Virus record (IMG/VR): IMGVR_UViG_3300045995_000065
Coordinates: 1 to 64,000 of that record
Source of the DNA: a virus
Reading direction: 5' to 3' (one strand)
DNA length: 64,000 nt
The translations under genes were made by a program, and so were the position numbers. This document shows positions 1 to 64,000 of the stretch, piece after piece (within the stretch, counting starts at the first letter, position 1; every line of letters starts with the position of its first letter). The notes beneath the pieces are model-generated. The model ran no database searches and was not told where the DNA came from. It saw nothing but the letters and a program-made list of their open reading frames with translations.

Positions 1-909
1 AAGCTTTCCTATTGACAATACAGTAGGTGTGATACGAAGTTGAGATAGCCACCCGTGCTTGTTTGCAATTTGCAACCACCTATCCATCAACATAGTTACA
101 GTACCAATATTAGACGGATATCTAATGTAGTCATTGAGCGCAGATAAACATTCAACGCTTAATCCCATGTTTACTTCTTTGAATTGTGCTAATGCATCTA
201 CTAACTCGTCATCCCAATCTGTCAGCCCAGTAGTAAATCCAATGGAAATTTGATCATTTAATCCAGCATCTATTAGCGATTGCAGAATACGCTTAAATGC
301 GGGGTTAATGACTAGCTCGCCACCAATGAAATGGATGTACGCAATACTCTTGCTTGCAGACAATGCATCCAACATGCTTTTGACTGCGGCTTCATCATTG
401 ACCCACTGTTTGTTATTGATTGTGGTGACGATGTTTAACTTTTTCCACTCCACCCCTACACGCGAACTTGCGTAAGGATGGCAAAAGATGCAGGCACTAT
501 TACATAAATTGCCTAAGTCAATTTGCCAATCTTGGGGGCTTAGGTTTGACACACCACGATTAGCTTCTGTACTAATTATTTCGTCACGCCATGGACTACT
601 AGCAAACGATTTGTCATAGTAATCGTCACGCACACCAATTTTAAGTAGTTGCCGCTGCCTTCCACCAACTTTTTCGTGTTGCTGCATTGTATCGCACATA
701 GAGCACCCAGCCGGAGATTCACCATTTACCATTGCCAACCGAACTTCAGCCATGTTCTGCTTAAAGAACGTAATGGGTGATGTTGTTTGTATAGAGGGGT
801 GTTCTGCGTCTGGGTCTCTAACTGCCCATCTGCAATACTCATACTGCCCTAGCCCGTTGATACGCATATGGTACCATGGACTAGGGCAAAAGTTATCCTT
901 GAATGCCAT
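1..909 (-). CDS. Radical SAM protein with N-terminal twitch/SPASM-like Cys cluster (runs off window start)
   Basis: Not in ORF track. Manual translation from ATG 909: [51 protein letters not shown] (CxxxCxxC), later FIGGE. ATG overlaps clpP stop (TAATG). Confidence 0.85.
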   Translation of the reverse strand, partial: MAFKDNFCPSPWYHMRINGLGQYEYCRWAVRDPDAEHPSIQTTSPITFFKQNMAEVRLAMVNGESPAGCSMCDTMQQHEKVGGRQRQLLKIGVRDDYYDKSFASSPWRDEIISTEANRGVSNLSPQDWQIDLGNLCNSACIFCHPYASSRVGVEWKKLNIVTTINNKQWVNDEAAVKSMLDALSASKSIAYIHFIGGELVINPAFKRILQSLIDAGLNDQISIGFTTGLTDWDDELVDALAQFKEVNMGLSVECLSALNDYIRYPSNIGTVTMLMDRWLQIANKHGWLSQLRITPTVLSIGKL

Positions 910-1523
910 TATCGCTTTGAAACAACCATGTCAGCGAAGCCGTTGTCCACTGCTTCTTGTGCAGAGAGGAACGTGTCAAACTTCATTGTAGCAAATAGCT
1001 CTTCATAAGTCTTACCTGCGGTGTTATGTTTAACGTACAGTTGAGTTAGGCGCTCATTTACACGTTTGGATTCGTTAAACGAACGAATGGCGTCTTCCAT
1101 TTGCAACTCTTGAACGTGTACAGAGCCGTCAGTGCCATGTGTGCCAGAGGAAACACGGTGAATCATAGTGCGGGATTCTGGAAGCACAATGCGTTTTCCC
1201 GGTGCGCCCGCTTGTGCGAGGAACGATCCCATAGAGCAAGCCTGCCCCATAACGATAGTAGACACATCACATTTGATGAAGTTCATCGTATCGTAGATTG
1301 CAAGTCCTGCACTTACGGAGCCACCTGGGGAATTGATGTAAAACAAAATGTCTGCATCTGGATTTTCGCTCTCCAAGAAGAGCATCTGTGCAACAACAAG
1401 ATTGGCAGAGTTCTCATTGACGTTAGTAGTAAGCATAACGATTCGATCTTTGAGCAAACGAGAGTAAATGTCATAAGAGCGTTCGCCATTTGGAGTTTTT
1501 TCGATTACGATTGGTACTAGCAT
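909..1523 (-). CDS. clpP: ATP-dependent Clp protease proteolytic subunit
   Basis: [34 protein letters not shown] (catalytic Ser), MIH, FLSAQEA. Confidence 0.97.
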
Positions 1524-1550
1524 GGTATCCTTAAAAAGTTGTATAAGGAC

Positions 1551-1579
1551 AGTATAGCAGATTTGTTTTTAAATGTCTA
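1551..1579 (-). promoter_or_regulatory. sigma70-type promoter for clpP
   Basis: Minus strand TAGACA-17 bp-TATACT with TG extended -10, followed by AAGGA RBS. Confidence 0.65.
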
Positions 1580-2062
1580 GCATTTATCAAAAGTTTGGTA
1601 TTTAAACCATCTGCGAATACGTGGTGCAGTTTTTAAGTGCAGTCCATAATGGTCAAATCGGTCTTTCCAGATAAAGAAACTTGGGCCATGAGACATAATA
1701 GCTTCTTGTCCTGCTTCTTCACGTTCAGGCCCTATAACGTCCCATTGATACTGGTGGGCCATTTCATGCGCAAGGATATTCATAAACCAACTTGGCGTGT
1801 ACCACTTGTCGTACAGTCGTATTACGCACATTGAACCAGATGGTTCATATTCAGTACCACCTAAGCACCACCCCCAGGTTTTGCGAAGTGTGGAAAGTTT
1901 GATTTCTGGACGTACTAGCTCGTTTTCAAATACATATTTGTTTAGTGTATTATATGCATACTTTACGAACTCTTCGTCAGGGCGGAATGGCTTGCGCTTT
2001 TGAATCCAGACAGATGGAAGTGGCGTAGCCATAATTGAACGGATAGGATTCGGACGTGCCAT
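1577..2062 (-). CDS. SprT-like zinc metalloprotease
   Basis: YNTLNKYVFENEL, LAHEMAHQYQW (HExxH), SHGPSF. Confidence 0.85.
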   Translation of the reverse strand: MARPNPIRSIMATPLPSVWIQKRKPFRPDEEFVKYAYNTLNKYVFENELVRPEIKLSTLRKTWGWCLGGTEYEPSGSMCVIRLYDKWYTPSWFMNILAHEMAHQYQWDVIGPEREEAGQEAIMSHGPSFFIWKDRFDHYGLHLKTAPRIRRWFKYQTFDKC

Positions 2063-2065
2063 AGA

Positions 2066-2106
2066 AAACCCCCTGGATAACGTATTTAACGATACCCAAG
2101 GGGTTT
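2066..2106 (-). promoter_or_regulatory. RBS-sequestering hairpin with late promoter (TAAATA) in its loop; may also terminate
   Basis: Minus strand AAACCCCTTGGGTATCG-TTAAATA-CGTTATCCAGGGGGTTT then TCT ATG. Confidence 0.75.
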
Positions 2107-2121
2107 AAAGTAGTAGCTTAA

Positions 2122-2646
2122 TTACCGCTTTTGGGCTTGGTGATCAGCGTTCAGTTGGTCTAATTCCTTGAACTCTTGTGCGGCTGTAGTCTTTACAGCT
2201 TTATCGCTTGCGGCACCCTTGTCAAGGGATACAAGTACAAAAGCACGGAACCGCTCACCGTCTCGGACAATGAGTTGCTTTTCGACACTAGCACCGCTTA
2301 CGTCAACGTCTGGGCAGAAGTTGCGAATGGCTGTAGTCGAAACGCTAGAGCTCTTCGATTCAGTATCTTGGCGGAAGACCTTGGTCTGCGAGCGCACAAC
2401 GCCACCAGCAGCTTGGCAAATGCCTTCAAATGCGTTAGCACGGGCATTACCAAGGGCGCCAGAAATGCTGCCGCTTACGCCGTCACCTGCAGATTTATAT
2501 GCAGTGGGCGTGGACGATGCAGCCAAGAACCAATCAGGGACAGTTTTTTCCACGAGCTTTGCGCTTTGCTCTTGCTGTGAAACTGGGGCGGACGAACATG
2601 CAGCAAGGGTGGCGACCATTGCGGCGACGAGGATTAAGCGAGACAT
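2122..2646 (-). CDS. Lipoprotein (LPP20-like)
   Basis: MSRLILVAAMVATLAAC lipobox; VPDWF; AGGA RBS; sigma70 promoter TTGACA-17-TAATAT at 2683-2711. Confidence 0.75.
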   Translation of the reverse strand: MSRLILVAAMVATLAACSSAPVSQQEQSAKLVEKTVPDWFLAASSTPTAYKSAGDGVSGSISGALGNARANAFEGICQAAGGVVRSQTKVFRQDTESKSSSVSTTAIRNFCPDVDVSGASVEKQLIVRDGERFRAFVLVSLDKGAASDKAVKTTAAQEFKELDQLNADHQAQKR

Positions 2647-2700
2647 TTTGTGTTCCTTTCGAACATGGTTTATCATAGTGTTATATTACATTAATGGGAT

Positions 2701-3210
2701 TTAATTGTCAACTATGGCTTCCCAGCGGGAAGTCTTTTGTTGAGTCCCTTTTCCTGTATTCTGGATGCATTGTGAGCCAGTAGAGGCACCAGCAGTCATG
2801 GACTCGTCCAAATGCAAGCAACCTTGCGGCTGCACTTTCACAGCGTCAGGCATTCCTGGCTGGCAACGTTCCTTGAGCTGCGCAATTAAAATGCGGGCAG
2901 TGTTTTCGTAATTGCCATTTTTGATTGCCCACTGATCCGTCCACGTTCCGTCATTGGCGGTCTTGTACCAGCCAAAAAGCGATGTCATCATAAAGCCATT
3001 GGCAATGCGTTCTTTCTTTGTGGGAATGTGCCAGTTCAAAAACTCGAACTGCTCTTCGGCGCGATTGCAATCCAGCTTGTACATCCCCAAATCTTCCATG
3101 CTCATTCGCGCACGAGGGGTAGTCATCAAAAAGCCTTCCTCACTTGGAGTAGCTGCACATCCAGCGAGTGTTGTCATCATTGCAGCGACAAGAAGCAGTT
3201 TAGTTTTCAC
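2701..3210 (-). CDS. Lipoprotein
   Basis: Probable GTG start; KTKLLLVAAMMTTLAGC lipobox. Confidence 0.65.
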   Translation of the reverse strand: MKTKLLLVAAMMTTLAGCAATPSEEGFLMTTPRARMSMEDLGMYKLDCNRAEEQFEFLNWHIPTKKERIANGFMMTSLFGWYKTANDGTWTDQWAIKNGNYENTARILIAQLKERCQPGMPDAVKVQPQGCLHLDESMTAGASTGSQCIQNTGKGTQQKTSRWEAIVDN

Positions 3211-3439
3211 GGCAGTAAATTTGTAGTCGCTCAATTTGAATATCAATAGTCGTGTTGAACTTCTTATCTGATATATCGCCTTCACTGTCAAACCTCTTCA
3301 TTTTGGTGAGGTAACGAATTTGAGCGGCTTCGTTGCGGCAGTCAGGGGTAAAATTGGTGACCATCTCGTACACTGGTTTCTGTTGGGTAGCGCAACCTGC
3401 GAGTACCAAACATGCAGCAAGTACGAGATGGATTTTCAT
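3200..3439 (-). CDS. Small lipoprotein
   Basis: MKIHLVLAACLVLAGC lipobox; DCRN..QIRYL resembles DCNR..QFEFL of the neighbouring gene. Confidence 0.7.
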   Translation of the reverse strand: MKIHLVLAACLVLAGCATQQKPVYEMVTNFTPDCRNEAAQIRYLTKMKRFDSEGDISDKKFNTTIDIQIERLQIYCREN

Positions 3440-3441
3440 TT

Positions 3442-3603
3442 TCAGTGCTTGTGGAAGGTCACTGCGGCCTTGAACGCAGCAACCGCCGTGCGCTCATCAA
3501 CGTTTGCATTGCGGCGAATGTACCGCACTGCATCTCCAGAACTGAACTGGAGCACGAACACTGCCTCATTGGCGAAGCGTTCAACTGAGGAACTAACTTG
3601 CAT
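3442..3603 (-). CDS. Small hypothetical protein
   Basis: AGGAG RBS before MQVSSS; tightly packed. Confidence 0.6.
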   Translation of the reverse strand: MQVSSSVERFANEAVFVLQFSSGDAVRYIRRNANVDERTAVAAFKAAVTFHKH

Positions 3604-3760
3604 CAAAATCTCCTTTACGATGCTTTGGTTTACGAACATATGCCTTGCGGCTCTTTTCTACCTTATGTCCATAAGGTAAATCTTTGTCAAACAAGGCAAT
3701 GCGATGCGGCTTGCGCTTGTCAAGACCCTCCATTCGCAATATAAATCCTTGTCTGTGCAT
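3593..3760 (-). CDS. Small basic ArfA-like protein
   Basis: ALFDKDLPYGHKVEKSRKAYVRKPKHRKGDFDAS resembles the ArfA core; first gene after an early cassette promoter. Confidence 0.5.
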   Translation of the reverse strand: MHRQGFILRMEGLDKRKPHRIALFDKDLPYGHKVEKSRKAYVRKPKHRKGDFDAS

Positions 3761-3770
3761 TTTAATCTTC

Positions 3771-3820
3771 CGTTGTTTCACTAAGTAACCATTGTACAAT
3801 AAGTGGATTAAACAATCAAA
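3771..3820 (-). promoter_or_regulatory. Early promoter/leader cassette, copy 1 (degenerate)
   Basis: TTGATT-17-TACAAT-GGTTACTTAGTG..CGGAAG. Confidence 0.75.
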
Positions 3821-3821
3821 C

Positions 3822-4055
3822 CTACATCTTGTAGATAACTGCAATGCCTACGCAGGCGCTGGCAAACAGATTCAAATAAGAAGGCCACGCCTGAGCACGC
3901 CAGCCAAAAAACCGTTCAACAATTTGGACATGTACTGTCAAAAAGACTGCGAAGAAAACCACAATGCCAACCATGATGGGGAACATTGCACCACCGGACA
4001 TGCTTTCCCAGAAAGCAGCTTCCATTGGGTTACGGTAAACGATAATAGATTGCAT
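3822..4055 (-). CDS. Small membrane protein (2 TM)
   Basis: Two hydrophobic segments; GAGG RBS. Confidence 0.65.
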   Translation of the reverse strand: MQSIIVYRNPMEAAFWESMSGGAMFPIMVGIVVFFAVFLTVHVQIVERFFGWRAQAWPSYLNLFASACVGIAVIYKM

Positions 4056-4248
4056 TACTTCCTCTTTTCTGGGTTGGTCATCTTGTCAATTACTTCGTGC
4101 AGGCTGTGCTTGGCTTCGTCAAGCAGTGCATACACTTTGTTCAAATCATCTTCAAATCCTGGGGTGTTACCGTGCATAAACTCGTGGGCAATAACTGCCA
4201 TCGCGTCCTTCATGCCGTCCACTGCGGACTTTAGTGCAGTGGCAGACA

Positions 4249-4650
4249 TTATTTCACCAGGGCGTAAGGAGCGTTCCAAGAACCAATGTTGATGTCAACG
4301 TACCAGCCCACGTCAAAGTAGTCAGTTTGGATGTCACTGCGGTCATGGTTGCCGTCGTTCAGTGCGTTGAACAGTTCACTCAGCGCAGCCTTGGCCTTGC
4401 CAGTAAAGTGGTCTTGGTAGTGGTACGGGTTAACGTCAATGTCGTTAGCGGCGACGCGGCCACCGTAACCAGGCATTTGGGAGACAGTGTCGTTGAAGTT
4501 CTTGATGAAGTCGATCGGGCCTTGCTTGATCTTCAGGCACAGCACCATATGGTTGCGCACGGACAAGGAGCCTTTGAGTTTGTACTTTGCCAAGATCTTC
4601 TTGACAACGGGTGCAATCTTTGCTTTCTTCTCTTGACTCATGTATGCCAT
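4249..4650 (-). CDS. Early hypothetical protein
   Basis: MAYMSQEKK..SDIQTDYFDVGWY; directly behind cassette RBS GGAG. Confidence 0.8.
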   Translation of the reverse strand: MAYMSQEKKAKIAPVVKKILAKYKLKGSLSVRNHMVLCLKIKQGPIDFIKNFNDTVSQMPGYGGRVAANDIDVNPYHYQDHFTGKAKAALSELFNALNDGNHDRSDIQTDYFDVGWYVDINIGSWNAPYALVK

Positions 4651-4712
4651 CTTCAACTCCGTTAATTACTTACTAAGCCACTATTGTACAATAAGTGGAT
4701 TTAATCGTCAAA
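4651..4712 (-). promoter_or_regulatory. Early promoter/leader cassette, copy 2
   Basis: TTGACG-17-TACAAT-AGTGGCTTAGTAAGTAATTAACGGAGTTGAAG-ATG. Confidence 0.92.
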
Positions 4713-4717
4713 TCTGG

Positions 4718-5080
4718 TTAAACTGCCGTTTTGGCAACGTAGCCGTAGGGGATGCCCTGCAGGTACTCAAAAAAGTCAATGTCGTCGTTGCCGCCCTCAG
4801 CGTCCTGCAACCACTTGATAGCAGTAGCGCGGTCACCAGCGCCAGCAGCAATAGTCTTAGCCACGGCAGCCTCAAAACGCACAATGCCAACCTGCTCGTC
4901 TGCCTTGCGCTCGTCTTCGCGACGGCCCATAGCAGCGACAAGGCTGTCCCACTCTGCTTGCTTCTCGTCGTCTGTCATCGTCTTCCAAGCAGCATACCAG
5001 TAAGAGGCAGGGCGGAAGCCGTAAGCATCCTTGTGCAAATCACCAATGCAATGCTCATCAAACGTGTAAACTGCGGTCAT
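4718..5080 (-). CDS. Early hypothetical protein
   Basis: DLHKDAYGFRP motif; start behind cassette RBS. Confidence 0.8.
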   Translation of the reverse strand: MTAVYTFDEHCIGDLHKDAYGFRPASYWYAAWKTMTDDEKQAEWDSLVAAMGRREDERKADEQVGIVRFEAAVAKTIAAGAGDRATAIKWLQDAEGGNDDIDFFEYLQGIPYGYVAKTAV

Positions 5081-5142
5081 CTTCAACTCCGTTAACTACT
5101 TACTAAGCCACTATTGTACAATAAAACCATTAAATGGTCAAA
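5081..5142 (-). promoter_or_regulatory. Early promoter/leader cassette, copy 3
   Basis: TTGACC-17-TACAAT-AGTGGCTTAGTAAGTAGTTAACGGAGTTGAAG-ATG. Confidence 0.92.
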
Positions 5143-5412
5143 TCAGTCCAAGTACTCAATTTGAGAAGGCTTAACCATTGCGAACTTGCCATCGCGTTGG
5201 ATGACAACGTTGCCAAACTCAACAATGTTGCGCATTGCCCACAACGGAACATCATCGCGCTCGTTGTGCACTGCGACAGCATCCCAAACTTCGTGCGTGT
5301 CGTAGAGCTTGTCTTCTTTGGTGGTGTAAGGAACCCAGCCCATCGTGTTCCAGTGTGTAGTGCTCTTGGCAGCTTGGACTTGGATAACTGTACCAGCTTT
5401 AACTAAAAACAT
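5143..5412 (-). CDS. Early hypothetical protein
   Basis: ORF fills the interval between two cassettes exactly. Confidence 0.75.
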   Translation of the reverse strand: MFLVKAGTVIQVQAAKSTTHWNTMGWVPYTTKEDKLYDTHEVWDAVAVHNERDDVPLWAMRNIVEFGNVVIQRDGKFAMVKPSQIEYLD

Positions 5413-5470
5413 CGCTCACTCCAATAACTTACTAAGTCATCATTGTACATTAAAGCCATTTATGGGTCAA
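5413..5470 (-). promoter_or_regulatory. Early promoter/leader cassette, copy 4
   Basis: TTGACC-17-TACAAT-GATGACTTAGTAAGTTATTGGAG. Confidence 0.88.
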
Positions 5471-5721
5471 TTCGGCTGCGAGAGCAGTTTCAGCACGTAT
5501 TCTTGGGCAGTAATGCAAACTGGAGGAGGCGCAGGATGAATGGGCTTCCCACCGTATTTCATTCGCATCTGCATTGCTGCACGGTTAGCCTCTTGGGCGC
5601 ACGTAAAACAAACCCAACTGCCATTGGTAGTGTTATACCAAGTTGCCTTGGGTTTTATGCGACCGTAACTGCACCTAATAGTGGCGCAGTGTCCGTCCAT
5701 TTCAGATTTGGAATTGAACAT
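5467..5721 (-). CDS. Small Cys-rich putative zinc-binding protein
   Basis: CATIRC..CFTC; TGA stop lies inside the -35 of the next cassette. Confidence 0.65.
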   Translation of the reverse strand: MFNSKSEMDGHCATIRCSYGRIKPKATWYNTTNGSWVCFTCAQEANRAAMQMRMKYGGKPIHPAPPPVCITAQEYVLKLLSQPN

Positions 5722-5723
5722 AC

Positions 5724-6401
5724 TTACAGTTTCTTTACAAAGTTAAGGCTCGTAACGCGAGCACCATTGTGATACTTGCTTTCCTGGACGGACTTGATTT
5801 TGCCGCTGTAATTGCCGGAGACAGTGCAATCTTCTCTTGCAGTGAGGAAGCTGACGAGGTTATTGCTTGCGTCAGTGCCTGTCACGGAGAAGCAATTGAT
5901 TTGCTGAAGGAAACGCTTGTCCATTACAGTTAGCACAAACGTAACCTTATCGCCCGGTTTGCCCAAGTATTCGCTAGTTACGGACAGTTCTGCAATGGTT
6001 TCTTGCTTGGTTTCGCGCTCTTTTAGTTGGTCATACGTATTGGGTACATATGCGACAAGGCCAGCGTCAGACATTGTGCCCATGTCCTTTTCCAGCAGTG
6101 CAAACATGGACGATTGGAAGCCCGTAGCAGGGGCGCCACCTTTAAGCAGGCGCAGTGTATTGGAAAGGAGGATAGCGTCCCTGGCAGTTTCTGCGAGGTC
6201 GTAGTCAGCTTGCGTAGGAAGTATGTCGCCCAAGAGGACATGCTGGATGAGCTCTTTGTTAGTGGTCACTTTAGTGAGTGTTTGGGCAGTCTCGTCCCAA
6301 ACTTCGGAGTTCTTGACCATGTCGCCGTTTATGCGTTGCGCAACGAAAGCAGCAACGACGAGTTCCTTAACTGCAACGGGCTTGGGTACATAACGAGCCA
6401 T
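5724..6401 (-). CDS. Early protein with probable C-terminal OB-fold
   Basis: SEYLGKPGDKVTFVLTV..GKIK..VTSLNFVK beta-rich C-terminus; behind cassette RBS. Confidence 0.7.
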   Translation of the reverse strand: MARYVPKPVAVKELVVAAFVAQRINGDMVKNSEVWDETAQTLTKVTTNKELIQHVLLGDILPTQADYDLAETARDAILLSNTLRLLKGGAPATGFQSSMFALLEKDMGTMSDAGLVAYVPNTYDQLKERETKQETIAELSVTSEYLGKPGDKVTFVLTVMDKRFLQQINCFSVTGTDASNNLVSFLTAREDCTVSGNYSGKIKSVQESKYHNGARVTSLNFVKKL

Positions 6402-6460
6402 CTTCAACTCCAATTAACTACTAAGCCATTATTGTACAATAAAGCCATTTTAGGGTCAAA
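6402..6460 (-). promoter_or_regulatory. Early promoter/leader cassette, copy 5
   Basis: TTGACC-17-TACAAT-AATGGCTTAGTAGTTAATTGGAGTTGAAG-ATG. Confidence 0.9.
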
Positions 6461-6537
6461 CTTAACGTAGGACAATTTAACTGCATATATTGGGAAACCG
6501 CTGGACTTAATAAATACTGCTATATAAGAGCAACAAT

Positions 6538-6888
6538 ATGGCAACTCTAGAAACACGAACCGCAGTACTCGAAAAAATCGCAGAGTCACACGACAAACGC
6601 ATTGGCGATATGGAAGATTTCCAGCGTAATGTTGTGGATCGTCTTGACCAAAAGATCCAAATGGACTTGGCATCACAAATCAGCTTAGAGCGAACTCTAA
6701 CTCGTGCTGTTACGAGTTTAGACACATTATCTGTTGCTGTTAAAGACGCAGGGATTAAAGCTGACGAAGCATCAACGATGGTTAAGAAACACGAGACAAT
6801 TGGGTTAACCATAATGAAGGTTGGCACTATTCTTGCGGTAGTGATCTCGGCTGGATGGGCGGTTTTAAAATACGTTCTTCCACAGTAA
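6538..6888 (+). CDS. Coiled-coil protein with C-terminal TM helix (XhlA/holin-like architecture)
   Basis: LETRTAVLE heptads; VGTILAVVISAGWAVL TM; late promoter TAAATA at 6511. Confidence 0.7.
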   Translation: MATLETRTAVLEKIAESHDKRIGDMEDFQRNVVDRLDQKIQMDLASQISLERTLTRAVTSLDTLSVAVKDAGIKADEASTMVKKHETIGLTIMKVGTILAVVISAGWAVLKYVLPQ

Positions 6889-6896
6889 GGAGTCTT

Positions 6897-7370
6897 ATGC
6901 TAGTCCAATTAATTTACGTCTCGACACCAGTTGCGGAAAAGATAGGGGAGGTTAATGCTTCCTTGCCTGGTAACCAACTACGTAACAAAGAACGTGGCAT
7001 CAGCGGTTTAGTGCTGTCTCACCCTAAGTTTTACTTGCAAATTTTAGAAGGTGAACGCATTGCGGTAAGCAAGTTATTTCACAAGATTATGTGCGACAAG
7101 CGCCACCAAGACGTTACTATCATACGCTTCCAAGAAGCCATGCGCTCTGACTTTTCTCGTTGGGACTATGCTATCATTGACGAAAATCTTGACACGGACT
7201 TTTACGAGAACATACGTGATTTACTTGATTTTGAAATCGACTTTAAGCGAGATATGTCAAGCTCGTGTGCAATGGCTGTATTGCGCAGAGCATTTGCAAT
7301 TATAACAATGAAGCAAATTCCCAACCGCCGCTCAACTGATATTAAAGACTTACCTCAGGTCCGTGCTTAA
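6897..7370 (+). CDS. BLUF-domain (blue-light FAD sensor) protein
   Basis: LIYVS, RN..GISGLVL..FYLQILEGE..V..LF.KI..DKRHQDV..FSRW; AAGGAG RBS before ATG 6897. Confidence 0.88.
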   Translation: MLVQLIYVSTPVAEKIGEVNASLPGNQLRNKERGISGLVLSHPKFYLQILEGERIAVSKLFHKIMCDKRHQDVTIIRFQEAMRSDFSRWDYAIIDENLDTDFYENIRDLLDFEIDFKRDMSSSCAMAVLRRAFAIITMKQIPNRRSTDIKDLPQVRA

Positions 7371-8643
7371 GGAAAACTTCTGACTGCGGCGGTAGCGTTG
7401 GGACAAAGTAACTCAATTGGTCAACTCCAATTTCGTCTAGTACCATTATAGGTAAATTACTCCAGTGGGCATACTCAGGCCAATCACTGCCTTTAACAGT
7501 GTCGTAAAACATCTTCCATTCAGCATCTTTTAATTCTGTTTCTTTTATTAATGCTCTAGCAACTAAGCCCTCACGCATCTTGCACACATCCGCAGTGCCA
7601 CGATTCAGCAATGAGTTCATGAGTGTTGGCACATTAAATTTAGTCGCAGTATCGTTTACGATTTTTATTGCGCCTGCTGCAAGCAATTCAAATTGTTTTT
7701 TGTTTTGCTCAATGACTTCTGATATCTCGTCATCATTTTCTTGATGATGCAAAATCCAATCTATGTTGCTCAGTGCATTGTCAACTTGTGCCTTGGTAAG
7801 TTCATTACCTATTTCCACTGTGGAAGGGAAAAACTTAGTGAATGCTGAGACTCCGATGGACTCTAAATATTCATGCGTACCAGGGATCGCAAGCAGTACA
7901 AATGGGTGACTGAATGCGATTGCCTTCCATACCTTTTCTGTTATGGTGGGCATAGTTCGAGTGGCAGATTCAGACACTAAACTGACGCGGGTATCAGTGT
8001 ACATTGATGGGTCGACAATATCACAAAAAAATTCAAAATCTTTAAACCCAACACGAGTGGTTGGTATGTTAGTGGGTTCCAAATCAGTTATGCCACGATG
8101 CTGCAAAAGATATTGCATTAGCTCGCCGTCGTCTAAATCCCATTGGGTGATAATGTTTTTACTCTCGTCGTCGAATTTTTCATTCGCATACATGAACGAG
8201 TATTTCAACTTAGATATAATACCAGACTTAACCGCAGATGCCAGCGCACCAATTCGGTTTAAGTAATGCATTTTTCCAGTTAAGAACAATGCTTTGTCAG
8301 CATTGCGATTCCACTCAGTGTCTGGTGGGTTAGACAACACCTTGACAAACATTGCCCAGTAACTAATATAAACGATGTCTATACCTTCCCACAGGTGCGA
8401 AAATTGCTTGTACTGATCGTCAGCGATGACTGTTAGTTTCTTGTTTTTATTTTTGGCCAATTCACGTATGCATGTGAGTGTTTCTATTACCTCTGGGGTA
8501 CCAGGAAAGAACTCGTAAATTAAAAAAGCTATAACATGGTCTGCCTCACTGTTGGAGTCAAACCATGCTTCTAGCTCAATGCTTAATAGTTTTGGGTGGG
8601 CGAAACACATAAAAGAATGTAATTCCAGCAATGACGTTATCAT
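7342..8643 (-). CDS. Glycosyltransferase-like protein
   Basis: SLVSES..ITEKVWKAIAFSHPFVLLA..EYLESIG (GT-B-like C-terminal motif); paralog of 13945..15093. Confidence 0.55.
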   Translation of the reverse strand: MITSLLELHSFMCFAHPKLLSIELEAWFDSNSEADHVIAFLIYEFFPGTPEVIETLTCIRELAKNKNKKLTVIADDQYKQFSHLWEGIDIVYISYWAMFVKVLSNPPDTEWNRNADKALFLTGKMHYLNRIGALASAVKSGIISKLKYSFMYANEKFDDESKNIITQWDLDDGELMQYLLQHRGITDLEPTNIPTTRVGFKDFEFFCDIVDPSMYTDTRVSLVSESATRTMPTITEKVWKAIAFSHPFVLLAIPGTHEYLESIGVSAFTKFFPSTVEIGNELTKAQVDNALSNIDWILHHQENDDEISEVIEQNKKQFELLAAGAIKIVNDTATKFNVPTLMNSLLNRGTADVCKMREGLVARALIKETELKDAEWKMFYDTVKGSDWPEYAHWSNLPIMVLDEIGVDQLSYFVPTLPPQSEVFLKHGPEVSL

Positions 8644-8673
8644 GCTGTATTTATTTTCGCCACTATACCCGTA

Positions 8674-8919
8674 TTATTTTGCAGTCTTAAAATACTTAGC
8701 AAAGTCTTGGTTCACAAACTTTTGCGATGCTGTCACGGTTTCGGAATACAAAGACGTACCAACATCAGTGAAAGCCTTTACAGCTTCCTTAGTGTAAGTT
8801 GCTTGCGTGTCGACAAACTTGTTCATTGCCTTTGCAGCCGCTTCATTCTTGACGAATGTAGTAACGAATTGCTTCTTGGACTTAACGACGGAATTGATGA
8901 AATCTTCTGGTGTAAACAT
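8674..8919 (-). CDS. Phasin-like (PHA granule-associated) protein
   Basis: 81 aa amphipathic helical protein FINSVVKSKKQFVTTFV..MNKFVDTQATYTKEAVK; AGGAG RBS; PhaR-type box upstream. Confidence 0.6.
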   Translation of the reverse strand: MFTPEDFINSVVKSKKQFVTTFVKNEAAAKAMNKFVDTQATYTKEAVKAFTDVGTSLYSETVTASQKFVNQDFAKYFKTAK

Positions 8920-8948
8920 AATATTCTCCTTAGACGAATGTTTAATAC

Positions 8949-8988
8949 TATGCAGCCCACGGAATGTAGCACTGCACAAAGTATTTAT
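8949..8988 (-). promoter_or_regulatory. Late promoter plus conserved 5' leader hairpin (shared with Hsp20 gene)
   Basis: ATAAATAC-TTTGTGCAGTGCTAC-ATTCC-GTGGGCTGCATA. Confidence 0.75.
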
Positions 8989-8993
8989 GTATT

Positions 8994-9010
8994 ATGCTGC
9001 ATTGCAGCAT
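8994..9010. promoter_or_regulatory. Perfect palindrome, PhaR-type operator candidate
   Basis: ATGCTGCA-T-TGCAGCAT (CTGC-N3-GCAG) between divergent promoters. Confidence 0.65.
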
Positions 9011-9078
9011 TTTTAGCAAGTATTCTGGCTAAATTGCTTTGCGCTAAATACTTGCTACATCATTTAAGGAGAATATAG

Positions 9079-9345
9079 ATGTTTAAGAAAATTATTGACG
9101 CTACAGTTGCGTTTTTCAAAGGACCACAAATTGCGCCAGTTGTTCCTGAAGCACCTTACAAATTGGAGGCACCAGTTGTTGTAGAAACTCCTATGGTAAA
9201 TCCAGTACCCGAAGTAGCACCAGTGGTTGAGGCAGTTAAAAAGCCACGCAAGCCAAGAGCACCTAAAGTCGAAGTTAAACCAGTCGCAAAAAAGCCAGCT
9301 GCTAAAAAAGCGCCGGCTAAGAAAACTACTAAGCCTAAAGCTTAA
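9079..9345 (+). CDS. Lys/Pro/Ala-rich histone H1-like protein
   Basis: KKPAAKKAPAKKTTKPKA; AAGGAG RBS; TAAATA at 9045 within inverted repeat 9014-9057. Confidence 0.75.
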   Translation: MFKKIIDATVAFFKGPQIAPVVPEAPYKLEAPVVVETPMVNPVPEVAPVVEAVKKPRKPRAPKVEVKPVAKKPAAKKAPAKKTTKPKA

Positions 9346-10298
9346 TCTAGTATCCCAAAGTTTGCCCAATTAGCGGCACCCAGACAAACCCAACCCATTG
9401 GTCCGCCCAAGGTTGGGTTTGTGTTGAATACAATGTGACCTTTTGTGCTGGTGTATGATGGCGGCTGATTTGCCGCACTCAGCTTAACACTGCCTATACG
9501 CAAGTCGGATATTTCAGTTGTGCCATCAGTATTCAATGTGATGTTATGTTTGTTGTTGGAAGATAATACCACAGCTTGTGCACGTGGTGTACCAATCTTA
9601 GCAACGCCCTCTTTATCCTTAGACACAGTGACTTCTACTTCTTGATCCCAAATACTGAGTGCAGCAGATGGCTCTAAAGTATTGATGCCCACTCGTTTCT
9701 TCGTTACGTACAGTGTATTGGCAAGCACTGATTCTCCGTCTACTTGTAATTCACGCAACGCTCCTACTTTTTGCAAAAAGCTTTCGGTAATATCAAAGCC
9801 AAGCATCTTGCCTTCAATTACCGTAACACCATCAATAGTAATCTTCTTTAAGTCGATTCCGTCTGCTTTGATAGTGTCGGTTACTTTTTGCGTGAAGCCT
9901 GCAAACATGTCAGCTTCCAATGATGCTTGAACATTAGCAGTAACCGTTGATGACAATTGTTTGTAAAACACAGAATCTTCTGGTACCGGGCCTTCAACAA
10001 TGAACTTGCCCTTGACAGTTAAGTCCTTGGTAAGCAAATTGTTTTCCACGACGGTAACATCGTCCATCAGTGTAAGTACGCATTCAGATGCACGATCGTC
10101 TATACCAGTAGAAGAGAAGTTAGCAATGATGCCGCCTTGAATCTGCTCGCCAGTAATCGTGATCTCGCGCTGTCTAACCGCTACAGCAGGAATGCTTGCA
10201 GTTGGATATTTTTCGCGCTTAAGGAGTTTTGCTGTAACAAAATCCTCGATGTATTGTTTAATCTCGTCTGTCAGTTCTGTTTGTGTTGAATCGGTCAT
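9342..10298 (-). CDS. Probable virion structural protein (beta-rich)
   Basis: 318 aa; RVGINTLEPS and GHIVFN..GWVC..W..FG motifs typical of phage fibre proteins. Confidence 0.6.
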   Translation of the reverse strand: MTDSTQTELTDEIKQYIEDFVTAKLLKREKYPTASIPAVAVRQREITITGEQIQGGIIANFSSTGIDDRASECVLTLMDDVTVVENNLLTKDLTVKGKFIVEGPVPEDSVFYKQLSSTVTANVQASLEADMFAGFTQKVTDTIKADGIDLKKITIDGVTVIEGKMLGFDITESFLQKVGALRELQVDGESVLANTLYVTKKRVGINTLEPSAALSIWDQEVEVTVSKDKEGVAKIGTPRAQAVVLSSNNKHNITLNTDGTTEISDLRIGSVKLSAANQPPSYTSTKGHIVFNTNPTLGGPMGWVCLGAANWANFGILD

Positions 10299-11034
10299 AG
10301 GTCTCGTCGAATTTAATGCTAACTACGTGTTCGTAATTCTTCTTGATAGGGCTCTTGTACATCAAATTCTTGTGTACAATGAAGTCGTCTGCGCCTGCGT
10401 CCATACTAAACTTTGCTAACTGTTTGAAGTACATTGTGTGGCGTTTGAATGAGCCATACACTGTCAACGAATCAGTCGCATTGTTAATCTCGTATACTTT
10501 GGATTCCCATTGTGTACGACTTGTTGTCGTCCAATTATGGAACTCATTGAATACCAAACTGTCTGCACCGTTACGGATAACTGCTGGTGTCGAAAACTCT
10601 CTATCTTTGAAATCTTGATTTTTGTAATCGCGTAATGTACTTATCACAAATTCTTTAGCCAAAGAACAAATCTTGCTCACTTTGTCAATTTGAGTTTGTG
10701 AATTGGTGGCATAGGTGAAATACTCATCAGCAGCCACGACGACATCATAAGACTTTTCAATCGCAGCCAATTGTATGTAGGTGTACTTGACTTTTTTCTC
10801 GTCTAAATAAGCACGGGCAGCATCACTTATCTCAGTGACGAATATTTCCTGCTTTACATTACTGCTAATAATTGCTGGATTAAATCCGCAAAAAAGCACA
10901 GTACCAGGAATGAAATTGTAGTAGTCATAAACACCGTCTAGTATAGCTTGTTTTTTAAGTATGATCTCGGCTGCTTTGCTCGAAGCCTTTAATGCGGATA
11001 AGTTAGCGTCAGTATAGTTTGTAAAATCAGTCAT
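10258..11034 (-). CDS. Hypothetical protein, possible degenerate SAM-methyltransferase fold
   Basis: 258 aa; VLFCGF, YDVVVAADEY; late promoter at about 11060. Confidence 0.5.
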   Translation of the reverse strand: MTDFTNYTDANLSALKASSKAAEIILKKQAILDGVYDYYNFIPGTVLFCGFNPAIISSNVKQEIFVTEISDAARAYLDEKKVKYTYIQLAAIEKSYDVVVAADEYFTYATNSQTQIDKVSKICSLAKEFVISTLRDYKNQDFKDREFSTPAVIRNGADSLVFNEFHNWTTTSRTQWESKVYEINNATDSLTVYGSFKRHTMYFKQLAKFSMDAGADDFIVHKNLMYKSPIKKNYEHVVSIKFDETYDRFNTNRTDRRD

Positions 11035-11062
11035 GCCATTATTGTAATAGTTGTGTAACTAT

Positions 11063-11980
11063 TTATGGCGAGCGCACTAAATCTAACGTAACGCAATGGA
11101 AGCCACCGCCCAACGTGCGTGAATGACGCAATTCAAGGGGAATAGATTCAATTTTGTACTTCTTTAGTGTTTGCATTAACGATGATTGTTTTTTATCTAC
11201 TATTACCAAATTAGGATTGACCACTAGCATGTTCATGGCAATCCATTTGCTTGCGTAAGGATACTCGTAAAATTGTTGCGGGACTACATCAGAATGTGAC
11301 ACCCAAATCTTTTCCCAATTTTCAAAAGCCTTAGGAACAGTTGTTGGATGCACACGGGATGCATTGAGCATTACGAGACCTTCACGTAGCGGCACTATAG
11401 TAGAGTCAATATGTACGCCGCTGTAAAAGTTACAAGTTTCTATTGTAACATGGGGGAGGATGCTTTGCAACCAGTCAGCAGCCGCTTTGTTGCCACTTGC
11501 GCTTTCCAGCACGACATAGGTGTCATTTAGTCTGCATACGTTAGCAGCATCAAGAACCATACCTTTGTTGCGCGGCATTTCGTAAACTACGCCACGCTTA
11601 GTGACATCTTTGAGTGCTCTGGTTTCCATGTCCCTGCATGGATACATCATTACTGGGTCAATGATCTTTGTGCCCGCAATGAGCAGCCTGTCTCGCGGAC
11701 AGTAATTGTACATACCACCTTCATAACCAAAGTCCATTTCTGCGGGACGCAGGACTTCTACGCCAAGGTTGCGAAGTGTGGTTGAGAGGGTTTCTAAGTC
11801 CTCGTTTGATTCGTCAACAACGTGCTTAGGTACACGACCAGACGGAACAGGAGTTTCGTGCCAGGTTGTTTTATATTTTTCTTCAGCAAAGACTGGATCT
11901 TTGGTGGGCCAATGTGCGTGGGTGGCATCACCTACTACGCAAACTTTAAGAGGGTCCCATTCGTTGTGTGAGTGTATCAT
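11063..11980 (-). CDS. Amidinotransferase (glycine/inosamine-phosphate family)
   Basis: SHNEWDPLK, YCPRD, DAAN, HIDST, RTLGGGFHCVTLD (catalytic Cys). Confidence 0.92.
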   Translation of the reverse strand: MIHSHNEWDPLKVCVVGDATHAHWPTKDPVFAEEKYKTTWHETPVPSGRVPKHVVDESNEDLETLSTTLRNLGVEVLRPAEMDFGYEGGMYNYCPRDRLLIAGTKIIDPVMMYPCRDMETRALKDVTKRGVVYEMPRNKGMVLDAANVCRLNDTYVVLESASGNKAAADWLQSILPHVTIETCNFYSGVHIDSTIVPLREGLVMLNASRVHPTTVPKAFENWEKIWVSHSDVVPQQFYEYPYASKWIAMNMLVVNPNLVIVDKKQSSLMQTLKKYKIESIPLELRHSRTLGGGFHCVTLDLVRSP

Positions 11981-12222
11981 TCGTATTTCAACTTTGCCCA
12001 GAGGCGGTGAGTTTCGTTTGGTATATGGAAGCTTGCACAGTTTCCCTTTTCGTCGGTCCAGTGGTTAAAGAACTCTGCTTGCACTTTTTGCATTTCGCAC
12101 CAATGGTGAAATTCATCAAACCATGCTGTAATGCCATCACGATCGCAGTTCATTTTAGCCACTATTATTTCGTGAGTGGGAACATTTAGTCGAAGCTCAA
12201 ATGGCGTTAATGTCATCGCCAA
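11977..12222 (-). CDS. Small hypothetical protein (F..LK[WY] family)
   Basis: WC..F...HRLWAKLKYE. Confidence 0.55.
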   Translation of the reverse strand: MAMTLTPFELRLNVPTHEIIVAKMNCDRDGITAWFDEFHHWCEMQKVQAEFFNHWTDEKGNCASFHIPNETHRLWAKLKYE

Positions 12223-12731
12223 CCTGTAATTTGCAGTGTGTAGCGATCTTCTTCGCCTAAGTTAGCCGCAGCATGTGGTGTGTCGTATTCCCACCACGCA
12301 GTTTGTCCAGCTTTCCAATCAACGATTGGTTTGCCATTTACTTCGGAGTAATGACCGCTTTTCCAATCTTCTAGGAATACCACGGCACGATTGATTCTGT
12401 GTTCGGCTCCAGCGAGACTATGTAGTTGAATATATTTGACATATAGATCAGAGTGATTTGGCATGACGGTGCCAGTGGCCATACGGTAATAAGAAGTCCC
12501 AACATTTTTCCATCCCATTGCTTCAAAGATTTTAATAAACTTTTTGTTCCAACTTGGCTGCTCTGAGCGCATATCGCACATAGCACCTGTGATTTTGTCG
12601 CTGTAACCCATTGCGAGCCACCTGCGTACACTCTCCTGGTCGTTAAACGGCTCGTGTATGTAATCTAAAGATTTAAATTCGTCGTCCCAAAATTTTGGGA
12701 GCATGAATTTATTTGATACGTGTGTTGCCAT
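12213..12731 (-). CDS. Fe(II)/2-oxoglutarate oxygenase-like (cupin) protein
   Basis: MPNHSD (HxD)..PHAAANLG..RYTLQITG. Confidence 0.75.
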   Translation of the reverse strand: MATHVSNKFMLPKFWDDEFKSLDYIHEPFNDQESVRRWLAMGYSDKITGAMCDMRSEQPSWNKKFIKIFEAMGWKNVGTSYYRMATGTVMPNHSDLYVKYIQLHSLAGAEHRINRAVVFLEDWKSGHYSEVNGKPIVDWKAGQTAWWEYDTPHAAANLGEEDRYTLQITGWR

Positions 12732-13944
12732 AATGGATCACCTTAATGTTTTTGTTTGTGGATGTATAAGTACGCCACGGATCAACCACAATGCTTCCGT
12801 CGTGTATGTCACAGTAGACACCTTGCTTTTGTCCACCTGCGTAACCGTAAGTTACGTTGGCATTATGCGCCAATAAAACTACACCAACTACTGGCTCAGT
12901 AGCGATATCGTTTGTTAACGGATCAACATAGAATGGCTTTGTGCCTGTTAACTGCTCTATGTAATGTCCTACTAGCAAGCTATACGACCCATCAGTGTAC
13001 GACACGTTAGGCTTGTATGCTTTGCCGTGTATGAAGATAGGCAAGTCATTGAATGCTGCTTTTTTAACCAGGAACAAAGCAAGGTTCTCTGCTTGAATTT
13101 CTCTGGCATGCATAATTGCGTCAAAGAGATCGTAACCTAAATTCAACTGCTCTGCTAAATGCCTTAGTGCAATGTTGTCACGTGGGTGGCAGGGCCCGGC
13201 ATCTCCCATCCCTGCGGTCATGTACTTGGGACCCATTATCCGCATCGTACTTTTTGCGAGCGCTGTGGTAACTACATCTACATTAATGTTACCTTGTTTG
13301 ATGGCCACATCTTGAATCATGTTGGCTAAACCAATCTTCGCGCTTATATAAGTGTTGTAGAACACCTTAATGCACTCTGCTTCGTCCCACGTTCCAACCT
13401 CGTAGCGAGGATCGTTTTGCATGATGGGCTTATAGAAGTCAATAAGCGTCTTAGCATCACCAGTCAACGATCCATCCTCTGTTCCTATGATGACCATTTC
13501 TGGATTAACCATATCCCACGCAACTGATCCCATTGCGATTAGGTATGGATTGTAAATAAACTTTGCATTATAAATGAGTGGTTGCAACTCACGGCGAACT
13601 GTACCTGGTAGCACAGTGGAAATGAGCACTACTAACTGATGCGACAGTGCAACTTTGTTGATTTCGAATAAAACATCTTTAACTGTCGCGTAATCAAAGT
13701 CTTTGTTTGGTAAATGGGCAATTGGTGCTGAGCCATCGTAAGCAGGATCGTGCGGCGTTTGCACTGCGACAAAAATGATATCTTGCCCCAAAACGGCTTT
13801 GTGCAGTTTGTTAACGATATTAATCTTGTCACTTGTCTTGGGGTAAATATCGTAACCAGTAACATTATAGTGCTCGCCCATTGCTTCTGCACATGGCATG
13901 CCTAACTTACCAATTCCAATAAACCCTACATTTTTGATTTCCAT
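12709..13944 (-). CDS. UDP-glucose/GDP-mannose dehydrogenase family
   Basis: GFIGIGKLG, VAVQTP, STVLPGT, AECIKVFYN, GPCHPRD. Confidence 0.92.
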   Translation of the reverse strand: MEIKNVGFIGIGKLGMPCAEAMGEHYNVTGYDIYPKTSDKINIVNKLHKAVLGQDIIFVAVQTPHDPAYDGSAPIAHLPNKDFDYATVKDVLFEINKVALSHQLVVLISTVLPGTVRRELQPLIYNAKFIYNPYLIAMGSVAWDMVNPEMVIIGTEDGSLTGDAKTLIDFYKPIMQNDPRYEVGTWDEAECIKVFYNTYISAKIGLANMIQDVAIKQGNINVDVVTTALAKSTMRIMGPKYMTAGMGDAGPCHPRDNIALRHLAEQLNLGYDLFDAIMHAREIQAENLALFLVKKAAFNDLPIFIHGKAYKPNVSYTDGSYSLLVGHYIEQLTGTKPFYVDPLTNDIATEPVVGVVLLAHNANVTYGYAGGQKQGVYCDIHDGSIVVDPWRTYTSTNKNIKVIHYGNTRIK

Positions 13945-15093
13945 ATGATTCCTGTTGATAACTTTTATAATGTATTGTACGCTAATCTATTTAACAAGTC
14001 TATGGACCCTCGGTTCATATATTTCCTAAATTTTACTACCAATGTTACCACATCAGATTTATTTTTGTCGTGGACTCCGATGCCCAGCGTAAACGTGTTG
14101 TCTAAAAATGACATAACTTTGTTTTACGACCAAGAACCAATTTTCTTAGAATCAACCAAGCAAGTGTTGAATTTAGTAATGACTCTGGATGAATGGCAAG
14201 AGCATTCTGGAAATATGATCCTGGGAAATTCGGAATATTCCGACGTAAAAACTAAACTGTGCGCTGAGCATAACTTCAATGATTGGTATTACTTTTACCA
14301 TGGATTTGCAGCACTAGATTGGTACCGGGATTACAAATATTTCCCTAAGAGCAAATTTAAATTTGATAAAGTATTTATGTCTCTTAATCATTTGATGACA
14401 ACTGACAGATCATATCGCTTAACTTTGGTTGCCAACTACATGCAAGAAGGATTAATGGGCAAGGGCATAGTAAGTTTGCCGTTACGTGACAAGAATAGAA
14501 CAATCAATGAAGAGCTATTTTCGCAGGACTCAAAGCTGTCCAAAGCAGCAAAGCGATTAGTGTTTGAATACCTTTCCCCGCTAACACAACCATTTATCGC
14601 TGATACTGAATACCCAGATGGTTATATGAGCGCAGCTACAGATTTTGATTTCCAACGCACAGCATTTTGGCATGTAGTAGCAGAGACTGTGTTCTACCAC
14701 AAGAAGCTGCATTTGACTGAGAAGATATTCAAGCCTATTATTGCTCGCCGTCCGTTCCTGTTAGTAGCAGCGCCAGGTAACCTAGCATACTTAAAGAGCT
14801 ATGGGTTCAAAACGTTCTATAAATGGGTAGACGAATCGTACGACAACGAGCAAGATGATGACAAGCGCATTGCTATGGTCGTCGCACAGCTAAAGAAGTT
14901 GTGCGCAATGAACAAGGACGACTTGTATGAGATGCAGCAAGAGATGGACGACATACTGGACTACAACTTCAATCACTTCTACGGCAATTTTAAGCAGATT
15001 ATTGTTACTGAAATGCTTGATAACTTCAAGAAACTACCTATTAACCACGGAGACATTAACTTCACAGAAGTATACGATCGCCTAATGCGCTAA
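13945..15093 (+). CDS. Glycosyltransferase-like protein
   Basis: FYDQEP, HVVAETVF..HLTEKIFKPI..PFLL..LAYLKSYGFKTF..DESYD. Confidence 0.6.
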   Translation: MIPVDNFYNVLYANLFNKSMDPRFIYFLNFTTNVTTSDLFLSWTPMPSVNVLSKNDITLFYDQEPIFLESTKQVLNLVMTLDEWQEHSGNMILGNSEYSDVKTKLCAEHNFNDWYYFYHGFAALDWYRDYKYFPKSKFKFDKVFMSLNHLMTTDRSYRLTLVANYMQEGLMGKGIVSLPLRDKNRTINEELFSQDSKLSKAAKRLVFEYLSPLTQPFIADTEYPDGYMSAATDFDFQRTAFWHVVAETVFYHKKLHLTEKIFKPIIARRPFLLVAAPGNLAYLKSYGFKTFYKWVDESYDNEQDDDKRIAMVVAQLKKLCAMNKDDLYEMQQEMDDILDYNFNHFYGNFKQIIVTEMLDNFKKLPINHGDINFTEVYDRLMR

Positions 15094-15100
15094 ATACTGT

Positions 15101-16015
15101 ATGAAAATAAATGAGATCATCTGCGAAGACGTGTCACAAGGCGACTTTGCTCAAATAGAGCGATTTGCTGATGCGCTATGGGGCAGGCTTGGCATTGACG
15201 TAAAATTTACTTGGCACTTCATGCAACGTGTAAACGATGTGCGCAACGGTAAGCCTATCACCACGGCTGAGCTTATTCGTATGTTCAAGAAGGAATATAT
15301 GAAGTACGGCAAAGATGTGTCTAGCATGGACAACTCAGTAGAAGCAGTCTTCAAAGATGCGATGACTGCTATCAACTTGCCATTCGTTATCAAAGACACC
15401 CCGCAAGGTAAAGAGCTTATCGCCAAGACTACGATGCGTAAGCCTAACTTTAAGACTCGTCCCGGCCAACCAACGTATGTCATTGACGATGTTAACTTGC
15501 CTAAAGATCAGTGGGAGACATTGATCTCTACTGCTGACAAAGAGGAGGTTGGTGACAACCTTGTGCAGTTAGTGCAGCAAGCATATAACGCTACACCTGA
15601 AGGTAGCTTTGTAAACAGTATGAAAGACGTCATCCCGTCTGACTGGGAAGTAATTGACTGGGACGGCGACCAAAGTATCAATGCCACAGTATTCTTCCGC
15701 AAGCCACGTGGCAATGAAAACTGGCAAGGCTATAAGATACAAGGGTTGGGTCACGATGGCCAACGTGCGTCTAAGGATCGCGCTATCAAGAAGATGATAC
15801 AGATGCTTGAGACTCGTGGTTATTGGTTAGAAGGATCAGACGCAATGCGGGCAGTGCTTAAACGTTACCAAGTCATTGCAGTGTCAAACGAGCAATTCCT
15901 GCAGCGTCTGTTCAATGACTCACAGCTACGCATGGTGAACCACGACACATACCAACGTAAACTAAGCAACCGTGTCATCACTGAATCTGTCTTTGGAAGG
16001 CCTATTCTGCGATGA
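15101..16015 (+). CDS. Putative head-internal protein, two modules
   Basis: MKINEIICE N-terminus; TAAATA 4 nt upstream. Confidence 0.7.
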   Translation: MKINEIICEDVSQGDFAQIERFADALWGRLGIDVKFTWHFMQRVNDVRNGKPITTAELIRMFKKEYMKYGKDVSSMDNSVEAVFKDAMTAINLPFVIKDTPQGKELIAKTTMRKPNFKTRPGQPTYVIDDVNLPKDQWETLISTADKEEVGDNLVQLVQQAYNATPEGSFVNSMKDVIPSDWEVIDWDGDQSINATVFFRKPRGNENWQGYKIQGLGHDGQRASKDRAIKKMIQMLETRGYWLEGSDAMRAVLKRYQVIAVSNEQFLQRLFNDSQLRMVNHDTYQRKLSNRVITESVFGRPILR

Positions 16016-16842
16016 AGATAAACGAGATCATTACTGAATTGCGCAAAGCAAAACCTCGCGAACCAAAAGCAGGTGATACAACTCCGCACGATTACAATCC
16101 TGGGTGGGAGACACTAAACTACCTTAAAGAGCAAGCATTCAAACAAGGTCAGCGTTTAGCTGAAAGCTATCAGTTATTCATGCCACGTAGAAACAATGGT
16201 GCGCAGCCAGCTCGTGATCGCAGGATGGCAAATATAGGAAACAAATGGGCCTGGGACGAAACTGATCCTACACAGCTTAAGCCGCAGTACGCAAGGTGGG
16301 AGCAGGGACAAAAGGATCTAAGTCCCAATGGTATGCAAGATGACGAAGTGACGGAAGCAGCACCAATACTAAAACCAGGTAAGGCAGAGTCTCCCCCTGG
16401 CAATAACAAACCACACGCTGACCTATGGACAAGCACTGCTAAACGTGGTGGTGATGGCGCTTACACAAGTGATTGGGTACGCTATGTCAATGATGCAGGG
16501 CACGATTGGATGGCACCAAAAGGTTACCTATACAAAGTCAAACCTGGTGCATTGATACTAGAATTAAACAGCGACCACGATGCTGAACGTATCTATCAAG
16601 CATTTGAAAGTTTAGGCACAGCACAACCTATTGACTACAGTAGTTCATACGGTAGATTAACAAAAGCATTTCCGTGGGATCAAGTTGTAAAACATTTTGA
16701 TGGTGTGCGCCACGGGGGATACAATAGTCGTGACGATTTTATATACGGTTGGGATTGTGAATCAACTGCATGGTTTAACACTAGCTTCTTAACATTGGTA
16801 GCGGAGGTTCCTATCTCCCGCTACAGGGAAGACGAATACTAA
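16012..16842 (+). CDS. Putative head-internal protein with ADP-ribosyltransferase-like module
   Basis: MKINEIITE; internal VTEA; LWTST..W..FDGV..GWDCES. Confidence 0.55.
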   Translation: MKINEIITELRKAKPREPKAGDTTPHDYNPGWETLNYLKEQAFKQGQRLAESYQLFMPRRNNGAQPARDRRMANIGNKWAWDETDPTQLKPQYARWEQGQKDLSPNGMQDDEVTEAAPILKPGKAESPPGNNKPHADLWTSTAKRGGDGAYTSDWVRYVNDAGHDWMAPKGYLYKVKPGALILELNSDHDAERIYQAFESLGTAQPIDYSSSYGRLTKAFPWDQVVKHFDGVRHGGYNSRDDFIYGWDCESTAWFNTSFLTLVAEVPISRYREDEY

Positions 16843-16843
16843 A

Positions 16844-17773
16844 ATGAAGATAAACGAGATCTTAACAGAAGAAGAGGCGCCGATCCTTCCCAAGCGAGTA
16901 ACTGACAAGGAGTTGGTTGCGCTATTGGGTAAGGGTAAGACCAATGCTATGCTTCGTCACCCTTGGTTCCAACGCTACTCCAACTATCAAAAGGCATACC
17001 GCTATGCAAAAGACAAATGGGGCTTTGTCACTGTTGACATGTTCCCTTTCTTTGTAGAGCACAATAGAACTCCTGATGGCGGCATTCGTCCTACCATCTA
17101 TGTGTCGTTCATCTTCTCTTACTCTGGTACCAAGGTAGTGCAAGCACATCAGTTTACACGCCCATTGGTGCCTGATGAGTTTGAATTGAATAACAAGATT
17201 ACTGGTGGGTGGCAGCACGGCACGACTTGGAAGGTAGACAAAGTAAAAGAAGATACTTACCAACCACCAGAGCTACACACTGGTGACAAGATTCTCAAGG
17301 GCAAGTTTAAGAACAGTCCCGCCACGATTAAAGGCTTCTCTAAAGACAAACACAACCAGCCAGTGCTAAAGACTGACAAAGGTGCAGTGCAATTGTTCAA
17401 GCCCCGTGTCACGAAGTTGATGACAAACGAATCAGTGATGCCTGGTACTTACGTGCACGAAACATCTCCAGAGAAGGCTGCGCAAATTGCAAAGATGGGG
17501 TTCAAGCCATCGTACGAAGGCATCTTCTTTAACCGCGACGGTACAGGTTACTCGGGTGGTGGTTACGGTGGCGCATTGATAACAGTGCAGCTAAACATCA
17601 CTAAGTTACTTGACATGGACGGTGACGCAGAAATGCCAGAGGACTTAGACGAGTTTGCTGATGGTGAAGAGATTGCCCAGTACGCACGTAGTCACGGTTA
17701 CCAAGCTTGGGCTGATGACTTACAAATCGCTGTACTTGACCCACGTTGCATCAAAATCGTGAGCATTAAATGA
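16844..17773 (+). CDS. Putative head-internal polyprotein with C-terminal ART-like module
   Basis: MKINEILTE; internal VKED and TNES junctions; YVHETS..IAKMGFK..GIFF..YG. Confidence 0.6.
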   Translation: MKINEILTEEEAPILPKRVTDKELVALLGKGKTNAMLRHPWFQRYSNYQKAYRYAKDKWGFVTVDMFPFFVEHNRTPDGGIRPTIYVSFIFSYSGTKVVQAHQFTRPLVPDEFELNNKITGGWQHGTTWKVDKVKEDTYQPPELHTGDKILKGKFKNSPATIKGFSKDKHNQPVLKTDKGAVQLFKPRVTKLMTNESVMPGTYVHETSPEKAAQIAKMGFKPSYEGIFFNRDGTGYSGGGYGGALITVQLNITKLLDMDGDAEMPEDLDEFADGEEIAQYARSHGYQAWADDLQIAVLDPRCIKIVSIK

Positions 17774-18639
17774 ACCTGTACGACTTATTTGAAGGCGCGA
17801 CAGACGTCTTGTATCACTATACCGGTATTCGCCCGGCTCTTAAAGTTTTGCAAAGTGGAATGTTTGAGCTAAGTCGTTCTACAGGTAATAAGTCTGAAGA
17901 GAACTATGCACCAGCAGGTTACGATTACTTCTTCTCCACTACACGCTCCAAGACTGGCGACTACCATCGCATGGTTGGCAATGGTGCAGTTATGTTCGTC
18001 TTAGACGGGCAGTGGTTTGGCCAACGTTACAAAGTAAAGCCTATTGATTATTGGGATCGCTCTTGGTTGCAAACTCACGACCGGACTCGCGAAGCTGAAG
18101 ATAGGGTATTCTCTAAAACACCTGCAATTCCAATTGGCGGAGTCCGTGCTATACATGCATTTATCAATGAGCATAACGAGTGGCGCTCTCCTGAGTTACG
18201 CACTATGCTATTGCAGGCTAAGAAACTTGGGTTGCCCATTTTTATGTATAATAATGAAGAGGCGTGGCGCTTGCAAGATACACGCAAGGCATTGACAGTG
18301 CAACAGATGGCACCATTGCTTAAGGGTGTTATGCCAGTGGCACACCAGTACAGACCAAGTACAGACTACATTAAGCCATGGCTGGAATTGATCCATAAGA
18401 AGAGCAAAGCAGACTTAAGCCCAGAAGGTGAAAAGTTGCGCTATAACTTGGTATACTACGGATCACGTTACGAGAACGAAGATAGCGGATTGGGCAATGC
18501 ATTGGCTAACGAGCGTAAGCCAGGTAACACTGGGTATGACTCTGCAACCAAGCTGATACAAGCGATGCGCCAATCTAAGTTAAACTCACCACTTGCACTG
18601 AAAAATGCGTTGTGCCAGAAGTGGGAAAATATTAAATGA
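17770..18639 (+). CDS. Putative head-internal ART-like protein
   Basis: MNLYDLFE; LYHYT..L..G.F; FFSTTRS; EAEDR (H-S-E pattern). Confidence 0.55.
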   Translation: MNLYDLFEGATDVLYHYTGIRPALKVLQSGMFELSRSTGNKSEENYAPAGYDYFFSTTRSKTGDYHRMVGNGAVMFVLDGQWFGQRYKVKPIDYWDRSWLQTHDRTREAEDRVFSKTPAIPIGGVRAIHAFINEHNEWRSPELRTMLLQAKKLGLPIFMYNNEEAWRLQDTRKALTVQQMAPLLKGVMPVAHQYRPSTDYIKPWLELIHKKSKADLSPEGEKLRYNLVYYGSRYENEDSGLGNALANERKPGNTGYDSATKLIQAMRQSKLNSPLALKNALCQKWENIK

Positions 18640-19379
18640 TCACAATAGAACCCTACTTAGAGTTCTACATCACCAACGTTTGTAACTTAGCTTGTAAGGG
18701 CTGTAATAGATTCAACAATTACAAGTTTAAAGGACATCAAACGTGGGCAGACCACGAGGCAGAGTATGCTAAGTGGTCTAAACGTATAACTGCTCCCTTC
18801 ATTACTATCATTGGGGGCGAGCCTACATTGAATCCCGACTTGGAAAACTTTGCTGCTGGTATACGTAAGCTATGGCCCGATAGCGAGGTGATGATTCAGA
18901 CCAATGGCACGTATCAACGCCCACGGCATATCAAATTTTGGAAGAATTACAAAGTGGGATACGGTGTGTCATTGCATGACCCAGCTACTGCTGATGACAT
19001 TAAGAAAACATGGAAGGACCATGGTGGGACATTTGACGCTTACGACTTTCATCAAGCAGCATTGATAGAGGATGGTGATAAGTTTTTACTTCATGACAGC
19101 GTACCGATTACTGCATTTGAGTTTTGCGATATGAAGCACGATCGCACGATGTTTAACGGAAAGCTATTCAAGTGCCCGTCAATGGCAACGATACCCGAGT
19201 TTAGAAAACAGTTTGATGTTGTGCTGTCACAGGATGATGAGACACTACTAACCTCTTACCAACCACTAAGTGCAGATTGCACTGAAGAAGAATTGCAGAC
19301 ATTTTTTATGGACAGGGATAAACCTATTCTGCAATGTAAGTTTTGCCCGCAAAACTTAGTGTGGGCTAAAGCTCTTTAA
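18636..19379 (+). CDS. Radical SAM protein
   Basis: CNLACKGC, GGEP, TNG, C-terminal CKFC. Confidence 0.9.
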   Translation: MITIEPYLEFYITNVCNLACKGCNRFNNYKFKGHQTWADHEAEYAKWSKRITAPFITIIGGEPTLNPDLENFAAGIRKLWPDSEVMIQTNGTYQRPRHIKFWKNYKVGYGVSLHDPATADDIKKTWKDHGGTFDAYDFHQAALIEDGDKFLLHDSVPITAFEFCDMKHDRTMFNGKLFKCPSMATIPEFRKQFDVVLSQDDETLLTSYQPLSADCTEEELQTFFMDRDKPILQCKFCPQNLVWAKAL

Positions 19380-19542
19380 CAACGTCTGCTAGGTGCGGAT
19401 AAAATTTGCGACCAGCATATCCATTATCGTCACCTAGCTTTGCTGCTAGTTTTTCTTTAATGTCTGCTTGTGCGGCCTCCCAACATTCACGAAGCAATTG
19501 AGAATCACTGTTGTGCTTAGTAGTCCACTGGTCATACGTCAT
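19366..19542 (-). CDS. Small hypothetical protein (58 aa, not in ORF track)
   Basis: MTYDQWTTKH..LLRECWEAAQ..KEL; GAGG RBS. Confidence 0.55.
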   Translation of the reverse strand: MTYDQWTTKHNSDSQLLRECWEAAQADIKEKLAAKLGDDNGYAGRKFYPHLADVVKEL

Positions 19543-19867
19543 GTTTGTCCTCTAGATTCAAATTTGCACGAGATACAATCTCGCTGTAAAAACTATCTAA
19601 CTCACCACCAAAACTTCCACGCATTATATTGTAATACGCAATGATTGAATCCCATTGTGAATTACGCAATGCATTTAAAAACACCTGGTGGTTTGCTTTT
19701 TGTTCTTGTAGCTTGTCTAAGTCCATGAATGCAAGCTTCTCAACAGGTACTACACAGAACGCAGTTAGTGGCACGTCAGACCCAGGCACATCAAAAGTTT
19801 CTAGCTCAACTAGTGTGTACCGTTGGCGTATTTCTTCTACACTCTCGGGATTAAAGACGATTTGCAT
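19532..19867 (-). CDS. Hypothetical protein
   Basis: MQIVF..RYTLVELETF..FGGELDSFY. Confidence 0.7.
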   Translation of the reverse strand: MQIVFNPESVEEIRQRYTLVELETFDVPGSDVPLTAFCVVPVEKLAFMDLDKLQEQKANHQVFLNALRNSQWDSIIAYYNIMRGSFGGELDSFYSEIVSRANLNLEDKHDV

Positions 19868-20393
19868 ACTTGGATAAATCCAACTGCTTGAATAATAGTT
19901 GAACACCCTTGGCTTGCGACTTACAATCCTCTACAGCATTGTGCAGTGTCTTAGATGTCTTGTCGCGTGGGTCTCCCAAAATACTAAACAATGTACGTGA
20001 GTCCATCACTTGCCAGAAGTCCCAGTTACGTGGCAACTCGTACATTTTAAACAATGTCTCAAGGATCGTAATGTCAAAGTGAGGACCTTGGCACCAAATC
20101 TTGTCTACTCCTACTAGGAATTTGTTCAATGCAACCAGTGTGTCGTATACACTGTGGCGGTCATCGGGTGACAAGGCTTCTTCCATAATAGCAGGATCTT
20201 GCTTGCCCCACCATTCCATTGTGTCCTCAGATACTTCACGACCACGCTCAATTTGATCGTCAATGTCCAATCGCATGTACAGTTCTTCGAACGGTTCCTG
20301 CAAAGTGAATGCATTGAATTTAACTGCGCCCAATGTAAGCACTACAGCGTCGTGTCCTGCTGATAGTGTTTCTAAGTCTAACATACAATCCAT
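19851..20393 (-). CDS. DEDDh 3'-5' exonuclease (DexA/Rv2179c-like)
   Basis: MLDLETL, QGPHFD, DSRTL, HNAVED. Confidence 0.88.
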   Translation of the reverse strand: MDCMLDLETLSAGHDAVVLTLGAVKFNAFTLQEPFEELYMRLDIDDQIERGREVSEDTMEWWGKQDPAIMEEALSPDDRHSVYDTLVALNKFLVGVDKIWCQGPHFDITILETLFKMYELPRNWDFWQVMDSRTLFSILGDPRDKTSKTLHNAVEDCKSQAKGVQLLFKQLDLSKYANRL

Positions 20394-20436
20394 TATTTTC
20401 TCCTAAATTAGATAAATAAACATAACGGGATCAATT

Positions 20437-21087
20437 ATGTTCATTAAAAACAAATATTCTAAATGGTATTATAGCATAATAGCTAATGCAACTACAAGAA
20501 ATTTGAGTACTTCTGTAAAAACTGAAAAGCATCATATTTTACCCAAATCCATCGGTGGCAATAATGAGCAATCTAACTTAGTCAAATTGACTTTGCGCGA
20601 ACATTTTATATGTCATAGATTACTGCCTAAAATGACTACTGGTGTAGCAAGAACCAAAATGATGTACGCAATATGGAAAATGTGTCATTCATCTGGTACT
20701 AAGAAACTTGCGTTCAAATTAAATGCTCGCACATATAGCGCAATTAAAGAAATGATGCGATCAGTTAGAAAGTCTGAGGATTTTACTCCAGAATGGCGGG
20801 CGAAATTATCTAAATCAAGACTTGGAAAAGGCACATGGAACAAGGGAATTGGGCGCACAAACGAAGAGAAAGAGAAAATGTCAGCGACACGGAAAGCAAG
20901 ATCTTCAGACCCGACATGGAATTTACGTCCTCCGTGCAGCGAGGAAAAAGCAGCGAAAATACAAAAAGCCAACTTAGGAAAAAAGTGGGCACACCATAAA
21001 GAAAGTCTCCAGCGAAAATATTTGTCACCAAATGACTTTCTTTCCTATATTACAAACGGATGGGAACCTGGTTTAGGAAAATTTTAA
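20437..21087 (+). mobile_element. Free-standing HNH homing endonuclease with NUMOD-type repeats
   Basis: EKHHILPKSIGG.N..NLV.LT.REHFICH; AT-rich; opposite strand with its own TAAATA at 20413. Confidence 0.88.
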
Positions 21088-21404
21088 TCTTCTTCCAAAA
21101 GTTCTTCGAGTTCAGGCTTCGTAACAAACTTACCACCAAGATCAGGGAACCATGTTGTATGGTACTCCTTGCCACCTAGCTTGTAATAGTCTGTCATTGA
21201 GTGCTGGTTGTTTGTTGATTTGAACGGGTCGATCATCTTGAGCAAAAGCATAATGTCTGTGTACTCTTGCCCTTCAATCTTGCGCATAGGAGGACCCATT
21301 ACACTGCGCAAAAACGCTTTGGCCTTAGCCGGGTCATCGCGCATTTCTTTACGGTGTCTCGCGAGACCTTCTTTGAGTAGAGTTAACTCGCTCTTTTTAG
21401 ACAT
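21084..21404 (-). CDS. Hypothetical protein
   Basis: ORF coupled to clpS. Confidence 0.55.
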   Translation of the reverse strand: MSKKSELTLLKEGLARHRKEMRDDPAKAKAFLRSVMGPPMRKIEGQEYTDIMLLLKMIDPFKSTNNQHSMTDYYKLGGKEYHTTWFPDLGGKFVTKPELEELLEED

Positions 21405-21714
21405 CAGCTTCAAGCTTGATAGCGAGAGGGAAACCGTTGTTACGTGCAAGCAATGTTACTTCCACGCCTTTTTGTTCTGCCAATTCGTATGGCAATGTTG
21501 CGGCAACTGCGGCGCCGTCTTCATGCACCTTTGTCATAATGTGCTCTGCCGTAACATCATCGTGGCCAAATACTGCCTTCAATGTTTCAATAACGAACTC
21601 CATTGTGGTCACATTGTCATTGACATAAATGACATTGAACAATGGTGGCGGTTGCACATCAGTGCGAGGTTGAATACGAACTTGATTTTGGATTTTGGTT
21701 GATGTAGAGGACAT
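21397..21714 (-). CDS. clpS: ClpS N-degron adaptor
   Basis: VIYVNDNVTTMEFVIETL, VHEDG, ELAEQK, FPL. Confidence 0.93.
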   Translation of the reverse strand: MSSTSTKIQNQVRIQPRTDVQPPPLFNVIYVNDNVTTMEFVIETLKAVFGHDDVTAEHIMTKVHEDGAAVAATLPYELAEQKGVEVTLLARNNGFPLAIKLEADV

Positions 21715-21728
21715 ATTTGAATCTTAAA

Positions 21729-21786
21729 TGGGGAGGAAAAGTCCCTCCCCTTGTTGCATTATAGCGTTTTACTTGTTAAAAGTCAA
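21729..21786 (-). terminator. Hsp20 terminator hairpin overlapping a sigma70 promoter for clpS
   Basis: GGGGAGGGACTTTTCCTCCCC-ATTT; TTGACT-17-TATAAT at the 3' end of Hsp20. Confidence 0.6.
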
Positions 21787-22218
21787 CGCGATTTTGCGTG
21801 GCTTCTTCTCTTCTGGTACTACGAGTTCCAGAGCAATAGCCAAAATGCCATTTGTGACATTAGCGCCACGAATTTCTACGTGTTCCGAAAGATTGAACAC
21901 ACGTTCGAAATTACGAGTGGAAATGCCTTTGTGAGCATAAGTAAGTTTTTCCTTATCCTCTGTGGCCTTTTTGCCGCTTACGTGCAAAGTGCCGTCCTTC
22001 AATTCTACGTCGAGTTCGTGCTCACCAAAACCAGCGACTGCAACTTCAATAACTGTGTTCGTCTCATCGATGTTTACAATGTTGTATGGTGGGTAGTTCT
22101 CGTTCGACTTGGCGGAATTGGCGAATGTACGATTTAGCTCATTGAACATTCGGTCAAAGCCGATAGCTGTACGATGAATTTCAGGTAGGTTAAGGGTGTG
22201 AATAGAAAAGTTTGTCAT
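21769..22218 (-). CDS. Small heat-shock protein (Hsp20, IbpA-like)
   Basis: AIGFDRMF, YPPYNI, AVAGF, HKGISTRNFERVF, NGIL. Confidence 0.95.
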   Translation of the reverse strand: MTNFSIHTLNLPEIHRTAIGFDRMFNELNRTFANSAKSNENYPPYNIVNIDETNTVIEVAVAGFGEHELDVELKDGTLHVSGKKATEDKEKLTYAHKGISTRNFERVFNLSEHVEIRGANVTNGILAIALELVVPEEKKPRKIALTFNK

Positions 22219-22223
22219 GTTGT

Positions 22224-22287
22224 TCTCCTGTTAAGCAAGTATGACTTTAAATGCAGCCCGATTATTCGGCACTGCACAAATATTTAT
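22224..22287 (-). promoter_or_regulatory. Late promoter, bulged-G leader hairpin and ROSE-like RNA thermometer
   Basis: ATAAATA-TTTGTGCAGTGCCGA-ATAA-TCGGGCTGCA..CTTGCT-TAAC-AGGAG. Confidence 0.75.
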
Positions 22288-22543
22288 TTTACACTCTTTT
22301 GCATTATATGCAACTATTATGGCTATTTTACTACTGTAAACTTTTCAGTAAGTTTTGGTGGGTTCATAATGAAGAACGACAAATCTACAGGATTCGAAAA
22401 ATGGTAATTAAGCTCGTAACCAGCAAGGTCAACTTCAAATTTGATTTCGTAATACGTTAGCCATGTAAGCATTTCACTTAGTACCATCATGCGCTTTGCC
22501 TTCCGCATTGACCCGTTTGGAATAATGAATTGAATATAGTCCA

Positions 22544-23734
22544 TCAATGTGCATCGCGTACAGTTTGTTCCGTGATCTCTAAGGCAGCGATTCCTTGCGC
22601 TTTCATCTCAGTTAAAGCGTACATATAGGGCATTAACGTGCGTTCCAGGATGCTTTTCAGCCCTCTTGCGCCCGTGCCCTGCTCGTGTGCTAACTCTGCA
22701 CAAGCTTGTATTGCACCGTCTGTGAATTTTAATTCTACGTCGTCAGACTCAAAGTAGAACTTCATCTGTGCGAGTAAGTTGTTGCTTGGTTCCTTAAGAA
22801 CACGAACAAAGTCTTCTACTGTTAGCGCATCAATTGGTACTGCAATAGGGAAACGACCAGTGAACTCTGGGATCATACCAAACTTGATAAAGTCATCAGG
22901 AATGAATGCAGCCGTGTTTACTTTGGTCGCAGTGTTACCAAATCCAATAGCAGAACCTTTTTGTCTACGTTCCACGATCTTGTCAAGGTCAGAAAATGCG
23001 CCGCCCGCAATGAATAAGATCTTGCTTGTGTCAATCTCAACCTGATCCATGGCAGGATGCTTCTTACTGCCGCCCACGCTTACTTTGCATATAGTGCCTT
23101 CTACCAATTTTAGTAATGCTTGCTGGACACCTTCGCCAGACACATCACGGGAGATACTTGCGCTCTCAGACTTCCTGCCAATCTTATCAACTTCGTCTAA
23201 GAAGACGATTCCGTGTTGGCATCGTTCTACATCATTATCTGCTGCACTTAGTAGGCTGCTAACGACACTTTCAACATCGTCGCCCACATACCCTGCTTCA
23301 GTTAGTGTAGTCGCATCTGCTACGACGAAAGGAACATTGAGGTAACGTGCGATTGTCTTAGCAAGCAATGTTTTGCCTGAACCTGTTGGCCCAAAGATAA
23401 GGATGTTAGACTTCTCTAACTCAACAGGGGACTCGAAGTAAATGCGCTTATAGTGATTCACCACGCCCACAGCGATAGCAATCTTTGCTGCATCCTGTCC
23501 GATAACGTACTGGTCAAGATAGGCTTTGATCTTCATCGGATCTAAAGCCTTCGTGATCTTTTTATCTTTGCGTAGAGCATCGTTGTGCTCTTTGTTTAGT
23601 ATGCTTGCACATAGTTCAATGCACTCGTTACAAATTCCCGCATCATTTGCGACAATAAGTTTGTCAACGTCTGAGCGGGACTTCCCGCAGAAGTTACAGT
23701 GAACTAATGGTGTCAGTGACAGATTTGAGTTCAT
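22544..23734 (-). CDS. clpX: ClpX AAA+ unfoldase
   Basis: C4 zinc finger CNFC..CNEC, GPTGSGKT, TEAGYVG, DEVDK, RDVSGEGVQQ, IGF loop, GARGL. Confidence 0.97.
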   Translation of the reverse strand: MNSNLSLTPLVHCNFCGKSRSDVDKLIVANDAGICNECIELCASILNKEHNDALRKDKKITKALDPMKIKAYLDQYVIGQDAAKIAIAVGVVNHYKRIYFESPVELEKSNILIFGPTGSGKTLLAKTIARYLNVPFVVADATTLTEAGYVGDDVESVVSSLLSAADNDVERCQHGIVFLDEVDKIGRKSESASISRDVSGEGVQQALLKLVEGTICKVSVGGSKKHPAMDQVEIDTSKILFIAGGAFSDLDKIVERRQKGSAIGFGNTATKVNTAAFIPDDFIKFGMIPEFTGRFPIAVPIDALTVEDFVRVLKEPSNNLLAQMKFYFESDDVELKFTDGAIQACAELAHEQGTGARGLKSILERTLMPYMYALTEMKAQGIAALEITEQTVRDAH

Positions 23735-24086
23735 TTGCGCGATTTACGAAGTAGTCCAACACTGTTTGATGTTTGCGCTCGTTACCTAAATCTCTTGGGC
23801 CATAGTGGTATGCAATTTTACTTGTTGCATAAAATTCTTTAATACCACTAATGCCGTTAGTAACAGTGTTTATGATGATTGCATCTGCTTTGTCAACAGC
23901 TTCTTCAAGCCATGGCAAGTTATTAAGGTCTTCTTTGTATAAGTATACGTTAAAGGACTCGTTGTGGCTGCCGCACAAAAACGCCAGCGTTTCGACATCG
24001 ACTGGATCTACGTCAATTAGTAAAATTGTATGATTAGGTTCGTCAACGAAGTCCGGAGGTGTAATAAAGTTTGTAGTGTTACTCAT
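23694..24086 (-). CDS. Hypothetical protein
   Basis: 130 aa ORF overlapping neighbours in operon. Confidence 0.7.
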   Translation of the reverse strand: MSNTTNFITPPDFVDEPNHTILLIDVDPVDVETLAFLCGSHNESFNVYLYKEDLNNLPWLEEAVDKADAIIINTVTNGISGIKEFYATSKIAYHYGPRDLGNERKHQTVLDYFVNRANELKSVTDTISSL

Positions 24087-25962
24087 TTTTGTTTAGGTAT
24101 TCTGCTATTTGATCTTGTTCAGGTTGGGTTAAATCATCCAACGAATATTCGCCGGATTCAATCTTCTCTATTAAGTATTTAACATATTCTTCATTGTACG
24201 TATAAGAATCCGATGCAGTTTTTTCTACGTGCATCCAAGTATTTCCGTTAAACTTAAACAGTCTTGTTGGTAAGTAATCAACTCGTAAATACATATCACC
24301 CTTGTTTGCAATGGCAGGGAATGTTGTCCCAAAATCTGCAGAAACTTGGGCATTACCTTCTAAGTTGTCTGCCTCAATAGGAGCAGGGACCCACTCTTGT
24401 CTAGACGTTTTAATACGTGTATTTGGGTCAACATGATCAACTGTGACTTGTACTAACTCAGGCGGTGCATCAATGTGCTCTACTGCAACTTGAACTATTT
24501 CTGGTAATGCTTCGTCAGTAATGTTCAATATGTCAGGAATTGGTGGAATAGGCTCTAAGCTGCCCATTGCAGTAATAATATCCTCTTCGGGGTCAACTTC
24601 TAATGTGGGAATCTCGTCCGGTAATTCAAAATGCTCGCTGTCAACAAAGTCTATTAACTCGTTGCGTTGTAACGCAGCAGGCATTGTATCCAAATTTGGC
24701 AGCGGCTCGTTGTACATATCTTCAGATACACGCTCTGCAATAATCTCGTCTGCCAATGCAATCATCTCTGGTGTAAACTCATCAGGGGTCGGTTCGTTGT
24801 TATAATTGCGAATACCCTCGTCAATTTTTGCAGATAACTCGTCAACCTTTTCCATTACCGCCAATTCAGCTTGTGTCAATTCTGGTACATCCAATAATGA
24901 TTCCTCAATCGCCGGAGGCGTATCACTAAATGCATGGCGGCTGTCATCCCACTCAGATGACATTTCAAATACTTCTTCTACTGCGTCATCTTCCTCTTCG
25001 CCAGGAATTGGGTCGGGATCTGTGTATGTCGTTGTAGTTGTCCAGTGAATTGGTCCTGGTGTTCCGTGAATATATGGATCGTAAGGCTCAAGGGGCCCGA
25101 CGCTTGGTATAAATGCAGGGACAGGAGGAACTCGTTCGTCTGGAACTTCAGGTAACCCATGCTCTGCAACAACCTCGGGCTCATCGTGCACATAGCCGCC
25201 CTTACCATGCCTTGCCCATTCAAACTGCAATGATGCAGCAAGGATTAAGCACAACGCAAGTGGATCAAACACCATAACGATAAGAACAATAACCCAGCGC
25301 ACCGCTCGCTCAAGCAAGTTGGAATCAGGATTATCCCCGTATATCAAGGCAGCAATGTACTTGATAGGTCCAACTTCAGCTTCAATCTTGCGGGACTGTG
25401 CTGCAAGCGGCGCCCTTTGCTCTTGCAGTTTAGCTATCTCAGTTTGAGCCTTGCCAATCTCGTCCTGTAACCCTGCTCGTTCCTTTTGCTGCCTTTTACG
25501 CAATTGAGACGCAATTTGCACACTTCCCACATCAGTGCTTCGAGTGATGGTTTGATCCACCGTTGCATCCATTTGCTTAAGAGCTAACCGTGCAGAGGCA
25601 ATGTTGTCTTTTTGTGTGGCGATCTTCTCGTCAAACAGTGATACCTGCGCAGTGGAGTCACCTGTTAGTGATGCTTGTTCTAAGTGGGCCTTGGACAAGT
25701 ATCCAAAAATACCCATAGAGGTCAGGAACATTAAGAAGATGATAGCGGGCACGAGATACGTTTTAAACGTCCAGGGTATACGCTTCCAATTATTATGCAA
25801 CCACACTGTGGCAACCACTTTGCCTAAACCAAGTGATGCGCCCATAACGATAACTGGCACCACAGCCGCAGCGAAAATGGCTGTCAATCCCATAATGGAA
25901 TAGTATTCAGCTGTTAAAGAAAGAATGAGGGCCGTAGCCAGAATGATGATTCCGTATAGCAT
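24079..25962 (-). CDS. Multi-TM membrane protein with coiled coil and long acidic region
   Basis: Three N-terminal TM, GIFGYLSKAH, coiled coil, EVGPIKY, VFDPLA TM, acidic Pro-rich linker; late promoter 6 nt upstream. Confidence 0.8.
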   Translation of the reverse strand: MLYGIIILATALILSLTAEYYSIMGLTAIFAAAVVPVIVMGASLGLGKVVATVWLHNNWKRIPWTFKTYLVPAIIFLMFLTSMGIFGYLSKAHLEQASLTGDSTAQVSLFDEKIATQKDNIASARLALKQMDATVDQTITRSTDVGSVQIASQLRKRQQKERAGLQDEIGKAQTEIAKLQEQRAPLAAQSRKIEAEVGPIKYIAALIYGDNPDSNLLERAVRWVIVLIVMVFDPLALCLILAASLQFEWARHGKGGYVHDEPEVVAEHGLPEVPDERVPPVPAFIPSVGPLEPYDPYIHGTPGPIHWTTTTTYTDPDPIPGEEEDDAVEEVFEMSSEWDDSRHAFSDTPPAIEESLLDVPELTQAELAVMEKVDELSAKIDEGIRNYNNEPTPDEFTPEMIALADEIIAERVSEDMYNEPLPNLDTMPAALQRNELIDFVDSEHFELPDEIPTLEVDPEEDIITAMGSLEPIPPIPDILNITDEALPEIVQVAVEHIDAPPELVQVTVDHVDPNTRIKTSRQEWVPAPIEADNLEGNAQVSADFGTTFPAIANKGDMYLRVDYLPTRLFKFNGNTWMHVEKTASDSYTYNEEYVKYLIEKIESGEYSLDDLTQPEQDQIAEYLNKNE

Positions 25963-26029
25963 AGTATGTATTTAGCGATGTTTGTACCGCTACTTTACAC
26001 TAATGTATTAGGAAATGCAAGCTTAACGG

Positions 26030-26215
26030 TTATTTCCAGGGACGACCTGGGTTTAATGGAGTAGGACGGGGAGGATCTACCTGCGGATTGTCAATAGTGT
26101 GCAGTGCACGATAACCCACGGTTCCGGTTGCTGCTCGTTTTGCTTGAGCAGCGGCAAGTTTAGCGGCTACACGAGCCGCTTTTGTTGGTAATGTAGAGAT
26201 GCCGTTTTGCGCCAT
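26030..26215 (-). CDS. Small basic late protein
   Basis: MAQNGISTL..GRPWK; TAAATA 4 nt before ATG. Confidence 0.7.
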   Translation of the reverse strand: MAQNGISTLPTKAARVAAKLAAAQAKRAATGTVGYRALHTIDNPQVDPPRPTPLNPGRPWK

Positions 26216-26227
26216 CAAGTATTTAGC

Positions 26228-27255
26228 TTAATGGATCAAATCGTCGTCACTAATGTCATTCAGTTCAAGGTTTGCTTCTTCAACCAAACGCAAAATTGCT
26301 TTTCCTAAATCGGCAAACTTGTCTCCGCTTGAAGCCCAATGTTCGGCCAAAATTTGATAGTCACGCAGCACTTGTTCCTGATCTTCGTCGGACAAGTCCT
26401 CTACATTCACTAACCCTGCGTGGATCTGCTGGATTAGTGGAATGTCTTTTTGCTTGTGTTTCTTCTTACCCATTACAGTGCCATAATACGCTTTAGGACC
26501 TTACGTGCATCCTTGAGCCCGGTGCCCATCAACATCTCGTCAGCAGCTTCCGCTTGGAAGTCATTGAAGTCCTTCATGAATGCATCCAACGCACCACCCA
26601 CAAATTCGACCTTGTATGTGGCATTTTGCGCTTGGCAAAAACGTGCAAGTTCTTCTGGGGTCATTTTATCGTGGCTCATATAATTCTCACTTTCTGTGGA
26701 TTAGCTCTATCGCTAAAATATTTAGTGCCTTTTTCACGGATTAAATCTACCATGTATTGTGCAGCACCTTCGTCGAACATCTCCCTGATTTCCTCTTCAG
26801 TAATGCCGGCCGGCATACCAATGGAGTATACTTCGTAATGCCGCTGTGGGTTAGCTCGCGCACGAAGCAAAATGCTGTGCATCAAACTGTTCAACTCATC
26901 ACCAGCAGTTACCCCTTTCTTCACATTCTCTGGATCAGGAGCAGAAAGTGTATCCCACATTGCCTGCTTATCTTGATCCAGTTGACGAGATTGGTACTCG
27001 TCAATGTTGATTACAGCCTCGATGCCATCAGAGCACCAAGACAGTAGCCAAGTGGAATGCTTACTCTTGCGCATGTTGCAGCACAGCCTTGTACTCGTGT
27101 TTCACTGGAGCATTGTCGGAGTGCAGCAAAAACTTCGAGCCCATTGCAGCTTTAACTTCTGCAAGGCGTGCCTCATTACGTGCACGGAGGTCAGCGTTCT
27201 TAGCGTCGACTTCGCGCAGTGCAAATATTTCGTCTGATGTTAGTTCAGGGCGCAT
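26228..27255 (-). CDS. Four short hypothetical genes (26228-26473, 26473-26679, 26676-27074, 27061-27255)
   Basis: Contiguous overlapping start/stop chain. Confidence 0.65.
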
Positions 27256-27256
27256 T

Positions 27257-27388
27257 TTATTGTCCAGTCTTAGATTGAATCCATGTACCAGCAGCGGTCA
27301 GGTCCTTGCCTGCACCAGCTACGGCGCCACCAACTGTGCCACATGCTGCGAGCATGGACACAAGAATGAGTGTTACGATTGTTTTCAT
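27257..27388 (-). CDS. Entericidin EcnA/B-like lipoprotein (43 aa, not in ORF track)
   Basis: MKTIVTLILVSMLAACGTVGGAVAGAGKDLTAAGTWIQ; AAGGAG RBS. Confidence 0.7.
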   Translation of the reverse strand: MKTIVTLILVSMLAACGTVGGAVAGAGKDLTAAGTWIQSKTGQ

Positions 27389-27740
27389 GATTTACTCCTT
27401 AACGTAAATAGAAATTGGGCGAATCCAGAATTGATACCACTTGGGCTCAGAGTAGCCAAGTTCATTGGCACGTTGCATCAATTCAGTGTGGGTAATGTCG
27501 TAATATGTCATTGCTGTTGCAACTTTACCACTTACGAACCGAGCATGAACGGCATCGTAAAAATCTTGTTGTACCCGTTTCATGATTTCTTCTTTCCTGT
27601 GAGTTTAATAAACATCCTGATAGGGAACATCAAAAACGCATTGGGAGATGTTGGCCCAAATGCATAAGTTAAAACGTAGACCACACTGACAAAGCAGTAC
27701 ATGACCAGCGCAATCATAAGCAGTATAAAGTAAAATAACA

Positions 27741-28307
27741 TTATGCCATCTCAGCGTAAGCACGGGCGACTTCCTTGCGGAGGTCTTCAATGCGGGTGGT
27801 TAAGTGTACAATGCGCTCTGCAATGCCGCGAGTCATTTTCTCGTCGTCAGCGTCCAGTGTGTCATTGAACTCGTATTGGGCAATGGAGAGTTGCTCTTCC
27901 AGCACCATCAATTCTTCTTGCATGTTGCCAACGTCGCCAACAGGACCAGCGCACTTGTCAGCAATCGCAGCAACCTTAGGAGCAAGGACTGCCTTTGTAG
28001 CGGCCTTGGCCTGCGCAACAATCAGCAGTTGACCTGCATAGATCTCAATGCGCATCTTGCCAGTGCGATCCAGCTTGCGCCAGTAGGCGACTTGCTTGGG
28101 GGAGAGGTAGCCAAAGCGGGAGAAGAAGTTGGCCATGGACGTTCCCATCCGTGCATGGCAAGGACGGAAGCCTTCACCATTGCGGGAGATAACAGTCTCT
28201 TGCACTTGCTCAGAAGCAGTTTGGCGCTCGTTAAGGGCAACCAACGCACGGGCAATAGCCTTGTCGTTTGTCTTGAGCAACGTAACAATTTCTGCTTTGG
28301 TGACCAT
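27741..28307 (-). CDS. Early hypothetical protein
   Basis: RALVALNERQTASEQ..NGEGF..LSPKQ; behind cassette RBS. Confidence 0.8.
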   Translation of the reverse strand: MVTKAEIVTLLKTNDKAIARALVALNERQTASEQVQETVISRNGEGFRPCHARMGTSMANFFSRFGYLSPKQVAYWRKLDRTGKMRIEIYAGQLLIVAQAKAATKAVLAPKVAAIADKCAGPVGDVGNMQEELMVLEEQLSIAQYEFNDTLDADDEKMTRGIAERIVHLTTRIEDLRKEVARAYAEMA

Positions 28308-28369
28308 TTTGAACTCCGTTAATTACTTACTAAGCCACTATTGTACAATAAATGGCTTTTTTAGTCAAA
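28308..28369 (-). promoter_or_regulatory. Early promoter/leader cassette, copy 6
   Basis: TTGACT-17-TACAAT-AGTGGCTTAGTAAGTAATTAACGGAG. Confidence 0.92.
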
Positions 28370-28657
28370 TTAGGCAGTTACGCAGGTACCGCGGATGTAA
28401 GGGCCGTGTTGGTAGCAGCCGCTATTTTGGGGGCCGTCTTGAGTAACGCGGGTATTGGCAGTGAGGCCTTGAGCTTGCAGGAGACGCTCTACTGCGGCAA
28501 CGACAGTTGCGGAAGCGGAGGGCATAGCAAAACCTACAGTGCGGCGATCTCCGCTATTGCGGTTGCTGTTAGTGTAGCTGTCGTAAATGCTGAAACCGTT
28601 GGCACGGGCAATGTAACGAACTGCGGCGCGGAACTGAAGGGTGGTAGCTACTTGCAT
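28370..28657 (-). CDS. Early hypothetical protein
   Basis: Fills the interval between cassettes 6 and 7 exactly. Confidence 0.75.
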   Translation of the reverse strand: MQVATTLQFRAAVRYIARANGFSIYDSYTNSNRNSGDRRTVGFAMPSASATVVAAVERLLQAQGLTANTRVTQDGPQNSGCYQHGPYIRGTCVTA

Positions 28658-28720
28658 TTGGAAACTCCGTTAATTACTTACTAAGCCACTATTGTACAAT
28701 AAAACCATTTAATGGTCAAA
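28658..28720 (-). promoter_or_regulatory. Early promoter/leader cassette, copy 7
   Basis: TTGACC-17-TACAAT-AGTGGCTTAGTAAGTAATTAACGGAG. Confidence 0.92.
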
Positions 28721-28960
28721 TCATGCAAAGTTGTCAAAAGCGTCGTGGCCTACGTCAAAACCGTGTTTCTTGCAGAATACGCTCCAAGCGGGCAGCGACT
28801 TCATGTCATTGTAAGTGTCAACCCAATTGTACATGCGGGTGGACATGGAATAGCCTTTTGCGGCGGTGTTATAATACGCATTTTGGTTCTTGACCAAAAG
28901 CAGTTGGAGACGCTCAAGTTCTGCTACTTGCTTTTCCATGTCCGTTTTACGCTTTGCCAT
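28721..28960 (-). CDS. Early hypothetical protein
   Basis: MAKRKTDMEK..; fills the interval between cassettes 7 and 8. Confidence 0.75.
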   Translation of the reverse strand: MAKRKTDMEKQVAELERLQLLLVKNQNAYYNTAAKGYSMSTRMYNWVDTYNDMKSLPAWSVFCKKHGFDVGHDAFDNFA

Positions 28961-29021
28961 TTTCAACTCCATTAACTACTTACTAAGCCATAATTGTACA
29001 TTAAATGGATTATTCAGTCAA
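28961..29021 (-). promoter_or_regulatory. Early promoter/leader cassette, copy 8
   Basis: TTGACT-17-TACAAT-TATGGCTTAGTAAGTAGTTAATGGAG. Confidence 0.92.
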
Positions 29022-29274
29022 CCCAAGGTCCACGCCGTTTTAGCCCTTTGATCTCAGAATGCTTGCATCGCAGTATGTTGATTTTCTCTTTGCCCACTTT
29101 CATGGGTAGGTCAAGGTGGATAATGTACACTGGCCCTTCTTCTGTGGAGATGAGTGTGTCGTTTCCCACGCTTCCAACGAAGGGAATGTTCTTGTACTTG
29201 CCCTCAACGCGGGCCATGAACTCGTACTTTGCTTTGTATCCGTTCTTCTCAAACCATTCAGTCTGTGTCGCCAT
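29014..29274 (-). CDS. Hypothetical protein
   Basis: MATQTEWF..IPFVGSVGND..IHLDLP. Confidence 0.65.
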   Translation of the reverse strand: MATQTEWFEKNGYKAKYEFMARVEGKYKNIPFVGSVGNDTLISTEEGPVYIIHLDLPMKVGKEKINILRCKHSEIKGLKRRGPWVD

Positions 29275-29419
29275 TTTGGTCATCCCTTCGCAATTGAATG
29301 GCTTCCTCAATGCCTTCCCAGTTGTCTACACCAGCATCTTCGAGACATTGAAGCCAAAACTGGTCTTTACAAAGTTGGTCGTACTCTGCTTTAGTGATAG
29401 TAATCATTTCTTGTTCCAT
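29258..29419 (-). CDS. Small acidic protein with LEDAGVDNWEG motif (53 aa, not in ORF track)
   Basis: MEQEMITITKAEYDQL..WLQCLEDAGVDNWEGIEEA. Confidence 0.7.
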   Translation of the reverse strand: MEQEMITITKAEYDQLCKDQFWLQCLEDAGVDNWEGIEEAIQLRRDDQNGDTD

Positions 29420-30138
29420 TATCTTTCCCTATTTAAGTATTCAGTTGCATCTTTTGGGTTACCCACACCTTCAATGTCCCAGCGCAGTGCTTGCAGAATA
29501 TCAAAAAGGAGCTCTCCGGCAGCTTGGTCTGACGAAGTGTGGGTTGCGACGATTTCTTCAATTTCAGCGAGTTGGCTCATTATTTGATTCCTATTAGGTT
29601 GCGAAGTTCTTCCATTGCGCTTCCGCGGCCGTGTTCATACGCTGCATTAAGTAGAGCAGCGATCTTCCATGCGTCTACTTTTACAAGTTCGTCCGCTTCT
29701 AAGACACGGGTGCAAACACCAGGGTCATTGTAGTGCATAAGCAGGACGCGATCGTTACCATCTTCGTCCTCTTTAACTATCCATTGTAGTAGTCGTGCCA
29801 TAATTAAAACGCGATGTCGTCGTCCATGTCTGCAAAGTAGACGGGTTCCCATACCGGCCCAACATACTTAGGATTGTCGAAGCTGTTAAACACTGTCTGA
29901 TAATCCCAGACACTGTCTCCGCGCAGTCTATCTTGTTCTTCAGTGAGAATTTTTATTCCTGCCCCGACTGGCGTGTCGTCATCGTCGTTCCCGCGTATTA
30001 CGCGGATGTCGCCGTTTGTATATGTGCCGTCCCATCCGCCGTTGATTACACGGAAACTAAAGTTCGCAGGATCAAAGTCGTCCTTGACTGTGACCAGCAG
30101 ACTGGGCCTGCCGTCGCTATCACCAAGCATTAGTCTCA

Positions 30139-30579
30139 TTACAGGCAAGCCTTTACAACCTTGGATGCCATGCCGCCGTCATACTTGCCAGCGTGTTTTG
30201 CCTTGAGCGCAGCCATAACTTGGCCCATGTTAGCACCAACACCAAGCTCGTTAAGGATTGCACGTACTGCAATAGTAAGCACGTATTCGTCCATTTGTTG
30301 TGGCATGTAAGGTGCTAGGATAGCGGCTTCGCCACGCAGCATTACAAGTGCTTCGACGTTCTTTGCAGCTTCCATGTACTTGATGGATTCGTTGATACCG
30401 TCAAGGAACTTCTTGACGAGCTTAACCACGTCAGCGTCAGTGACCTCACGGTTGCCATCGTTTTTGCCAATGGCGGTTAGCTCACCAATTAGTGTGGTAA
30501 GCAGAGTTGCAGAGAGACCCATCTTTGCCTTGCGGGCAGTAAGTTGGTCAGCTTTGATTTGTGCAAATAGTGTCATCAT
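30139..30579 (-). CDS. GatB/YqeY domain protein
   Basis: IKADQLTARKAK..L..YMPQQM..MGQVMAALK..GKYDG. Confidence 0.88.
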   Translation of the reverse strand: MMTLFAQIKADQLTARKAKMGLSATLLTTLIGELTAIGKNDGNREVTDADVVKLVKKFLDGINESIKYMEAAKNVEALVMLRGEAAILAPYMPQQMDEYVLTIAVRAILNELGVGANMGQVMAALKAKHAGKYDGGMASKVVKACL

Positions 30580-30585
30580 CTTTCC

Positions 30586-32107
30586 TTAAAAATCGTTGTC
30601 ATCAATATCCCGCGGCTCAGGCAGCGGTTGTCTCTCGGGTATCTTCCCTTCGTACATTTCAGTCCACTGCACATACACATCCATCGCAGTAGAATGCGAC
30701 AATGCGTGAGCAGCAAGGTGCACCATCATGTGGTTCACGATCATATCAGCGAACTTCTCGTGATCGAAAGTTTCGATGTCAATGGTGCACTGCTCGGCAA
30801 ATTCTACGAACTTTGGATGCATAGTTCAACCCCATAAAATGTCGCAGCATATGCAACTCGCGCTGGACTTGCGGCGTGCGTGTCCATGAGATCGTATGCG
30901 AACTTTTCAATCAGCAACTTAGTAAGACGATCAGTATATTGGTCAATACCGCGCTCACCATTGGCGTCACATTCTTTCAATGCTTCGTCAGCAAGTTTCT
31001 TAATACGTTCGTTCATTCTTTGCCCCTTAGCAGAGTGATTGTCGGGATGTCAGTTATGTCAAGGTGCGTGATTGCCGTGATAACCATATAAACAAGAAAC
31101 ACGACATTTACCACTGGAACAATAGACGCCATAGTAAACATCAACAGATCGCCAAACGACAGATCCATTTTCTCATACCAGTTTATAAAAAGGTTCCCCA
31201 CCAAGCATACCACGACGGTGACTGTGTATACGTTTTCCATCACTAAACTCCAAAATACGCTTCGAGCGATTCTGCAAATTCGGGACCGCCCACATCACGC
31301 AGGTGCTGGCATGATTCCTTAACAACCAACTCAGCAAGAGTGGATGCCATTATAGCAGTCCAAGCGGTATCGTTGCTTTCAACTTTAATGTCATGCTTTT
31401 TGCACATCTCATAGGCAGTTGCGCCTGCTTGCTCAAACAATTTTATTGCACGGCTGTTCATTTGTTATACCTTTTAGTTGTCTTCATCGTCATTTTCGAC
31501 AAAATGGGCAACTTTGTCGCCATTTTTAATCTCACCAGGCGGATTAAACTTTTTCACAAATGCCCGTGCAGCAGCTTCGGTTCGAAACTCTTTAACATCT
31601 TCTAGAAAATCGCCATGATACATATTGGCTTCAAAAATCTCTACATAGTATTTCATTCTTCTTCCTCACCCTTGAAAAAGTCCCATCCTTTGCCGCCGAG
31701 CTTTTTCCAGTTTTCGTATTTCTGCACTTCTTCTTGACAGCGTCTGGGTTGTCCCACGCTACCAATAACTGCACCGCAATCAAGGCAGCGGTAACCGTAT
31801 CCTGCACCTTCGTCAAATATTGCTACTCCGCCACACGGCGAGTAGATTTGCTTGGGGTTTATGCTGTCGTTCATCACATCTCGTCAATCTGTACGCTCAT
31901 GTCGCACCAGTTGCCGCAAAGGCCCACAGCGCTCTTCATGCTTGCATTCATACTCTCGAGCGAGCGCAAAGCAGCGGCTACGGCGGCGTTAGTGGCAAGT
32001 TGATCGCCAAGTTGCCAGCGGATTTGCTTTGCAGTAGTGTATACAGACACGCCCTTAACGATGACGCGAAACTTCTGCGATTGTTTGTACTTGAATGTCT
32101 TAGCCAT
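30586..32107 (-). CDS. Chain of about seven short early genes, including three MNERI-type paralogs
   Basis: 30586-30822, 30804-31016, 31013-31243, 31243-31461, 31474-31656, 31653-31877, 31874-32107; overlapping start/stop. Confidence 0.65.
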
Positions 32108-32108
32108 T

Positions 32109-32270
32109 TTATGCCTTAAAGATTTCGAATGCACGGGCAAAGCCGCAAGAGAAAGGAACAGGGTGATTGACACCTTGTTGGGCGCATTTGCCGTTAGTAC
32201 CAGATGGGCAACGAGCGCGGAACGGACAGTCCGTAAACGCGGGGATTTTGCCTTGTACTAACTGTTTCAT
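32109..32270 (-). CDS. 53 aa four-Cys peptide (not in ORF track)
   Basis: MKQLVQGKIPAFTDCPFRARCPSGTNGKCAQQGVNHPVPFSCGFARAFEIFKA behind cassette RBS. Confidence 0.75.
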   Translation of the reverse strand: MKQLVQGKIPAFTDCPFRARCPSGTNGKCAQQGVNHPVPFSCGFARAFEIFKA

Positions 32271-32328
32271 CGCTTACTCCATTAACTTACTAAGCCACTA
32301 TTGTACATTAAAACGATTAATGGGTCAA
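32271..32328 (-). promoter_or_regulatory. Early promoter/leader cassette, copy 9
   Basis: TTGACC-17-TACAAT-AGTGGCTTAGTAAGTTAATGGAG. Confidence 0.92.
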
Positions 32329-34551
32329 TTCTGAAGAATGTCCCAAACATTTAGCTTTTCCTCTGCCGCTTTGCGCAGTCTCTGCTCGCGGTCCAAACTT
32401 TGCCGTGCGTCTGCTGCTTGTGCTTTTGCCAGTATTAGTTTCTGCTCTTGATCAGCGAGCAACTCAATCACTGTGCGAGTTGTTAGCCGCTTGATTTCTT
32501 CATCCTGCTCTTTGATCATTTCTTCAGCTGAACGGAGGTCACAAGTCACATTGTCGAGTGCTTGGTGAATCTCAGCGGGAGTGTCAAAATCTTCAAACAC
32601 ATCTTGCCACGCTTGCTTATTTTCGATGATTTTCAGTAAACGCTGCACAACGGGGTCAAGTGTGCCAGAGAGGTAAACATAGTTGATAAAATCTTTGTCA
32701 ACTGCAAGTTGCGCGGCAATGTGTAAATGGTTCATTGTGTGTACTTAAGTGCGGCCATTGTAAATGCAGCATCAGCTTCATCGTATTTCCAGAAGAACCA
32801 AGTAAAGTCTCGCGGCTGCTTTTTGGCACCTTTTGTTTCGAAAATCATTGCGAGATCGTCAGTGACCCCTTTTATTTCTTCCCAAGTATTTGCGCCAGTG
32901 GACCATTCGCTAAAGTGAATCTCAAACCAAGTCTTTTTGCCAGGCCGCTCTTGCCGCACGAACTCAAACTGTTTCGTTTTCTTTATTACTGTGCGCTTTT
33001 TAACATTTGTCATTTTCTTCTCTTTCGAGCCAGGCGTTGTCAAATTCTTCGCGAGTCATTAGCTCAGGATAAGTTAGCTTCAGGTATGTCGCCATTGACT
33101 CATCCCAAAACTTAAATGCAACGTAATTGTCAGTGTCATCAGCAAAGGTGCCATCCCATGTGTTAAGGTAATTTGTCTTACCAAACCGTTCCTCACAGAA
33201 CTTCCATATCACTATCATCTTGTCAAACTCTGTATGTCCCTTACGGCGCATGATAAGATCAACTGACATTAACCCACTCCCACTTAAGGATGAACATACT
33301 TGCATCCTTTTCTTCCTTGAATGCAAATACAGTATTACCAAACGTGCAGTGGATAACCCAAAGTTTAGTGCCCATGCCACTCCAGTCTTTGGGTGTTTCG
33401 TAAGTCCATCCGCCATAGCCAATATTCGCAGTGCACCAATCAGTCATCTCAAGATGTTGGTGGTAGCGGTCCTTGCCAAAGCGAACTTCAAAGGTCATGC
33501 AAACTCTCGCTCGACTTTACCGTCGGTTAGTACGCCCCACATTTTCATCTTGGAACGCATGTCTGCCATTGCAGGGAAATCAGCAGCATACAGTTTCATG
33601 TCGTATTGGCACTTGCTGCCGCCAGACCCACTACCAGTGTTGATGCCAGTGTCCTTGAAGTAATCAGAGCCGTAGCCGTCACATTCACGAGGGACCTTGT
33701 GATCAGTGGAGCCAGCGTTTACCGTGTAGTAGATATGTCCTTGCCAACCTGGGTAACCTTTGGGTAGGTGTGCATTTTCAGGACGGCTTTGGTTCCAATT
33801 TTGTACACCGTCACGTGGGCAAGAGTGAGTGTTGGATACAGAGTCGCTCCATCGCATGTTTTCAAACCTGACACTGACCAGTGTATGCTTGTTCTTTGGC
33901 TTCTTGTCAAGGTGCCACAGTGAATGTTTCATGCCGTTAGCGAAGAACCAGTCCCAGTTTTTAGCGATAAATTCTTCAAGCTCTTTGATGCTTGTAACAG
34001 TTGCGCCCATGCGCTTGATAAACGATTCGCGCTCTGCTTCCATCTGCCCAATCTTGCGAGCTTGGTTGCGTTGACGAGCGAGTCCACGCAGGTGACTTGT
34101 GTATTTGTTTTTGTCTTCAAAAAGCTTGCCGTCAGCATCGCTTTTCCATACGAGAATTTGACTCATTGGAATTGTCCTTCACGTTCAGCGCACTTAACAA
34201 TGCCAGGGTTGGTGAATCCACCAAAGCCTTCGCACGGTTCGTCGATGTAAATGCTCTTGGGTGTAAAGCCGTAATTGCGTTGGCAGTATTCGTTGATCTC
34301 AGACTCAGTGGGAGTCACGCCGTCAAAAACGAGTGTAACCCAACCTTCGAGGTAATTTTTGCTGGAATCGTAAATCATTACAGTTTCCTCGATTCGTCAA
34401 TGTACGTTTGCATACGTTCCAGCTCAGTTTGGGTGCGCCAGAGATTGTAATTGACCTCAGCCGTATCTTTGTTTTGTTCCATAGCGGCGATAGCCTTGAC
34501 CAAAAAGGACATAGCTTGATACGCTATCTGAAGTTTTTGCTTATCTACCAT
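32325..34551 (-). CDS. Early operon of hypothetical genes (32325-32735, 32732-33013, 33000-33269, 33259-33498, 33495-34166, 34163-34378, 34378-34551)
   Basis: Coupled ORFs; three end in F..LK[WY]-type motifs. Confidence 0.65.
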
Positions 34552-34610
34552 GTTATCACCATTAGCTTTACTAAGCCACAAGTATACATTAAGATGATTT
34601 ATGGGTCAAA
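34552..34610 (-). promoter_or_regulatory. Early promoter/leader cassette, copy 10
   Basis: TTGACC-17-TATACT-TGTGGCTTAGTAAAGCTAATGGTG. Confidence 0.85.
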
Positions 34611-36183
34611 TCAAATCTTCAGTGGATTCTCCAGCGTAAACTGCACGGCGATTCCGGTCGCAGCCACAGTTAAACCACGTGGCAAAGTCTTCAGCCTCTT
34701 GCTTGGTGCTGAACTTTTGCTGGTTAAGGACCTTGTAAACATCCTTGGCAAGTTCGTGCCGCGACTTGGCTACGTGGACTTCAACAATGTGTGTCATTGA
34801 TAAGACCTTTCTTGCCCAACTTTTTGCACAGTAGTAGGCAGTTGCCTTATAAGGTTTTGTGACTCTTCAACCTTCCAGCCGCAGATTGGACTCTCGGGGA
34901 AAATTGCACGGGCTTGCTCGATGTCGTCTACTTCATAGTAGCCGTGAAGGTAATAATCAACATTGCCACAAAAGTCTGCGAACCGTGCGTAAACTGCGAC
35001 AATCATTTTAACTCCGGAATGTAAGGCGCAATGCTTCCAGATAGTCATCTGTTCCCATTTGCGTGTTGCCATTATCTATTGCATCGTAAATACCCGCACA
35101 CTCACTAACTATTAACTGTGCGAACTTTTCGATGTCATTTTCCCAAAGTACATACGGATCTCTGCGACCATAATGCAGGCTTGTTTTCTGCATCCCTGCC
35201 GCTAAAGCAAGTTTCTCGATTTGTTCGTTCATATGCAGTAATCCATCTCTTGTTTAATCATTGCGAACGGAATCAACCATCCGTTGTTCATTGCTTCCAA
35301 GATGTAGTTCTGATGCTTTAGCGGGCAATTGGGATGAATTTCAATTCCCGCAATGTTACACTGTGCAATGCCATCAGTCATTATGAACCGCGGATCATTG
35401 TACGGGATTTTAACAAAGGCTGATGGTTTAGATGTAATAGTCATTATTCTTTACTCCAGTATGTACAAAATTTATCGCCAGGTTTCATTGTTGCTTGGTT
35501 GACATTTCTCTTAGATCCGTCTGACAGCAAGACAACCGCGTCTCGATAACGCAACTCCAAAATCTGTGTCACGGTTTCTTCATGCTTGCATACATCTGGG
35601 TGTTCGGCTTCATTCATTGCCAATCCAAGGCATATTAGAATTATGCTGCCAATAAGAATGATTGTCACCAGTGGTGCAACTATTGAAGGTTTGTGGGGGG
35701 TCATTTGTAACGCTCCAGTAATTCTTTGTGGCGGGTTTCGATATCCTTCATGTGCACATCAAGTTTCTTTTGTGCGCCATTCCGGTCCTTGGTTTCCTTT
35801 TGCCAAGCTTCCCACAGTTCCAGCGCAGTGCTGCCCTTTGCGAGACCAAGGCCCTTGTATACTACTTGCTTGCTCATATCTTAACTCCAGTTAGTTCTTC
35901 CTTCTGCATACTTCAAAAGGAAAAATTCCAATTGTTCGTCAGATTTTACAAAGAACGAATGTTGCCCACTATTTTTTTCCAGCTGGTAAGACCACGGAAT
36001 ATTAGTTCTTAAAATGTTCCGGGTATCAACATCATAACTCGGCCCAAACGTTGATGTAAAGAAATCATGCAATTCCCTGAACGAATCTTTGTTTGCTGCC
36101 CATGCGTCAGCTAAAGTAATTTTTTTACGGAATATCCCCGAGGCAACGGAATTACCGTGAATGTCTGAGAGTACGTAGTGCAT
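34606..36183 (-). CDS. Chain of short hypothetical genes
   Basis: 34606-34797, about 34794-35006, 35008-35232, 35229-35444, 35444-35704, about 35701-35877, 35881-36183. Confidence 0.55.
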
Positions 36184-36184
36184 C

Positions 36185-36496
36185 TTAGTTACTTAGTAAT
36201 GCCCACACGGCAGTCTTTTCCAAATCGTCTCGGAACTCTGGATACACGGTGTGCAGCTTGCTTTCTTCGATCTTAGTGTAGGTCTTTTCCTTCTTTTCCC
36301 ACACCTTACGCATTTGGAAACGATTTATGTCGTAAATCTTAGTAGACAGCTTCTTGCCGCGGCGTCCCCAAAATGAAACATATTTGCCTGGGTCCCAGGC
36401 GAACTCATCGTCGGGCTCGCTAATGCAAATTACGCCCCACACCTTGTCGACGTTTTCCTTCTCGTCGCGTTCCCAGCCGATGAACTCGTATTTCAT
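36185..36496 (-). CDS. Stand-alone WGR-like domain protein
   Basis: DKVWGV..VSFWGRRG..KKEKTY. Confidence 0.6.
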   Translation of the reverse strand: MKYEFIGWERDEKENVDKVWGVICISEPDDEFAWDPGKYVSFWGRRGKKLSTKIYDINRFQMRKVWEKKEKTYTKIEESKLHTVYPEFRDDLEKTAVWALLSN

Positions 36497-37994
36497 TTAG
36501 ATGTCCTCTTGACATTGACGTGTTGCTTCCTCGTCGCAATGGCAAAGAGTAGTGTAGTCGCCGTGAATATCTTCAGCGTAAGGGCAAGTGTGGCCTTCAT
36601 CTTTGCATTCCACTTTTTGCAGTGACTCAATGAGTTCAACTCGCGACACTAAGCGCCAGCTATCAGCAAACCCAACCTCTACCCAATTTACTGGGGCGAG
36701 CCAACGGTCGCCATTAGGACCTTGCCCAACTGCGGCAAGTGAACTTCCGCCACTCTTCCAGAACAGGCGATACAAACCCAATGCCAACTTCTTTGCTTCA
36801 ACTTTGGTCATACGTTTAGAACCCAAAAAATTACTGCGCCCAGCAAACACCCTGATAGGACGACGACCCAGGCACCTGAAATGTCGTCGTCGGGTAACGG
36901 ACGGGAGATCATTTACTTTGCTCCGAACTTTGCTTGCAACCGCTCAAACTCGCGACGGTCACGGTCTTCAGCCATTGCTGCATAACGTTCTTCTTGCTCG
37001 ATGCGGTACTGCATTTCAGCGTCAGTCTCGGGCTCGTCAACAAACACCCGCAGGTATTTCTGGTCAGAGTCTGAGTATTGTTCGCAAGTTGAATCCAGCG
37101 TAGCATAAAAGCCGTAGGTGTCTAGCAACTTCTTCAGTCGCTCAACTGCTTCCACCAAGGTGCAGCAATCCAGATCAACAGTTTCCTTTTCACGTGCTCG
37201 CAGTATGCGCTCACGGTTTACTTTTAGTGCCATTATGAGTTCCCTTCAAATTCGTCAGCGTATTCGTCCATGTCCTCTTGCATCTCGCGCACAACAGTGA
37301 CAGGCAGTTCAAACTCCTTTGCAACGGCAGTCACAGACTTGCCCTCACGCAGCATCTCTTGAACATTGTAATACAGATCTTTCATTGCAGCCATTAGCTT
37401 TCTTCCTTAACATTAATCACGACAACTACCATGCCCTTGACGGGATCGTAGTACCAATCTTTGGAAATCATTTCCACCTTAGGGTCAGTGAGAGAGTAAT
37501 CTTTCAACCACTCCCGCATTATAATGTCTATTGAGACTGTGCTTACCAGTTGTTTGTATTCAGTTGTCATTTCATTGCCTTAAATTGTGCGAACTGTTCT
37601 TCTTGCAGAGCGTCATAAACAGTGCCAGCATCAATTGCTACCTGTTTAGTTGGCACTTCGTAAATGAACGCGATGAGTTCAAAATCCACTTGCTGCCACG
37701 GCGCATAGCTGCCACTCATGTAAGTATCAAGTGCCTGCTTTGCTGCAAGCTTGATAACTTCTGCGTAGGATTTCATGCGTACTGCCCCTTCGTGTTACGG
37801 ACACGGTTTTGGTAAAGATCACGGTAGCTTTGGATACGCGGCTGGTAAACACCAATGTTACGCTTTTCCAGTTTGAATTTTTCGTAAACAAAGTTGCAGC
37901 ACTCGCCTAGGCTGTTGCTTTCAAACAACACCTCAGCGTCATCATCGTGTGCCAGCTTCATTGCTGGATTGAGATAAAAGCACTGATATTCCAT
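36497..37994 (-). CDS. Chain of short early genes, including a small HTH-like ORF at 37233-37394
   Basis: 36497-36811, 36913-37233, 37233-37394 (EMLREGKSVTAVAKEFELPVTVV), 37394-37570, 37567-37776, 37773-37994. Confidence 0.6.
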
Positions 37995-38054
37995 GTCGCT
38001 TGCCTTTGTTACTTACTAAGCCACTATTGTACATTAAAGTGAATATTCAGTCAA
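37995..38054 (-). promoter_or_regulatory. Early promoter/leader cassette, copy 11
   Basis: TTGACT-17-TACAAT-AGTGGCTTAGTAAGTAAC. Confidence 0.9.
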
Positions 38055-38078
38055 AAAGAAGGGGCCTGGCAAGACCCC
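38053..38078 (-). terminator. Rho-independent terminator
   Basis: GGGGTC-TTGCCA-GGCCCC-TTCTTTTT, directly abutting the -35 of cassette 11. Confidence 0.8.
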
Positions 38079-38099
38079 AACTTTAACGGTGTATACTGT

Positions 38100-38432
38100 T
38101 TACTTGAACAGAATAAACGCCAGTGCTGTAGCTTGTGCGATGAATCCAGCGCCGTTTGTTACGACATTGAACATGTTCTTTAGCAGAACTGCGCGAGCAA
38201 ACATAAGCAGTAGTCCAGTCCAAACGAACAGTACCATGTCAAGTGATGGAGCACGGTCTGTTAGACCAGCCATCATTGCCATCATAGTAGGAACTGTTAC
38301 GCAGTGCAGCACCACAATTGCCAACCATTCAAGCGTATCCGCTGTGATCTTTGGGAAGTGATTGAATGCAAAGTTCAAAACTTTTTGGGTCATTGGTACC
38401 ACAGTGGTACCTGCGTCATTAACTTCGTCCAT
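38100..38432 (-). CDS. Small 3-TM membrane protein
   Basis: Three hydrophobic segments; downstream of cell wall hydrolase. Confidence 0.75.
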   Translation of the reverse strand: MDEVNDAGTTVVPMTQKVLNFAFNHFPKITADTLEWLAIVVLHCVTVPTMMAMMAGLTDRAPSLDMVLFVWTGLLLMFARAVLLKNMFNVVTNGAGFIAQATALAFILFK

Positions 38433-38441
38433 TTTGATTCC

Positions 38442-39005
38442 TTACTTGTAAAAGATGTGGTGGCCAATTTGTGTAAGCTTTGGCTTACCCCAACCTGGGT
38501 TGATGTAGTCTGCGTGATAGAACATTGCTTCAGTCAGACCAGGCAGTCTAAATTCTTCCAACAATACTTTCTTTGCTACGGCTTCGCTTTCGGCGTAATC
38601 CGCCGTGTGAATTGGTTTGACGCGAGACTTAGTGTCGCATACCCAGCTAAACTGGCATATAACCTTTTCGTAAATTTTGTTCTTTTGGTAAATGACGCCG
38701 CATACGCCGTTACCGAACTTTCCAGACGCTACTCTGTTCATAGTCACTTGCGCGACTGCTACTTTACCTTCGAAGGGTTCATGGCCTGCTTCGTTGTAAA
38801 TATTTTGCGAGAGGCAATCTAATTGCGCTTCACGCTCTGCTGCTGTTACTACTGCTGTACCCGAATTGATACCGCGTAGGCTGTCTAGTTTCAAATGTGT
38901 AACATGTGCCAAAATGTACATCACTAAAACGAATCCAAGCAATGCTAGTGCATTACGTGTGACCTTTGTCCAGTTGACCTGGATTGGGTTTTCCGTTGCT
39001 GTCAT
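38442..39005 (-). CDS. SleB-like cell wall hydrolase (Hydrolase_2) with N-terminal TM
   Basis: CLSQNIYNEAGHE, VAVAQVTMNRV, CQFSW, FYHADY.NP.W, IGHHIFY. Confidence 0.92.
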   Translation of the reverse strand: MTATENPIQVNWTKVTRNALALLGFVLVMYILAHVTHLKLDSLRGINSGTAVVTAAEREAQLDCLSQNIYNEAGHEPFEGKVAVAQVTMNRVASGKFGNGVCGVIYQKNKIYEKVICQFSWVCDTKSRVKPIHTADYAESEAVAKKVLLEEFRLPGLTEAMFYHADYINPGWGKPKLTQIGHHIFYK

Positions 39006-39163
39006 TGTATATCTCCTTTTCGTGTGTAAAACGCCCTGAAAATTTCGAGGCGTACTTTATATAGCAGTATGAATCCTAAGATAAACACTGCTATAAGCTT
39101 ATATAGTAGCATAAAACTACTAAATCGTGGAATGAAACGGCTAGATTTGCCGTTTTGTGTTGT

Positions 39164-39472
39164 TTATCCGCAAATAACGTCCGGACTTCCGCCCGCTAAC
39201 GCATCACCATCGCTGGTTGCGTCACCAATTCTGGCCAATGGTTGGCCATTTACGAACACGGTTGCAGAGCCTGCTGCTTGTGTGTTTAATCCGCTAGGTG
39301 GGTTGTCATCGTGGCCCGAATTGTCGACGTGAGTAGGCCAATGATCACCTACTCTAAGTGCAGGTGACCCATTGATGATGACATCTCCGCTACCTTCCAC
39401 TGCACCTGGGCGTGGTGGAAAACTTGCATGTCCTGTGCTAGGATCTACTCCTGCTCTTCCTGCTGCTGGCAT
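39164..39472 (-). CDS. PAAR spike-tip protein (gp5.4-like)
   Basis: MPAAGR, GS.DVIING.PALRVGD, GSATVFVNGQPLARIGD. Confidence 0.92.
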   Translation of the reverse strand: MPAAGRAGVDPSTGHASFPPRPGAVEGSGDVIINGSPALRVGDHWPTHVDNSGHDDNPPSGLNTQAAGSATVFVNGQPLARIGDATSDGDALAGGSPDVICG

Positions 39473-39966
39473 TAAAATATTCCTTTCGGTACTGCGGCTT
39501 GCAATGCGTCTTTGCCAGCCGTGTAATCGTTTGTCACTGTCTGCGAGATTGTTCCAGCAAACACATTGCTTTGTGCGCCAGCGCCACTCTCAGATGTTGC
39601 ATTGCCTGTTGTGTCGGCATAGACAAAATACTGTGCATTTACAGACGAAGATTGCGATGCAGTGTAGTTGGTAAGTAGGAAAAACTTTTCAGGTAAGTCC
39701 TCAAACTTAGAGACAGTCTGCGCAACACGGTCAACGTCTAAGTAAGTAATAGATTTTGGAAATACGCTTGAGTATGCTCCATTAATGCTTATGCTACTAC
39801 CGTTGATGGTAATGTTTGTACCTGTTGCATACTGCCCGCGAAAAACTCGCACAGATGTTACACTACCGTCAATCGATGCATTGGCAGTAACAGTCGCAGT
39901 AATGTTCACCCCTGAAACATATTCATTGAAGGGAATAGAATTGCCGCTAACTGTTAGTCCTGGCAT
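39472..39966 (-). CDS. Probable structural protein
   Basis: Ser/Thr beta-rich; coupled to PAAR. Confidence 0.6.
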   Translation of the reverse strand: MPGLTVSGNSIPFNEYVSGVNITATVTANASIDGSVTSVRVFRGQYATGTNITINGSSISINGAYSSVFPKSITYLDVDRVAQTVSKFEDLPEKFFLLTNYTASQSSSVNAQYFVYADTTGNATSESGAGAQSNVFAGTISQTVTNDYTAGKDALQAAVPKGIF

Positions 39967-40265
39967 TACGTCTTAATAAGTTGGATACCAGACGTGGTAG
40001 ACAAGTAATGCTTTACCATTTCTTCCACTGCTGGTGCTGCCATCATTACGTGCGCTTTAGCGACAGTGATGATGTGGTCGTCCTTTGCAGTAAAGAGCGC
40101 AGGCATTAAGCCCATACCCTTTGCGCTTGGCACGACTGTTTGCGGCTTCTTGACACGATAGTCAGACGCCGCATCCTCGATGATCTCTGTTACGATCTCA
40201 TCACCGTTTACCATTTTGAAGACGACGATGTCGCCCTTGTCGAATTTTGAATTGTTGATTAGCAT
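39966..40265 (-). CDS. Small Sm/SH3-like phage protein
   Basis: GDIVVFKMVNGDEIV..Y...TSGIQL. Confidence 0.65.
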   Translation of the reverse strand: MLINNSKFDKGDIVVFKMVNGDEIVTEIIEDAASDYRVKKPQTVVPSAKGMGLMPALFTAKDDHIITVAKAHVMMAAPAVEEMVKHYLSTTSGIQLIKT

Positions 40266-40274
40266 TTTGTTTCC

Positions 40275-40925
40275 TTATAACATTCTTGGATTAAGTTCTC
40301 GCATTCTACGAGTATTGAAAAATGAGCGTGTTTCAGCATATGATGCAGACTCAGAAATAACATATTGCCACTGTTGAAAATTAATATTGTCATCTTGGAA
40401 GTACTGAAGTAGCTCTTCCTCGGAAGTAATTTCAATGAATGATTGCCCAGGCTCTTTATTATTGTACACTGAAATTTTGTGGCCCTGAGCCAATAATCGT
40501 TGCCATATTTTGATGCCATCGTCACTAAGTTGCCTGTCACTCATCAACCGAATAGAATTTACTGACCCTGCAATATTTTTCCTGTCAGCCAATACTGCAT
40601 CGTACAAATCAGTGGCAAACGGTGGCCGACCTTTATTAAATTTACCTACGGCATTCACTATTAATGCTTGCGGCCCTTTAGTAAATTCGATAGCTAACAG
40701 TATATTGCCATTTTTTTCATACCAATAGTATACAGTTTGAACACCTTCTATCTTCATCAGCCCATTACCTAAATTTACAGGAACAGACCCGTGCTTAATT
40801 CGATCTTTTATCCCGTATGCGACAGTATCAGCCAATTCAAAAGATCCGATTCCCTCGGGCATTTCAGTTAGCCAAGTGGACTCAAAATCAGCTCTACTGT
40901 TTCTAACGACCTCAGTGATTTTCAT
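40275..40925 (-). CDS. Putative head-internal protein, GNAT-like
   Basis: MKITEVV..WLTEMP; LMSDRQLSDDGIKIWQRL. Confidence 0.55.
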   Translation of the reverse strand: MKITEVVRNSRADFESTWLTEMPEGIGSFELADTVAYGIKDRIKHGSVPVNLGNGLMKIEGVQTVYYWYEKNGNILLAIEFTKGPQALIVNAVGKFNKGRPPFATDLYDAVLADRKNIAGSVNSIRLMSDRQLSDDGIKIWQRLLAQGHKISVYNNKEPGQSFIEITSEEELLQYFQDDNINFQQWQYVISESASYAETRSFFNTRRMRELNPRML

Positions 40926-41164
40926 TAGTCTGCCATTAGTTCGGCTTCGTTGAGAGAGCGTAGACCTTGAAATCCGCCCTTAACAAATAGCTTGCCGTCC
41001 TTGTAAATTTGCGGCACAGTACGATGCCCTTCGCTCACGATAAACTCACGTGCTGATTGATCTTCGTCAATGCGAACTTCCGTGAATGGAATGTCTTTGC
41101 TCTTTAGTAGAGCTTTAGCTTGGTCGCAGTATGTGCATTGTGCTTTAGAGTAAATTGTCAACAT
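40925..41164 (-). CDS. Glutaredoxin
   Basis: CTYC, RTVPQI, GG. Confidence 0.93.
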   Translation of the reverse strand: MLTIYSKAQCTYCDQAKALLKSKDIPFTEVRIDEDQSAREFIVSEGHRTVPQIYKDGKLFVKGGFQGLRSLNEAELMAD

Positions 41165-41175
41165 TGTTTTTCCTT

Positions 41176-42276
41176 TTATAAATCTGGCAGCTCGTCGTAA
41201 TTGAGATCGGAACTCATCACGCCAAGCACGTAATTGGTGCTTTCGCTTTCTTGTAGCGCAGTTTGCTTCTTGTCAATTTGCGTATGCTTAGTAAACCATG
41301 GAATTGGTGTATTACGCGGTGCAGGTGCACGGTACTTAATGCCGATGATCTTCAATGCATCAGCCGCAGTGTAGTCAACGAAGTCCTTGAGAATGCCGGC
41401 ATTAAGACCAATGACAGGGCCCTTCTTGAAGAGGTAATCTGCCCATAGTTTTTCTTCGCGGATGACATCAGCGTACATCGCGTAAACTTCTTCTTCACAT
41501 TCGGCCTTAATAGCTGCGAACCTTGGATCTTCCTTGATAACAGTGTTAAGCAAGTACGCAGTCCAATCCTTATGATTCAATTCGTCTTGAAGAATAAGGG
41601 AGATAACGTTTCCGTTACCTATGAAGATCTTATTCTCAACCATTGCCAACGATGTGGCAAAGGAAACCATGAAGCGAAACGCTTCAAGGCCATAACTTGC
41701 GTGTAGTGCTAACCAAATCGCTTTGATGTGTTCAGTCTCACTGACCGGCAACCCGCATTCCTTTTTGCAGTTAAGCAGGTGCAGGTCGTCGTAATACTTA
41801 CCAATAGTCGATGCCATGTCGATAATTTCTTGCGTGTCATGGATAGTATTAAACACATCCTTCGGCACCGAATAGATGTTTCGAATAATATGACTATATG
41901 ACTTGCTATGAATGTTTGATTCAAAGAAGCCCCAGTTAAAGCATAGGACTTCCAGTTCAGGCAACGAGACAACTGGAGTAAAAACTTGTGCAGGGCCACG
42001 GCCCTGGATACTATCTAACGCTGTTTGGCGTAGTAGGTTACTTGTAAAGATGTGCTTGATGGATTCAGATGCTTCCTTAAAGTCATTAGCATCTTTAGTG
42101 AGACTAATTTCTTCTGGTTGCCAAAAGAAGCCACGAGCAGTTTCTTCATATTGCGCAATGCGAGGATATTTTACTTCCTCGAATCGCTGCACAGTAACAG
42201 GCCCTGCCGGGTCAAGAAACATCTTGCGCGACAGGTAATTTGTTTTGGTTTGTAAATTATACGATTGAATTGACAT
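41176..42276 (-). CDS. nrdB: Ribonucleotide reductase class Ia beta subunit
   Basis: FFWQPEE, LDSIQGR, ESNIHSKSY, EAFRF, DELNH, QESE. Confidence 0.96.
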   Translation of the reverse strand: MSIQSYNLQTKTNYLSRKMFLDPAGPVTVQRFEEVKYPRIAQYEETARGFFWQPEEISLTKDANDFKEASESIKHIFTSNLLRQTALDSIQGRGPAQVFTPVVSLPELEVLCFNWGFFESNIHSKSYSHIIRNIYSVPKDVFNTIHDTQEIIDMASTIGKYYDDLHLLNCKKECGLPVSETEHIKAIWLALHASYGLEAFRFMVSFATSLAMVENKIFIGNGNVISLILQDELNHKDWTAYLLNTVIKEDPRFAAIKAECEEEVYAMYADVIREEKLWADYLFKKGPVIGLNAGILKDFVDYTAADALKIIGIKYRAPAPRNTPIPWFTKHTQIDKKQTALQESESTNYVLGVMSSDLNYDELPDL

Positions 42277-42288
42277 AAATGATTATAC

Positions 42289-44619
42289 TTAAAGTTTGCA
42301 AGCTTCGCAATCTTCTTGATCGTCGAAGTCGATAGGTTCCAGCGCCGCTGGTGCATGTTCTGTATCTTCGCCCTTTGCACCTTTCTTGTTGATCAAGCTG
42401 TAGTAGAATGTCTTAATACCCCACTTGTGCGCTTGCATCAAGTTCTTTGCAATCAATGTAGTTGGTACTTTACGGTTTGGGAAGTGAGCTGGATTGTAGA
42501 ACGTATTTGTCGAAATACTTTGATCCATGTATGCAGCAATAACGGCTGCGGTCTTCAAGTAACCAGTGCAATCCTTTTGGTCCCACATCAATTGATAGTT
42601 CTTGCGTACTTTCAAATTTTGATATTCAGGCACAACTTGCGTAAACGATCCTGCTTTGCTTTCCTTAACGGTAATCAGCGACATAGGCATTTCAATACCG
42701 TTTGTACTGTTGATTGCCACAGAGGAAGATTCAACTGGTGCTACTGCACCGTTAGTCGCATTGCGTACACCGTATTCCTTCATATTGCCACGTAGCGGTT
42801 CCCAATCAAGTTCAGGCGTGAAGTCTGTCAACTCGTTTGCACCCTCTGCACGTAGTTCCCAAGGGAATGTGCCTTGTCCGTAACGTGTTAAATGCGAGTG
42901 TTTGCAAGCACCGCGTTCCTTAGCAAGCTCAACGCTCATCTCAGTGAGATAAAACATCTGGTGCTCTGTCCAGCTCTTAACTTCTGCAAGTGCATCCTTC
43001 TCACCGTACTTAAGACCACGCTTGGCGTGCCAGTATGCAAGGTTAGTAATACCAATGCCAAGCGGACGGATTTCGTCGTTGCTCAACTTGGATTGAATGC
43101 TTAGAAAATCCTGATAGTCAAGAATGTTATTAAGAGAGCGATGCAGAATACGGCAAGCCCTTCGCATATCTTCCGGATTCCTAAAGGCGCCCCAGTTGAG
43201 GCTGCCAAGAGTACAGAGCGCGATACGTCCCTCTTCGTCGTCAAGTCGCTTGAATGATTTAGTCGGTAATAAGATTTCACAGCACAAGTTACTCTGGTAG
43301 ATTGTGTGTATCTCGGGATTGAATGGACCTTGATCCATTACGTTATCTACGTACACAAGATAGATACGCCCAGTATCTGTACGCTCCTTCAGGATGCCGC
43401 CTTGGAATACTTCTTCAGCTGACATTGTCTTCTTGCGAAGTCCTGCCTGCTTTTCGTATTTAACATACAGCTCTTCAAATAAAGCTGTGTTAGAATAAAA
43501 TGCTTGATAGAGATCAGGCACTTCATTAGGGTCAAAGAACGTTATGTTCTTTTTGTCTTTGAATCGTTTCCAGAAGAAGGCGTTGAGCACGACGCCGTAG
43601 TCCATTTGTCGGACACGAGTTTCTTCTGTGCCTTGATTGTTCTTAATAACGATAAGGTCATCAAACTGGTGATGCCAAATAGGATAGAAAATTGTAGCAG
43701 ATGCATTGCGGATACCTCCTTGTGAGCATGAACGTAAGTCCCTGTACCACTTGTGCAGGAACGGAAGCATACCAGTGTGCATGATCTCGCCGCCACGAAT
43801 AGGAGAACCCAATGGGCGCAGACGACCAATCTCAAGACCAATGCCAGCACGTTTGCTGGCATACTTTGCCATCATTTCACCCGATGCAAATATACTATCA
43901 AGATCATCGTCAGAGCGTATAAGAACACAAGAGCTAAACTGCTTGGTAGGAGTCCCCAGGCCAGCAAGTACAGGAGTAGCAAGGGTAAACAATCCGTCAG
44001 AAGCTGCATTATAGTATTCTTTAATATAACGTAGTCTTGCTGTGTTGGGCTCTTCTTTATGAAATACAGTAGCGGCCGCAACCATATAGCGAACTTGTGG
44101 TGTCTCATAGATTTCCTTTGTGGCACGATTGCGAACAAGATATTTCTCAATTAGCTGTTCAATAGCAGCATAGCCATACAGCTCGTCTTTGGAGTGGTCG
44201 ATGAACGTGTCCATCTTGTTCCAGTCCTCTTCAGTGTACCAGTCTAGTAGTTCACTTGTGTACAGACCTGTTGCTACATTCTTCTTAACAATGCTGTACA
44301 ACGATGGCGGAACAAACGTACCATATACGTCTTTACGCAACATAGACAAACGTTGCTTGCCTGCTGCATACTGATAGTTAGAATGACCAATACCAGGATT
44401 ACTCTCTGTATCAATCAAGTCCACTAATGCACGTAATGTTAAGTTGTCTACCTCTCTGGTAGTCATGCCGTCATAAAAATGAGGCGATGCTTTAATCTCA
44501 ATCATAGACTGACTGATGTCAGCTACTCCCCTACAAACCTTCTCCACTTGTGCTTGCCATTTAACAATGTCGAGCAATTCTTTCTTCCCACTTCTCTTAA
44601 CGAGCTGTATTTGACTCAT
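42289..44619 (-). CDS. nrdA: Ribonucleotide reductase class Ia alpha subunit
   Basis: ATP cone, ETPQ, QFSSC, SNLCCE, ALCTL, C-terminal CEACKL. Confidence 0.97.
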   Translation of the reverse strand: MSQIQLVKRSGKKELLDIVKWQAQVEKVCRGVADISQSMIEIKASPHFYDGMTTREVDNLTLRALVDLIDTESNPGIGHSNYQYAAGKQRLSMLRKDVYGTFVPPSLYSIVKKNVATGLYTSELLDWYTEEDWNKMDTFIDHSKDELYGYAAIEQLIEKYLVRNRATKEIYETPQVRYMVAAATVFHKEEPNTARLRYIKEYYNAASDGLFTLATPVLAGLGTPTKQFSSCVLIRSDDDLDSIFASGEMMAKYASKRAGIGLEIGRLRPLGSPIRGGEIMHTGMLPFLHKWYRDLRSCSQGGIRNASATIFYPIWHHQFDDLIVIKNNQGTEETRVRQMDYGVVLNAFFWKRFKDKKNITFFDPNEVPDLYQAFYSNTALFEELYVKYEKQAGLRKKTMSAEEVFQGGILKERTDTGRIYLVYVDNVMDQGPFNPEIHTIYQSNLCCEILLPTKSFKRLDDEEGRIALCTLGSLNWGAFRNPEDMRRACRILHRSLNNILDYQDFLSIQSKLSNDEIRPLGIGITNLAYWHAKRGLKYGEKDALAEVKSWTEHQMFYLTEMSVELAKERGACKHSHLTRYGQGTFPWELRAEGANELTDFTPELDWEPLRGNMKEYGVRNATNGAVAPVESSSVAINSTNGIEMPMSLITVKESKAGSFTQVVPEYQNLKVRKNYQLMWDQKDCTGYLKTAAVIAAYMDQSISTNTFYNPAHFPNRKVPTTLIAKNLMQAHKWGIKTFYYSLINKKGAKGEDTEHAPAALEPIDFDDQEDCEACKL

Positions 44620-44651
44620 CCTGACCTCTATGTAAAAATTCTTGTTGTATG

Positions 44652-45095
44652 TTAATAGTTATCTAACTTTAGATCTGCTTCTTGGAAACTTTGCTTCAGT
44701 TTCCAATCTTTGTCGATTAGTGTTTTATTTACGACCTCATCATCCTCTAAATTAAGCACATATTTCCCGTCGGCGATCCAGACTAAATTGTAGTCGTAAT
44801 TTGTGGTTGGGTCGTGATAGATTCGAAATTCGACAAGGGGATTATGCTTGGTATACTTAATAGTATACAGCATTCCTAATGCTTTTGCAACATCGCAATA
44901 CCAATTTTCAGTCAAAAGAGTCCATGGATCGGGCCAGGACTTTGGGTCGGCGGCATCTAAATAGTATGGAGAAAATGGGCAGTGAGTCCAAAGCTCGTTG
45001 GTAGCTTTGACTGCTTCATCTAAGGTTAATGTATCCAACTGTTTTCGAAAGGCACGCCAACGAACAAGACGCTCGTCAGCAGGTAATTTAAACAT
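44652..45095 (-). CDS. Hypothetical protein, possible transglutaminase-like fold
   Basis: WPDPWTLL..YCDVAKALGMLYT. Confidence 0.55.
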   Translation of the reverse strand: MFKLPADERLVRWRAFRKQLDTLTLDEAVKATNELWTHCPFSPYYLDAADPKSWPDPWTLLTENWYCDVAKALGMLYTIKYTKHNPLVEFRIYHDPTTNYDYNLVWIADGKYVLNLEDDEVVNKTLIDKDWKLKQSFQEADLKLDNY

Positions 45096-45105
45096 AGTTT
45101 AAAAA

Positions 45106-46665
45106 TTAAATGTGGTTGATACTGAAACTAAGCACACCAGTTACTGGTGTATTGCATGTTACTATGCCGCTATTTACTGATATAGCAAAGGTGTCAAACA
45201 CGGCATCAGACGCAAATGTATCTTGGTATGATTCAGGAGTAAACACCACTGTACCAGTCCTGTAATTCGTACCATCAGTTACTTGATATGTCATTGCACC
45301 CGCTGTAATATTGTCAGCAGTAAACGTTGACAAACCTATAGGTAAGGTGTAGTAATCACCCATCCCGTATACTGCCTGTCCCAATCGAATCCCTGAATTT
45401 GACTCAATTTGGATATTACGCACTCTACTGAACGATACTTGCAAAATTGTGCCAGCCGCTCTGTCAAAAGAATCATTGATGCTGTAATTACCAGTACCAC
45501 GGAATGTTATAAAAGGAACAACTGGTGACAGTGGTCCGTTTAAATTATTGCCACAGTTGTAAAAACTGTTTCCACTGCTAATGATACCAGAAACTCCAGC
45601 ATAACAATCAATAGCAACGTTACCAATTCTCCTAAATACAGAATTGGTAATCCTGAAATTAGTCGGCTTATTAGGATTACTTGTTTGTCCCAATCTGAAC
45701 GCAGACCACATATTCTCAAATAAGCAGTTATTAAACCGCACGTTTTTAGCATCAACGGCTGCAATAACGGCATACTTTAATTGCTTAAACTTACACGATT
45801 CAAAAGTGATGTTGTCAGGTGACACTTTAGACGAAGCAAAAGTAACTGCGCCGTTAGCCTCGGTTGGGAGTGGTGAATCAACAATGGACCCAATAAATTG
45901 CACTGCGGTAAAATGTAAATTGATGGCATTATCAATATACACTATATCTTTATTGCTACTGTGTGCCAATGAAAGCTGCTCGATACTAACATCAGTTGGC
46001 ATTACTGCCCACGGAGTAGTTCCAATATTAGTTTGATCATATACAAAGGCAGTGTCACTGAATCGAATCACACAATCAGTGTTACCTGGTACCATTGGGT
46101 TGTAAACGCTATTACCAATAATATGTGTGTTGTCAATTCCATCACCTACAATACGGCACCATGGTGGGATAACCAATACACCATATGTATGCTCGGTACT
46201 TGGTGCGACACGATATGTTCCAGCTGGAAAATATATTGTCCTACGTGCACGACTGTTATTTACTACTTCTGACGACTTATAAATTTCAGTCAACGCACGA
46301 TAGATAGCATCAATATCGTTTGTCACTCCGTCACCTACTGCACCAAAATCACGTACCGACACAAAATCATCAAACTTGTTCTGTAATGTACGAACAGTGG
46401 GTGCCGAAATCGTCGGCCCAGTCTGAGAAATAAATCCGCCCTCATGACCCTTAAACGTGTACCATTTAATAACATCAACTAAGTCAGTGTGTTGAGTTAA
46501 AATTTCAGTGACGCCTTGAATAGGTGCACCCTCGCCCAATAAACCGTTACCGATAAACAACCTGCGTTGGTCAATGCTCCAGCCTAACTCAGCTGATGCA
46601 AGTTGTGGTAAGTCTTGTTGTAAGCCTCTGCGCTGTTGAATGCGGCTAATTTGTAATACGGCCAT
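45106..46665 (-). CDS. Tail fibre/spike with pectate-lyase-like beta-helix
   Basis: N-terminal RIQQRRG..ELGW..LFIGNG; SVRDFGAVGDGVTND; IYFPAGTY. Confidence 0.85.
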   Translation of the reverse strand: MAVLQISRIQQRRGLQQDLPQLASAELGWSIDQRRLFIGNGLLGEGAPIQGVTEILTQHTDLVDVIKWYTFKGHEGGFISQTGPTISAPTVRTLQNKFDDFVSVRDFGAVGDGVTNDIDAIYRALTEIYKSSEVVNNSRARRTIYFPAGTYRVAPSTEHTYGVLVIPPWCRIVGDGIDNTHIIGNSVYNPMVPGNTDCVIRFSDTAFVYDQTNIGTTPWAVMPTDVSIEQLSLAHSSNKDIVYIDNAINLHFTAVQFIGSIVDSPLPTEANGAVTFASSKVSPDNITFESCKFKQLKYAVIAAVDAKNVRFNNCLFENMWSAFRLGQTSNPNKPTNFRITNSVFRRIGNVAIDCYAGVSGIISSGNSFYNCGNNLNGPLSPVVPFITFRGTGNYSINDSFDRAAGTILQVSFSRVRNIQIESNSGIRLGQAVYGMGDYYTLPIGLSTFTADNITAGAMTYQVTDGTNYRTGTVVFTPESYQDTFASDAVFDTFAISVNSGIVTCNTPVTGVLSFSINHI

Positions 46666-46690
46666 GTCTAAAATCCTGTGTATCAGGTAT

Positions 46691-47371
46691 TTAGCTTAGT
46701 TTGTAATACTGTTCTACTCGTTTCAGCCATTCCTCAGTCCAATGATCAAACTCTGCACCCTCGATTACGAACTCTAAGTACTCGTAATCCTTAGTGCACA
46801 TCAAAATAACACCAGTTTTGATGTCTGTTCCGTGCATCTCGTTATGTGCTAGGGCGTATGCCGCAAGCTGTACGAAGTAGTCGTCAATCCATTCCTTCTT
46901 CTTGACCTTGTTAGACTGCTTAAAATCCATGATAGCTGGCTTGCCCTTCCAAGCGCCTACTAAGTCAGTTGTGCCTGCATACAGTCCAGAGAAGTAAAGC
47001 GGGACTTCTGTACCCCAGAACTCAGTGCAGTGCACCAGGCCATTCTCAATGATTTTAGCTGCCATGTCCCAGCTTTGCTTGGAATAGGGATTAGTACCTG
47101 GTAGCTTAACCGTCTCACAAAGCACATAATCTTCAAGCCATTTGTGCATTCTAGTGCCACGACCAGCTGCTTCTGTGGTGATTTCTTGCGCTTTTTGTGC
47201 CCCTACATTTTTCCGCCAGTTAGCTAGTGCGGCACGTGATTCTTCAGATTTAGTTTTGTCTAGGATGGTTGTAACAGATGGAACTTTTGAACCGTCTGGT
47301 AATACGTAGTGCCGTTTACCTTCGATTGTTTCTCTGTCACATGGGGTGTAGTTGAATTTTTTGATGAGCAT
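46691..47371 (-). CDS. PD-(D/E)XK exonuclease (Cas4/RecB-like)
   Basis: PSVTTIL, RGTRMH, AGTTD, DFK, QLAAY; TATACT 5 nt before ATG. Confidence 0.88.
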   Translation of the reverse strand: MLIKKFNYTPCDRETIEGKRHYVLPDGSKVPSVTTILDKTKSEESRAALANWRKNVGAQKAQEITTEAAGRGTRMHKWLEDYVLCETVKLPGTNPYSKQSWDMAAKIIENGLVHCTEFWGTEVPLYFSGLYAGTTDLVGAWKGKPAIMDFKQSNKVKKKEWIDDYFVQLAAYALAHNEMHGTDIKTGVILMCTKDYEYLEFVIEGAEFDHWTEEWLKRVEQYYKLS

Positions 47372-47394
47372 AGATTAGTATAGCACAGTCGTAG

Positions 47395-47428
47395 AAAAAT
47401 CGCAATAGCTTGCACCATTGCGATTCTT
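47395..47428 (-). terminator. Terminator hairpin overlapping the -35 of the exonuclease promoter
   Basis: AATCGCAAT..ATTGCGATT-TTT. Confidence 0.6.
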
Positions 47429-47438
47429 CATTTATTGT

Positions 47439-47882
47439 TTAACCGCCAGCAGCTCTTGATGCCATTTGGTCAACTGTATTTTGGCTCTTAACTGCATCAG
47501 CGTCTGCACCAGGTGCTCCGCCCATGCTGTCAACTGAATCATCATCAGTAGTCAAATATACATACTTAACGCCGTTCTCGTCGTCCTTGATATCAGCGAT
47601 AAGGTTCTTGATCGTTTCGTTGCTCTTGCGGGAATCTTCTAATGCCGCAGCATTGAACATTTCACCACCAGGTAAACGCTTGACTAGATTAACTAATGCG
47701 TCTGCACGTACACGTGGAACGGAATGTCCCTTAGCACGATTGCGCAACTCTTCTAGTGCTGTAGCCAAAACCATGTCACCACGAGTTTCGGCTTCGTCCT
47801 CAATCATGTCGTCCATACCGTCGCCACCCATTTCGGACCGACCGTCGAACTCATCTTCTTTGATAATTTCGGACCAACGCAT
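47439..47882 (-). CDS. Putative head-internal protein
   Basis: MRWSEIIKE N-terminus. Confidence 0.6.
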   Translation of the reverse strand: MRWSEIIKEDEFDGRSEMGGDGMDDMIEDEAETRGDMVLATALEELRNRAKGHSVPRVRADALVNLVKRLPGGEMFNAAALEDSRKSNETIKNLIADIKDDENGVKYVYLTTDDDSVDSMGGAPGADADAVKSQNTVDQMASRAAGG

Positions 47883-47883
47883 G

Positions 47884-48582
47884 TTAGCGCATCTCGCGGC
47901 CAAGTTCAGCAGTACCGCCGCCAGCAGCGTCAGTAGCACCAAGGTCGTCGCCCATATCTAAGTCGGACGATACATCACCGCCCATACCAGGACCTAGGTC
48001 AGGAGCAGCGCCCATACCACCTTCCATGCCGCCCATGTCCATTGGCTGGTCAACTTGCTCGCCAGCTAAACCACGTGCTGCGCTGTCTGCTGTTTCGCGA
48101 CCAGCACCAAGAGTTTGTGTCAACTCTTGTAGCAATGGGGAAACTGCGCTCTTGTAGCTTTCAGCTTGCTCTGTGCTTAGTTGGTCACGGATTGTGTCTA
48201 ACAAAGCTGGTAGCTGTTCGTTTTGCATCTTGGATACTTTTTCCAACATGTCTTGAATGGAGTCAACCATGTCTTTAGCTGCAAGGATAGCTTGCGACTT
48301 AGCCATTTCGGACTCAGCAATGAATTGCTCTTTGTTATCACGCATCCAGCTGTGTAACGATTCACGAACCATGAACATTTCCATGTACTTAGGGTTTTGT
48401 TCAACGCTATGTGCGCCGTGTGTACGCTTAACACGATCAAGACTTTCGCTAATAGCGCGAGCCATTGTGTAAGCCTTCTTCAAAGTAAGATTATTGTAAT
48501 CTACTGCAAAACCAAAACGGCTTTCCATTACTTTGTTCATTTGCTTGGAGGTAGGCTTTGCGCCCATTTCAGATAATCTCAT
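47884..48582 (-). CDS. Putative prohead core/scaffold-like protein
   Basis: MRLSEM; FIAE-SE..AQAILAAKDMVD helical core; late promoter at about 48610. Confidence 0.55.
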   Translation of the reverse strand: MRLSEMGAKPTSKQMNKVMESRFGFAVDYNNLTLKKAYTMARAISESLDRVKRTHGAHSVEQNPKYMEMFMVRESLHSWMRDNKEQFIAESEMAKSQAILAAKDMVDSIQDMLEKVSKMQNEQLPALLDTIRDQLSTEQAESYKSAVSPLLQELTQTLGAGRETADSAARGLAGEQVDQPMDMGGMEGGMGAAPDLGPGMGGDVSSDLDMGDDLGATDAAGGGTAELGREMR

Positions 48583-49311
48583 AGTGGTTGTTCCCAGATG
48601 CCTTTAAGGTATTTAGCTTTAATTAATGTTTTCTCAAGATCTTGCTCTGCAAGGTTAAGTAAACTGTCCACTTCAGACATTCTAGCGTCCAAAACATCCA
48701 TAACCAGCGAATCTTTAGACTTCGCTGCTTTTACTTTCCTACTTGCGTAATAAGTTTTATCTTGTTGTAATTTACTTATCCTAGTGTCTTGACGGCGTAT
48801 TTCGGACGCCATTGTGAACCTATTAGTATGCTCTAGGATGCAGTACGTGACTGCACTTTGCTTGCAGGTGAATACATCAACCAACTCTTCAAAGTTGTTG
48901 AATACATGCCAGTCTTTGCCCTTGGCTTTGCAAGCATACTTGCCCACTTGCATACCCCACTTTGTAGGCAGAATGACAAGCTCGTCCTTAACCATTTTTT
49001 GGGCTTCTGTTCGTGCCCAGTGCTGTACGTATTGCTGCGCTAAGTCAGTGATACTTGCAACATCTTTAACCGATGGTGCGTCTTTTGCGGGTTTTTTCTT
49101 TTTAGGTTTAGCGTTTGGAATATACGATTTGGCCATCTTGATTTTTTCTTAAGAGCACATTCTTGTTGACTAATTGGTTAGCCACGTATGCTTCTCGTTC
49201 GTTGAATTCTTTCTTTTGGACAGTAGATTGGTCATGAAAGCGGCCTAATACATCCGCTTCTTCGTTTGTGATTTGCAATTGCAAACCTTGCATTATTTCT
49301 ACTATTTTCAT
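48579..49311 (-). CDS. Two late hypothetical genes (48579-49136, 49108-49311)
   Basis: TAAATA 4 nt before ATG 49311. Confidence 0.7.
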
Positions 49312-49323
49312 ATTGTATTTATA

Positions 49324-49773
49324 TTACTTCAACTTGTCAAGATTAATGGCACCAGGAATGAAGTGGATATTCTTGATAGCGCCGTACGGATGAAAAATTG
49401 GTAGCATGAAGCGAGCTGTCTCGTCTAGTCCATTTACAATAGGTACTTGCTCAAAGTCTTTCTCAAGCAATGCGCGATCTTGCCCGTTTGCTAAGAAAAT
49501 ATCTTCGCGATCCACTGCCCAAGTCCACACCCAAACTTTGTGCACACCTTGATACATCTCACCAAATTCTTGGTATTCAGACATGTTTTCTTCTGTGCAT
49601 ACTGGTCCGTTGATATGCAGGGGTTGAGTGCGCAAACCTATAACTTGCAATACAGTTTCCCAATTGCGTTGTTGGTTGCGTTCAAACTCTACCTCGGGCC
49701 TAAAGCGAGTAACCCCAGTGGGGGTAATATCCACTAGGGTCATGCCTGTATAAAAGTGTAATCCATCGCTCAT
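49324..49773 (-). CDS. Late hypothetical protein
   Basis: TLVDITPTG..RNQQRNWET; TAAATA 5 nt upstream. Confidence 0.75.
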   Translation of the reverse strand: MSDGLHFYTGMTLVDITPTGVTRFRPEVEFERNQQRNWETVLQVIGLRTQPLHINGPVCTEENMSEYQEFGEMYQGVHKVWVWTWAVDREDIFLANGQDRALLEKDFEQVPIVNGLDETARFMLPIFHPYGAIKNIHFIPGAINLDKLK

Positions 49774-49794
49774 GCTAATATTTAGCAGAGCAGT

Positions 49795-50241
49795 TTATGC
49801 TAGTTTGAATCCGTTAACCGAAGATACAGTAGCGCCAGTTGTAGATGTGTTTCCGTACACGCCCTGCGCAGCACCAATGTTAGCACGAATGTATGCTTGT
49901 AAATCAGCATCGGTCCAAGCGGACCCTTCTACTAACACAGACATCTGCCCAGTGCTAGATTCAATTTGATACATTGCGACGGTGTTGCGTTGTTGAATAA
50001 CATCAAGAATACGTGCAACTACACCTACGTTGCCATTGGAACGATTAATACCGCTCTCCACTGTTAAGTTGCTTGCACCGTAGCCAGTGATACCGGTAAT
50101 CTTGTATGCTGTTGGGTGACCGCCTAAACCTGTTGCAATGATGCCAGTAGCTACACGGGCTGCATTGTCTGCATTACCCTCAATATCAAACCCTGCTACT
50201 GCTGTACTATCACCGTTAACTTTAATTGCGCCTAATGCCAT
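49795..50241 (-). CDS. Probable capsid decoration/structural protein
   Basis: MALGAIKVNG; late promoter plus AGGAG. Confidence 0.6.
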   Translation of the reverse strand: MALGAIKVNGDSTAVAGFDIEGNADNAARVATGIIATGLGGHPTAYKITGITGYGASNLTVESGINRSNGNVGVVARILDVIQQRNTVAMYQIESSTGQMSVLVEGSAWTDADLQAYIRANIGAAQGVYGNTSTTGATVSSVNGFKLA

Positions 50242-50283
50242 GATGTAAATCTCCTAGTATAGTATTTAGCTTGTTTCAGTCAC

Positions 50284-50310
50284 AAAAAAGCCCTATTGCT
50301 AGGGCTCTTT
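50284..50310 (-). terminator. Rho-independent terminator
   Basis: AGAGCCCTA-GCAA-TAGGGCTTTTTT. Confidence 0.88.
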
Positions 50311-50328
50311 GTTACTTACTATTGCTTA

Positions 50329-50670
50329 TTAAGCGAATGTAAATGTACCGTCACCGTTCAATACAGACGATGTTGTTACAGTTGCACCTTGAGCTGCGAA
50401 AGCTGCTGTTAAGCCAACGATGTTTGCAGAAGCGCCGTCAACGATAACGCAGAAGCTGTCGTCGTTTTGTGCGCCCATGAATACGATGGAAGCGAATTGC
50501 ATAACTGTCAACATAGCGTGCTCGTAACCGCCGAATACTAATTCAGCTGGAGCGCCACCAGTGGAAGCTGTGAATTGACCTGTGTGAGCTACCTTAACGA
50601 TAAGTGGTTGGTAACCGTATACTGTTGTGAACGATGCTTTGCCGTTAACACGAATTTGTCCTAATGCCAT
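50329..50670 (-). CDS. Probable abundant structural protein, paralog of 49795-50241
   Basis: MALGQIRVNG; own late promoter, UUCG leader hairpin (about 50692-50707) and terminator. Confidence 0.65.
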   Translation of the reverse strand: MALGQIRVNGKASFTTVYGYQPLIVKVAHTGQFTASTGGAPAELVFGGYEHAMLTVMQFASIVFMGAQNDDSFCVIVDGASANIVGLTAAFAAQGATVTTSSVLNGDGTFTFA

Positions 50671-50749
50671 GATAATTTCCTTTATTAATATGGGCCGCGA
50701 AGGGCCTCATGTAAATATTTATGCAGACTGCAAAAATACTACGAGTTTA

Positions 50750-51871
50750 CTAATCGTTTTTAGCGAAGTTCGCAGCACTAAAGCTTGCTCTGTCCACTAG
50801 TTTGATAAGACCTTGAGAGGTGTTAAACACATATCCTTCACCCCCAGCTTTACCGTTGATACTACTTTGTATTGTGTGCTGTTGCGCATCTAGTTGCTGA
50901 ATCAAGTTTGCCTTGATTAGTACCATGCCCTTAAAGATGTCAAATACTGCTGCTACTGCTGGGCCTTGTACAGTGATAGCGCCACCAGGACCAATCAGAT
51001 TGTCTAGCTTTGCTGCTGTTACGTTAGTCTTAAGCCATGTAGGGAAATCACCAGAAAAACCTTTAACACGGGCGTTGACGTAAGTTTTCATCAATGCGCC
51101 TAAGTTACTGATCTTAGCTGCGGCAAGTAAATCGCTGTGGAACAAGTCCTCAATGATAGGTGCATTCTTACGAATCATGCCTGATACTTGCTGTATAGCT
51201 GCCACTGGACTCTTCAAGTTAACTTGGTCCTGCATATTAGGAGTCATGATTGTTAACGGACCAGATACGTCTAATCCGCCCAAGTCTTTAATCACGACTG
51301 GCTCTTGGTCAAAGTCCGGAAAATATTGGTGTACTACGATGCCACCAATGCTGTGTCCTATACGTTGGCCCAATGCTGTGTTAGTTGCTACAGAGTAAGT
51401 TACAGTGTTAGGCTTGAACATGTACTTGCCGTTAGACGGCGATAGTTTACCTGCCCATAGTAAGTCGCCCCACCAGTAACCTTTAGAGCCGCTTGGTACA
51501 GCTTCTTCAAAAGCAGGCCAAAGAACTTTTAACTTAGCATATAAATCACCACGATTAGCACCACGATTAACGTCATACTGTACAAATGCCTCTACTGATG
51601 TAACACGACCTGAGCCGTCTTTCTTTGTGAACATGTGCTTGTCTGCTACTACTAACTGTCCGTCGTGATTGCGGCCAAACACCATTGCGGGAAAGCCGTC
51701 AAACTTAACTGATAGATTGTGTGGCTCTGCAGCTACTTCTGCTAATGCTTTGAGTGCACGACTCGCGCCTTGAATCCCCTCGTCAAAGATTAAATCTTCA
51801 GGGTGATCAATACGTGCGCCTTCTGTAAGGATACGATTAGTAGGCAGACTGTTGATGAACTCTAATAGCAT
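50750..51871 (-). CDS. Ligase-superfamily nucleotidyltransferase (DUF6267-like)
   Basis: LTE-GARIDHPED; VKFDG (KxDG); GEGYV; IKLVDR. Confidence 0.7.
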   Translation of the reverse strand: MLLEFINSLPTNRILTEGARIDHPEDLIFDEGIQGASRALKALAEVAAEPHNLSVKFDGFPAMVFGRNHDGQLVVADKHMFTKKDGSGRVTSVEAFVQYDVNRGANRGDLYAKLKVLWPAFEEAVPSGSKGYWWGDLLWAGKLSPSNGKYMFKPNTVTYSVATNTALGQRIGHSIGGIVVHQYFPDFDQEPVVIKDLGGLDVSGPLTIMTPNMQDQVNLKSPVAAIQQVSGMIRKNAPIIEDLFHSDLLAAAKISNLGALMKTYVNARVKGFSGDFPTWLKTNVTAAKLDNLIGPGGAITVQGPAVAAVFDIFKGMVLIKANLIQQLDAQQHTIQSSINGKAGGEGYVFNTSQGLIKLVDRASFSAANFAKND

Positions 51872-52629
51872 TATAGTTTACTTTGAATACTTCTAAACCA
51901 ACCCGCTGTACCTGGGTGATGATCTTCCGGCAATGTCATTAAGCCCTTGGCTACGTCTTGACGTGCTTGTGCAAGCTTGCCTTCTTTGTCTGGGTCAGTG
52001 CGCAACTTAGCCATGACAGCTTTAATACTGTCTAAATCTGATTCTTTTGCAGTTGGACCAAGCAATAGCTTTGCTGCTTTCTTGCGTGTGTCAGCGACTA
52101 CTTCGTTGTTATCTCTGCGCATAACAGTACCAGCAAAGCCGTCTACCTTTAGCCCAAGGAACTTGCCAATGCTGTTGTATAACATGAACAACTGGCCGCC
52201 CTTGAACTGTGGGTCATCGTACATGCCACGTGGCCCATGCTGATGCCAAGGTGCAACCTTAACTGCATTCTTGATAACCATCAAGTCAACTTGCACAATA
52301 TGCTTGCCGTCTTTAGCCATGTAAGGCGCACCGACGTGCACGTTACGACCAATGATCTTAACAGGATAGCCCTTAGCTTGCATGAACTGTGCCAGTGCTT
52401 TCTTTGCGCTGACTTCGTCCTGCACACCAAACTTAGCTGCAAGCTGATCGTAGTCAATAAACATGTCCATGTCGCCGCTCGCTACTTTGTAGCCTGCAGA
52501 ACCAATGTCAGGAATAGCTTTGATTCCTGATGGTAAATCTAGTTGAATGTTGTTGACAACGCCTGCAACGTATTCTTTAGGAATATCACCGTCGCCAAAT
52601 ACATTGCCGCCTTCGTATAAGTGCATCAT
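51871..52629 (-). CDS. Pol-beta superfamily nucleotidyltransferase
   Basis: LYE-GGNVF; IGSAG..SGDMD; VQVD. Confidence 0.78.
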   Translation of the reverse strand: MMHLYEGGNVFGDGDIPKEYVAGVVNNIQLDLPSGIKAIPDIGSAGYKVASGDMDMFIDYDQLAAKFGVQDEVSAKKALAQFMQAKGYPVKIIGRNVHVGAPYMAKDGKHIVQVDLMVIKNAVKVAPWHQHGPRGMYDDPQFKGGQLFMLYNSIGKFLGLKVDGFAGTVMRRDNNEVVADTRKKAAKLLLGPTAKESDLDSIKAVMAKLRTDPDKEGKLAQARQDVAKGLMTLPEDHHPGTAGWFRSIQSKL

Positions 52630-53616
52630 TATCGTTGAATGCTTTCTGTTGGAATTGCACCACCAGTACCATCTAACTTACTTTTTAAGTTTTCAAGTGC
52701 AGTGATCTGGTCTATGTTACCTACTGCTATTGGTGCGGCGGCCGCATTTGCTTTTAACGTCCAGCCTGTCGTTGTCTTGGAAAATATTCTACCGTCAGGT
52801 GCCTCAATTGCCCCATATCTTGGATCGGCCGCGGATGGTGACCACTTACTCTTCGGTGTTGGTGCCGCCGTAGGCGCGGCTACATTATTTGTGCGATTAG
52901 CAAAATGCTGTGCAATCGAGCGTGTAATAAACGGCTTGTATTTTGCAGGATCAACCACATCCGTGTCAGCAGGGAAATCAGCGTCAGATGGTGGATTTAG
53001 TGACGACGCCTCCTTCTTCATAAAGGCAATGAAGTTTTGTTTTGTGACTGGTGCGCCAGCAGTTTGCAAAGTTTTAATTTGTACTGCCCAGGCGTTTAAT
53101 ACTGCATTGGTGATTTTACCAATTTGGCCTGAAGTTTTTTCTGCTTCTGCGTTATTTGCACGATTTGTACGTGCCGTTTGAATGCCAGCTTTTGCAGTTT
53201 GATAACTTTGTATTGGGTGCTTGGCGATTTGCTTACCAGCTTGATATGCACCAGCAGCCTTTTGCTTAACCCAATCCACAGGGCCTTCATTGATTTGCGA
53301 CTCACGTTGAAGCCTACGCTGGGCCATCTCAGCGATAATTTTTGCTGTTTTTTGTTCCGCTGCCTTAGACTTCATTACTCTTAGCTTTCTTTATTCCTCT
53401 GGAAAATTTGCTAGGATCTTGTGCCCGGATGCTATTCAATAAGCGGCGTTCAAGTTCAGCGGAAACCTCTGCGTCATAATTCTCGCGAATATAGTTGATA
53501 AGATTGATCGCTCCTGCGATTACATTGCTTGCACGGGATTCTACGAGATTCTCACGATCTCTAGTAACGCTCATGTTTGCGAGTTCATCAAGAATACTGC
53601 GGGTGCGTTTTTGCAA
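52629..53616 (-). CDS. Two late hypothetical genes (52629-53375, 53365-53616)
   Basis: Late promoter at about 53640; INE-G motif in the first. Confidence 0.65.
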
Positions 53617-53653
53617 AAGATTGCTCCAGTTATTAGTGTATTTAGTTGAGTTA

Positions 53654-55132
53654 TTAGTCTTTGCTCTTTAGGCCAGCGAGCATACCCTTGAGGATTGTAC
53701 TTTGTGCTTCGCCCTTAGGTGGCGCCCCACCAGTCCCTGCAAACTTCTTAGTGATGTCAAAGCCTTCCTTGGATTGTGGCTTCTCCCACTTGTCTTTAGC
53801 TTGCCCACTACCACTACCACTACCAGCATGTGATGCTGCGCCACCGCTCTTGATTCGATCCATGATGCTGCTAACTTGATTGCCGTTGCTACTACCGCCA
53901 GAATCACCACCTGCGTCTGTAATACGCATTGTGTCGATGTTGTACTCAAGTTCAATCTTTTGTCCCACGCCTGTAGAGCTACGTGATTTCATACATTGAA
54001 TTTGATACTTGCCACGCTCACGCATAGTACGTGATGTAAAGATACCAAACACATTGTCAGCAGTGTTAATCTTAGAGATACCACCTGAGATGTGCGAGTG
54101 ATCAAACTCTACTTCTTCAACCGCAGAACGATTCAATTGCGAGGCAGTAACAAATAATACACCAAGTTCCTTTGCCAAGTTACGCAATTCTTCCGACACA
54201 TACTTGTCCTTGACGAACAAGTCGTTAGGGTTAACCTTAGCGGATACAGGCATCAACAAGTCCAAATAGTCGACCATCACAAAGTCGATCTTAATACCCT
54301 TCTTGATTTGGAACTCTTTGATGTACGCACGTATGTCATTGATGTTGCTTTGTGCTGGCAGCGACTTAATCTGATACTTACCAAACTTCTTGCCATGCAT
54401 TGCAACCTTAAGTGCAGTGTCGTCAATGCTCTTGCGAATGTCCTTTGTGGAAGCAGACGTCAACATCGCATCAGTACGCAATGAGGTCAGTTCTTCCGAC
54501 AATTCTAGTGTAATGTATATGCCGTTTAATCCAGCTTCCAGCCAGCTCAGTGCGATATTCATCATCACAAGTGACTTACCTGAACCAGACCCACCTGCAA
54601 AAATATTCAATTCACCACGTGAGAATCCGCCGTACAGTAGCCTGTCCATTTGCGGCCAGCCCGTACTAACTTGTCCACCTGCTGTAAAGTATTTGTTTAG
54701 TCGTCCTGCAGGGTCAGCAAAGTAATCAGTACCCATGTCCTTAGTAAGACTGATTTGTACTGCATCCTTGATAAGCTTTTCAACCGGATCGTAGTCTCCA
54801 TCTTCAAGTAAGTCTGCTGCTTTAAGAATTGCTCGCTCTAGTTCCTTCCGTCGAGTAAAGCTTTCAAACTCGTTTAAAAACCACTCTGAATGTCCCTCGT
54901 CCCATTCAGGGATAGGCTTTAAGTCTGCACCCGTTAATGCTTTGATCTGCTCGTACCGCGGCAATATGCTGTACTCTTCAGAGTGCGTCTTTAAGAACCT
55001 TGCTGTTTCCTGAAGGCTGCGATCAAAATTCTCGGGGTTGTAAATGTTCTGAACGCGAATGAAGTTCTCCGCATTGTGCAACATTACTTCTAGAAAAAAC
55101 TTTTGTATGTCAGTGCTATAATCTTTTGCCAT
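53654..55132 (-). CDS. DnaB-like replicative helicase (gp41-like)
   Basis: GGSGSGKS, TLEL, VDYLDL, TASQLNR, KSR. Confidence 0.95.
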   Translation of the reverse strand: MAKDYSTDIQKFFLEVMLHNAENFIRVQNIYNPENFDRSLQETARFLKTHSEEYSILPRYEQIKALTGADLKPIPEWDEGHSEWFLNEFESFTRRKELERAILKAADLLEDGDYDPVEKLIKDAVQISLTKDMGTDYFADPAGRLNKYFTAGGQVSTGWPQMDRLLYGGFSRGELNIFAGGSGSGKSLVMMNIALSWLEAGLNGIYITLELSEELTSLRTDAMLTSASTKDIRKSIDDTALKVAMHGKKFGKYQIKSLPAQSNINDIRAYIKEFQIKKGIKIDFVMVDYLDLLMPVSAKVNPNDLFVKDKYVSEELRNLAKELGVLFVTASQLNRSAVEEVEFDHSHISGGISKINTADNVFGIFTSRTMRERGKYQIQCMKSRSSTGVGQKIELEYNIDTMRITDAGGDSGGSSNGNQVSSIMDRIKSGGAASHAGSGSGSGQAKDKWEKPQSKEGFDITKKFAGTGGAPPKGEAQSTILKGMLAGLKSKD

Positions 55133-55147
55133 GTATTTCCTTATATC

Positions 55148-56215
55148 TTAGTTAGTATGTATGCGTTTCTTCATCAGCTCAATTTTTAGCTTGCTCGTTT
55201 CAACCCCCTCAAGGATTGACTTCATTGTGTACAGCTTGCCATACATTTCAACTGCCTTACTAACATCTTTGTATTTGTCTTTCCAAATTGGAAAGCTAAC
55301 ATGCCACCCATATTCAATTGCAAGGTCAACTAATCGCTCACCAGTCCATACCATCTTGCCACGTACTTCTTTTAGGTCAAAGTCTGGTACAACAATTACT
55401 TCCTTGCCGAGACTTTCGATTAAGTCTACTTGCACTTCGGAAATGTGATCGCCCAATGTAGCGACGCCGTCTACTGCCATTGCATCAAACGGGCCCTCCA
55501 TTACTAGCACAAACTTTGAATCACGTTTCTGTATGTCCATGTTGAAAACAACATTCGCCTCATAGCTATTGTAATACTTGGGCTTAACATTGTCTACTAT
55601 TGCTCTGCCAGTATAGCCTATCACTTGCCCTTTCCAGTAGAAGGGCACGATGACACGCTTATGCAAATTGGATTGGGTCTCTGGAGTGATATAGAATTGA
55701 TACTTTTCCATATCAACCTTACGACTAGTCAAATACTCCACAGTGTTTACAAGTTGCTCGTAATCTTCCTGCTTTACCGTGTCCTCAGTATTCAATGCCA
55801 AAAATGTCATCAACTCAGCAATGCTTATTGCTTCTTCTGGTAATGAACGAGGTTTGACTACAAACTCTTCTTTTACCTTTTCGATTATCTCTGGCGCAAT
55901 CGTATCTTTGATGCGCAGTGCTTCGAATACTAATCGTTTTATCGTATTCTCGTCTGTGCCAAACCATTGCAATAGTTTTCGAAACTTGTACGATATGTGC
56001 CTACCAGGTTCCCACCCAGTAATGAATTGGCAATTGAAACAATGGTACGCTACACCGCCTGTAGGTGTGAGCATTAGTCCACCGCGACCTCGTGTGTCCG
56101 CACTCTCGCCATTATGATGACAACAAGGCGCATTAAACGAAATCCAATTATTCGGACTCGTTTTGCGCTTACCAGGAAGTATTGTTGTTACAGTGTCTTG
56201 AATTGAATTGCTCAC
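55148..56215 (-). CDS. DNA primase (gp61-like, Zn finger plus TOPRIM)
   Basis: CC..HCFNC; EGPFDA; PDFD; promoter TTGAAT-17-TACAAT 5 nt before GTG. Confidence 0.92.
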   Translation of the reverse strand: MSNSIQDTVTTILPGKRKTSPNNWISFNAPCCHHNGESADTRGRGGLMLTPTGGVAYHCFNCQFITGWEPGRHISYKFRKLLQWFGTDENTIKRLVFEALRIKDTIAPEIIEKVKEEFVVKPRSLPEEAISIAELMTFLALNTEDTVKQEDYEQLVNTVEYLTSRKVDMEKYQFYITPETQSNLHKRVIVPFYWKGQVIGYTGRAIVDNVKPKYYNSYEANVVFNMDIQKRDSKFVLVMEGPFDAMAVDGVATLGDHISEVQVDLIESLGKEVIVVPDFDLKEVRGKMVWTGERLVDLAIEYGWHVSFPIWKDKYKDVSKAVEMYGKLYTMKSILEGVETSKLKIELMKKRIHTN

Positions 56216-56258
56216 TAGCTATTGTAGCAGTTTGCAACTACAAATTCAAGACTTTAGA

Positions 56259-57617
56259 TTACCATACATTGGGTAATGCTATGCGTCTCCAAATGGGTGT
56301 GGAGCCATCGTATACAGTGGTGCAGACATACAAATAAATCGAATCCGCTGCAATCATCCCAGCCGTATCTCCAACTTTACCATATTTTGTTGTCGGAACG
56401 GGTTGTACCCCGGACGGTCCTTGCGGTCCAGGAACTGTACTATCAGCACCAGCCGGGCCTTGTAGGCCAATATTACCTTGAATACCTTGCGGACCTGTTG
56501 GACCAGCAACTATACTATCTGCACCTGCTGGTCCAATGTTACCTTGAATGCCCTGCGGACCAGGAACTGTACTAGCAGCACCAGCCGGGCCTTGTGGGCC
56601 AGTAGGTCCTACTAAAGATTGAAGCCAATCTATATTTGTACCGACAAATCCATTGATTGCTGCAACTTGATAAGCAGACAAACCATCATTGCCTGTGGGA
56701 CCTGGAATGCCTTGTATGCCCTGGGGACCTTGAATACCCTGTGTGCCTTGTGGACCTAAATCGCCCTGAATGCCCTGAATGCCTTGTGGACCTAAATCGC
56801 CTTGTACGCCTTGTGGGCCCAACGGACCAATATTACCTTGAATGCCTTGCGGGCCTATCGGTCCGATATTACCTTGAATGCCCTGTAAACCCTGAATGCC
56901 TTGCGGGCCCAAACTGCCTTGAATACCTTGTGGCCCTTGTAAACCTTGTGGGCCAACAATTTTACCAACGTCAACCCAAGCTGAGCCTGACCATGTGTAT
57001 AAATTGCCGTCAGCTTCAACAATGTATGCATCACCGACAACGTTGATAAACATAGGAAGGTCAGCAACCTGTAACACAGACCCCTTAAGATGAACTCCTG
57101 CACCAGCTTCGCCAGTATCACCTTTAGGACCAGCAATTCCCTGTAGTCCTTGTGGGCCAGTTAGACCTTGAATACCTTGCGATCCTTGTGGGCCAGCAAC
57201 TATACTATCTGCGCCAGTAAGCCCTTGGATACCCTGTGGTCCCATCGGACCAATATTACCTTGGATGCCTTGAGTGCCTTGTGGTCCTTCAATTCCTTGC
57301 AATCCTGTAGGGCCAGCAACACCCATTGGGCCCTGCGTGCCTTGAACACCTTGCGGTCCGGCTGGGCCTTGTGGCCCAGCCGGGCCTGTGGGCCCAACTG
57401 CTGTGCCAGCAGGACCTTCAGGTCCTATAGGCCCAGCTGGCCCTGTGGCGCCAACTGATGCAAGTGGGTATGGCAGATCTGTCCAACGTGAAATTCCGTT
57501 ACCGTACTTCACTCTTGAGGTATCTAGTTCTAGACCAGGTTCACCCAAAGCTAAGATAGGATTACGAGCCGTCCAATTAATTGCTAAATCACGTCTAAAT
57601 TTAATCTGTACTGTCAT
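56259..57617 (-). CDS. Collagen-like fibre with Mtd-N-like N-terminus
   Basis: QIKFRRD..W..NPIL..GE..KYGNG..W.DLPY; long Gly-X-Y tracts (GPQGIQ). Confidence 0.9.
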   Translation of the reverse strand: MTVQIKFRRDLAINWTARNPILALGEPGLELDTSRVKYGNGISRWTDLPYPLASVGATGPAGPIGPEGPAGTAVGPTGPAGPQGPAGPQGVQGTQGPMGVAGPTGLQGIEGPQGTQGIQGNIGPMGPQGIQGLTGADSIVAGPQGSQGIQGLTGPQGLQGIAGPKGDTGEAGAGVHLKGSVLQVADLPMFINVVGDAYIVEADGNLYTWSGSAWVDVGKIVGPQGLQGPQGIQGSLGPQGIQGLQGIQGNIGPIGPQGIQGNIGPLGPQGVQGDLGPQGIQGIQGDLGPQGTQGIQGPQGIQGIPGPTGNDGLSAYQVAAINGFVGTNIDWLQSLVGPTGPQGPAGAASTVPGPQGIQGNIGPAGADSIVAGPTGPQGIQGNIGLQGPAGADSTVPGPQGPSGVQPVPTTKYGKVGDTAGMIAADSIYLYVCTTVYDGSTPIWRRIALPNVW

Positions 57618-57618
57618 A

Positions 57619-58128
57619 TTATGCTCCACCGCCGTCTAAGACGACATCTCCTGCGTTTATGTTATATATTGTATCTGCGTTGCCCACTTCACCGTTGTAG
57701 TATGCTGGTAGTACCTTCAAGTCCAGTGGTACATCATAGTCTGCATCTACGTAAATTGGCTGCTCTAAGCTTGTTACTGTGTTTATTGTGCGAAATGTTA
57801 GCTTGTAAAAGCGTTGCTCTAATTCGTCGATTGTTGCCCTGTCAATCACAAAATTGCCTTGCCCTAGCGTTACGTTAGCCCAAGTAATAGGAAATGTAGC
57901 TACTGCTACTTTGTTGCTTGGGTCTTGTATCTCTGCGACCATAATGTAGTTCGTTACGTTGACATACTTCTGATCTTGGTTCTTGACAAGCACCTGCATA
58001 GGGTTATCAATACCTTGGTAAACTGTTACTGGTCGTGAATACACTACTCTGTTCCTTGTTGTGAAGATTGAGGGGTCAACTATTTGAGCCACAACTTTAT
58101 TGCTGTATAAATAAGTTTGGATGATCAT
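57619..58128 (-). CDS. Probable structural protein
   Basis: VYQGIDN..VKNQDQK; late promoter at about 58150. Confidence 0.65.
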   Translation of the reverse strand: MIIQTYLYSNKVVAQIVDPSIFTTRNRVVYSRPVTVYQGIDNPMQVLVKNQDQKYVNVTNYIMVAEIQDPSNKVAVATFPITWANVTLGQGNFVIDRATIDELEQRFYKLTFRTINTVTSLEQPIYVDADYDVPLDLKVLPAYYNGEVGNADTIYNINAGDVVLDGGGA

Positions 58129-58165
58129 TTTAATAGCGTCCCATTTACATATTTAGCAAGAGAAC

Positions 58166-58537
58166 GTGGAAGAAATCAAACAACTATTAGAGAAATACCC
58201 CTTCCTATCGTACCTTGTGTATGGCGGGAACGACTACATAGGTATAATTCAAAACGCAGATGAACAGATCACGACGATCTACGACTTTTGCAGCATTAAA
58301 ACGCCAGACCAACGTCAGAGATTCTTAGTATTTGGGGAGCAATGGTGGTGGGAAAGCAATCGCTTGATCCCTATCAACGTGTTTCTGAAAGCAGACTGGT
58401 CTGAATTCAAGCCTTGCGTTAAGACTATGAACTCAAAAGATGTTGAAGTAAAAGTTGGCCCAGCCACGAGCCTAAAAGAAATGGCCCAGAAGCGCAGCAA
58501 GCGCCGTAGTATTACACTGATTAGACGATTACCTTAA
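58166..58537 (+). CDS. Late hypothetical protein
   Basis: KYPFLS..WWWESNRLIPINVFL; perfect TATAAATA at 58106. Confidence 0.75.
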   Translation: MEEIKQLLEKYPFLSYLVYGGNDYIGIIQNADEQITTIYDFCSIKTPDQRQRFLVFGEQWWWESNRLIPINVFLKADWSEFKPCVKTMNSKDVEVKVGPATSLKEMAQKRSKRRSITLIRRLP

Positions 58538-58725
58538 GCAGTAGCGCAGTATAGTCCTCGTCAGATATTCCAATATGCTCAATGATTCCTGCGCTGTAAA
58601 TATGCAGTCCATGGGTATCAAGCGCCCACTTATCAAACACCGAACCAAACTTGTTTTGGGGACTCATTGTCTTAAGCTTCATTAGGAGCCTAAATCTTGT
58701 TTCCTGGGTAAGTTGCTCGCAAAGG

Positions 58726-59349
58726 TCAATCATCTATTAATCCTAATAACTGATCAACAGTTAAACTACTCTTAGCACCTTTTCTACTGTTTTCCTTTGC
58801 CTCAAGTATTTGTAAGTTAGCAGGGTGATTAACAATTTCAATTGCAAGGTTTGCGTGCCATGCATCAAGGATACATAACTTGTGGTCAACATGAAGTGTC
58901 TGCTGTCCTAATATATAACCTTGTTCCTTAGCCCATCGCTGAGCACCCGCTCTAATTCTTCGTGCGTAAGCTCTGTAACTCTTTATATCCCCGGGAGTTA
59001 TCAACCCAGTCTTTTTACGCTTTGTTTCTCTCATCTTATCAATTGTCTCAGTGTTATGCAGACGACGGATCAAATCTTTCTTAGTTTCATTTTTTCGAAG
59101 TTCTGCATTCTGCCAACTTGCCTTAGATCTATTAGATAATTGAGAAATATATGCCGGGCAATTTTGGTATTGCGACTGGCATACATATTTCCCGCCAGTG
59201 TTTTTAGCAATAGCGATGTTGCCGCAACCAAAATGACAGTAAGTTCCGACAGGTACAGCATCATGAGTTTGCTTGTGGTAGTGAAACATAGATGGATTGT
59301 TTGCGGTGTAATCACAATGCAAACATTTTCTTGGATAGATAATACTCAT
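58726..59349 (-). mobile_element. HNH endonuclease with N-terminal zinc fingers
   Basis: CLHC..H..H, CHFGCG; HVDH..NLQIL..N..K; own late promoter. Confidence 0.75.
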
Positions 59350-59374
59350 CAAGTATTTATGCTATTTTAAAAAA

Positions 59375-59959
59375 CTACACGCCGTCCTGTTCACACAATA
59401 AATTCATATGAACTGCTATCAATGTTGAGTACGAAATTGAATGGCTCTTCTTAAAATAGTAGGAATTGTCAGTGGGCTTGTCCCATATAGTCTTAGCTAC
59501 ATTGGCCCACTTTAGCCCTATTAGGTGGCGTTTTGCAGGGCGAATCGCAGCGATAAACATAGCTAATCGTGGGATACTTGTTACTGCCTCTGGAAACTGT
59601 ATCAGCGTATCGTAATGCCCATTGACGTGCATTAACTTGTTACAAAACTCTTCGTCGTACAGCTTTGCCCAGTCTGGCTCCTTGGCCATCAATGCATCTA
59701 AATGTGCCTCGTCCTTTATCTGCGTATATAATGATACGTTCAAAAAGTCCAGCTTCATGTACCCACGTTCTTCAGCATCCTTGTGATCAATGCTCGCGCA
59801 TCCCACGATTGGGTCATTGGGAATGTCAGTAACGTAAACCCCTGAGTTATGTTTTACTAACTCACCATTACGCATAATGCCCGCAGGATTATGTCGCAGG
59901 TAGGATAACGCTTTGTTTCTATCACCAAAGTCGAGGTCAATGTCTGATTTAAATTTCAT
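59375..59959 (-). CDS. Miniature DNA polymerase III alpha (DnaE)-like catalytic domain
   Basis: SDIDLDF, HNSGV, GYMKLDFL, AAIRP, FKKSHSISY in only 194 aa. Confidence 0.82.
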   Translation of the reverse strand: MKFKSDIDLDFGDRNKALSYLRHNPAGIMRNGELVKHNSGVYVTDIPNDPIVGCASIDHKDAEERGYMKLDFLNVSLYTQIKDEAHLDALMAKEPDWAKLYDEEFCNKLMHVNGHYDTLIQFPEAVTSIPRLAMFIAAIRPAKRHLIGLKWANVAKTIWDKPTDNSYYFKKSHSISYSTLIAVHMNLLCEQDGV

Positions 59960-60243
59960 AGAAACTTTAGGCGAAACAGTAAGTATTTCTGATCGTCCAC
60001 TATCTTCAATCCTTTTATACAATGCATCTCCATATCGTATTCATATTTGACTCCCCAGGTGTTCTCAAACCAGTCTACTAGTCTTTCTTCAATTTTGCTA
60101 GTGGTATGGTAAGCCGCAGCCTTCTTTAGGATGACTGCCAACTCTTTCATTTCCTTGCTGTACTGCGTGTCCTTGATAAACCCTCTGAGTTGAGATTCTT
60201 CTAACTCAGTTACTGGATCGTGCACAAACGGTTCATAGTCCAT
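59956..60243 (-). CDS. Hypothetical protein (F.LK[WFY] family)
   Basis: WFENTWG..DDQKYLLFRLKFL. Confidence 0.6.
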   Translation of the reverse strand: MDYEPFVHDPVTELEESQLRGFIKDTQYSKEMKELAVILKKAAAYHTTSKIEERLVDWFENTWGVKYEYDMEMHCIKGLKIVDDQKYLLFRLKFL

Positions 60244-60967
60244 ATGCAATAAATTCCCTGCCAGTAATTGAATTTGGTACGATGTTCCACTCCCATAAAT
60301 TTTCTGGCAATTTTGGTAAAGTATGAGTGTCTACGAATCTGGTATTTACTGCACCAATAACAAAACGTTGATGCATAGCACGAGAATCATGATAGAAAGC
60401 TTTGTAAAATACCGTTTGCCATCCATACAATTCCAAAATAATATTAACCCAAGGAAAGTTAGGGACACCAGCCAATATAGATGCATAGCCGTTAAACCCT
60501 GCTTTGTCCCAATCAGTCGTTTCAACATACCAATCCATATTAGGGGTTGAACATTCCGGACCAAATTCAGATTCTAAAATCAAATGCTTGACTTGACTAT
60601 TGCATATGGTTTTTAAAAAAAGATGATGATCAGCTATGTGATAAAACATACCAAAATTAGTAACTGTATCTTTTCCTTCGAGCAGTGCTGTCAAGCTATT
60701 TGCATCTGTCGCATCACCTTTAACAAATGACACCGAGTCCAAGCTATTCAATCGAATAAGATCTTGAGCAATTTCAATTGACTCTGTCCTTGGTTCTAGC
60801 CCCACCACGGATCGCGCCCCCATACACTTAATACTTGCGCTACTTTTACCAGTATACGATGCTATATCAAGCACATCACAGTCTTTAATAAAGAAATTTA
60901 ATGCTTCTGGAATAAAATACTCCATCCCCTGCACCCTAAACCTCGTTGATGAATTCGTCATAGCCAC
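60233..60967 (-). CDS. Class I SAM-dependent methyltransferase
   Basis: VLDIASYTG, VVGLEPR, GD, GMFYH; AT-rich. Confidence 0.85.
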   Translation of the reverse strand: MAMTNSSTRFRVQGMEYFIPEALNFFIKDCDVLDIASYTGKSSASIKCMGARSVVGLEPRTESIEIAQDLIRLNSLDSVSFVKGDATDANSLTALLEGKDTVTNFGMFYHIADHHLFLKTICNSQVKHLILESEFGPECSTPNMDWYVETTDWDKAGFNGYASILAGVPNFPWVNIILELYGWQTVFYKAFYHDSRAMHQRFVIGAVNTRFVDTHTLPKLPENLWEWNIVPNSITGREFIAYGL

Positions 60968-61173
60968 CTCATTAGTAATACTGATTCCATTGATTCGTTA
61001 TGCTCTTCATGAAATTTAAAGTGCACTTCATTCTCCTTAGACATAAAGAACCAATCAAAATCTTTACCCACAGCAAGCCCACAATCGCGTTGCAGCCAAT
61101 TACTAATAGCCAATGCTTTGCCTGCACGGTTTGACAGTGTTACAGCGGTTAACGGTAGCTTAACGATGTTCAT
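60958..61173 (-). CDS. Small hypothetical protein (F..L[KR]W family)
   Basis: GKDFDW..SVLLMRWL. Confidence 0.6.
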   Translation of the reverse strand: MNIVKLPLTAVTLSNRAGKALAISNWLQRDCGLAVGKDFDWFFMSKENEVHFKFHEEHNESMESVLLMRWL

Positions 61174-61955
61174 AAGTTTGCTGCCTTCAATACTTCTTTA
61201 ACCCAATCAGCATCGTCATCGTAGTCTTTAAACTTACGGTTCCAGTATGCAGGATCAATGAATGGCATTACGAGTTCAAGTTGTGCCTCATCGAGCTTAC
61301 TAAGGAAGTCAACGCCTGAATCACAATTGAAAACGACCCAAGGACTAATACGGGATGTTGCAATGTGATGTATGATACGATTAACATTGCCGTACCTAAA
61401 ATAATCGACAAAACCGTTCTTGAGTTCTGGATGATCTGCTGCATATTGTTGCATCTCCTTCAGTCCACGTTCCAACGCATCTTGGACTGCTTCTTTTTTA
61501 ATGTACTCTGTTACCCACTCAGTGTAAAGCTTGTCTGAGCACCAGTAGTCAAGCTTCTTGTTATTTGTCAGTAGCCACGTTGTAAACTGTATGAAATTAA
61601 CGCATCGTATATCCACGCAATAGCGGCCAAACTTAACGAATGCAATGTAGTACAGTGATGACGCAAACTCTTCATAAGACTTTGCCTTCTTCCCGCCTTG
61701 TGTTATCTCGTAAAAACGTAAGTAAGCTTGGAGGCCCAGCTGAACGCCTTTTTCGCCTTGCTGGTTGTGCCTGCGCTTAGGTTCGCACTGATGCGAAATA
61801 AGACTGTTTTCTCTTGCGAACGACCTATTACAGAATTTGCAGGTGTGCTCATTAGAGTTCTTTTTTAATTCGTTCTTTTGTCCAGCCATGCTGTTCAGCC
61901 AAGTGCTTAAGATCGTCTTTACCGTTGAGTCGTCTGAGGAGGTCAAGTTCATCAT
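61170..61955 (-). CDS. Zinc-finger protein (start uncertain)
   Basis: CKFCNRSF..HQC; ISPW. Confidence 0.7.
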   Translation of the reverse strand: MMNLTSSDDSTVKTILSTWLNSMAGQKNELKKNSNEHTCKFCNRSFARENSLISHQCEPKRRHNQQGEKGVQLGLQAYLRFYEITQGGKKAKSYEEFASSLYYIAFVKFGRYCVDIRCVNFIQFTTWLLTNNKKLDYWCSDKLYTEWVTEYIKKEAVQDALERGLKEMQQYAADHPELKNGFVDYFRYGNVNRIIHHIATSRISPWVVFNCDSGVDFLSKLDEAQLELVMPFIDPAYWNRKFKDYDDDADWVKEVLKAANL

Positions 61956-62328
61956 CTTTTAAATGGGGGTAAATTTCTTTAAGGAATTTGGTTGCTTTAT
62001 TATCAGTGGCTTCTTTTTTGCTTGCTGCTAACCAGTTATGTCGCTGTTTACCCATTCCAGGACTAACTGTAGATGCAAGTAACCATTGCAACTTCTTATG
62101 TTGGGTGCCGCTAATGTCGAAGTAATGCTTGTTGAGCCTTTCGTTAACGCTCATCAAGTAGTACGATTGCATCTCTGCACCGCCTTCTACTACAGAGCCC
62201 CAACGTATCATAAGGAAAGGAGAAAACTTCTTCTTCTCTTCATCACTTAGCTCGTCAAAGAAGGCCCTGTTCTTGAGATCAAGCTGGGCCATCTCGTTAC
62301 CTATGTATAGCTTATCAGTCGTTGCCAT
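61852..62328 (-). CDS. Hypothetical protein, possible clamp-loader small subunit-like
   Basis: KKKFSPFLMIRW..VNERLNKH..LQWLL. Confidence 0.45.
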   Translation of the reverse strand: MATTDKLYIGNEMAQLDLKNRAFFDELSDEEKKKFSPFLMIRWGSVVEGGAEMQSYYLMSVNERLNKHYFDISGTQHKKLQWLLASTVSPGMGKQRHNWLAASKKEATDNKATKFLKEIYPHLKDDELDLLRRLNGKDDLKHLAEQHGWTKERIKKEL

Positions 62329-62777
62329 CTTCAGTCCATACTTTAGGTTCCGTGGGCTCAGTGGGCTCAGTGGGCTCTACAAGTATGCCATCTTCCATGT
62401 ACAGTGTCTTTTCAGACTCACCAAACTCACGTGCGTAAACTGTCTTGCCCTTATCGGGACTTTCAAAAATCTTCGTCATTTGATGCTCCGTTGCTTCGTG
62501 TATTGCGCACATGCTCAATGTCTTGCATCATACGCTTTTCTTGTTGCGTTACTTCACCGTGATTGCGTGGGTTACCGCACAGATAACATTGCGGATTACC
62601 ACAATCCATTGCATGGCGTTTAGCTAGACGATGTGATTGTTTAATGATCAAATCGCTATCAGTGAAACCACTGTTATTAGTGCTACCCTGCTTTGCAATT
62701 TTAACTTGCTTCTTAATCGCATTGTCATCCTTGAGCAACCGCTTAGAATGTTTGAACTTGTCTTCTTCTGTACTCAC
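62315..62777 (-). CDS. Two small genes (about 62315-62479, 62463-62777)
   Basis: IFESPDKGKTVYAR with PTE x3 tandem 9-mer; MDCGNPQCYLCGNPR zinc motif. Confidence 0.65.
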
Positions 62778-63284
62778 TTAGAATGCCTTTCCAAAATCTA
62801 CGACCTCACTTTGTCGCGAAATGTCTTTTACAAAATATGCGCAGAGTGGTTTCTCTACGCCTGCTTCCAATGGAACTGCCAACATTTGCCCAGGCTTCAA
62901 CTTGGGAAAATACCATTTAACGTCTTGATAAATGTCCACGATCTCTATTAGACCAAACGATGGCTTAAAGCTGGAGATAGGGTTAAAGCAAAATGCACTA
63001 AATCCTCTATCGTTAATGCTTGTAAGCGGGACAACCTCTAGGTCACCTAAATCATTTTCGCCAATCAGTATTTGCCAATCCACTGGCATACGGATTATGC
63101 TGTTACCGATCTTTAATACAAGTGCTGGTGCGTTAAAGCTCTCCAAAAAGATTAATGGTATATAAAAGTAGTCTGGGTTCTTGCTATCCGAATTGTCTAG
63201 CACTGCAAAACGCAAATCTCCAACTTCGTCGGGAATTTCGTTTAGCTCATATGCTGCATTTGTGTCGAGGTCTAATATACGCAC
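62778..63284 (-). CDS. Hypothetical beta-rich protein
   Basis: 168 aa; own sigma70 promoter TTGACT-17-TATAAT at about 63306-63334. Confidence 0.75.
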   Translation of the reverse strand: MRILDLDTNAAYELNEIPDEVGDLRFAVLDNSDSKNPDYFYIPLIFLESFNAPALVLKIGNSIIRMPVDWQILIGENDLGDLEVVPLTSINDRGFSAFCFNPISSFKPSFGLIEIVDIYQDVKWYFPKLKPGQMLAVPLEAGVEKPLCAYFVKDISRQSEVVDFGKAF

Positions 63285-63330
63285 TGGTTATCCTTATTAT
63301 AGTTTATTATAGCTTAAGACTATAATTTAG

Positions 63331-63525
63331 TCAACACCAAGCTAGTCTGAACATGGTGAACTCATCTTCGTTTTTAAACGAAATGGCGTAAGTGTTTACC
63401 ATTTTGCCACATTCACGGTCCTTGCACCATTGAGTCAACTCATTCAATTCAGATCTGGACATGCTACCTAACCGCACGTAAGTATACGTATGACGTTTCT
63501 CAATTTCTCGAATGCTAATCTTCAT
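63331..63525 (-). CDS. Small hypothetical protein (F..LKW family)
   Basis: QWC..SFKNEDEFTMFRLAW. Confidence 0.65.
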   Translation of the reverse strand: MKISIREIEKRHTYTYVRLGSMSRSELNELTQWCKDRECGKMVNTYAISFKNEDEFTMFRLAWC

Positions 63526-64000
63526 TGCCATACCGCCTTCTCAATCGTAAACGGATACTGTGCGCTAGTGTAAAACTTCTTACGTGCAGTAAGATGTCGC
63601 TTGGAAAACTTGCAAGTAGACGTAATATCCCAAATGTTTACAGCGTCTTTGTCTTGTGCTTTGCGGAGTCCTCGCCCAATACTCTGGATAACTCGAACAA
63701 AACTCTTGCCCGGTTCAAATAACACAAGATTAAAAATGCGGGGAACGTTAATGCCAACAGCAGCAACACCATAAGTTGCGATAGTGATTTTAGATGTAGA
63801 CGAAGCCATTGAATCATATTCTTCCTTCCGTGTCTTGCCCTTCATTGATCCAGACACAAACGTAATGTCAGGTTTATCGCCAAGCAAGCTAAACAAACTG
63901 CTCAACTCTGCTTGCAATAGCTTTCCAGTAGCAATACGATCCACAAGGATCAGTGTATTGCCTGTCTTAGCCACCCGTTCTGCTAGTCGTGCCACGTATG
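63522..64000 (-). CDS. uvsW: UvsW-like SF2 DNA helicase, C-terminal part (runs off window end)
   Basis: ATYGVAAVGINVPRI, QSIGRGLR. Confidence 0.9.
   Translation of the reverse strand, partial: YVARLAERVAKTGNTLILVDRIATGKLLQAELSSLFSLLGDKPDITFVSGSMKGKTRKEEYDSMASSTSKITIATYGVAAVGINVPRIFNLVLFEPGKSFVRVIQSIGRGLRKAQDKDAVNIWDITSTCKFSKRHLTARKKFYTSAQYPFTIEKAVWQ

Follow-up and report, generated by a model that had tools for sequence, protein, structure and literature searches.

A short BLUF protein paired with a predicted tail-anchored membrane protein in a conserved cassette of jumbo phages

The window, by which we mean the whole 64,000-nucleotide stretch of viral DNA that was analysed, carries a two-gene cassette in which a small protein with a predicted C-terminal membrane anchor (the partner) is followed by a short BLUF protein. 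On the strength of sequence comparison, the two genes are a real, conserved two-gene module, and their conserved pairing suggests a two-protein light-sensing or flavin-sensing switch, a variant form of short-BLUF signalling. The reading that we prefer, with a probability of roughly 0.45, is that a short BLUF protein with a bound flavin attaches to the cytoplasmic helical region of the tail-anchored protein and alters it under the influence of light late in infection.

Cassette layout and source genome

The features of the cassette are as follows.

6510..6516, + strand: ATAAATA, a T4-late-promoter-like motif within AATAAATA; it starts 28 nt before the partner ATG
6511-6516, + strand: TAAATA, inside AATAAATA; it starts 27 nt before the partner ATG
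6538..6888, + strand: partner gene, 116 aa; residues 1 to about 87 are conserved and helical, and residues from about 88 to 113 form a C-terminal hydrophobic anchor
6888..6892, + strand: AGGAG, ribosome-binding site of the BLUF gene; it overlaps the partner stop and lies 4 nt before the BLUF ATG
6897..7370, + strand: short BLUF protein, 157 aa; core 2-93, C-terminal helices 100-140, PNRRxTD tail motif 142-148

Both ORFs are on the + strand between two - strand genes. The partner ends with a TAA stop codon at 6886-6888 and the BLUF gene begins with an ATG at 6897, which leaves a gap of 8 nt. An alternative BLUF start at ATG 6855 would give a protein of 171 aa, a reading that is unlikely because the orthologues start at MLVQLIY.

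Downstream, the BLUF gene is met by a convergent 433-aa ORF on the - strand (7342-8643), which shares the last 29 nt of the BLUF gene. An ATAAATA lies 5 nt ahead of the start of this ORF, which matches no Pfam, PHROG, NCBIfam or PADLOC family. Contig L002, which also carries the cassette, is without this ORF at that place, and a homologue of window 8677-8919 directly follows its BLUF gene. A syntenic trio lies beside the cassette in both the window (8677-10298) and L002 (829-2532), and encodes an 81-aa helical protein (-), an 88-99-aa basic protein rich in Lys, Pro and Ala (+), and a 318-aa protein (-), none of them with a Pfam family. Two other contigs, the large relatives L006 (3078-3842) and L008 (3131-3820), have directly upstream of the cassette a gene for a HELRH (HExxH-like) protein of 229-254 aa that has no PHROG match.

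The IMG/VR virus record IMGVR_UViG_3300045995_000065 is 72,236 bp long, and its first 64 kb make up the window. CheckV puts the completeness of this record at 20%, which makes it a fragment of a jumbo phage. The gene content of the window includes ribonucleotide reductase, a DnaB-type helicase, and primase-like, ClpP, tail-spike-like and collagen/Mtd-like proteins, in keeping with the phage origin that the first-pass annotation had given the cassette. The nearest matches of the helicase are in Pseudomonas phage PA5oct (52%) and Agrobacterium phage Atu_ph07 (51%). The cassette region has no DNA-level match among 50,697 deposited phage genomes (INPHARED). A 3-kb stretch is present in riverine, wetland and pond metagenome runs, of which the five riverine ones may be the source runs, and a wetland run and a pond run each hold contigs over the BLUF gene with zero differences from the window. 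There is no RNA run among the sequencing runs that hold the 3-kb stretch.

Several other genes of the window are recorded here in their own right. A ClpP protease (909-1523, -, 210 bits) is encoded, as is an AAA-type ATPase with matches to PHROGs of ATP-dependent proteases (22544-23734, -); together they make it seem that the phage brings its own Clp-like protease parts. A 456-aa protein (56259-57629, -) combines the N-terminal domain of the major tropism determinant (Mtd_N, 36 bits) with collagen triple-helix repeats (114 bits) and may be a receptor-binding fibre. The region 12709-19379 contains a UDP-glucose-dehydrogenase-like gene (-), then five + strand ORFs of 276-382 aa without a Pfam family, then a radical-SAM gene (18636-19379), and may be a modification or sugar cluster.

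The BLUF protein and its photochemical residues

The 157-aa ORF matches the Pfam BLUF family PF04940 with 67.8 bits (E=9.5e-19, profile positions 1-90 of 92) against a Pfam cut-off of 25 bits, and a six-frame search gives 68.6 bits. The BLUF identity first assigned from the sequence alone is thereby borne out. The protein also matches phrog_19899, which is unnamed, with E=8.8e-16. Among solved structures, its best match by sequence is PixD (2hfn, phmmer, E=4.2e-9). In this alignment Tyr7 (LIYVS), Asn30 (RN), Gln48 (LQILEG) and Trp89 (FSRW) correspond to Y8, N32, Q50 and W91 of PixD, and Tyr91 falls on Met93, so the β5 Met is absent. These are the four photochemical residues, and the one replacement, that the first-pass annotation had read from the letters. 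By alignment, the window protein keeps the flavin triad of Tyr, Gln and Asn as well as the Trp. Since the β5 Met is highly conserved in the family without defining it, its loss leaves BLUF membership standing, and signalling may differ.

An AlphaFold2 model built from 26 relatives has a mean pLDDT of 89.8 and a pTM of 0.81. Its strands are at 2-11, 36-41, 46-53, 70-80 and 89-93, its core helices at 13-32 and 54-65, and its C-terminal helices at 100-106, 116-119 and 122-140. The top Foldseek match of the model is again PixD (2hfo_C, E=1.6e-10, TM 0.73/0.83) over 135 columns that include the C-terminal helices, followed by TePixD, BlsA, BlrB, AppA and photoactivated cyclases; the probability is 1.00 for PixD, BlrB, BlsA and AppA. 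PF04940 is the single Pfam family in the 157 aa, and the protein consists of a BLUF core and C-terminal helices with no output domain. Since the structural match spans these helices, the protein belongs with the short BLUF proteins of the PixD/BlrB/BlsA class. Sequence and model together indicate that 6897-7370 encodes a genuine short BLUF protein. The C-terminus had earlier been described as a short helix that ends in NRRSTD with no output domain. The latter part holds, while the former has to be replaced by three helices within 100-140, with NRRSTD at residues 143-148 and nine further residues beyond it. The tail motif PNRRxTD is kept in 7 of the 26 aligned relatives, and model confidence is low there.

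Within a set of the 155 nearest BLUF sequences (5 + 150 listed), the canonical Y-N-Q-W-M combination is present in 123. At the β5 position 130 have Met and 6 have Tyr, and all six of the latter are within the clade of the window protein. The nine BLUF proteins that are linked to a partner gene (see below) form a natural variant series. Those of L003 and L007 are fully canonical, with YNQ and W-x-M. Gln and Trp are also present in the proteins of the window, L002 and L009, where Met is replaced by Tyr, Phe and Tyr, respectively. The remaining four (L006, L008, L011 and L012) have His for the photocycle Gln and no Met, and L011 and L012 also lack the Trp. The His-type proteins, with gene coordinates of 4340-4783 in L006 and 4348-4776 in L008, have Ala or Val for the β5 Met and still score 62-79 bits on Pfam BLUF. 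The Tyr and the Asn are still there, as are the LEG and DxRH motifs and the C-terminal LRR helix, and the genes are still linked to a partner. All four are paired with a partner that is N-terminally extended by about 25-45 residues and bears a GRR/DRR motif. Tyr7 never varies across the 26 aligned relatives, and there is little variation at Asn30 or at the Ala and Arg in the C-terminal "LRR" helix. A FastTree of 162 BLUF domains places the nine linked proteins in one 36-tip clade with weak support (0.62, midpoint root), and most members of this clade retain Gln.

Gln and Asn are described as strictly conserved flavin ligands, with Tyr completing an FAD-Gln-Tyr network (PMC5899715). In the same account, the M93A form of PixD still shows the red shift, but light no longer induces the protein change, and the mutant acts as if locked in the signalling state. 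The β5 Met links the flavin pocket with the C-terminal helices, so Tyr91 at this place in the window protein counts against a working light switch.

These variants bear most directly on the alternative that the BLUF protein is degenerate or re-purposed, as a constant subunit of the membrane protein or as a flavin/redox sensor. It would then have no physiological role in light, and the canonical residues of the window protein would be ancestral leftovers. The four His-type orthologues, which have kept the linkage and their other motifs, favour this alternative, as does the loss of Met in the clade of the window. No photolyase, UvdE or psbA gene was found in 4/4 related records (for psbA the complete genome is included), which points in the same direction. 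The absence of these genes is no guide to light ecology or to the host, which the first-pass annotation took to be probably non-photosynthetic. The cassette has been retained despite the change of Gln to His, and what it does at its core may therefore be possible without the canonical photocycle. Against this, the full triad and the Trp are present in the window protein and in four further orthologues, two of them canonical throughout, and Gln is kept by most members of the clade. The phage is also found in surface freshwater habitats. A re-purposed BLUF protein is thus a serious candidate, if a rather unlikely one. This variation of the photochemical residues is what weighs most against calling the family simply a "photoreceptor", and it allows that the window protein may still be one. 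A light-dependent effect on the membrane partner stays our preferred reading.

The anchored partner, its linkage to the BLUF gene and the promoter motif

Searches started from the partner and from the BLUF protein returned 12 loci, which together with the window make up nine distinct contigs (the window, L002, L003, L006, L007, L008, L009, L011 and L012; L004, L005, L010 and L013-L016 are duplicates). A metagenome scan gave four loci, one of them a duplicate. Profile searches of all reading frames find both genes in 9/9 distinct contigs, on the same strand and with the BLUF gene immediately downstream of the partner gene. The co-occurrence in related phages on which the first-pass annotation had staked its idea is thus seen in all nine. 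The BLUF-started scans of IMG/VR included ones with two sub-alignments of the 26-sequence BLUF alignment, and every contig that these scans returned also carries the partner. Where both gene ends could be read (window, L003, L006, L007 and L008), the intergenic distance ranges from a 4-nt overlap to 9 nt. The upstream neighbours vary, with an HExxH-motif protein in L006 and L008 and other small ORFs in L003 and L007. This variation of the flanking genes between contigs suggests that the pair moves as a unit.

One relative, G001, is a complete genome of 364,576 bp with terminal repeats, and the others are fragments of 106 kb and 238 kb or short pieces. In all four of the larger records, one BLUF gene and no more passes the Pfam cut-off. 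Pairwise identities of the BLUF protein and the partner are correlated (Mantel r=0.68, p=0.002), which reflects co-inheritance and does not prove co-evolution, since related genomes share both genes. Mean pairwise identity is 58% for the partner versus 34% for the BLUF protein. The BLUF protein diverges much faster, so the conserved surface of the partner is probably constrained by something other than the BLUF protein.

It is also conceivable that the BLUF protein targets a host protein and overrides light-regulated behaviour of the host, with the membrane protein a mere co-transcribed neighbour. Known short BLUF proteins do signal through soluble cellular partners, as PixD does on PixE and BlsA on Fur (PMC5899715, PMC5955987), and the PNRRxTD tail motif could be a docking peptide. 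Yet the linkage is kept in all nine contigs, with translational coupling, while BLUF identity falls to about 26-31%, and the pair travels between different gene neighbourhoods. We regard a host target as improbable and favour the partner itself as the protein on which the BLUF protein would act.

The 116-aa partner matches no Pfam, PHROG or NCBIfam family. A PADLOC match to LeoB reaches 13 bits only and was treated as noise. The C-terminal 19-residue stretch of the partner has a Kyte-Doolittle mean of 2.0 and is followed by 6 residues, in agreement with the C-terminal anchor first noticed in the bare sequence. All 40 relatives likewise have a C-terminal 19-mer with a mean of at least 1.6, followed by 0-12 residues. 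From its sequence, this hydrophobic stretch is the signature of a predicted tail-anchored protein. The frequency of the commonest residue per column averages 0.80 over positions 1-60 versus 0.54-0.57 elsewhere, and many charged residues within positions 1-60 are conserved over the 40 relatives, which are 46-94% identical. This is more than a structural or generic coiled coil needs, and it argues for specific binding surfaces. The family comprises at least 36 clusters at 90% identity. It was not found by a pattern scan of 185,579 prokaryote genomes or by tblastn against the deposited phages of INPHARED, and a search for longer or fused forms of the partner gave none, which is a weak negative.

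The window BLUF protein, too, has no tblastn match among the deposited phages of INPHARED. The canonical BLUF protein of L007 retrieves only two records there, both named "Acinetobacter phage MD-2021a", through a gene annotated ycgF (E=3e-4). The two records (CAKLQH020000004.1 and CAKLQF020000002.1) are 232-305 kb long, and their size and annotation suggest that they are bacterial contigs filed as phage.

Language-model features of the partner are similar to those of the DUF2951, DUF7201 and XhlA clusters (0.93), which is a lead on architecture and not evidence of kinship. When the aligned relatives were scanned one by one, XhlA (PF10779) appeared in 2/40 with E>=0.33 and DUF7201 in 3/40, all at the level of noise. 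No PHROG matched more than 6/40 relatives (best E 9.4e-4), and the sole named ones are two single tape-measure matches with E>=0.004. Neither the window partner nor any of its 40 relatives matches a holin or lysis PHROG. Twelve neighbouring ORFs (2 flanking and 10 within about 5 kb) have no significant Pfam match and none is lysis-related, and those without a family could themselves be lysis proteins. Holins are usually far less conserved than this partner. The proposal of the first-pass annotation that the partner is an XhlA/holin-like lysis protein through which the BLUF protein gates lysis timing by light, a special case of our main reading, is therefore very doubtful: the helical N-terminal part, the C-terminal anchor, the feature similarity and the late-promoter-like motif upstream would fit it, but the profile searches, the neighbouring ORFs and the conservation of the partner all go against it.

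The promoter motif bears on the timing of the cassette. AATAAATA begins 29 nt before the partner ATG, and the TAAATA that it contains had already been noted as a late-type promoter ahead of the pair. Late promoters of T4 have the sequence TATAAATA, and their recognition involves the gp55 sigma factor. A near-identical variant in run X6 has TATAAATA at the motif site. In the window ATAAATA occurs 11 times, where 11.8 are expected, so that there is no overall enrichment. Nine of the 11 sites are no more than 120 nt upstream of a same-strand start, and about 10% of positions would be expected there. The placement of ATAAATA in the window is thus non-random, while its frequency is not raised. TAAATA is present within 150 nt upstream of the partner in 7 of the 8 loci that have upstream sequence, including two that are more G+C-rich; L009 is without it. 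Among the relatives, the complete genome G001 has a gene for a late sigma factor (phrog_12791, E=1.9e-74; phrog_234, E=2.5e-19), which was first traced through a weak match to T4 gp55. In the window's own 72-kb record no gp55-family sigma factor was found. The conserved upstream TAAATA and the gp55-type sigma factor in G001 make late transcription of the cassette plausible, by analogy with T4.

Possible mechanism and comparison with known systems

In the preferred reading, a freshwater jumbo phage would transcribe the two genes late, as one cassette, and their translation would be coupled. The product of the first gene would be a tail-anchored protein of the inner membrane, with its conserved helical N-terminal part on the cytoplasmic side. 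The second gene would supply a short BLUF protein of the PixD/BlrB/BlsA type that is cytoplasmic and binds flavin. The BLUF protein would dock on the helical part of its partner. Blue light, or the state of the flavin, would then change how the membrane protein associates or oligomerises at a late stage of infection. Flavin binding, the photocycle, binding between the two proteins and the late timing are the steps of this scheme that we infer.

A more far-reaching possibility is that a lineage of freshwater jumbo phages has its own photoreceptor. A membrane-tethered BLUF protein would read blue light late in infection and set a decision at the level of the membrane, for example by timing the release of progeny according to day and night or to depth. 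The sublineage with His for Gln would be a re-tuned or light-independent version. We consider this extended form speculative and on balance improbable. If the cassette is a working light switch, bacterial viruses would sense an environmental cue directly, and one would have to ask how information about light benefits a phage. The natural variants, with Met, with Tyr, Phe or His at the Met position, and with His for Gln, are a ready-made experiment on the coupling of flavin to output in BLUF proteins. A small light-regulated membrane-tethering pair could also serve as an optogenetic part.

Phages carry photosynthesis genes and other light-related metabolic genes. A search of the literature found no described sensory photoreceptor that a phage uses for its own decisions, and a full-text search found no study of a phage BLUF protein beyond one-sentence mentions in two virome papers. 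PF04940 is reported on two viral scaffolds (270 and 496 kb) that occur only in rain, with a k-mer link to a Flavobacteriaceae MAG (PMC10564846), and on two cloud-water vOTUs (bioRxiv 10.64898/2026.05.18.725630). Each of these papers gives the viral BLUF one sentence, and the portions of text available contain no analysis of residues, partner, promoter or conservation.

In architecture the partner resembles XhlA (PF10779), DUF2951 and DUF7201, which are small proteins of phages that combine a coiled coil with a membrane helix at the C-terminus. It differs from them in that it has no significant HMM match to any of the three, and no holin or endolysin was recognised beside it.

BlrB of Rhodobacter and BlsA of Acinetobacter are fold matches of the phage protein, with Foldseek E values of about 3e-9 to 6e-9, and they likewise consist of a single BLUF domain with a helical C-terminus. 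Unlike the phage protein they are cellular, and they have no linked gene for a membrane-anchored partner. BlsA acts on soluble regulators, including Fur (PMC5955987).

The closest known system is PixD (Slr1694/Tll0078) of cyanobacteria, which binds PixE and is the best match of the phage BLUF protein in both sequence and fold. PixD and PixE are a case of a short BLUF protein that signals through a cellular partner (PMC5899715). The phage protein resembles PixD in its size class and in having a BLUF core followed by C-terminal helices with no enzymatic output domain, and PixD too signals via a separate partner. It differs in its identity of only about 25%, in the Tyr at the equivalent of Met93, in being encoded by a phage and in lying behind a late-type promoter motif. 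PixE is response-regulator-like. The putative partner of the phage BLUF protein, in contrast, is a tail-anchored membrane protein without similarity to PixE.

Follow-up and report, generated by a model that had tools for sequence, protein, structure and literature searches.

A pair of small, divergent phage genes, here called A and B, is proposed to lie under a candidate operator for the PhaR-type repressor of the host and to be gated by the host's PHB status, a reading to which we assign a probability of roughly 0.6. PhaR is a PHB-responsive repressor of the host, and PHB can account for much of the dry mass in many aquatic and soil bacteria. That gene A encodes a true phasin and gene B a granule tether is a weaker reading than that of the PhaR operator, with chances that are even at the very best. 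The pair was found in a 64,000-nucleotide stretch of viral DNA, referred to below as the window. A preliminary description of this DNA had placed gene A on the minus strand and gene B on the plus strand, diverging around a perfect palindrome (box 1) with a promoter facing each gene. The sequence and its list of open reading frames confirm all of these coordinates, with one TAAATACT promoter-type motif per gene (Table 1).

Table 1. Features of the divergent gene pair and of the phage hsp20 gene, in window coordinates.
Feature	Position	Strand	Remarks
Gene A, 81 aa	8674-8919	-	ATG at 8919, stop at 8674-8676, Shine-Dalgarno AAGGAG
Gene A 5' leader	8920-8979	-	stem-loop predicted at the 5' end, ~8948-8979
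Box 2, TTGTGCAGTGCTACA (near-match GCACTGCACAA at 8969-8979)	8965-8979	-	weak PhaR-like site or 5' arm of the leader hairpin
TAAATACT promoter-type motif facing gene A	8980-8987	-	-10-like, T4-late-promoter-like
Sigma-70-like promoter TTGCTA-N17-CATAAT	8991-9019	-	predicted; 9/12 positions match
Box 1, perfect 8-1-8 palindrome ATGCTGCATTGCAGCAT = ATGCTGCA-T-TGCAGCAT	8994-9010		candidate operator for host PhaR
TAAATACT promoter-type motif facing gene B	9045-9052	+	26 nt before the ATG
Gene B, 88 aa, K/P/A tail ...KKPAAKKAPAKKTTKPKA	9079-9345	+	AAGGAG ribosome-binding site
Phage hsp20	21769-22218	-	PF00011

The window is a phage fragment encoding ribonucleotide reductase subunits, a DnaB-like helicase and tail-fibre proteins. 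The virus record to which it belongs is linear and 72 kb long, with the window as its first 64 kb. CheckV estimates this record to be ~20% complete, which makes a very large phage probable; a complete relative, G102, measures 338 kb. The G+C content of the window lies between 41 and 47% (44% for the phage), and the stretch is present in metagenome runs from rivers, ponds and wetlands, with no RNA run among the sequencing runs that contain it. Its source is a large freshwater phage. Metagenome contigs over positions 8600-9400 show no differing letters, with breaks at ~8918-8971 in several runs. A blastn search of positions 7000-12000 against the phage collection returned no match, and the 64-kb window holds no tRNA genes. 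Neither the PHB depolymerase families PF10503 and PF06850 nor the Phasin_2 family was found in the phage records searched, and a PhaR homologue was absent from all four phage records searched for it, including the complete G102.

The preliminary description had named PHB-producing Cupriavidus. Cupriavidus is doubtful as the host of a phage of 44% G+C recovered from freshwater metagenomes, its own G+C content being high, and a Polynucleobacter-like host fits these features better. One homologue of gene A lies on a 6-kb contig binned with a Polynucleobacter metagenome-assembled genome (MAG), and for this reason Polynucleobacter was sampled for a test motif; a near-identical twin of the contig is binned with a Haliscomenobacter MAG. 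The phage Hsp20 shares just 40-43% identity with its Polynucleobacter homologues, which occur in 5 of 41 genomes, and it therefore carries no host signal.

As a palindrome, box 1 is unremarkable against chance. Perfect palindromes with 8-nt arms and spacers of 0-5 nt number 11 in the window against a shuffle mean of 6.25 (range 1-14, 20 shuffles), and the short core CTGCANTGCAG, with up to one mismatch, occurs 4 times against 3.75 expected, which is no enrichment. The complete 17-mer is unique in the window, even when up to three mismatches are allowed. What exceeds chance is the match of box 1 to an independently derived host motif, together with its conservation in related phages.

The palindromic consensus for R. 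eutropha PhaR is YTKNTGCRNYGCANMAR, with sites adjoining the -35 box of R. eutropha phaP1 and surrounding its transcription start (PMC12849132). Box 1 matches YTKNTGCRNYGCANMAR at 15 of 17 positions, the two mismatches being the outermost ones; fuller site lists might refine this consensus. The EMSA-validated palindrome of S. meliloti, as described in PMC12542648, has the core YGCRNYGCR, which is likewise contained in box 1.

For the motif of the presumed host, we analyzed Polynucleobacter genomes, among which PhaR (PF07879) is present in 28 of 31 and Phasin_2 at 22 loci in five. The motif set consisted of 52 regions upstream of phaR and phasin genes. TGYTGC-N3-GCARYA boxes are abundant in these regions, and their most enriched gapped palindrome is TGCA-N1-TGCA (16 occurrences versus 0.17 expected). 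A weight matrix, built only from 32 distinct sites in Polynucleobacter phaR and phasin promoters and with the consensus ATGTTGCAATGCAACAT, ranks box 1 first in the window at 23.4 bits (23.44), with a runner-up at 13.2. None of 200 shuffled windows reaches this score, the highest shuffle coming close (22.95 vs 23.44). Scoring only the flanks of the window's 27 TGC-N3-GCA cores gives box 1 8.88 and the runner-up -0.19. Searched on both strands, three Polynucleobacter genomes hold 11, 23 and 12 strict boxes versus 0, 0 and 2 occurrences of a control pattern, and these sites include phaR and phasin promoters. A PhaR-type motif is present at phaR and phasin promoters of Polynucleobacter, the presumed host, and box 1 is supported in silico as a very good PhaR-type box and a candidate operator.

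Conservation was assessed across 29 loci with homologues of gene A, comprising 27 viral loci and two MAG contigs, with identities of 39-88%. At 15 of these (L002-L015 and L029) the best matrix match of the whole 3-6 kb locus falls upstream of the homologous gene at a distance of 87-121 nt, with scores of 15.5-23.7 bits. The arms of the box are kept and its central three nucleotides vary (ATT, GAC, AGT, CCT, GGT, ACT); between the window and L002, a symmetric C/G to T/A change preserves the palindrome. Throughout L003-L015 a near-consensus promoter, TTGACA-N17-TATAAA, has its spacer taken up by the box, with another box after the -10 element. The mean column identity of five aligned intergenic regions is 62%. 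When whole records were searched, the gene A promoter proved to be the one place with a perfect box in G000, G103 and G104; in G102 this promoter carries the box with one mismatch. A recurring near-box in G102 and G103, TGTTCCATTGCAACA, was dropped as probable coding sequence, because the stretch is conserved between these two records and no ATG-started open reading frame is listed beside it.

The expectation that the palindrome would recur upstream of homologous genes is thus borne out at 15 loci and fails at 12 (L016-L027), where no box is present and the best matrix scores do not exceed 8.6 bits. L001 and L028 hold TGC-N4-GCA variants in which the spacing of the box is broken. With 12 of the 29 loci boxless and two carrying spacing variants, the survey speaks against universal PhaR control in the gene A family. 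For the window itself, the PhaR-type operator sequence put forward in the preliminary description is supported in silico by its agreement with the published consensus, by its top rank with the host matrix, by its conservation and by its overlap with a sigma-70-like promoter.

Box 1 covers the spacer and the -10 element of the predicted gene A promoter TTGCTA-N17-CATAAT; it also lies 5 nt upstream of ATAAATACT. The TAAATACT motif occurs in nine copies in the window versus 2.64 expected, a number reached in none of 100 shuffles, and seven of the nine copies lie within 62 nt upstream of the start of an open reading frame in the correct orientation. The late timing given to both promoters in the preliminary description is doubtful; in a T4-type late promoter a TATAAATA-like element would stand alone and recur before late genes, and TAAATACT comes before open reading frame starts in 7/9 cases. 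TAAATACT is plausibly a phage-specific -10-type promoter, and the gene A promoter may be read through it by a phage-modified RNA polymerase, which bound PhaR might not block and which is a weak point of the preferred reading.

The leader RNA of gene A is predicted to fold at -15.9 kcal/mol (z -1.97), and the leader of L001 keeps a hairpin at the matching position, both arms of which have changed (CAG/CTG to CGG/CCG). Promoter and leader of the phage hsp20 gene are nearly identical to those of gene A, with ATAAATA followed by GTGCAGTGC...GGCTGCAT, and both leaders fold to a 5' hairpin of ~-16 kcal/mol (z ~-2); a PhaR box is absent at the phage hsp20. The second near-match claimed for the gene A leader, GCACTGCACAA, is present within box 2, which scores 8.2 bits with the Polynucleobacter matrix (rank 10 in the window) and resembles the host box TGGTGCAGTGCAACA of Polynucleobacter phasin promoters. 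Since box 2 lies within the leader hairpin common to the boxless hsp20, its role as an operator is ambiguous, and it is probably, at least in part, an RNA or DNA hairpin arm.

The protein encoded by gene A has no match in Pfam, NCBIfam or PHROG, and PF09361 is not matched even at E<=1. Its family, collected by an exhaustive profile search, includes 242 clusters of small proteins at E<=1e-3, and 9 of 127 aligned members have weak matches to Phasin_2 (PF09361) at E<=0.01, the best at 1.2e-4. In hhalign comparisons, the family reached a score of 28.8 (31.8%) with 29 diverse phasins. With 14 short phasins the score was 37.3 (84%, E 7e-6); this subset was picked after the first alignment, so that the 84% amounts to moderate evidence only. 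Seven short phasins gave 54.6%, the 15 remaining long phasins 1.3%, and the phasins of Polynucleobacter, presumably the host's own, 0.3-2%. Controls with reversed and 30 block-permuted profiles reached a mean of 16.1 (sd 2.9, maximum 21.5) versus the observed 37.3, and the alignment register was constant, pairing FVDxQxxYTKxAVK with the central phasin helix. The nearest named ESM clusters of gene A are Phasin_2 (0.88) and PHB_acc (0.86), both of which serve as leads only; the PHB_acc lead was not confirmed, since hhalign of the family with Polynucleobacter PhaR gave 0.75%. The nearest ESM clusters are all viral, and a strong match to the family occurs in one of 101 Polynucleobacter genomes, on the small MAG-binned contig described above, which is probably of phage origin. 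The family is apparently phage-borne.

An AF2 model of the gene A product (pLDDT 86.4) is an all-helical hairpin with helices at residues 4-22, 26-69 and 74-80, and the hydrophobic moment reaches 0.35-0.50 in several 18-residue segments. As modeled, the fold is a generic helical hairpin whose amphipathic, all-helical character does not discriminate between families. Foldseek searches of the PDB gave no match at E<=1e-3, the top row being the hairpin of ESCRT-III Snf7 at E 2. VIA-align superimposed the model on the phasin 5ip0_A, which we take to be PhaP of Aeromonas hydrophila, with an rmsd of 2.2 Å over 70 residues (Z 6.5), at rank 30 of the list and tied with many unrelated helices; VIA-wide returned generic helical hairpins only (best Z 7.8). 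A sequence search of the PDB with the family profile had as its sole match a de novo designed helical protein (E 0.0056), which was set aside. Among BFVD models, the top three rows include uncultured-phage proteins named "Phasin" (E 5.9e-3) and "Phasin domain-containing protein" (E 1.5e-2, 35% identity) in UniProt. From these comparisons, gene A would encode a basic helical hairpin weakly linked to Phasin_2. The preliminary designation of gene A as phasin-like, for which profile and structure searches had been suggested, is only weakly supported, through the weak Phasin_2 matches of family members and the hhalign results (31.8% and 84%); the window protein itself has no Pfam match, and its fold is generic.

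The gene B product begins with an amphipathic or hydrophobic helix, predicted to span the membrane in some homologues. It further contains an invariant YK.E motif, a linker rich in P, V and E and a basic K/P/A-rich tail, KKPRKPRAPKVEVKPVAKKPAAKKAPAKKTTKPKA, which is conserved across 14 homologues. Gene B and four of its homologues have no match in Pfam, NCBIfam or PHROG, and the homologue at L029 is similar to the histone-H1-like HC2 at E 7.9e-5, below the cut-off. The tail is of low complexity and is matched by many unrelated contigs. It had been likened to the PAKK-type tails of granule-associated proteins; in composition and architecture it does resemble PhaM and PhaF, and homology to them was not detected. 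A B-type gene adjoins gene A in the window and in 17 of the 29 loci, being divergent from it in L001, L002, L028 and L029 and directly downstream in L003-L015. Gene B of L002 connects these two forms, because it contains both the APYKVE and the CGCGRS..G.CVGLHKL motifs. Judged by their neighborhoods, genes A and B are a conserved pair. In L016-L027, gene A instead follows hsp20 and a DUF1127 gene.

These neighborhoods bear on a different function for gene A, as a helical hairpin that does not act on granules and works, for example, with the phage proteostasis genes Hsp20, ClpX and ClpS or at the membrane, in which case any PhaR control would do no more than match the timing of its expression to host physiology. 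The position of gene A behind hsp20 and the DUF1127 gene at 12 loci speaks for such a role, as do the promoter and leader design common to gene A and hsp20 in the window, the lack of a phasin match for the window protein and its generic fold, with Snf7 as the top Foldseek row. We nevertheless consider it rather unlikely, as the hhalign score against phasins is far above its controls, nine of 127 family members match Phasin_2 weakly and BFVD neighbors are named Phasin. Small heat-shock proteins, too, have reportedly been seen to cover PHB granules when these form in recombinant E. coli, a further point against this role.

The palindrome might also be a real operator that serves some other host factor or a phage-encoded regulator with no relation to PhaR. 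Convergence, or the relic of a promoter captured from the host, would then account for its likeness to a PhaR box. Phages often encode small repressors, the phage-type TAAATACT promoter suggests phage-directed transcription, and the 12 boxless loci and two spacing variants speak for it as well. However, box 1 tops a matrix derived from host phaR and phasin promoters and fits the published PhaR consensus, and each phage record has a single perfect site, unlike what would be seen for a phage regulator with a regulon. The gene under control also carries phasin-like signals, and coincidence would not be expected to pair these with a PhaR box, which makes an operator of this kind improbable. Least probable by far is a functionless inverted repeat that arose by chance in AT-rich DNA between two genes. 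Chance does produce perfect palindromes with 8-nt arms (11 versus a shuffle mean of 6.25), and the short core is not enriched, but the box recurs at the matching position in 15 of 29 diverged loci with conserved arms and variable centers, and with the host matrix it outscores every other site in the window by 10 bits. Nor are the loci near-identical copies of one another, as the A proteins are 39-57% identical and the five intergenic regions 62%.

Under the preferred reading of host PhaR control, free PhaR in a PHB-free host would occupy the 17-bp palindrome and block transcription of gene A, because the palindrome overlaps the promoter spacer and the -10 region. In a PHB-loaded host, granules would draw PhaR away and the gene A promoter would open. 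The gene A product, a small amphipathic hairpin distantly like the Phasin_2 core helix, would then bind the granule surface, and gene B, with its hydrophobic N-terminus and histone-like K/P/A tail, would act together with it. Through this joint action, the two proteins might remodel, tether or help mobilize the stored carbon of the host during infection. PhaR binding and PHB gating, granule binding by A and B, the benefit to the phage and the identity of the host are what we infer from the comparisons above. Extended further, and more tentatively, large freshwater phages may have plugged one gene pair into the host PhaR regulon and thereby sense PHB granules, making a minimal phasin coat (A) and a PhaM-like anchor with a DNA-binding tail (B) only when granules are present, and taking the host's carbon store for virion production.

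To our knowledge, phage exploitation of PHB is essentially unstudied. Full-text literature searches that combined phasin or PHB with phage terms returned no title or abstract on phage phasins. A phage promoter controlled by host PhaR, if true, would be a directly testable case of a virus reading the carbon-storage state of its host. It would likewise provide a first function for small phage proteins that make up a family of over 240 clusters, and could offer compact granule-binding tags and PHB-responsive promoters for bioplastic-producing strains. The extended proposal would describe the first viral system to both sense and manipulate a bacterial storage organelle.

Several known systems resemble parts of this arrangement. 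The PhaR/AniA operators at phaP and phaR promoters of R. eutropha, S. meliloti, Paracoccus and Rhodobacter share with box 1 the TGC-N3-GCA core with a single central nucleotide and a location on the -35/-10/transcription start region, where the gene served encodes a small granule-type protein; two sites per promoter are common. Unlike these operators, box 1 is a candidate found in a phage that lacks its own phaR and is combined with the phage-type TAAATACT. Members of Phasin_2 (PF09361), including the short alphaproteobacterial type, are small, basic, all-helical and amphipathic like gene A, whose segment F-V-D-x-Q-x-x-Y-T-K-x-A-V-K aligns with the central helix K..E..Q.dyaK.a.e of 14 short phasins; gene A differs from them in its length (81 aa versus 109-209 aa in the phasins sampled) and in having no Pfam match. 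Gene B, presumably far shorter than either PhaM or PhaF, has no detectable sequence homology to these proteins and no homologous granule-binding domain, and the likeness lies in low-complexity sequence. It consists in a hydrophobic or amphipathic N-terminus joined to a Lys/Ala/Pro-rich C-terminal tail, as in the granule-nucleoid tethers PhaM of R. eutropha (with PAKKA motifs) and PhaF of Pseudomonas putida, whose K/A/P-rich, histone-like tails are described in a review (PMC9049629). The broader idea of phage genes wired to host nutrient regulators, to which the present case would be analogous, is already known. Cyanophages carry PhoB "pho boxes" and NtcA sites on their genes, and in them, as in our proposal, a phage promoter is connected to a host transcription factor for nutrient status. 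In contrast to the cyanophage boxes, the signal proposed here would be PHB status conveyed by PhaR, and the gene controlled would encode no enzyme or transporter but a structural protein that is phasin-like.

The promoter and leader of gene A, the phasin-like gene, are nearly duplicated at hsp20, where the shared elements are ATAAATA followed by the hairpin GTGCAGTGCCG...CGGGCTGCAT. The promoter/leader of hsp20 is preceded by a perfect palindrome, TTGCATATAATGCAA, which differs from the palindrome at gene A. Among related loci encoding gene A homologues, the hsp20 leaders of L016-L027 carry a hairpin in the same place with another sequence, followed by a conserved CTTGCTTAACAGGAG. The hsp20 leader hairpin could serve as an RNA thermometer or as a stabiliser. 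In each of three independent runs (X5, X7, X8), Logan contigs break off within the gene A leader, and the repeat common to the two leaders may have split the assembly graph there.

Hsp20 itself belongs to a phage-encoded proteostasis cluster with ClpX, ClpS and a 74-aa ORF for which a family search returned no match. The phage also encodes a protein with a BLUF blue-light sensor domain, matching PF04940 (E 1.2e-18) and phrog_19899.

Positions of the features described.
Feature	Location	Strand	Remarks
BLUF gene	window 6855-7370	plus	
Contig endpoints, gene A leader	window 8918-8971		
Proteostasis cluster	window 21397-23734	minus	
ClpS	window 21397-21714	minus	
Hsp20	window 21769-22218	minus	
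74-aa ORF		minus	
ClpX	window 22544-23734	minus	zf-C4_ClpX + AAA_2 domains
hsp20 promoter and leader	window 22251-22313	minus	
hsp20 palindrome	window 22299-22313		
Cys-rich B-type proteins	L002 2516-2842		
	L003, L007, L009, L015		downstream of gene A
Strict box pair	G030:1531491 and 1533625		
	G006:14048 and 16178		

Between promoter and gene A, two clades of related loci contain a conserved micro-ORF of 17-24 aa (MQPYTVDELEFIN... or MWPYTVDEL.FIN.G), which precedes gene A by some 70-75 nt in L003-L015 and lies immediately before it in L016-L027; the window has no micro-ORF in this interval. Directly upstream of the boxed gene A promoter in L003-L007, L014 and L015 is a 363-aa ORF, a putative S-adenosylmethionine synthetase (MetK-like) as read from its sequence. 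Some B-type proteins, counterparts of the divergent partner of gene A, share the Cys-rich motif CGCGRS(S/P).G.C(V/M)GLHKL..(A/T)EW, which has no match in Pfam and may bind metal.

A pair of strict PhaR-type boxes, spaced by ~2.1 kb, recurs in two genomes of Polynucleobacter, the presumed host genus. These pairs lie apart from the mapped phaR and phasin genes and probably mark additional members of the PhaR regulon.

Follow-up and report, generated by a model that had tools for sequence, protein, structure and literature searches.

In a large freshwater phage, a small heat-shock protein (Hsp20) and an 81-aa phasin-like protein are encoded by two genes whose RNA leaders are of the two-hairpin kind seen in bacterial heat-shock RNA thermometers. 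The two genes are on the minus strand of the window, the 64-kb stretch of DNA analysed here. The first (21769..22218) encodes an IbpA-like protein of 149 aa (PF00011, E 2.2e-15) that is 49% identical to E. coli IbpA and has the equivalents of Tyr34, Arg93 and Arg97. The product of the second (P0001; 8674..8919) is small and helical, with at best a remote likeness to phasins. It matched neither Pfam nor PHROG, and its family counts 436 cluster representatives at E<=1e-3, with PF09361 matched below its cut-off by 10 of the best 150 members. The phasin identity given in the preliminary description is not upheld by any above-threshold match; what was found is this recurrent sub-threshold signal.

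The two minus-strand leaders have a bulged-G hairpin (hairpin I) in common, at 8948-8979 and 22251-22277. In the phasin-like leader, the outer stem UUGUGCAGU/GCUGCAUAG and a bulged G at 8970 lead to the inner stem CUAC/GUGG and the loop AUUCC. The Hsp20 hairpin has the outer stem GUGCAGU/GCUGCAU, a bulged G at 22270, the inner stem CCGA/UCGG and the loop AUAA. Read on the minus strand, the leaders are cATAAATAc-UUUGUGCAGU-G-CUAC-AUUCC-GUGG-GCUGCAU and aATAAATA-UUUGUGCAGU-G-CCGA-AUAA-UCGG-GCUGCAU, respectively, which confirms that three inner pairs differ between them as first described (U.G/C-G, A-U/G-C and C-G/A-U). The shared hairpin was itself borne out, and the exact 11-mer TTGTGCAGTGC occurs in the window at the two hairpin I sites only, on the same strand. 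In the 72-kb record, the gapped pattern TGTGCAGTGC-N8-18-GGCTGCA has two exact places and, with two mismatches, one place (26098-26132, plus strand); the reversed-pattern control has none. Each hairpin has a folding energy of -14.1 kcal/mol, equalled by 3 of 200 shuffles for the 81-aa gene (z -2.43) and by 1 of 200 for Hsp20 (z -3.57). In L084, an orthologue with 88% identity, the pairing of hairpin I is kept via two A-U to G-C double changes.

Covariance models link the leaders of the two gene families. R3 was built from 44 homologous phasin-like leaders from other contigs, excluding the window and L084; R2 was built from Hsp20 leaders only and R1 from hairpin I only. In the window, R3 found two significant sites, which are the Hsp20 leader in full, hairpin I through AUG (22216..22281, minus strand; 41.1 bits, E 1.9e-8) and the whole phasin-like leader (8917..8981, minus strand; 24.9 bits, E 2.9e-4, model positions 1-65, filters off); the next match had 12.8 bits, and the remaining 8.4 kb of the contig gave nothing at E<=1. 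The top match of R2 in the window was the Hsp20 leader (16.1 bits); in the phasin-like leader of the window R2 aligned the SD part only (8.2 bits), and R1 did not list this leader at E<=10. R2 matched 64 of 80 phasin-like loci at E<=1, each match ending at the ATG, and scored 40.7 bits on L104. Across phage genomes, the leaders of each gene family are recognised by the model of the other.

A second hairpin lies at the ribosome-binding site. In the Hsp20 leader, hairpin II (22225..22239, minus strand) is CUUGCU-UAAC-AGGAG in the Rfam and R3 alignments, with a bulged G at 22236, the SD GGAG at 22225-22228 and the canonical anti-SD U(U/C)GCU, so the CUUGCU/AGGAG pairing proposed earlier is present; ViennaRNA favours a CUUG/CAGG pairing of the SD, slightly off the ROSE register. 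In the phasin-like leader, hairpin II (8923..8939, minus strand) is AUUC-G-UC-UAAG-GA-GAAU in the MFE fold, with a bulged G at 8935 in a different register against the SD from that of the ROSE form. It covers GAG of the SD GGAG (8926-8929), and its anti-SD is UUCGUC, not U(U/C)GCU; among 66 unique homologous leaders, U(U/C)GUC is the sole anti-SD form in 9. Between 10 and 45 °C, the probability of being unpaired rises from 0.08 to 0.22 for the A and from 0.01 to 0.18 for the G of this SD, and the gain in SD accessibility predicted by ViennaRNA is small. The AUG of each window leader is predicted to be base-paired as well, with a CAU that precedes it.

Conservation in relatives was followed in 80 IMG/VR Hsp20 loci (42 unique leaders) and 80 phasin-like loci (66 unique leaders). 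The bulged-G hairpin I stands ahead of U(U/C)GCU...AGGAG in 41 of the 42 unique Hsp20 leaders; among the 66 phasin-like leaders, hairpin I is found in 59 and U(U/C)GCU in 55. The covariation alignments are chosen subsets. In that of Hsp20 (33 of 42), with hairpin coordinates from a script that seeks bulged-G hairpins and is thereby biased towards this structure, 92.8% of cells are paired, against 19-53% in slid controls, and both sides have changed in 8 of 10 pairs. In that of the phasin-like gene (44 of 66), 92% of cells are paired, with both-side changes in 7 of 11 hairpin I pairs. The covariation on which the preliminary description had staked its reading is strong in both gene families, no shuffle of 500 reaching the score in either. 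The core of hairpin I is nearly invariant, with a Y.G pair, the bulged G and then a C-G pair. Among the 44 phasin-like leaders, 29 have U.G and 15 have C-G as the pair adjoining the bulge; the corresponding numbers for 31 Hsp20 leaders are 20 and 11. The C-G after the bulge is kept in 31/31 distinct Hsp20 leaders and 43/44 phasin-like leaders, and is replaced by U-A (core CGTC) in six unique phasin-like leaders. The leaders thus form one RNA family, with covariation and a link to both gene families.

In all five near-complete jumbo-phage records (G001-G005; 320-354 kb, 92-100% complete), R3 found the phasin-like leader and one second strong match of 30-45 bits, 13-22 kb away, which in each case precedes an IbpA-like Hsp20 of 148-152 aa. 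In L105, the phasin-like gene is immediately preceded by an Hsp20 gene that has a ROSE-type leader, and in L095 and L096, going by the leader model match alone, R2 matches stand at the corresponding place ahead of the phasin-like gene. In G001-G005 the two leaders have outer stems that differ from each other, unlike in the window; their identity in the window is therefore not itself a conserved mark of the regulon. Given the R3 sites in the window, the cross-recognising models, the pairing in 5/5 jumbo genomes and the covariation in both families, the small phage regulon of Hsp20 and the 81-aa gene suggested earlier is supported.

As first noted, the hairpins follow TAAATA, but this belongs to a longer motif, cATAAATA in the phasin-like gene (8982..8989, minus strand), which recurs ahead of hairpin I in relatives, and aATAAATA in Hsp20 (22281..22288, minus strand), each just before its hairpin I. 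Of the 42 unique Hsp20 leaders, 33 contain TAAATA. Judged from relatives, the motif may not itself be the promoter but follow closely after a sigma-70-like -10 box; it may be either a promoter element or the start of the transcribed sequence. A consensus scan gave the candidate promoter TTGCTA-17-CATAAT (8991..9019, minus strand; 9/12 matches) for the phasin-like gene, with the palindrome ATGCTGCAATGCAGCAT (8994-9010) inside its spacer, and L131, L139 and L161 have TTGACT-17-TATAAT and the same kind of palindrome. A third gene of the window (50329-50670) has cATAAATA-TTT followed by a bulged hairpin that leaves its SD uncovered.

Rfam ROSE_3 (RF02523) is, we take it, the short ROSE-like thermometer with two hairpins that Krajewski et al. 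2013 described for Pseudomonas ibpA. Like it, the phage element fits two hairpins into about 65 nt before an IbpA-type gene. Its hairpin I has the same U.G, bulged-G and C-G core (ROSE_3 consensus ..GAU-G-CCG..CGG-GUC..; the Hsp20 hairpin of the window has exactly the same inner stem, CCG(A)/(U)CGG), and in its hairpin II a U(U/C)GCU with a bulged G faces AGGAG. In the Rfam comparison, the Hsp20 leader aligned end to end (positions 1-69 of 69; 28.0 bits, E 3.3e-4 in a 201-nt search) and its relatives L017 and L008 gave 34.1 and 29.6 bits, all scores (28-34 bits) being below the gathering score of 43; the phasin-like leader of the window had no ROSE_3 match at E<=10. The ROSE signature reported in the preliminary description holds as an RNA cis element of the ROSE kind, but the stem then flagged is hairpin I, and the U(U/C)GCU signature proper sits in hairpin II. 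Unlike ROSE_3, the element is phage-encoded, also precedes a non-sHsp gene, and has a phasin-like subfamily with its own conserved hairpin I, CUGN-AUAGG-NCGG, and the alternative anti-SD U(U/C)GUC. Bacterial ibpA has a sigma-32 promoter, whereas the phage element follows a TATAAATA/TATAAT-type box. The classical ROSE of alpha-proteobacteria and the E. coli ibpA thermometer likewise mask the SD with a 3' hairpin carrying U(U/C)GCU and a bulged G, but have three to four hairpins; the window leaders have two only, and some phage Hsp20 leaders three (L019, L025, L048, L049, L062, L069 and L077). In those bacterial elements, upstream hairpins are reported to aid folding or repression (PMC3669281; 10.1101/2020.04.20.050740).

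We consider it probable that the two leaders are members of a single family of short ROSE-type 5' UTR elements with two hairpins that control the translation of Hsp20 and the phasin-like protein, the likely thermosensor being the second hairpin, over the ribosome-binding site. Hairpin II would pair the SD with an anti-SD carrying its own bulged G and block ribosome binding at low temperature; warming, or another destabilising signal, would open it, and both proteins would be made together. Hairpin I would be a stable 5'-proximal stem and not the temperature sensor; most likely it guides the folding of hairpin II, which is weak, and shields the 5' end of the mRNA, and it may be a binding place of the IbpA-like Hsp20. 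Thermosensing, mRNA stabilisation and protein feedback are what we infer for the element. In Pseudomonas ibpA, thermoregulation is reported to reside in hairpin II alone, hairpin I remaining closed up to 50 °C; disruption of hairpin I derepressed expression, and Krajewski et al. proposed mRNA stabilisation as its role (PMC3669281).

A tentative proposal, compatible with the thermometer as a second layer, is that the core of hairpin I is a putative binding site of the phage Hsp20, which when free would repress both mRNAs and, once titrated away by aggregates, would release them. E. coli IbpA represses its own mRNA via 5' UTR stem-loops (bioRxiv 10.1101/2020.04.20.050740) and is reported to bind and repress, by way of structured 5' UTRs, the ibpB and rpoH mRNAs in addition to its own; Arg93 is needed for self-repression (PMC10474464). 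The residues equivalent to Arg93, Tyr34 and Arg97 in the window Hsp20, and to Arg93 and Tyr34 in 7/7 phage Hsp20s aligned, point the same way; E. coli IbpB is without Arg93. As in the system of Miwa et al. (PMC10474464), an IbpA-like protein with Arg93 and Tyr34 equivalents stands beside a ROSE-type leader, which makes IbpA-type self-repression plausible by analogy, and a single regulator of this kind might govern a number of mRNAs whose leaders are alike; unlike there, the second target encodes a phasin-like protein, which has no counterpart in the literature consulted. The conservation of the core also goes far past what a stable stem would require. Against this proposal, the IbpA self-repression literature consulted defines no RNA motif recognised by IbpA, the U-A-bearing leaders depart from the core, and its conservation is equally explicable by folding or by tertiary contacts with hairpin II.

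It seems unlikely that hairpin I is a mere 5'-terminal stabiliser of abundant phage mRNAs without temperature sensing, its likeness in the window stemming from recent copying or gene conversion of a promoter-plus-hairpin module. Hairpin I begins 1-3 nt past ATAAATA in both window leaders, and in nearly all relatives a -10-like box (TATAAATA, TATAAT or TACAAT) is no more than about 12 nt away, so that the hairpin would sit at the mRNA 5' end. The stabilising role proposed for Pseudomonas (PMC3669281) and the bulged hairpin off the SD of the third window gene agree with this, and outer stems identical in the window and not in G001-G005 fit local conversion. However, hairpin I always comes with a bulged-G, SD-covering hairpin II, in over 100 unique leaders from two gene families that are not related, the element is kept by both families in all five jumbo genomes, and the invariant bulged-G core would be superfluous in a plain stabiliser.

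The preliminary description had offered a PhaR-like DNA box at +1 as an alternative, and a DNA operator for a dimeric repressor of this kind now appears very improbable. The TGCAG...CTGCA inverted repeat and the TGCA-rich palindromes nearby (8994-9010 and 22299-22313) would suit it, as would the real, conserved nTGC-N3-5-GCAn palindrome upstream of 49 of 66 unique phasin-like leaders, but the latter is a separate promoter element and not at +1. Across relatives the pairing of the outer stem is conserved and its sequence is not, the bulge and loop are asymmetric, and many sense-strand G.U pairs (four in L084 alone) are A/C mismatches on the other strand, because of which the structure is strand-specific. 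Hardly credible at all is an intrinsic terminator or attenuator of upstream transcription, as the hairpin, although stable, GC-containing and intergenic, has no U tract after it, a terminator scan found no site in 8600-9400 and only an unrelated one in 21700-22600, and the region upstream of the phasin-like gene is divergent (ORF 9079-9345, plus strand), so that no co-directional gene reads into its hairpin.

The ROSE-type element thus preferred here resembles known phage RNA thermometers (lambda cIII, the fourU of SPbeta blyA and a sigma-70 fourU in a gut Caudoviricetes; PMC11182007) in being phage-encoded, in the 5' UTR and translational; those described there are of the fourU or alternative-structure type and control single genes, whereas here the type is ROSE and two genes are co-conserved. 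ROSE-like thermometers before ABC transporter genes (PMC11342760) are a precedent for genes other than heat-shock genes, although of another gene class and bacterial, not viral. We found no published description of ROSE-type elements in phages.

The 72-kb IMG/VR record, about 20% complete according to CheckV, carries in the window genes for phage replication and structure, including those for a DnaB-like helicase, a primase, a ribonucleotide reductase, tail-fibre-like proteins and a ClpP-like protease. Two minus-strand genes, the 81-aa ORF P0001 (8674-8919) and an Hsp20 gene (21769-22218; PF00011, E 2.2e-15), are each preceded by a leader whose layout was borne out as set down in the preliminary description, both minus-strand sequences reading as written. 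From 5' to 3', each leader consists of (c/a)ATAAATA, (C)UUUGUGCAGU, a bulged G, a 4-bp inner stem, a 4- or 5-nt loop and GCUGCAU, which together give the bulged-G stem referred to here as hairpin I (8948-8979 and 22251-22277). Three pairs of the inner stem differ between the leaders and all stay paired, as had been claimed. The exact 11-mer TTGTGCAGTGC occurs in the window at the two leader sites only, and exact matches to the gapped hairpin pattern in the whole record are likewise confined to them. Hairpin I has a folding energy of -14.1 kcal/mol in each leader, a value reached by 3/200 shuffles for the 81-aa gene and by 1/200 for Hsp20.

With the Hsp20 protein as query, IMG/VR gave 445 related stretches, and the best 80 of these 445 loci provided 42 unique Hsp20 leaders. 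Using a script that requires a 5' bulged-G hairpin at least 30 nt before the ATG, the Y-G-C...G-G hairpin was found in 41/42, L062 being excepted by U/U mismatches in hairpin I. Hairpin I is followed in these leaders, without exception, by AAUCUUGCUUAA or AACUCGCUUA, then by AAGGAG and AUG. An alignment of 33/42 leaders, from which the near-duplicates L014, L044, L046, L049, L051, L069, L080 and L082 were omitted together with L062, has 92.8% of its cells paired and 8/10 pairs changed on both sides; as a control, sliding the 3' partner by 1-3 columns gave 19-53% paired. Two rows, L004 and L029, are shifted by a column, an error that lowers rather than raises the support for the structure. Among distinct rows, 20 have U.G and 11 have C-G as the pair beside the bulge, and 31/31 have C-G as the pair that follows it. 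Seven Hsp20 leaders (L019, L025, L048, L049, L062, L069 and L077) have a third hairpin (CGCCGG...CGGC) between hairpin I and the Shine-Dalgarno (SD)-covering hairpin II. About 1.1 kb upstream of Hsp20, another AATAAATA with a bulged-G hairpin, AUGAUG-G-UC-AAAAG-GG-CAUCGU, stands before a different gene and lacks U(U/C)GCU (L019, position ~1927; L069, L070, L072 and L074, ~1859).

The 81-aa family has a comparable set of leaders. A profile scan of IMG/VR returned 448 related stretches, and the best 80 of the 448 loci, many of them on contigs of 300-354 kb, gave 66 unique leaders. A strict script detected the bulged-G hairpin I in 59/66, and the anti-SD is U(U/C)GCU in 55, only U(U/C)GUC in 9 and neither in 2. 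The alignment used comprises 44/66, a choice that favours the canonical form; 92% of its cells are paired, and 7/11 pairs of hairpin I are changed on both sides. Near-duplicates were omitted from it, as were L114 (on the contig of L084, which carries an 88%-identical orthologue of P0001), a subgroup in which the bulge is followed by U-A (L123, L133, L134, L140, L144 and L172) and the atypical L147, L158, L164, L165, L177, L189 and L190. The preliminary description had made its hairpin depend on covariation in homologous leaders, and this was found, pairing being kept and the covariation score being reached by 0/500 shuffles in both families (33/42 Hsp20; 44/66 phasin-like).

Individual relatives illustrate how the stem is maintained. 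Homologues of P0001 at 96%, 93% and 68% identity are known, and the metagenome scan gave only relatives of 37-54% identity. In the leader of the 88%-identical orthologue, two A-U pairs of hairpin I have become G-C with pairing kept, and four pairs are G.U. Among distant metagenomic homologues, L104 (full-length identity 39%) has the canonical AUAGAAC-G-CC-AUAA-GG-GUUCUAU followed by AACUCGCUUAACAAGGAG, and L107 (37% identical) has hairpin I together with AUC-G-UC-UUAG-GA-GAU, which is the hairpin II variant of the window. The 20-mer AAACATTCGTCTAAGGAGAA from the phasin-like SD region was found in viral contigs only on the L084 contig and in one unrelated context, L112 (401-420), where an exact copy precedes an unrelated lysine-rich ORF without hairpin I.

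Covariance models indicate that the two sets of leaders belong to one family. The model of hairpin I by itself (R1) holds too little information: its top match in the window is the Hsp20 hairpin (12.1 bits, E 0.55), and the phasin-like hairpin is absent from its 11 matches at E<=10. A second model (R2), made from 28 Hsp20 leaders on an imperfect MAFFT alignment, scores the Hsp20 leader of the window at 16.1 bits and aligns only the SD part of the phasin-like leader, at 8.2 bits. On the Hsp20 loci, R2 has a match at the Hsp20 start in 76/80, the misses (L025-L028) being three-hairpin leaders, and no second site was found within 3 kb in these loci. On the phasin-like loci it matched 64/80 at E<=1, always ending at the 81-aa-type ATG, and the phasin-like leader of L104 reaches 40.7 bits (E 1.1e-7) with this model built from Hsp20 leaders only.

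Both flagged leaders were recovered with a third model, R3, built from the 44 phasin-like leaders with the window and L084 excluded and run on the whole window, both strands, with filters off. The Hsp20 leader scored 41.1 bits (E 1.9e-8) and the leader of the 81-aa gene 24.9 bits (E 2.9e-4); the third-ranked match had 12.8 bits (E 0.37), and the remaining 8.4 kb of the contig gave nothing at E<=1. Within this record, then, the RNA family has no detectable members other than the two flagged leaders. R3 also recognised the Hsp20 leaders of various further loci, at 17-32 bits.

The model was also run on five jumbo-phage records of 320-354 kb, 92-100% complete by CheckV (G001-G005). The phasin-like leader was found in 5/5 at 58-83 bits, as expected by construction, and each genome has, at a distance of 13-22 kb, one further strong match (30-45 bits, E 1.3e-8 to 6.8e-5), which in 5/5 lies directly before an IbpA-like Hsp20 of 148-152 aa. 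This pairing, together with locus L105, shows that a two-gene set with one leader type is conserved in this phage group, and so upholds the earlier proposal of a small regulon in which one leader type serves Hsp20 and the 81-aa gene. In L105 (718-1758), the order is a ROSE leader, Hsp20 (167 aa), a 52-aa ORF and the phasin-like gene, which lacks a separate ROSE leader and could be co-transcribed. L095 and L096 have an R2 match at the corresponding place upstream of the phasin-like gene. Weaker R3 matches of 18-21 bits with a hairpin-I-like stem precede ORFs of 228-233 aa and 75 aa in two jumbo records, at 317150-317197 in G001 (L205) and at 56323-56370 (L207) and 118785-118846 (L204) in G002; they may be further family members or chance.

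The outer stems of the two leaders are letter-for-letter identical in the window and mutually different in each of the five jumbo genomes, so this identity is not what marks the conserved regulon. The best explanation for it is a shared local consensus (TAAATA, then y-UUUGU-r-n-r-G), gene conversion between the leaders, or both.

The Hsp20 leader can be assigned to the ROSE type, which is known from bacterial RNA thermometers. Rfam ROSE_3 (RF02523) aligns with it over all 69 model positions (22213-22278, minus) at 28.0 bits (E 3.3e-4 in a 201-nt search), and relatives' Hsp20 leaders score 34.1 bits (L017) and 29.6 bits (L008), all three below the Rfam gathering score of 43 bits. The hairpin I consensus of ROSE_3, ..GAU-G-CCG...CGG-GUC.., has the U.G, the bulged G and the C-G as in the Hsp20 hairpin of the window, and the inner stems are the same. 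Given this alignment and the consensus match, the leader is a short one of the ROSE type with two hairpins, and the flagged structure is the first of them, hairpin I. The preliminary description, which had read it as the ROSE signature, was thus right that the leader is of the ROSE type, but the signature in the strict sense belongs to hairpin II (22225-22239, minus; CUUGCU-UAAC-AGGAG, one G bulged), which in the alignment corresponds to the second, anti-SD/SD hairpin of ROSE_3.

Both leaders fold into hairpin I and an SD-containing hairpin II, and the covariance-model alignments agree. The anti-SD U(U/C)GCU is represented by CUUGCU in the Hsp20 leader, and the phasin-like leader of the window has UUCGUC. 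A bulged G opposite the SD is predicted in both, G22236 from the Rfam and R3 alignments and G8935 from the minimum free energy fold, and the predicted register against the SD in the phasin-like leader is unlike that of the Hsp20 leader. ROSE_3 has no match on the phasin-like leader of the window at E<=10, and Rfam gave no ROSE match in the 42 kb searched from phasin-like loci (L104, L107, L084, L108, L101 and L105). Taken by itself, the phasin-like leader of the window would not be classed as ROSE; the leaders of its relatives decide the question. Only the Hsp20 leader, ending at the AUG, lies in the 5' UTR of an IbpA/Hsp20 gene as ROSE elements do; the other precedes a non-sHsp gene. A sub-threshold Rfam match to abiF RNA (32.7 bits against a gathering score of 37) was seen at 16329-16366 of L108, a 165-kb phage contig.

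It had been considered that the conserved sequence might be a PhaR-like DNA box at +1. The evidence favours an element that acts as sense-strand RNA, because the stem sequences vary freely with pairing kept and with many G.U pairs, and because the bulge and loop are asymmetric and the element always ends at the SD and AUG. A terminator scan found no terminator-like site at either hairpin. A palindrome does exist upstream, separate from the hairpin: the perfect ATGCTGCAATGCAGCAT (8994-9010) lies in the spacer of the candidate phasin-like promoter, TTGCTA-17-CATAAT (9/12 matches), which is followed by ACATAAATAC and then by hairpin I. The form nTGC-N3-5-GCAn occurs upstream of 49/66 unique phasin-like leaders, ~60-100 nt before the phasin-like ATG (L115-L193), in some relatives within the spacer of a TTGACT-17-TATAAT promoter, and it is absent from the five Hsp20 promoters of the jumbo genomes. 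It looks like a putative operator for a DNA-binding protein, distinct from the hairpin. One sequencing run, X3, has two loose ends, of one read each, that flank 8976-9011 (8976 'before', 9011 'behind'); if they belong to one contig, its match would be limited to these 36 bases of promoter and palindrome, with unlike sequence running on at both sides, which would suggest that the segment recurs in another genome context.

The ATAAATA ahead of hairpin I has several candidate readings, as a T4-like late promoter, as part of a -10 box or as the first transcribed bases. The T4-type late promoter consensus is TATAAATA, ~6-7 nt upstream of the start site, and the cATAAATA and aATAAATA of the window leaders each agree with this consensus at 7/8 positions. 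ATAAATA occurs 12 times in 72 kb on both strands, no more than chance by a rough base-composition estimate. Comparison with relatives points to TTGACT-17-TATAAT, a sigma-70-like promoter, upstream of ATAAATA, and many Hsp20 relatives have the promoter TTGACA-17-TATAAATA. Under any of these readings, hairpin I lies at the 5' end of the mRNA or no more than a few bases from it. A third cATAAATA-TTT, with the hairpin AUG-A-GGCC-CUUCGC-GGCC-CAU (bulged A), is found at 50690-50723 (minus), before a 113-aa ORF (50329-50670) that has no family match; the SD is not covered there.

The label 'phasin' given earlier to the 81-aa product goes further than the matches allow. P0001 itself gave no noteworthy match in Pfam, PHROG or NCBIfam, and no match to the phasin families PF09361 (Phasin_2) and TIGR01841 even at E<=10; the six frames of the record gave no PF09361 match at E<=1. 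Among 13 family members, one matches PF09361 (E 0.013) and one TIGR01841 (E 0.022). The family comprises 436 cluster representatives at E<=1e-3, and 10 of the 150 best match PF09361 at 16.6-22.6 bits, under the curated cut-off of 24.9, each time over the same part of the profile and with no other family recurrent. The ESM Atlas offered Phasin_2, with a high score, as a lead only, and PDB sequences searched with the 81-aa family profile yielded nothing meaningful (best E 1.2). For small helical proteins, matches by fold are in general unspecific. 'Remotely phasin-like' is a fair description of P0001.

Hsp20 is flanked by ClpS (21397-21714) and ClpX (22544-23734), with a 74-aa ORF of no family (22323-22547) between Hsp20 and ClpX, and with the ClpP-like protease (909-1523; phrog_94) these make up a phage-borne proteostasis set. 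About 700 bases past the Hsp20 3' end, an ORF on the plus strand (20437-21087), whose neighbours are the ORF 21084-21449 and ClpS, has matches to NUMOD3 and HNH_5, the latter under the Pfam cut-off, which suggests a homing endonuclease. An ORF of 433-435 aa follows the phasin-like gene both in the window (7342-8643, minus) and in the distant relative L104 (9340-10647), a synteny drawn from position and length, both ORFs being without family match. Searching phage GenBank by blastn (distant mode) with both leader regions gave no match. The DNA occurs in riverine, pond and wetland runs. Among the public runs listed with the sequence, none is an RNA run, and contigs of four DNA runs compared with 8500-22600, which partly cover the leaders, had no difference there among the matches listed.

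The structure, the covariation, the position over the SD and the link to both genes are directly supported. Hairpin II would block ribosome binding in the cold, and warming would open it. ViennaRNA calculations at 10-45 C have the A and G letters of the SD mostly paired, with a modest rise in accessibility, and predict in both leaders that the AUG pairs with an upstream CAU (AAACAU/AUGUUU and GUCAU/AUGAC). An account of Pseudomonas ibpA reports that hairpin II alone is enough for thermoregulation and that hairpin I does not open at temperatures up to 50 C, its disruption giving derepressed expression; the role of hairpin I is called there "not fully understood", help in folding or stabilisation of the mRNA 5' end being proposed (PMC3669281).

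A second layer might be feedback by the phage Hsp20 on both mRNAs. E. coli IbpA is described as repressing its own mRNA via 5' UTR stem-loops, changes in the upstream loops weakening repression (10.1101/2020.04.20.050740), and its Arg93 as indispensable for mRNA binding, with Tyr34 also of importance, so that self-repression calls for Arg93 and an aromatic residue at position 34 in E. coli numbering (PMC10474464). Aligned with IbpA and IbpB of E. coli K-12, 7/7 phage Hsp20s have the equivalents of Arg93 and Tyr34, positions at which E. coli IbpB has Q and F; their retention is compatible with such feedback on both mRNAs. There is also a precedent for a link between phasins and IbpA. It is possible, but in our judgement improbable, that a freshwater jumbo-phage clade has its own aggregation- and temperature-sensing translational regulon, in which Hsp20 reads the invariant bulged-G core of hairpin I on both mRNAs and both are released jointly when phage or host proteins aggregate or on warming. 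If this were true, sHsp-mRNA binding would have hairpin I as its RNA determinant, one that the cited papers leave undefined, and small heat-shock proteins would gain a new co-factor in the phasin-like protein.

Thermometers of the ROSE type are familiar from bacteria, and few RNA thermometers are known in phages. ROSE-like elements have been reported on other genes (PMC11342760). A 2024 paper counts as phage thermometers lambda cIII, SPbeta blyA and one sigma-70 fourU, ranking its own as the second and third known (PMC11182007). Outside subscription-only papers, we found no report of ROSE-type elements in phages among the literature matches listed, none of RNA thermometers of cyanophage hsp20, and none of relevance, by title or abstract, on phasins in jumbo phages. 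The elements described here are phage-encoded, score under the Rfam threshold, have their own conserved form of hairpin I and an alternative anti-SD, and are also found on a second, non-sHsp gene family. Our results indicate one ROSE-type family before two unrelated genes across many phage contigs, with at least 42 unique Hsp20 leaders and at least 66 unique leaders of the 81-aa family, and tie a widespread, unannotated small phage protein family of 436 cluster representatives to the small heat-shock response. Taken together, these leaders constitute a large natural covariation set for hairpin I, and a compact two-target system for asking whether IbpA-type proteins read a specific RNA motif.
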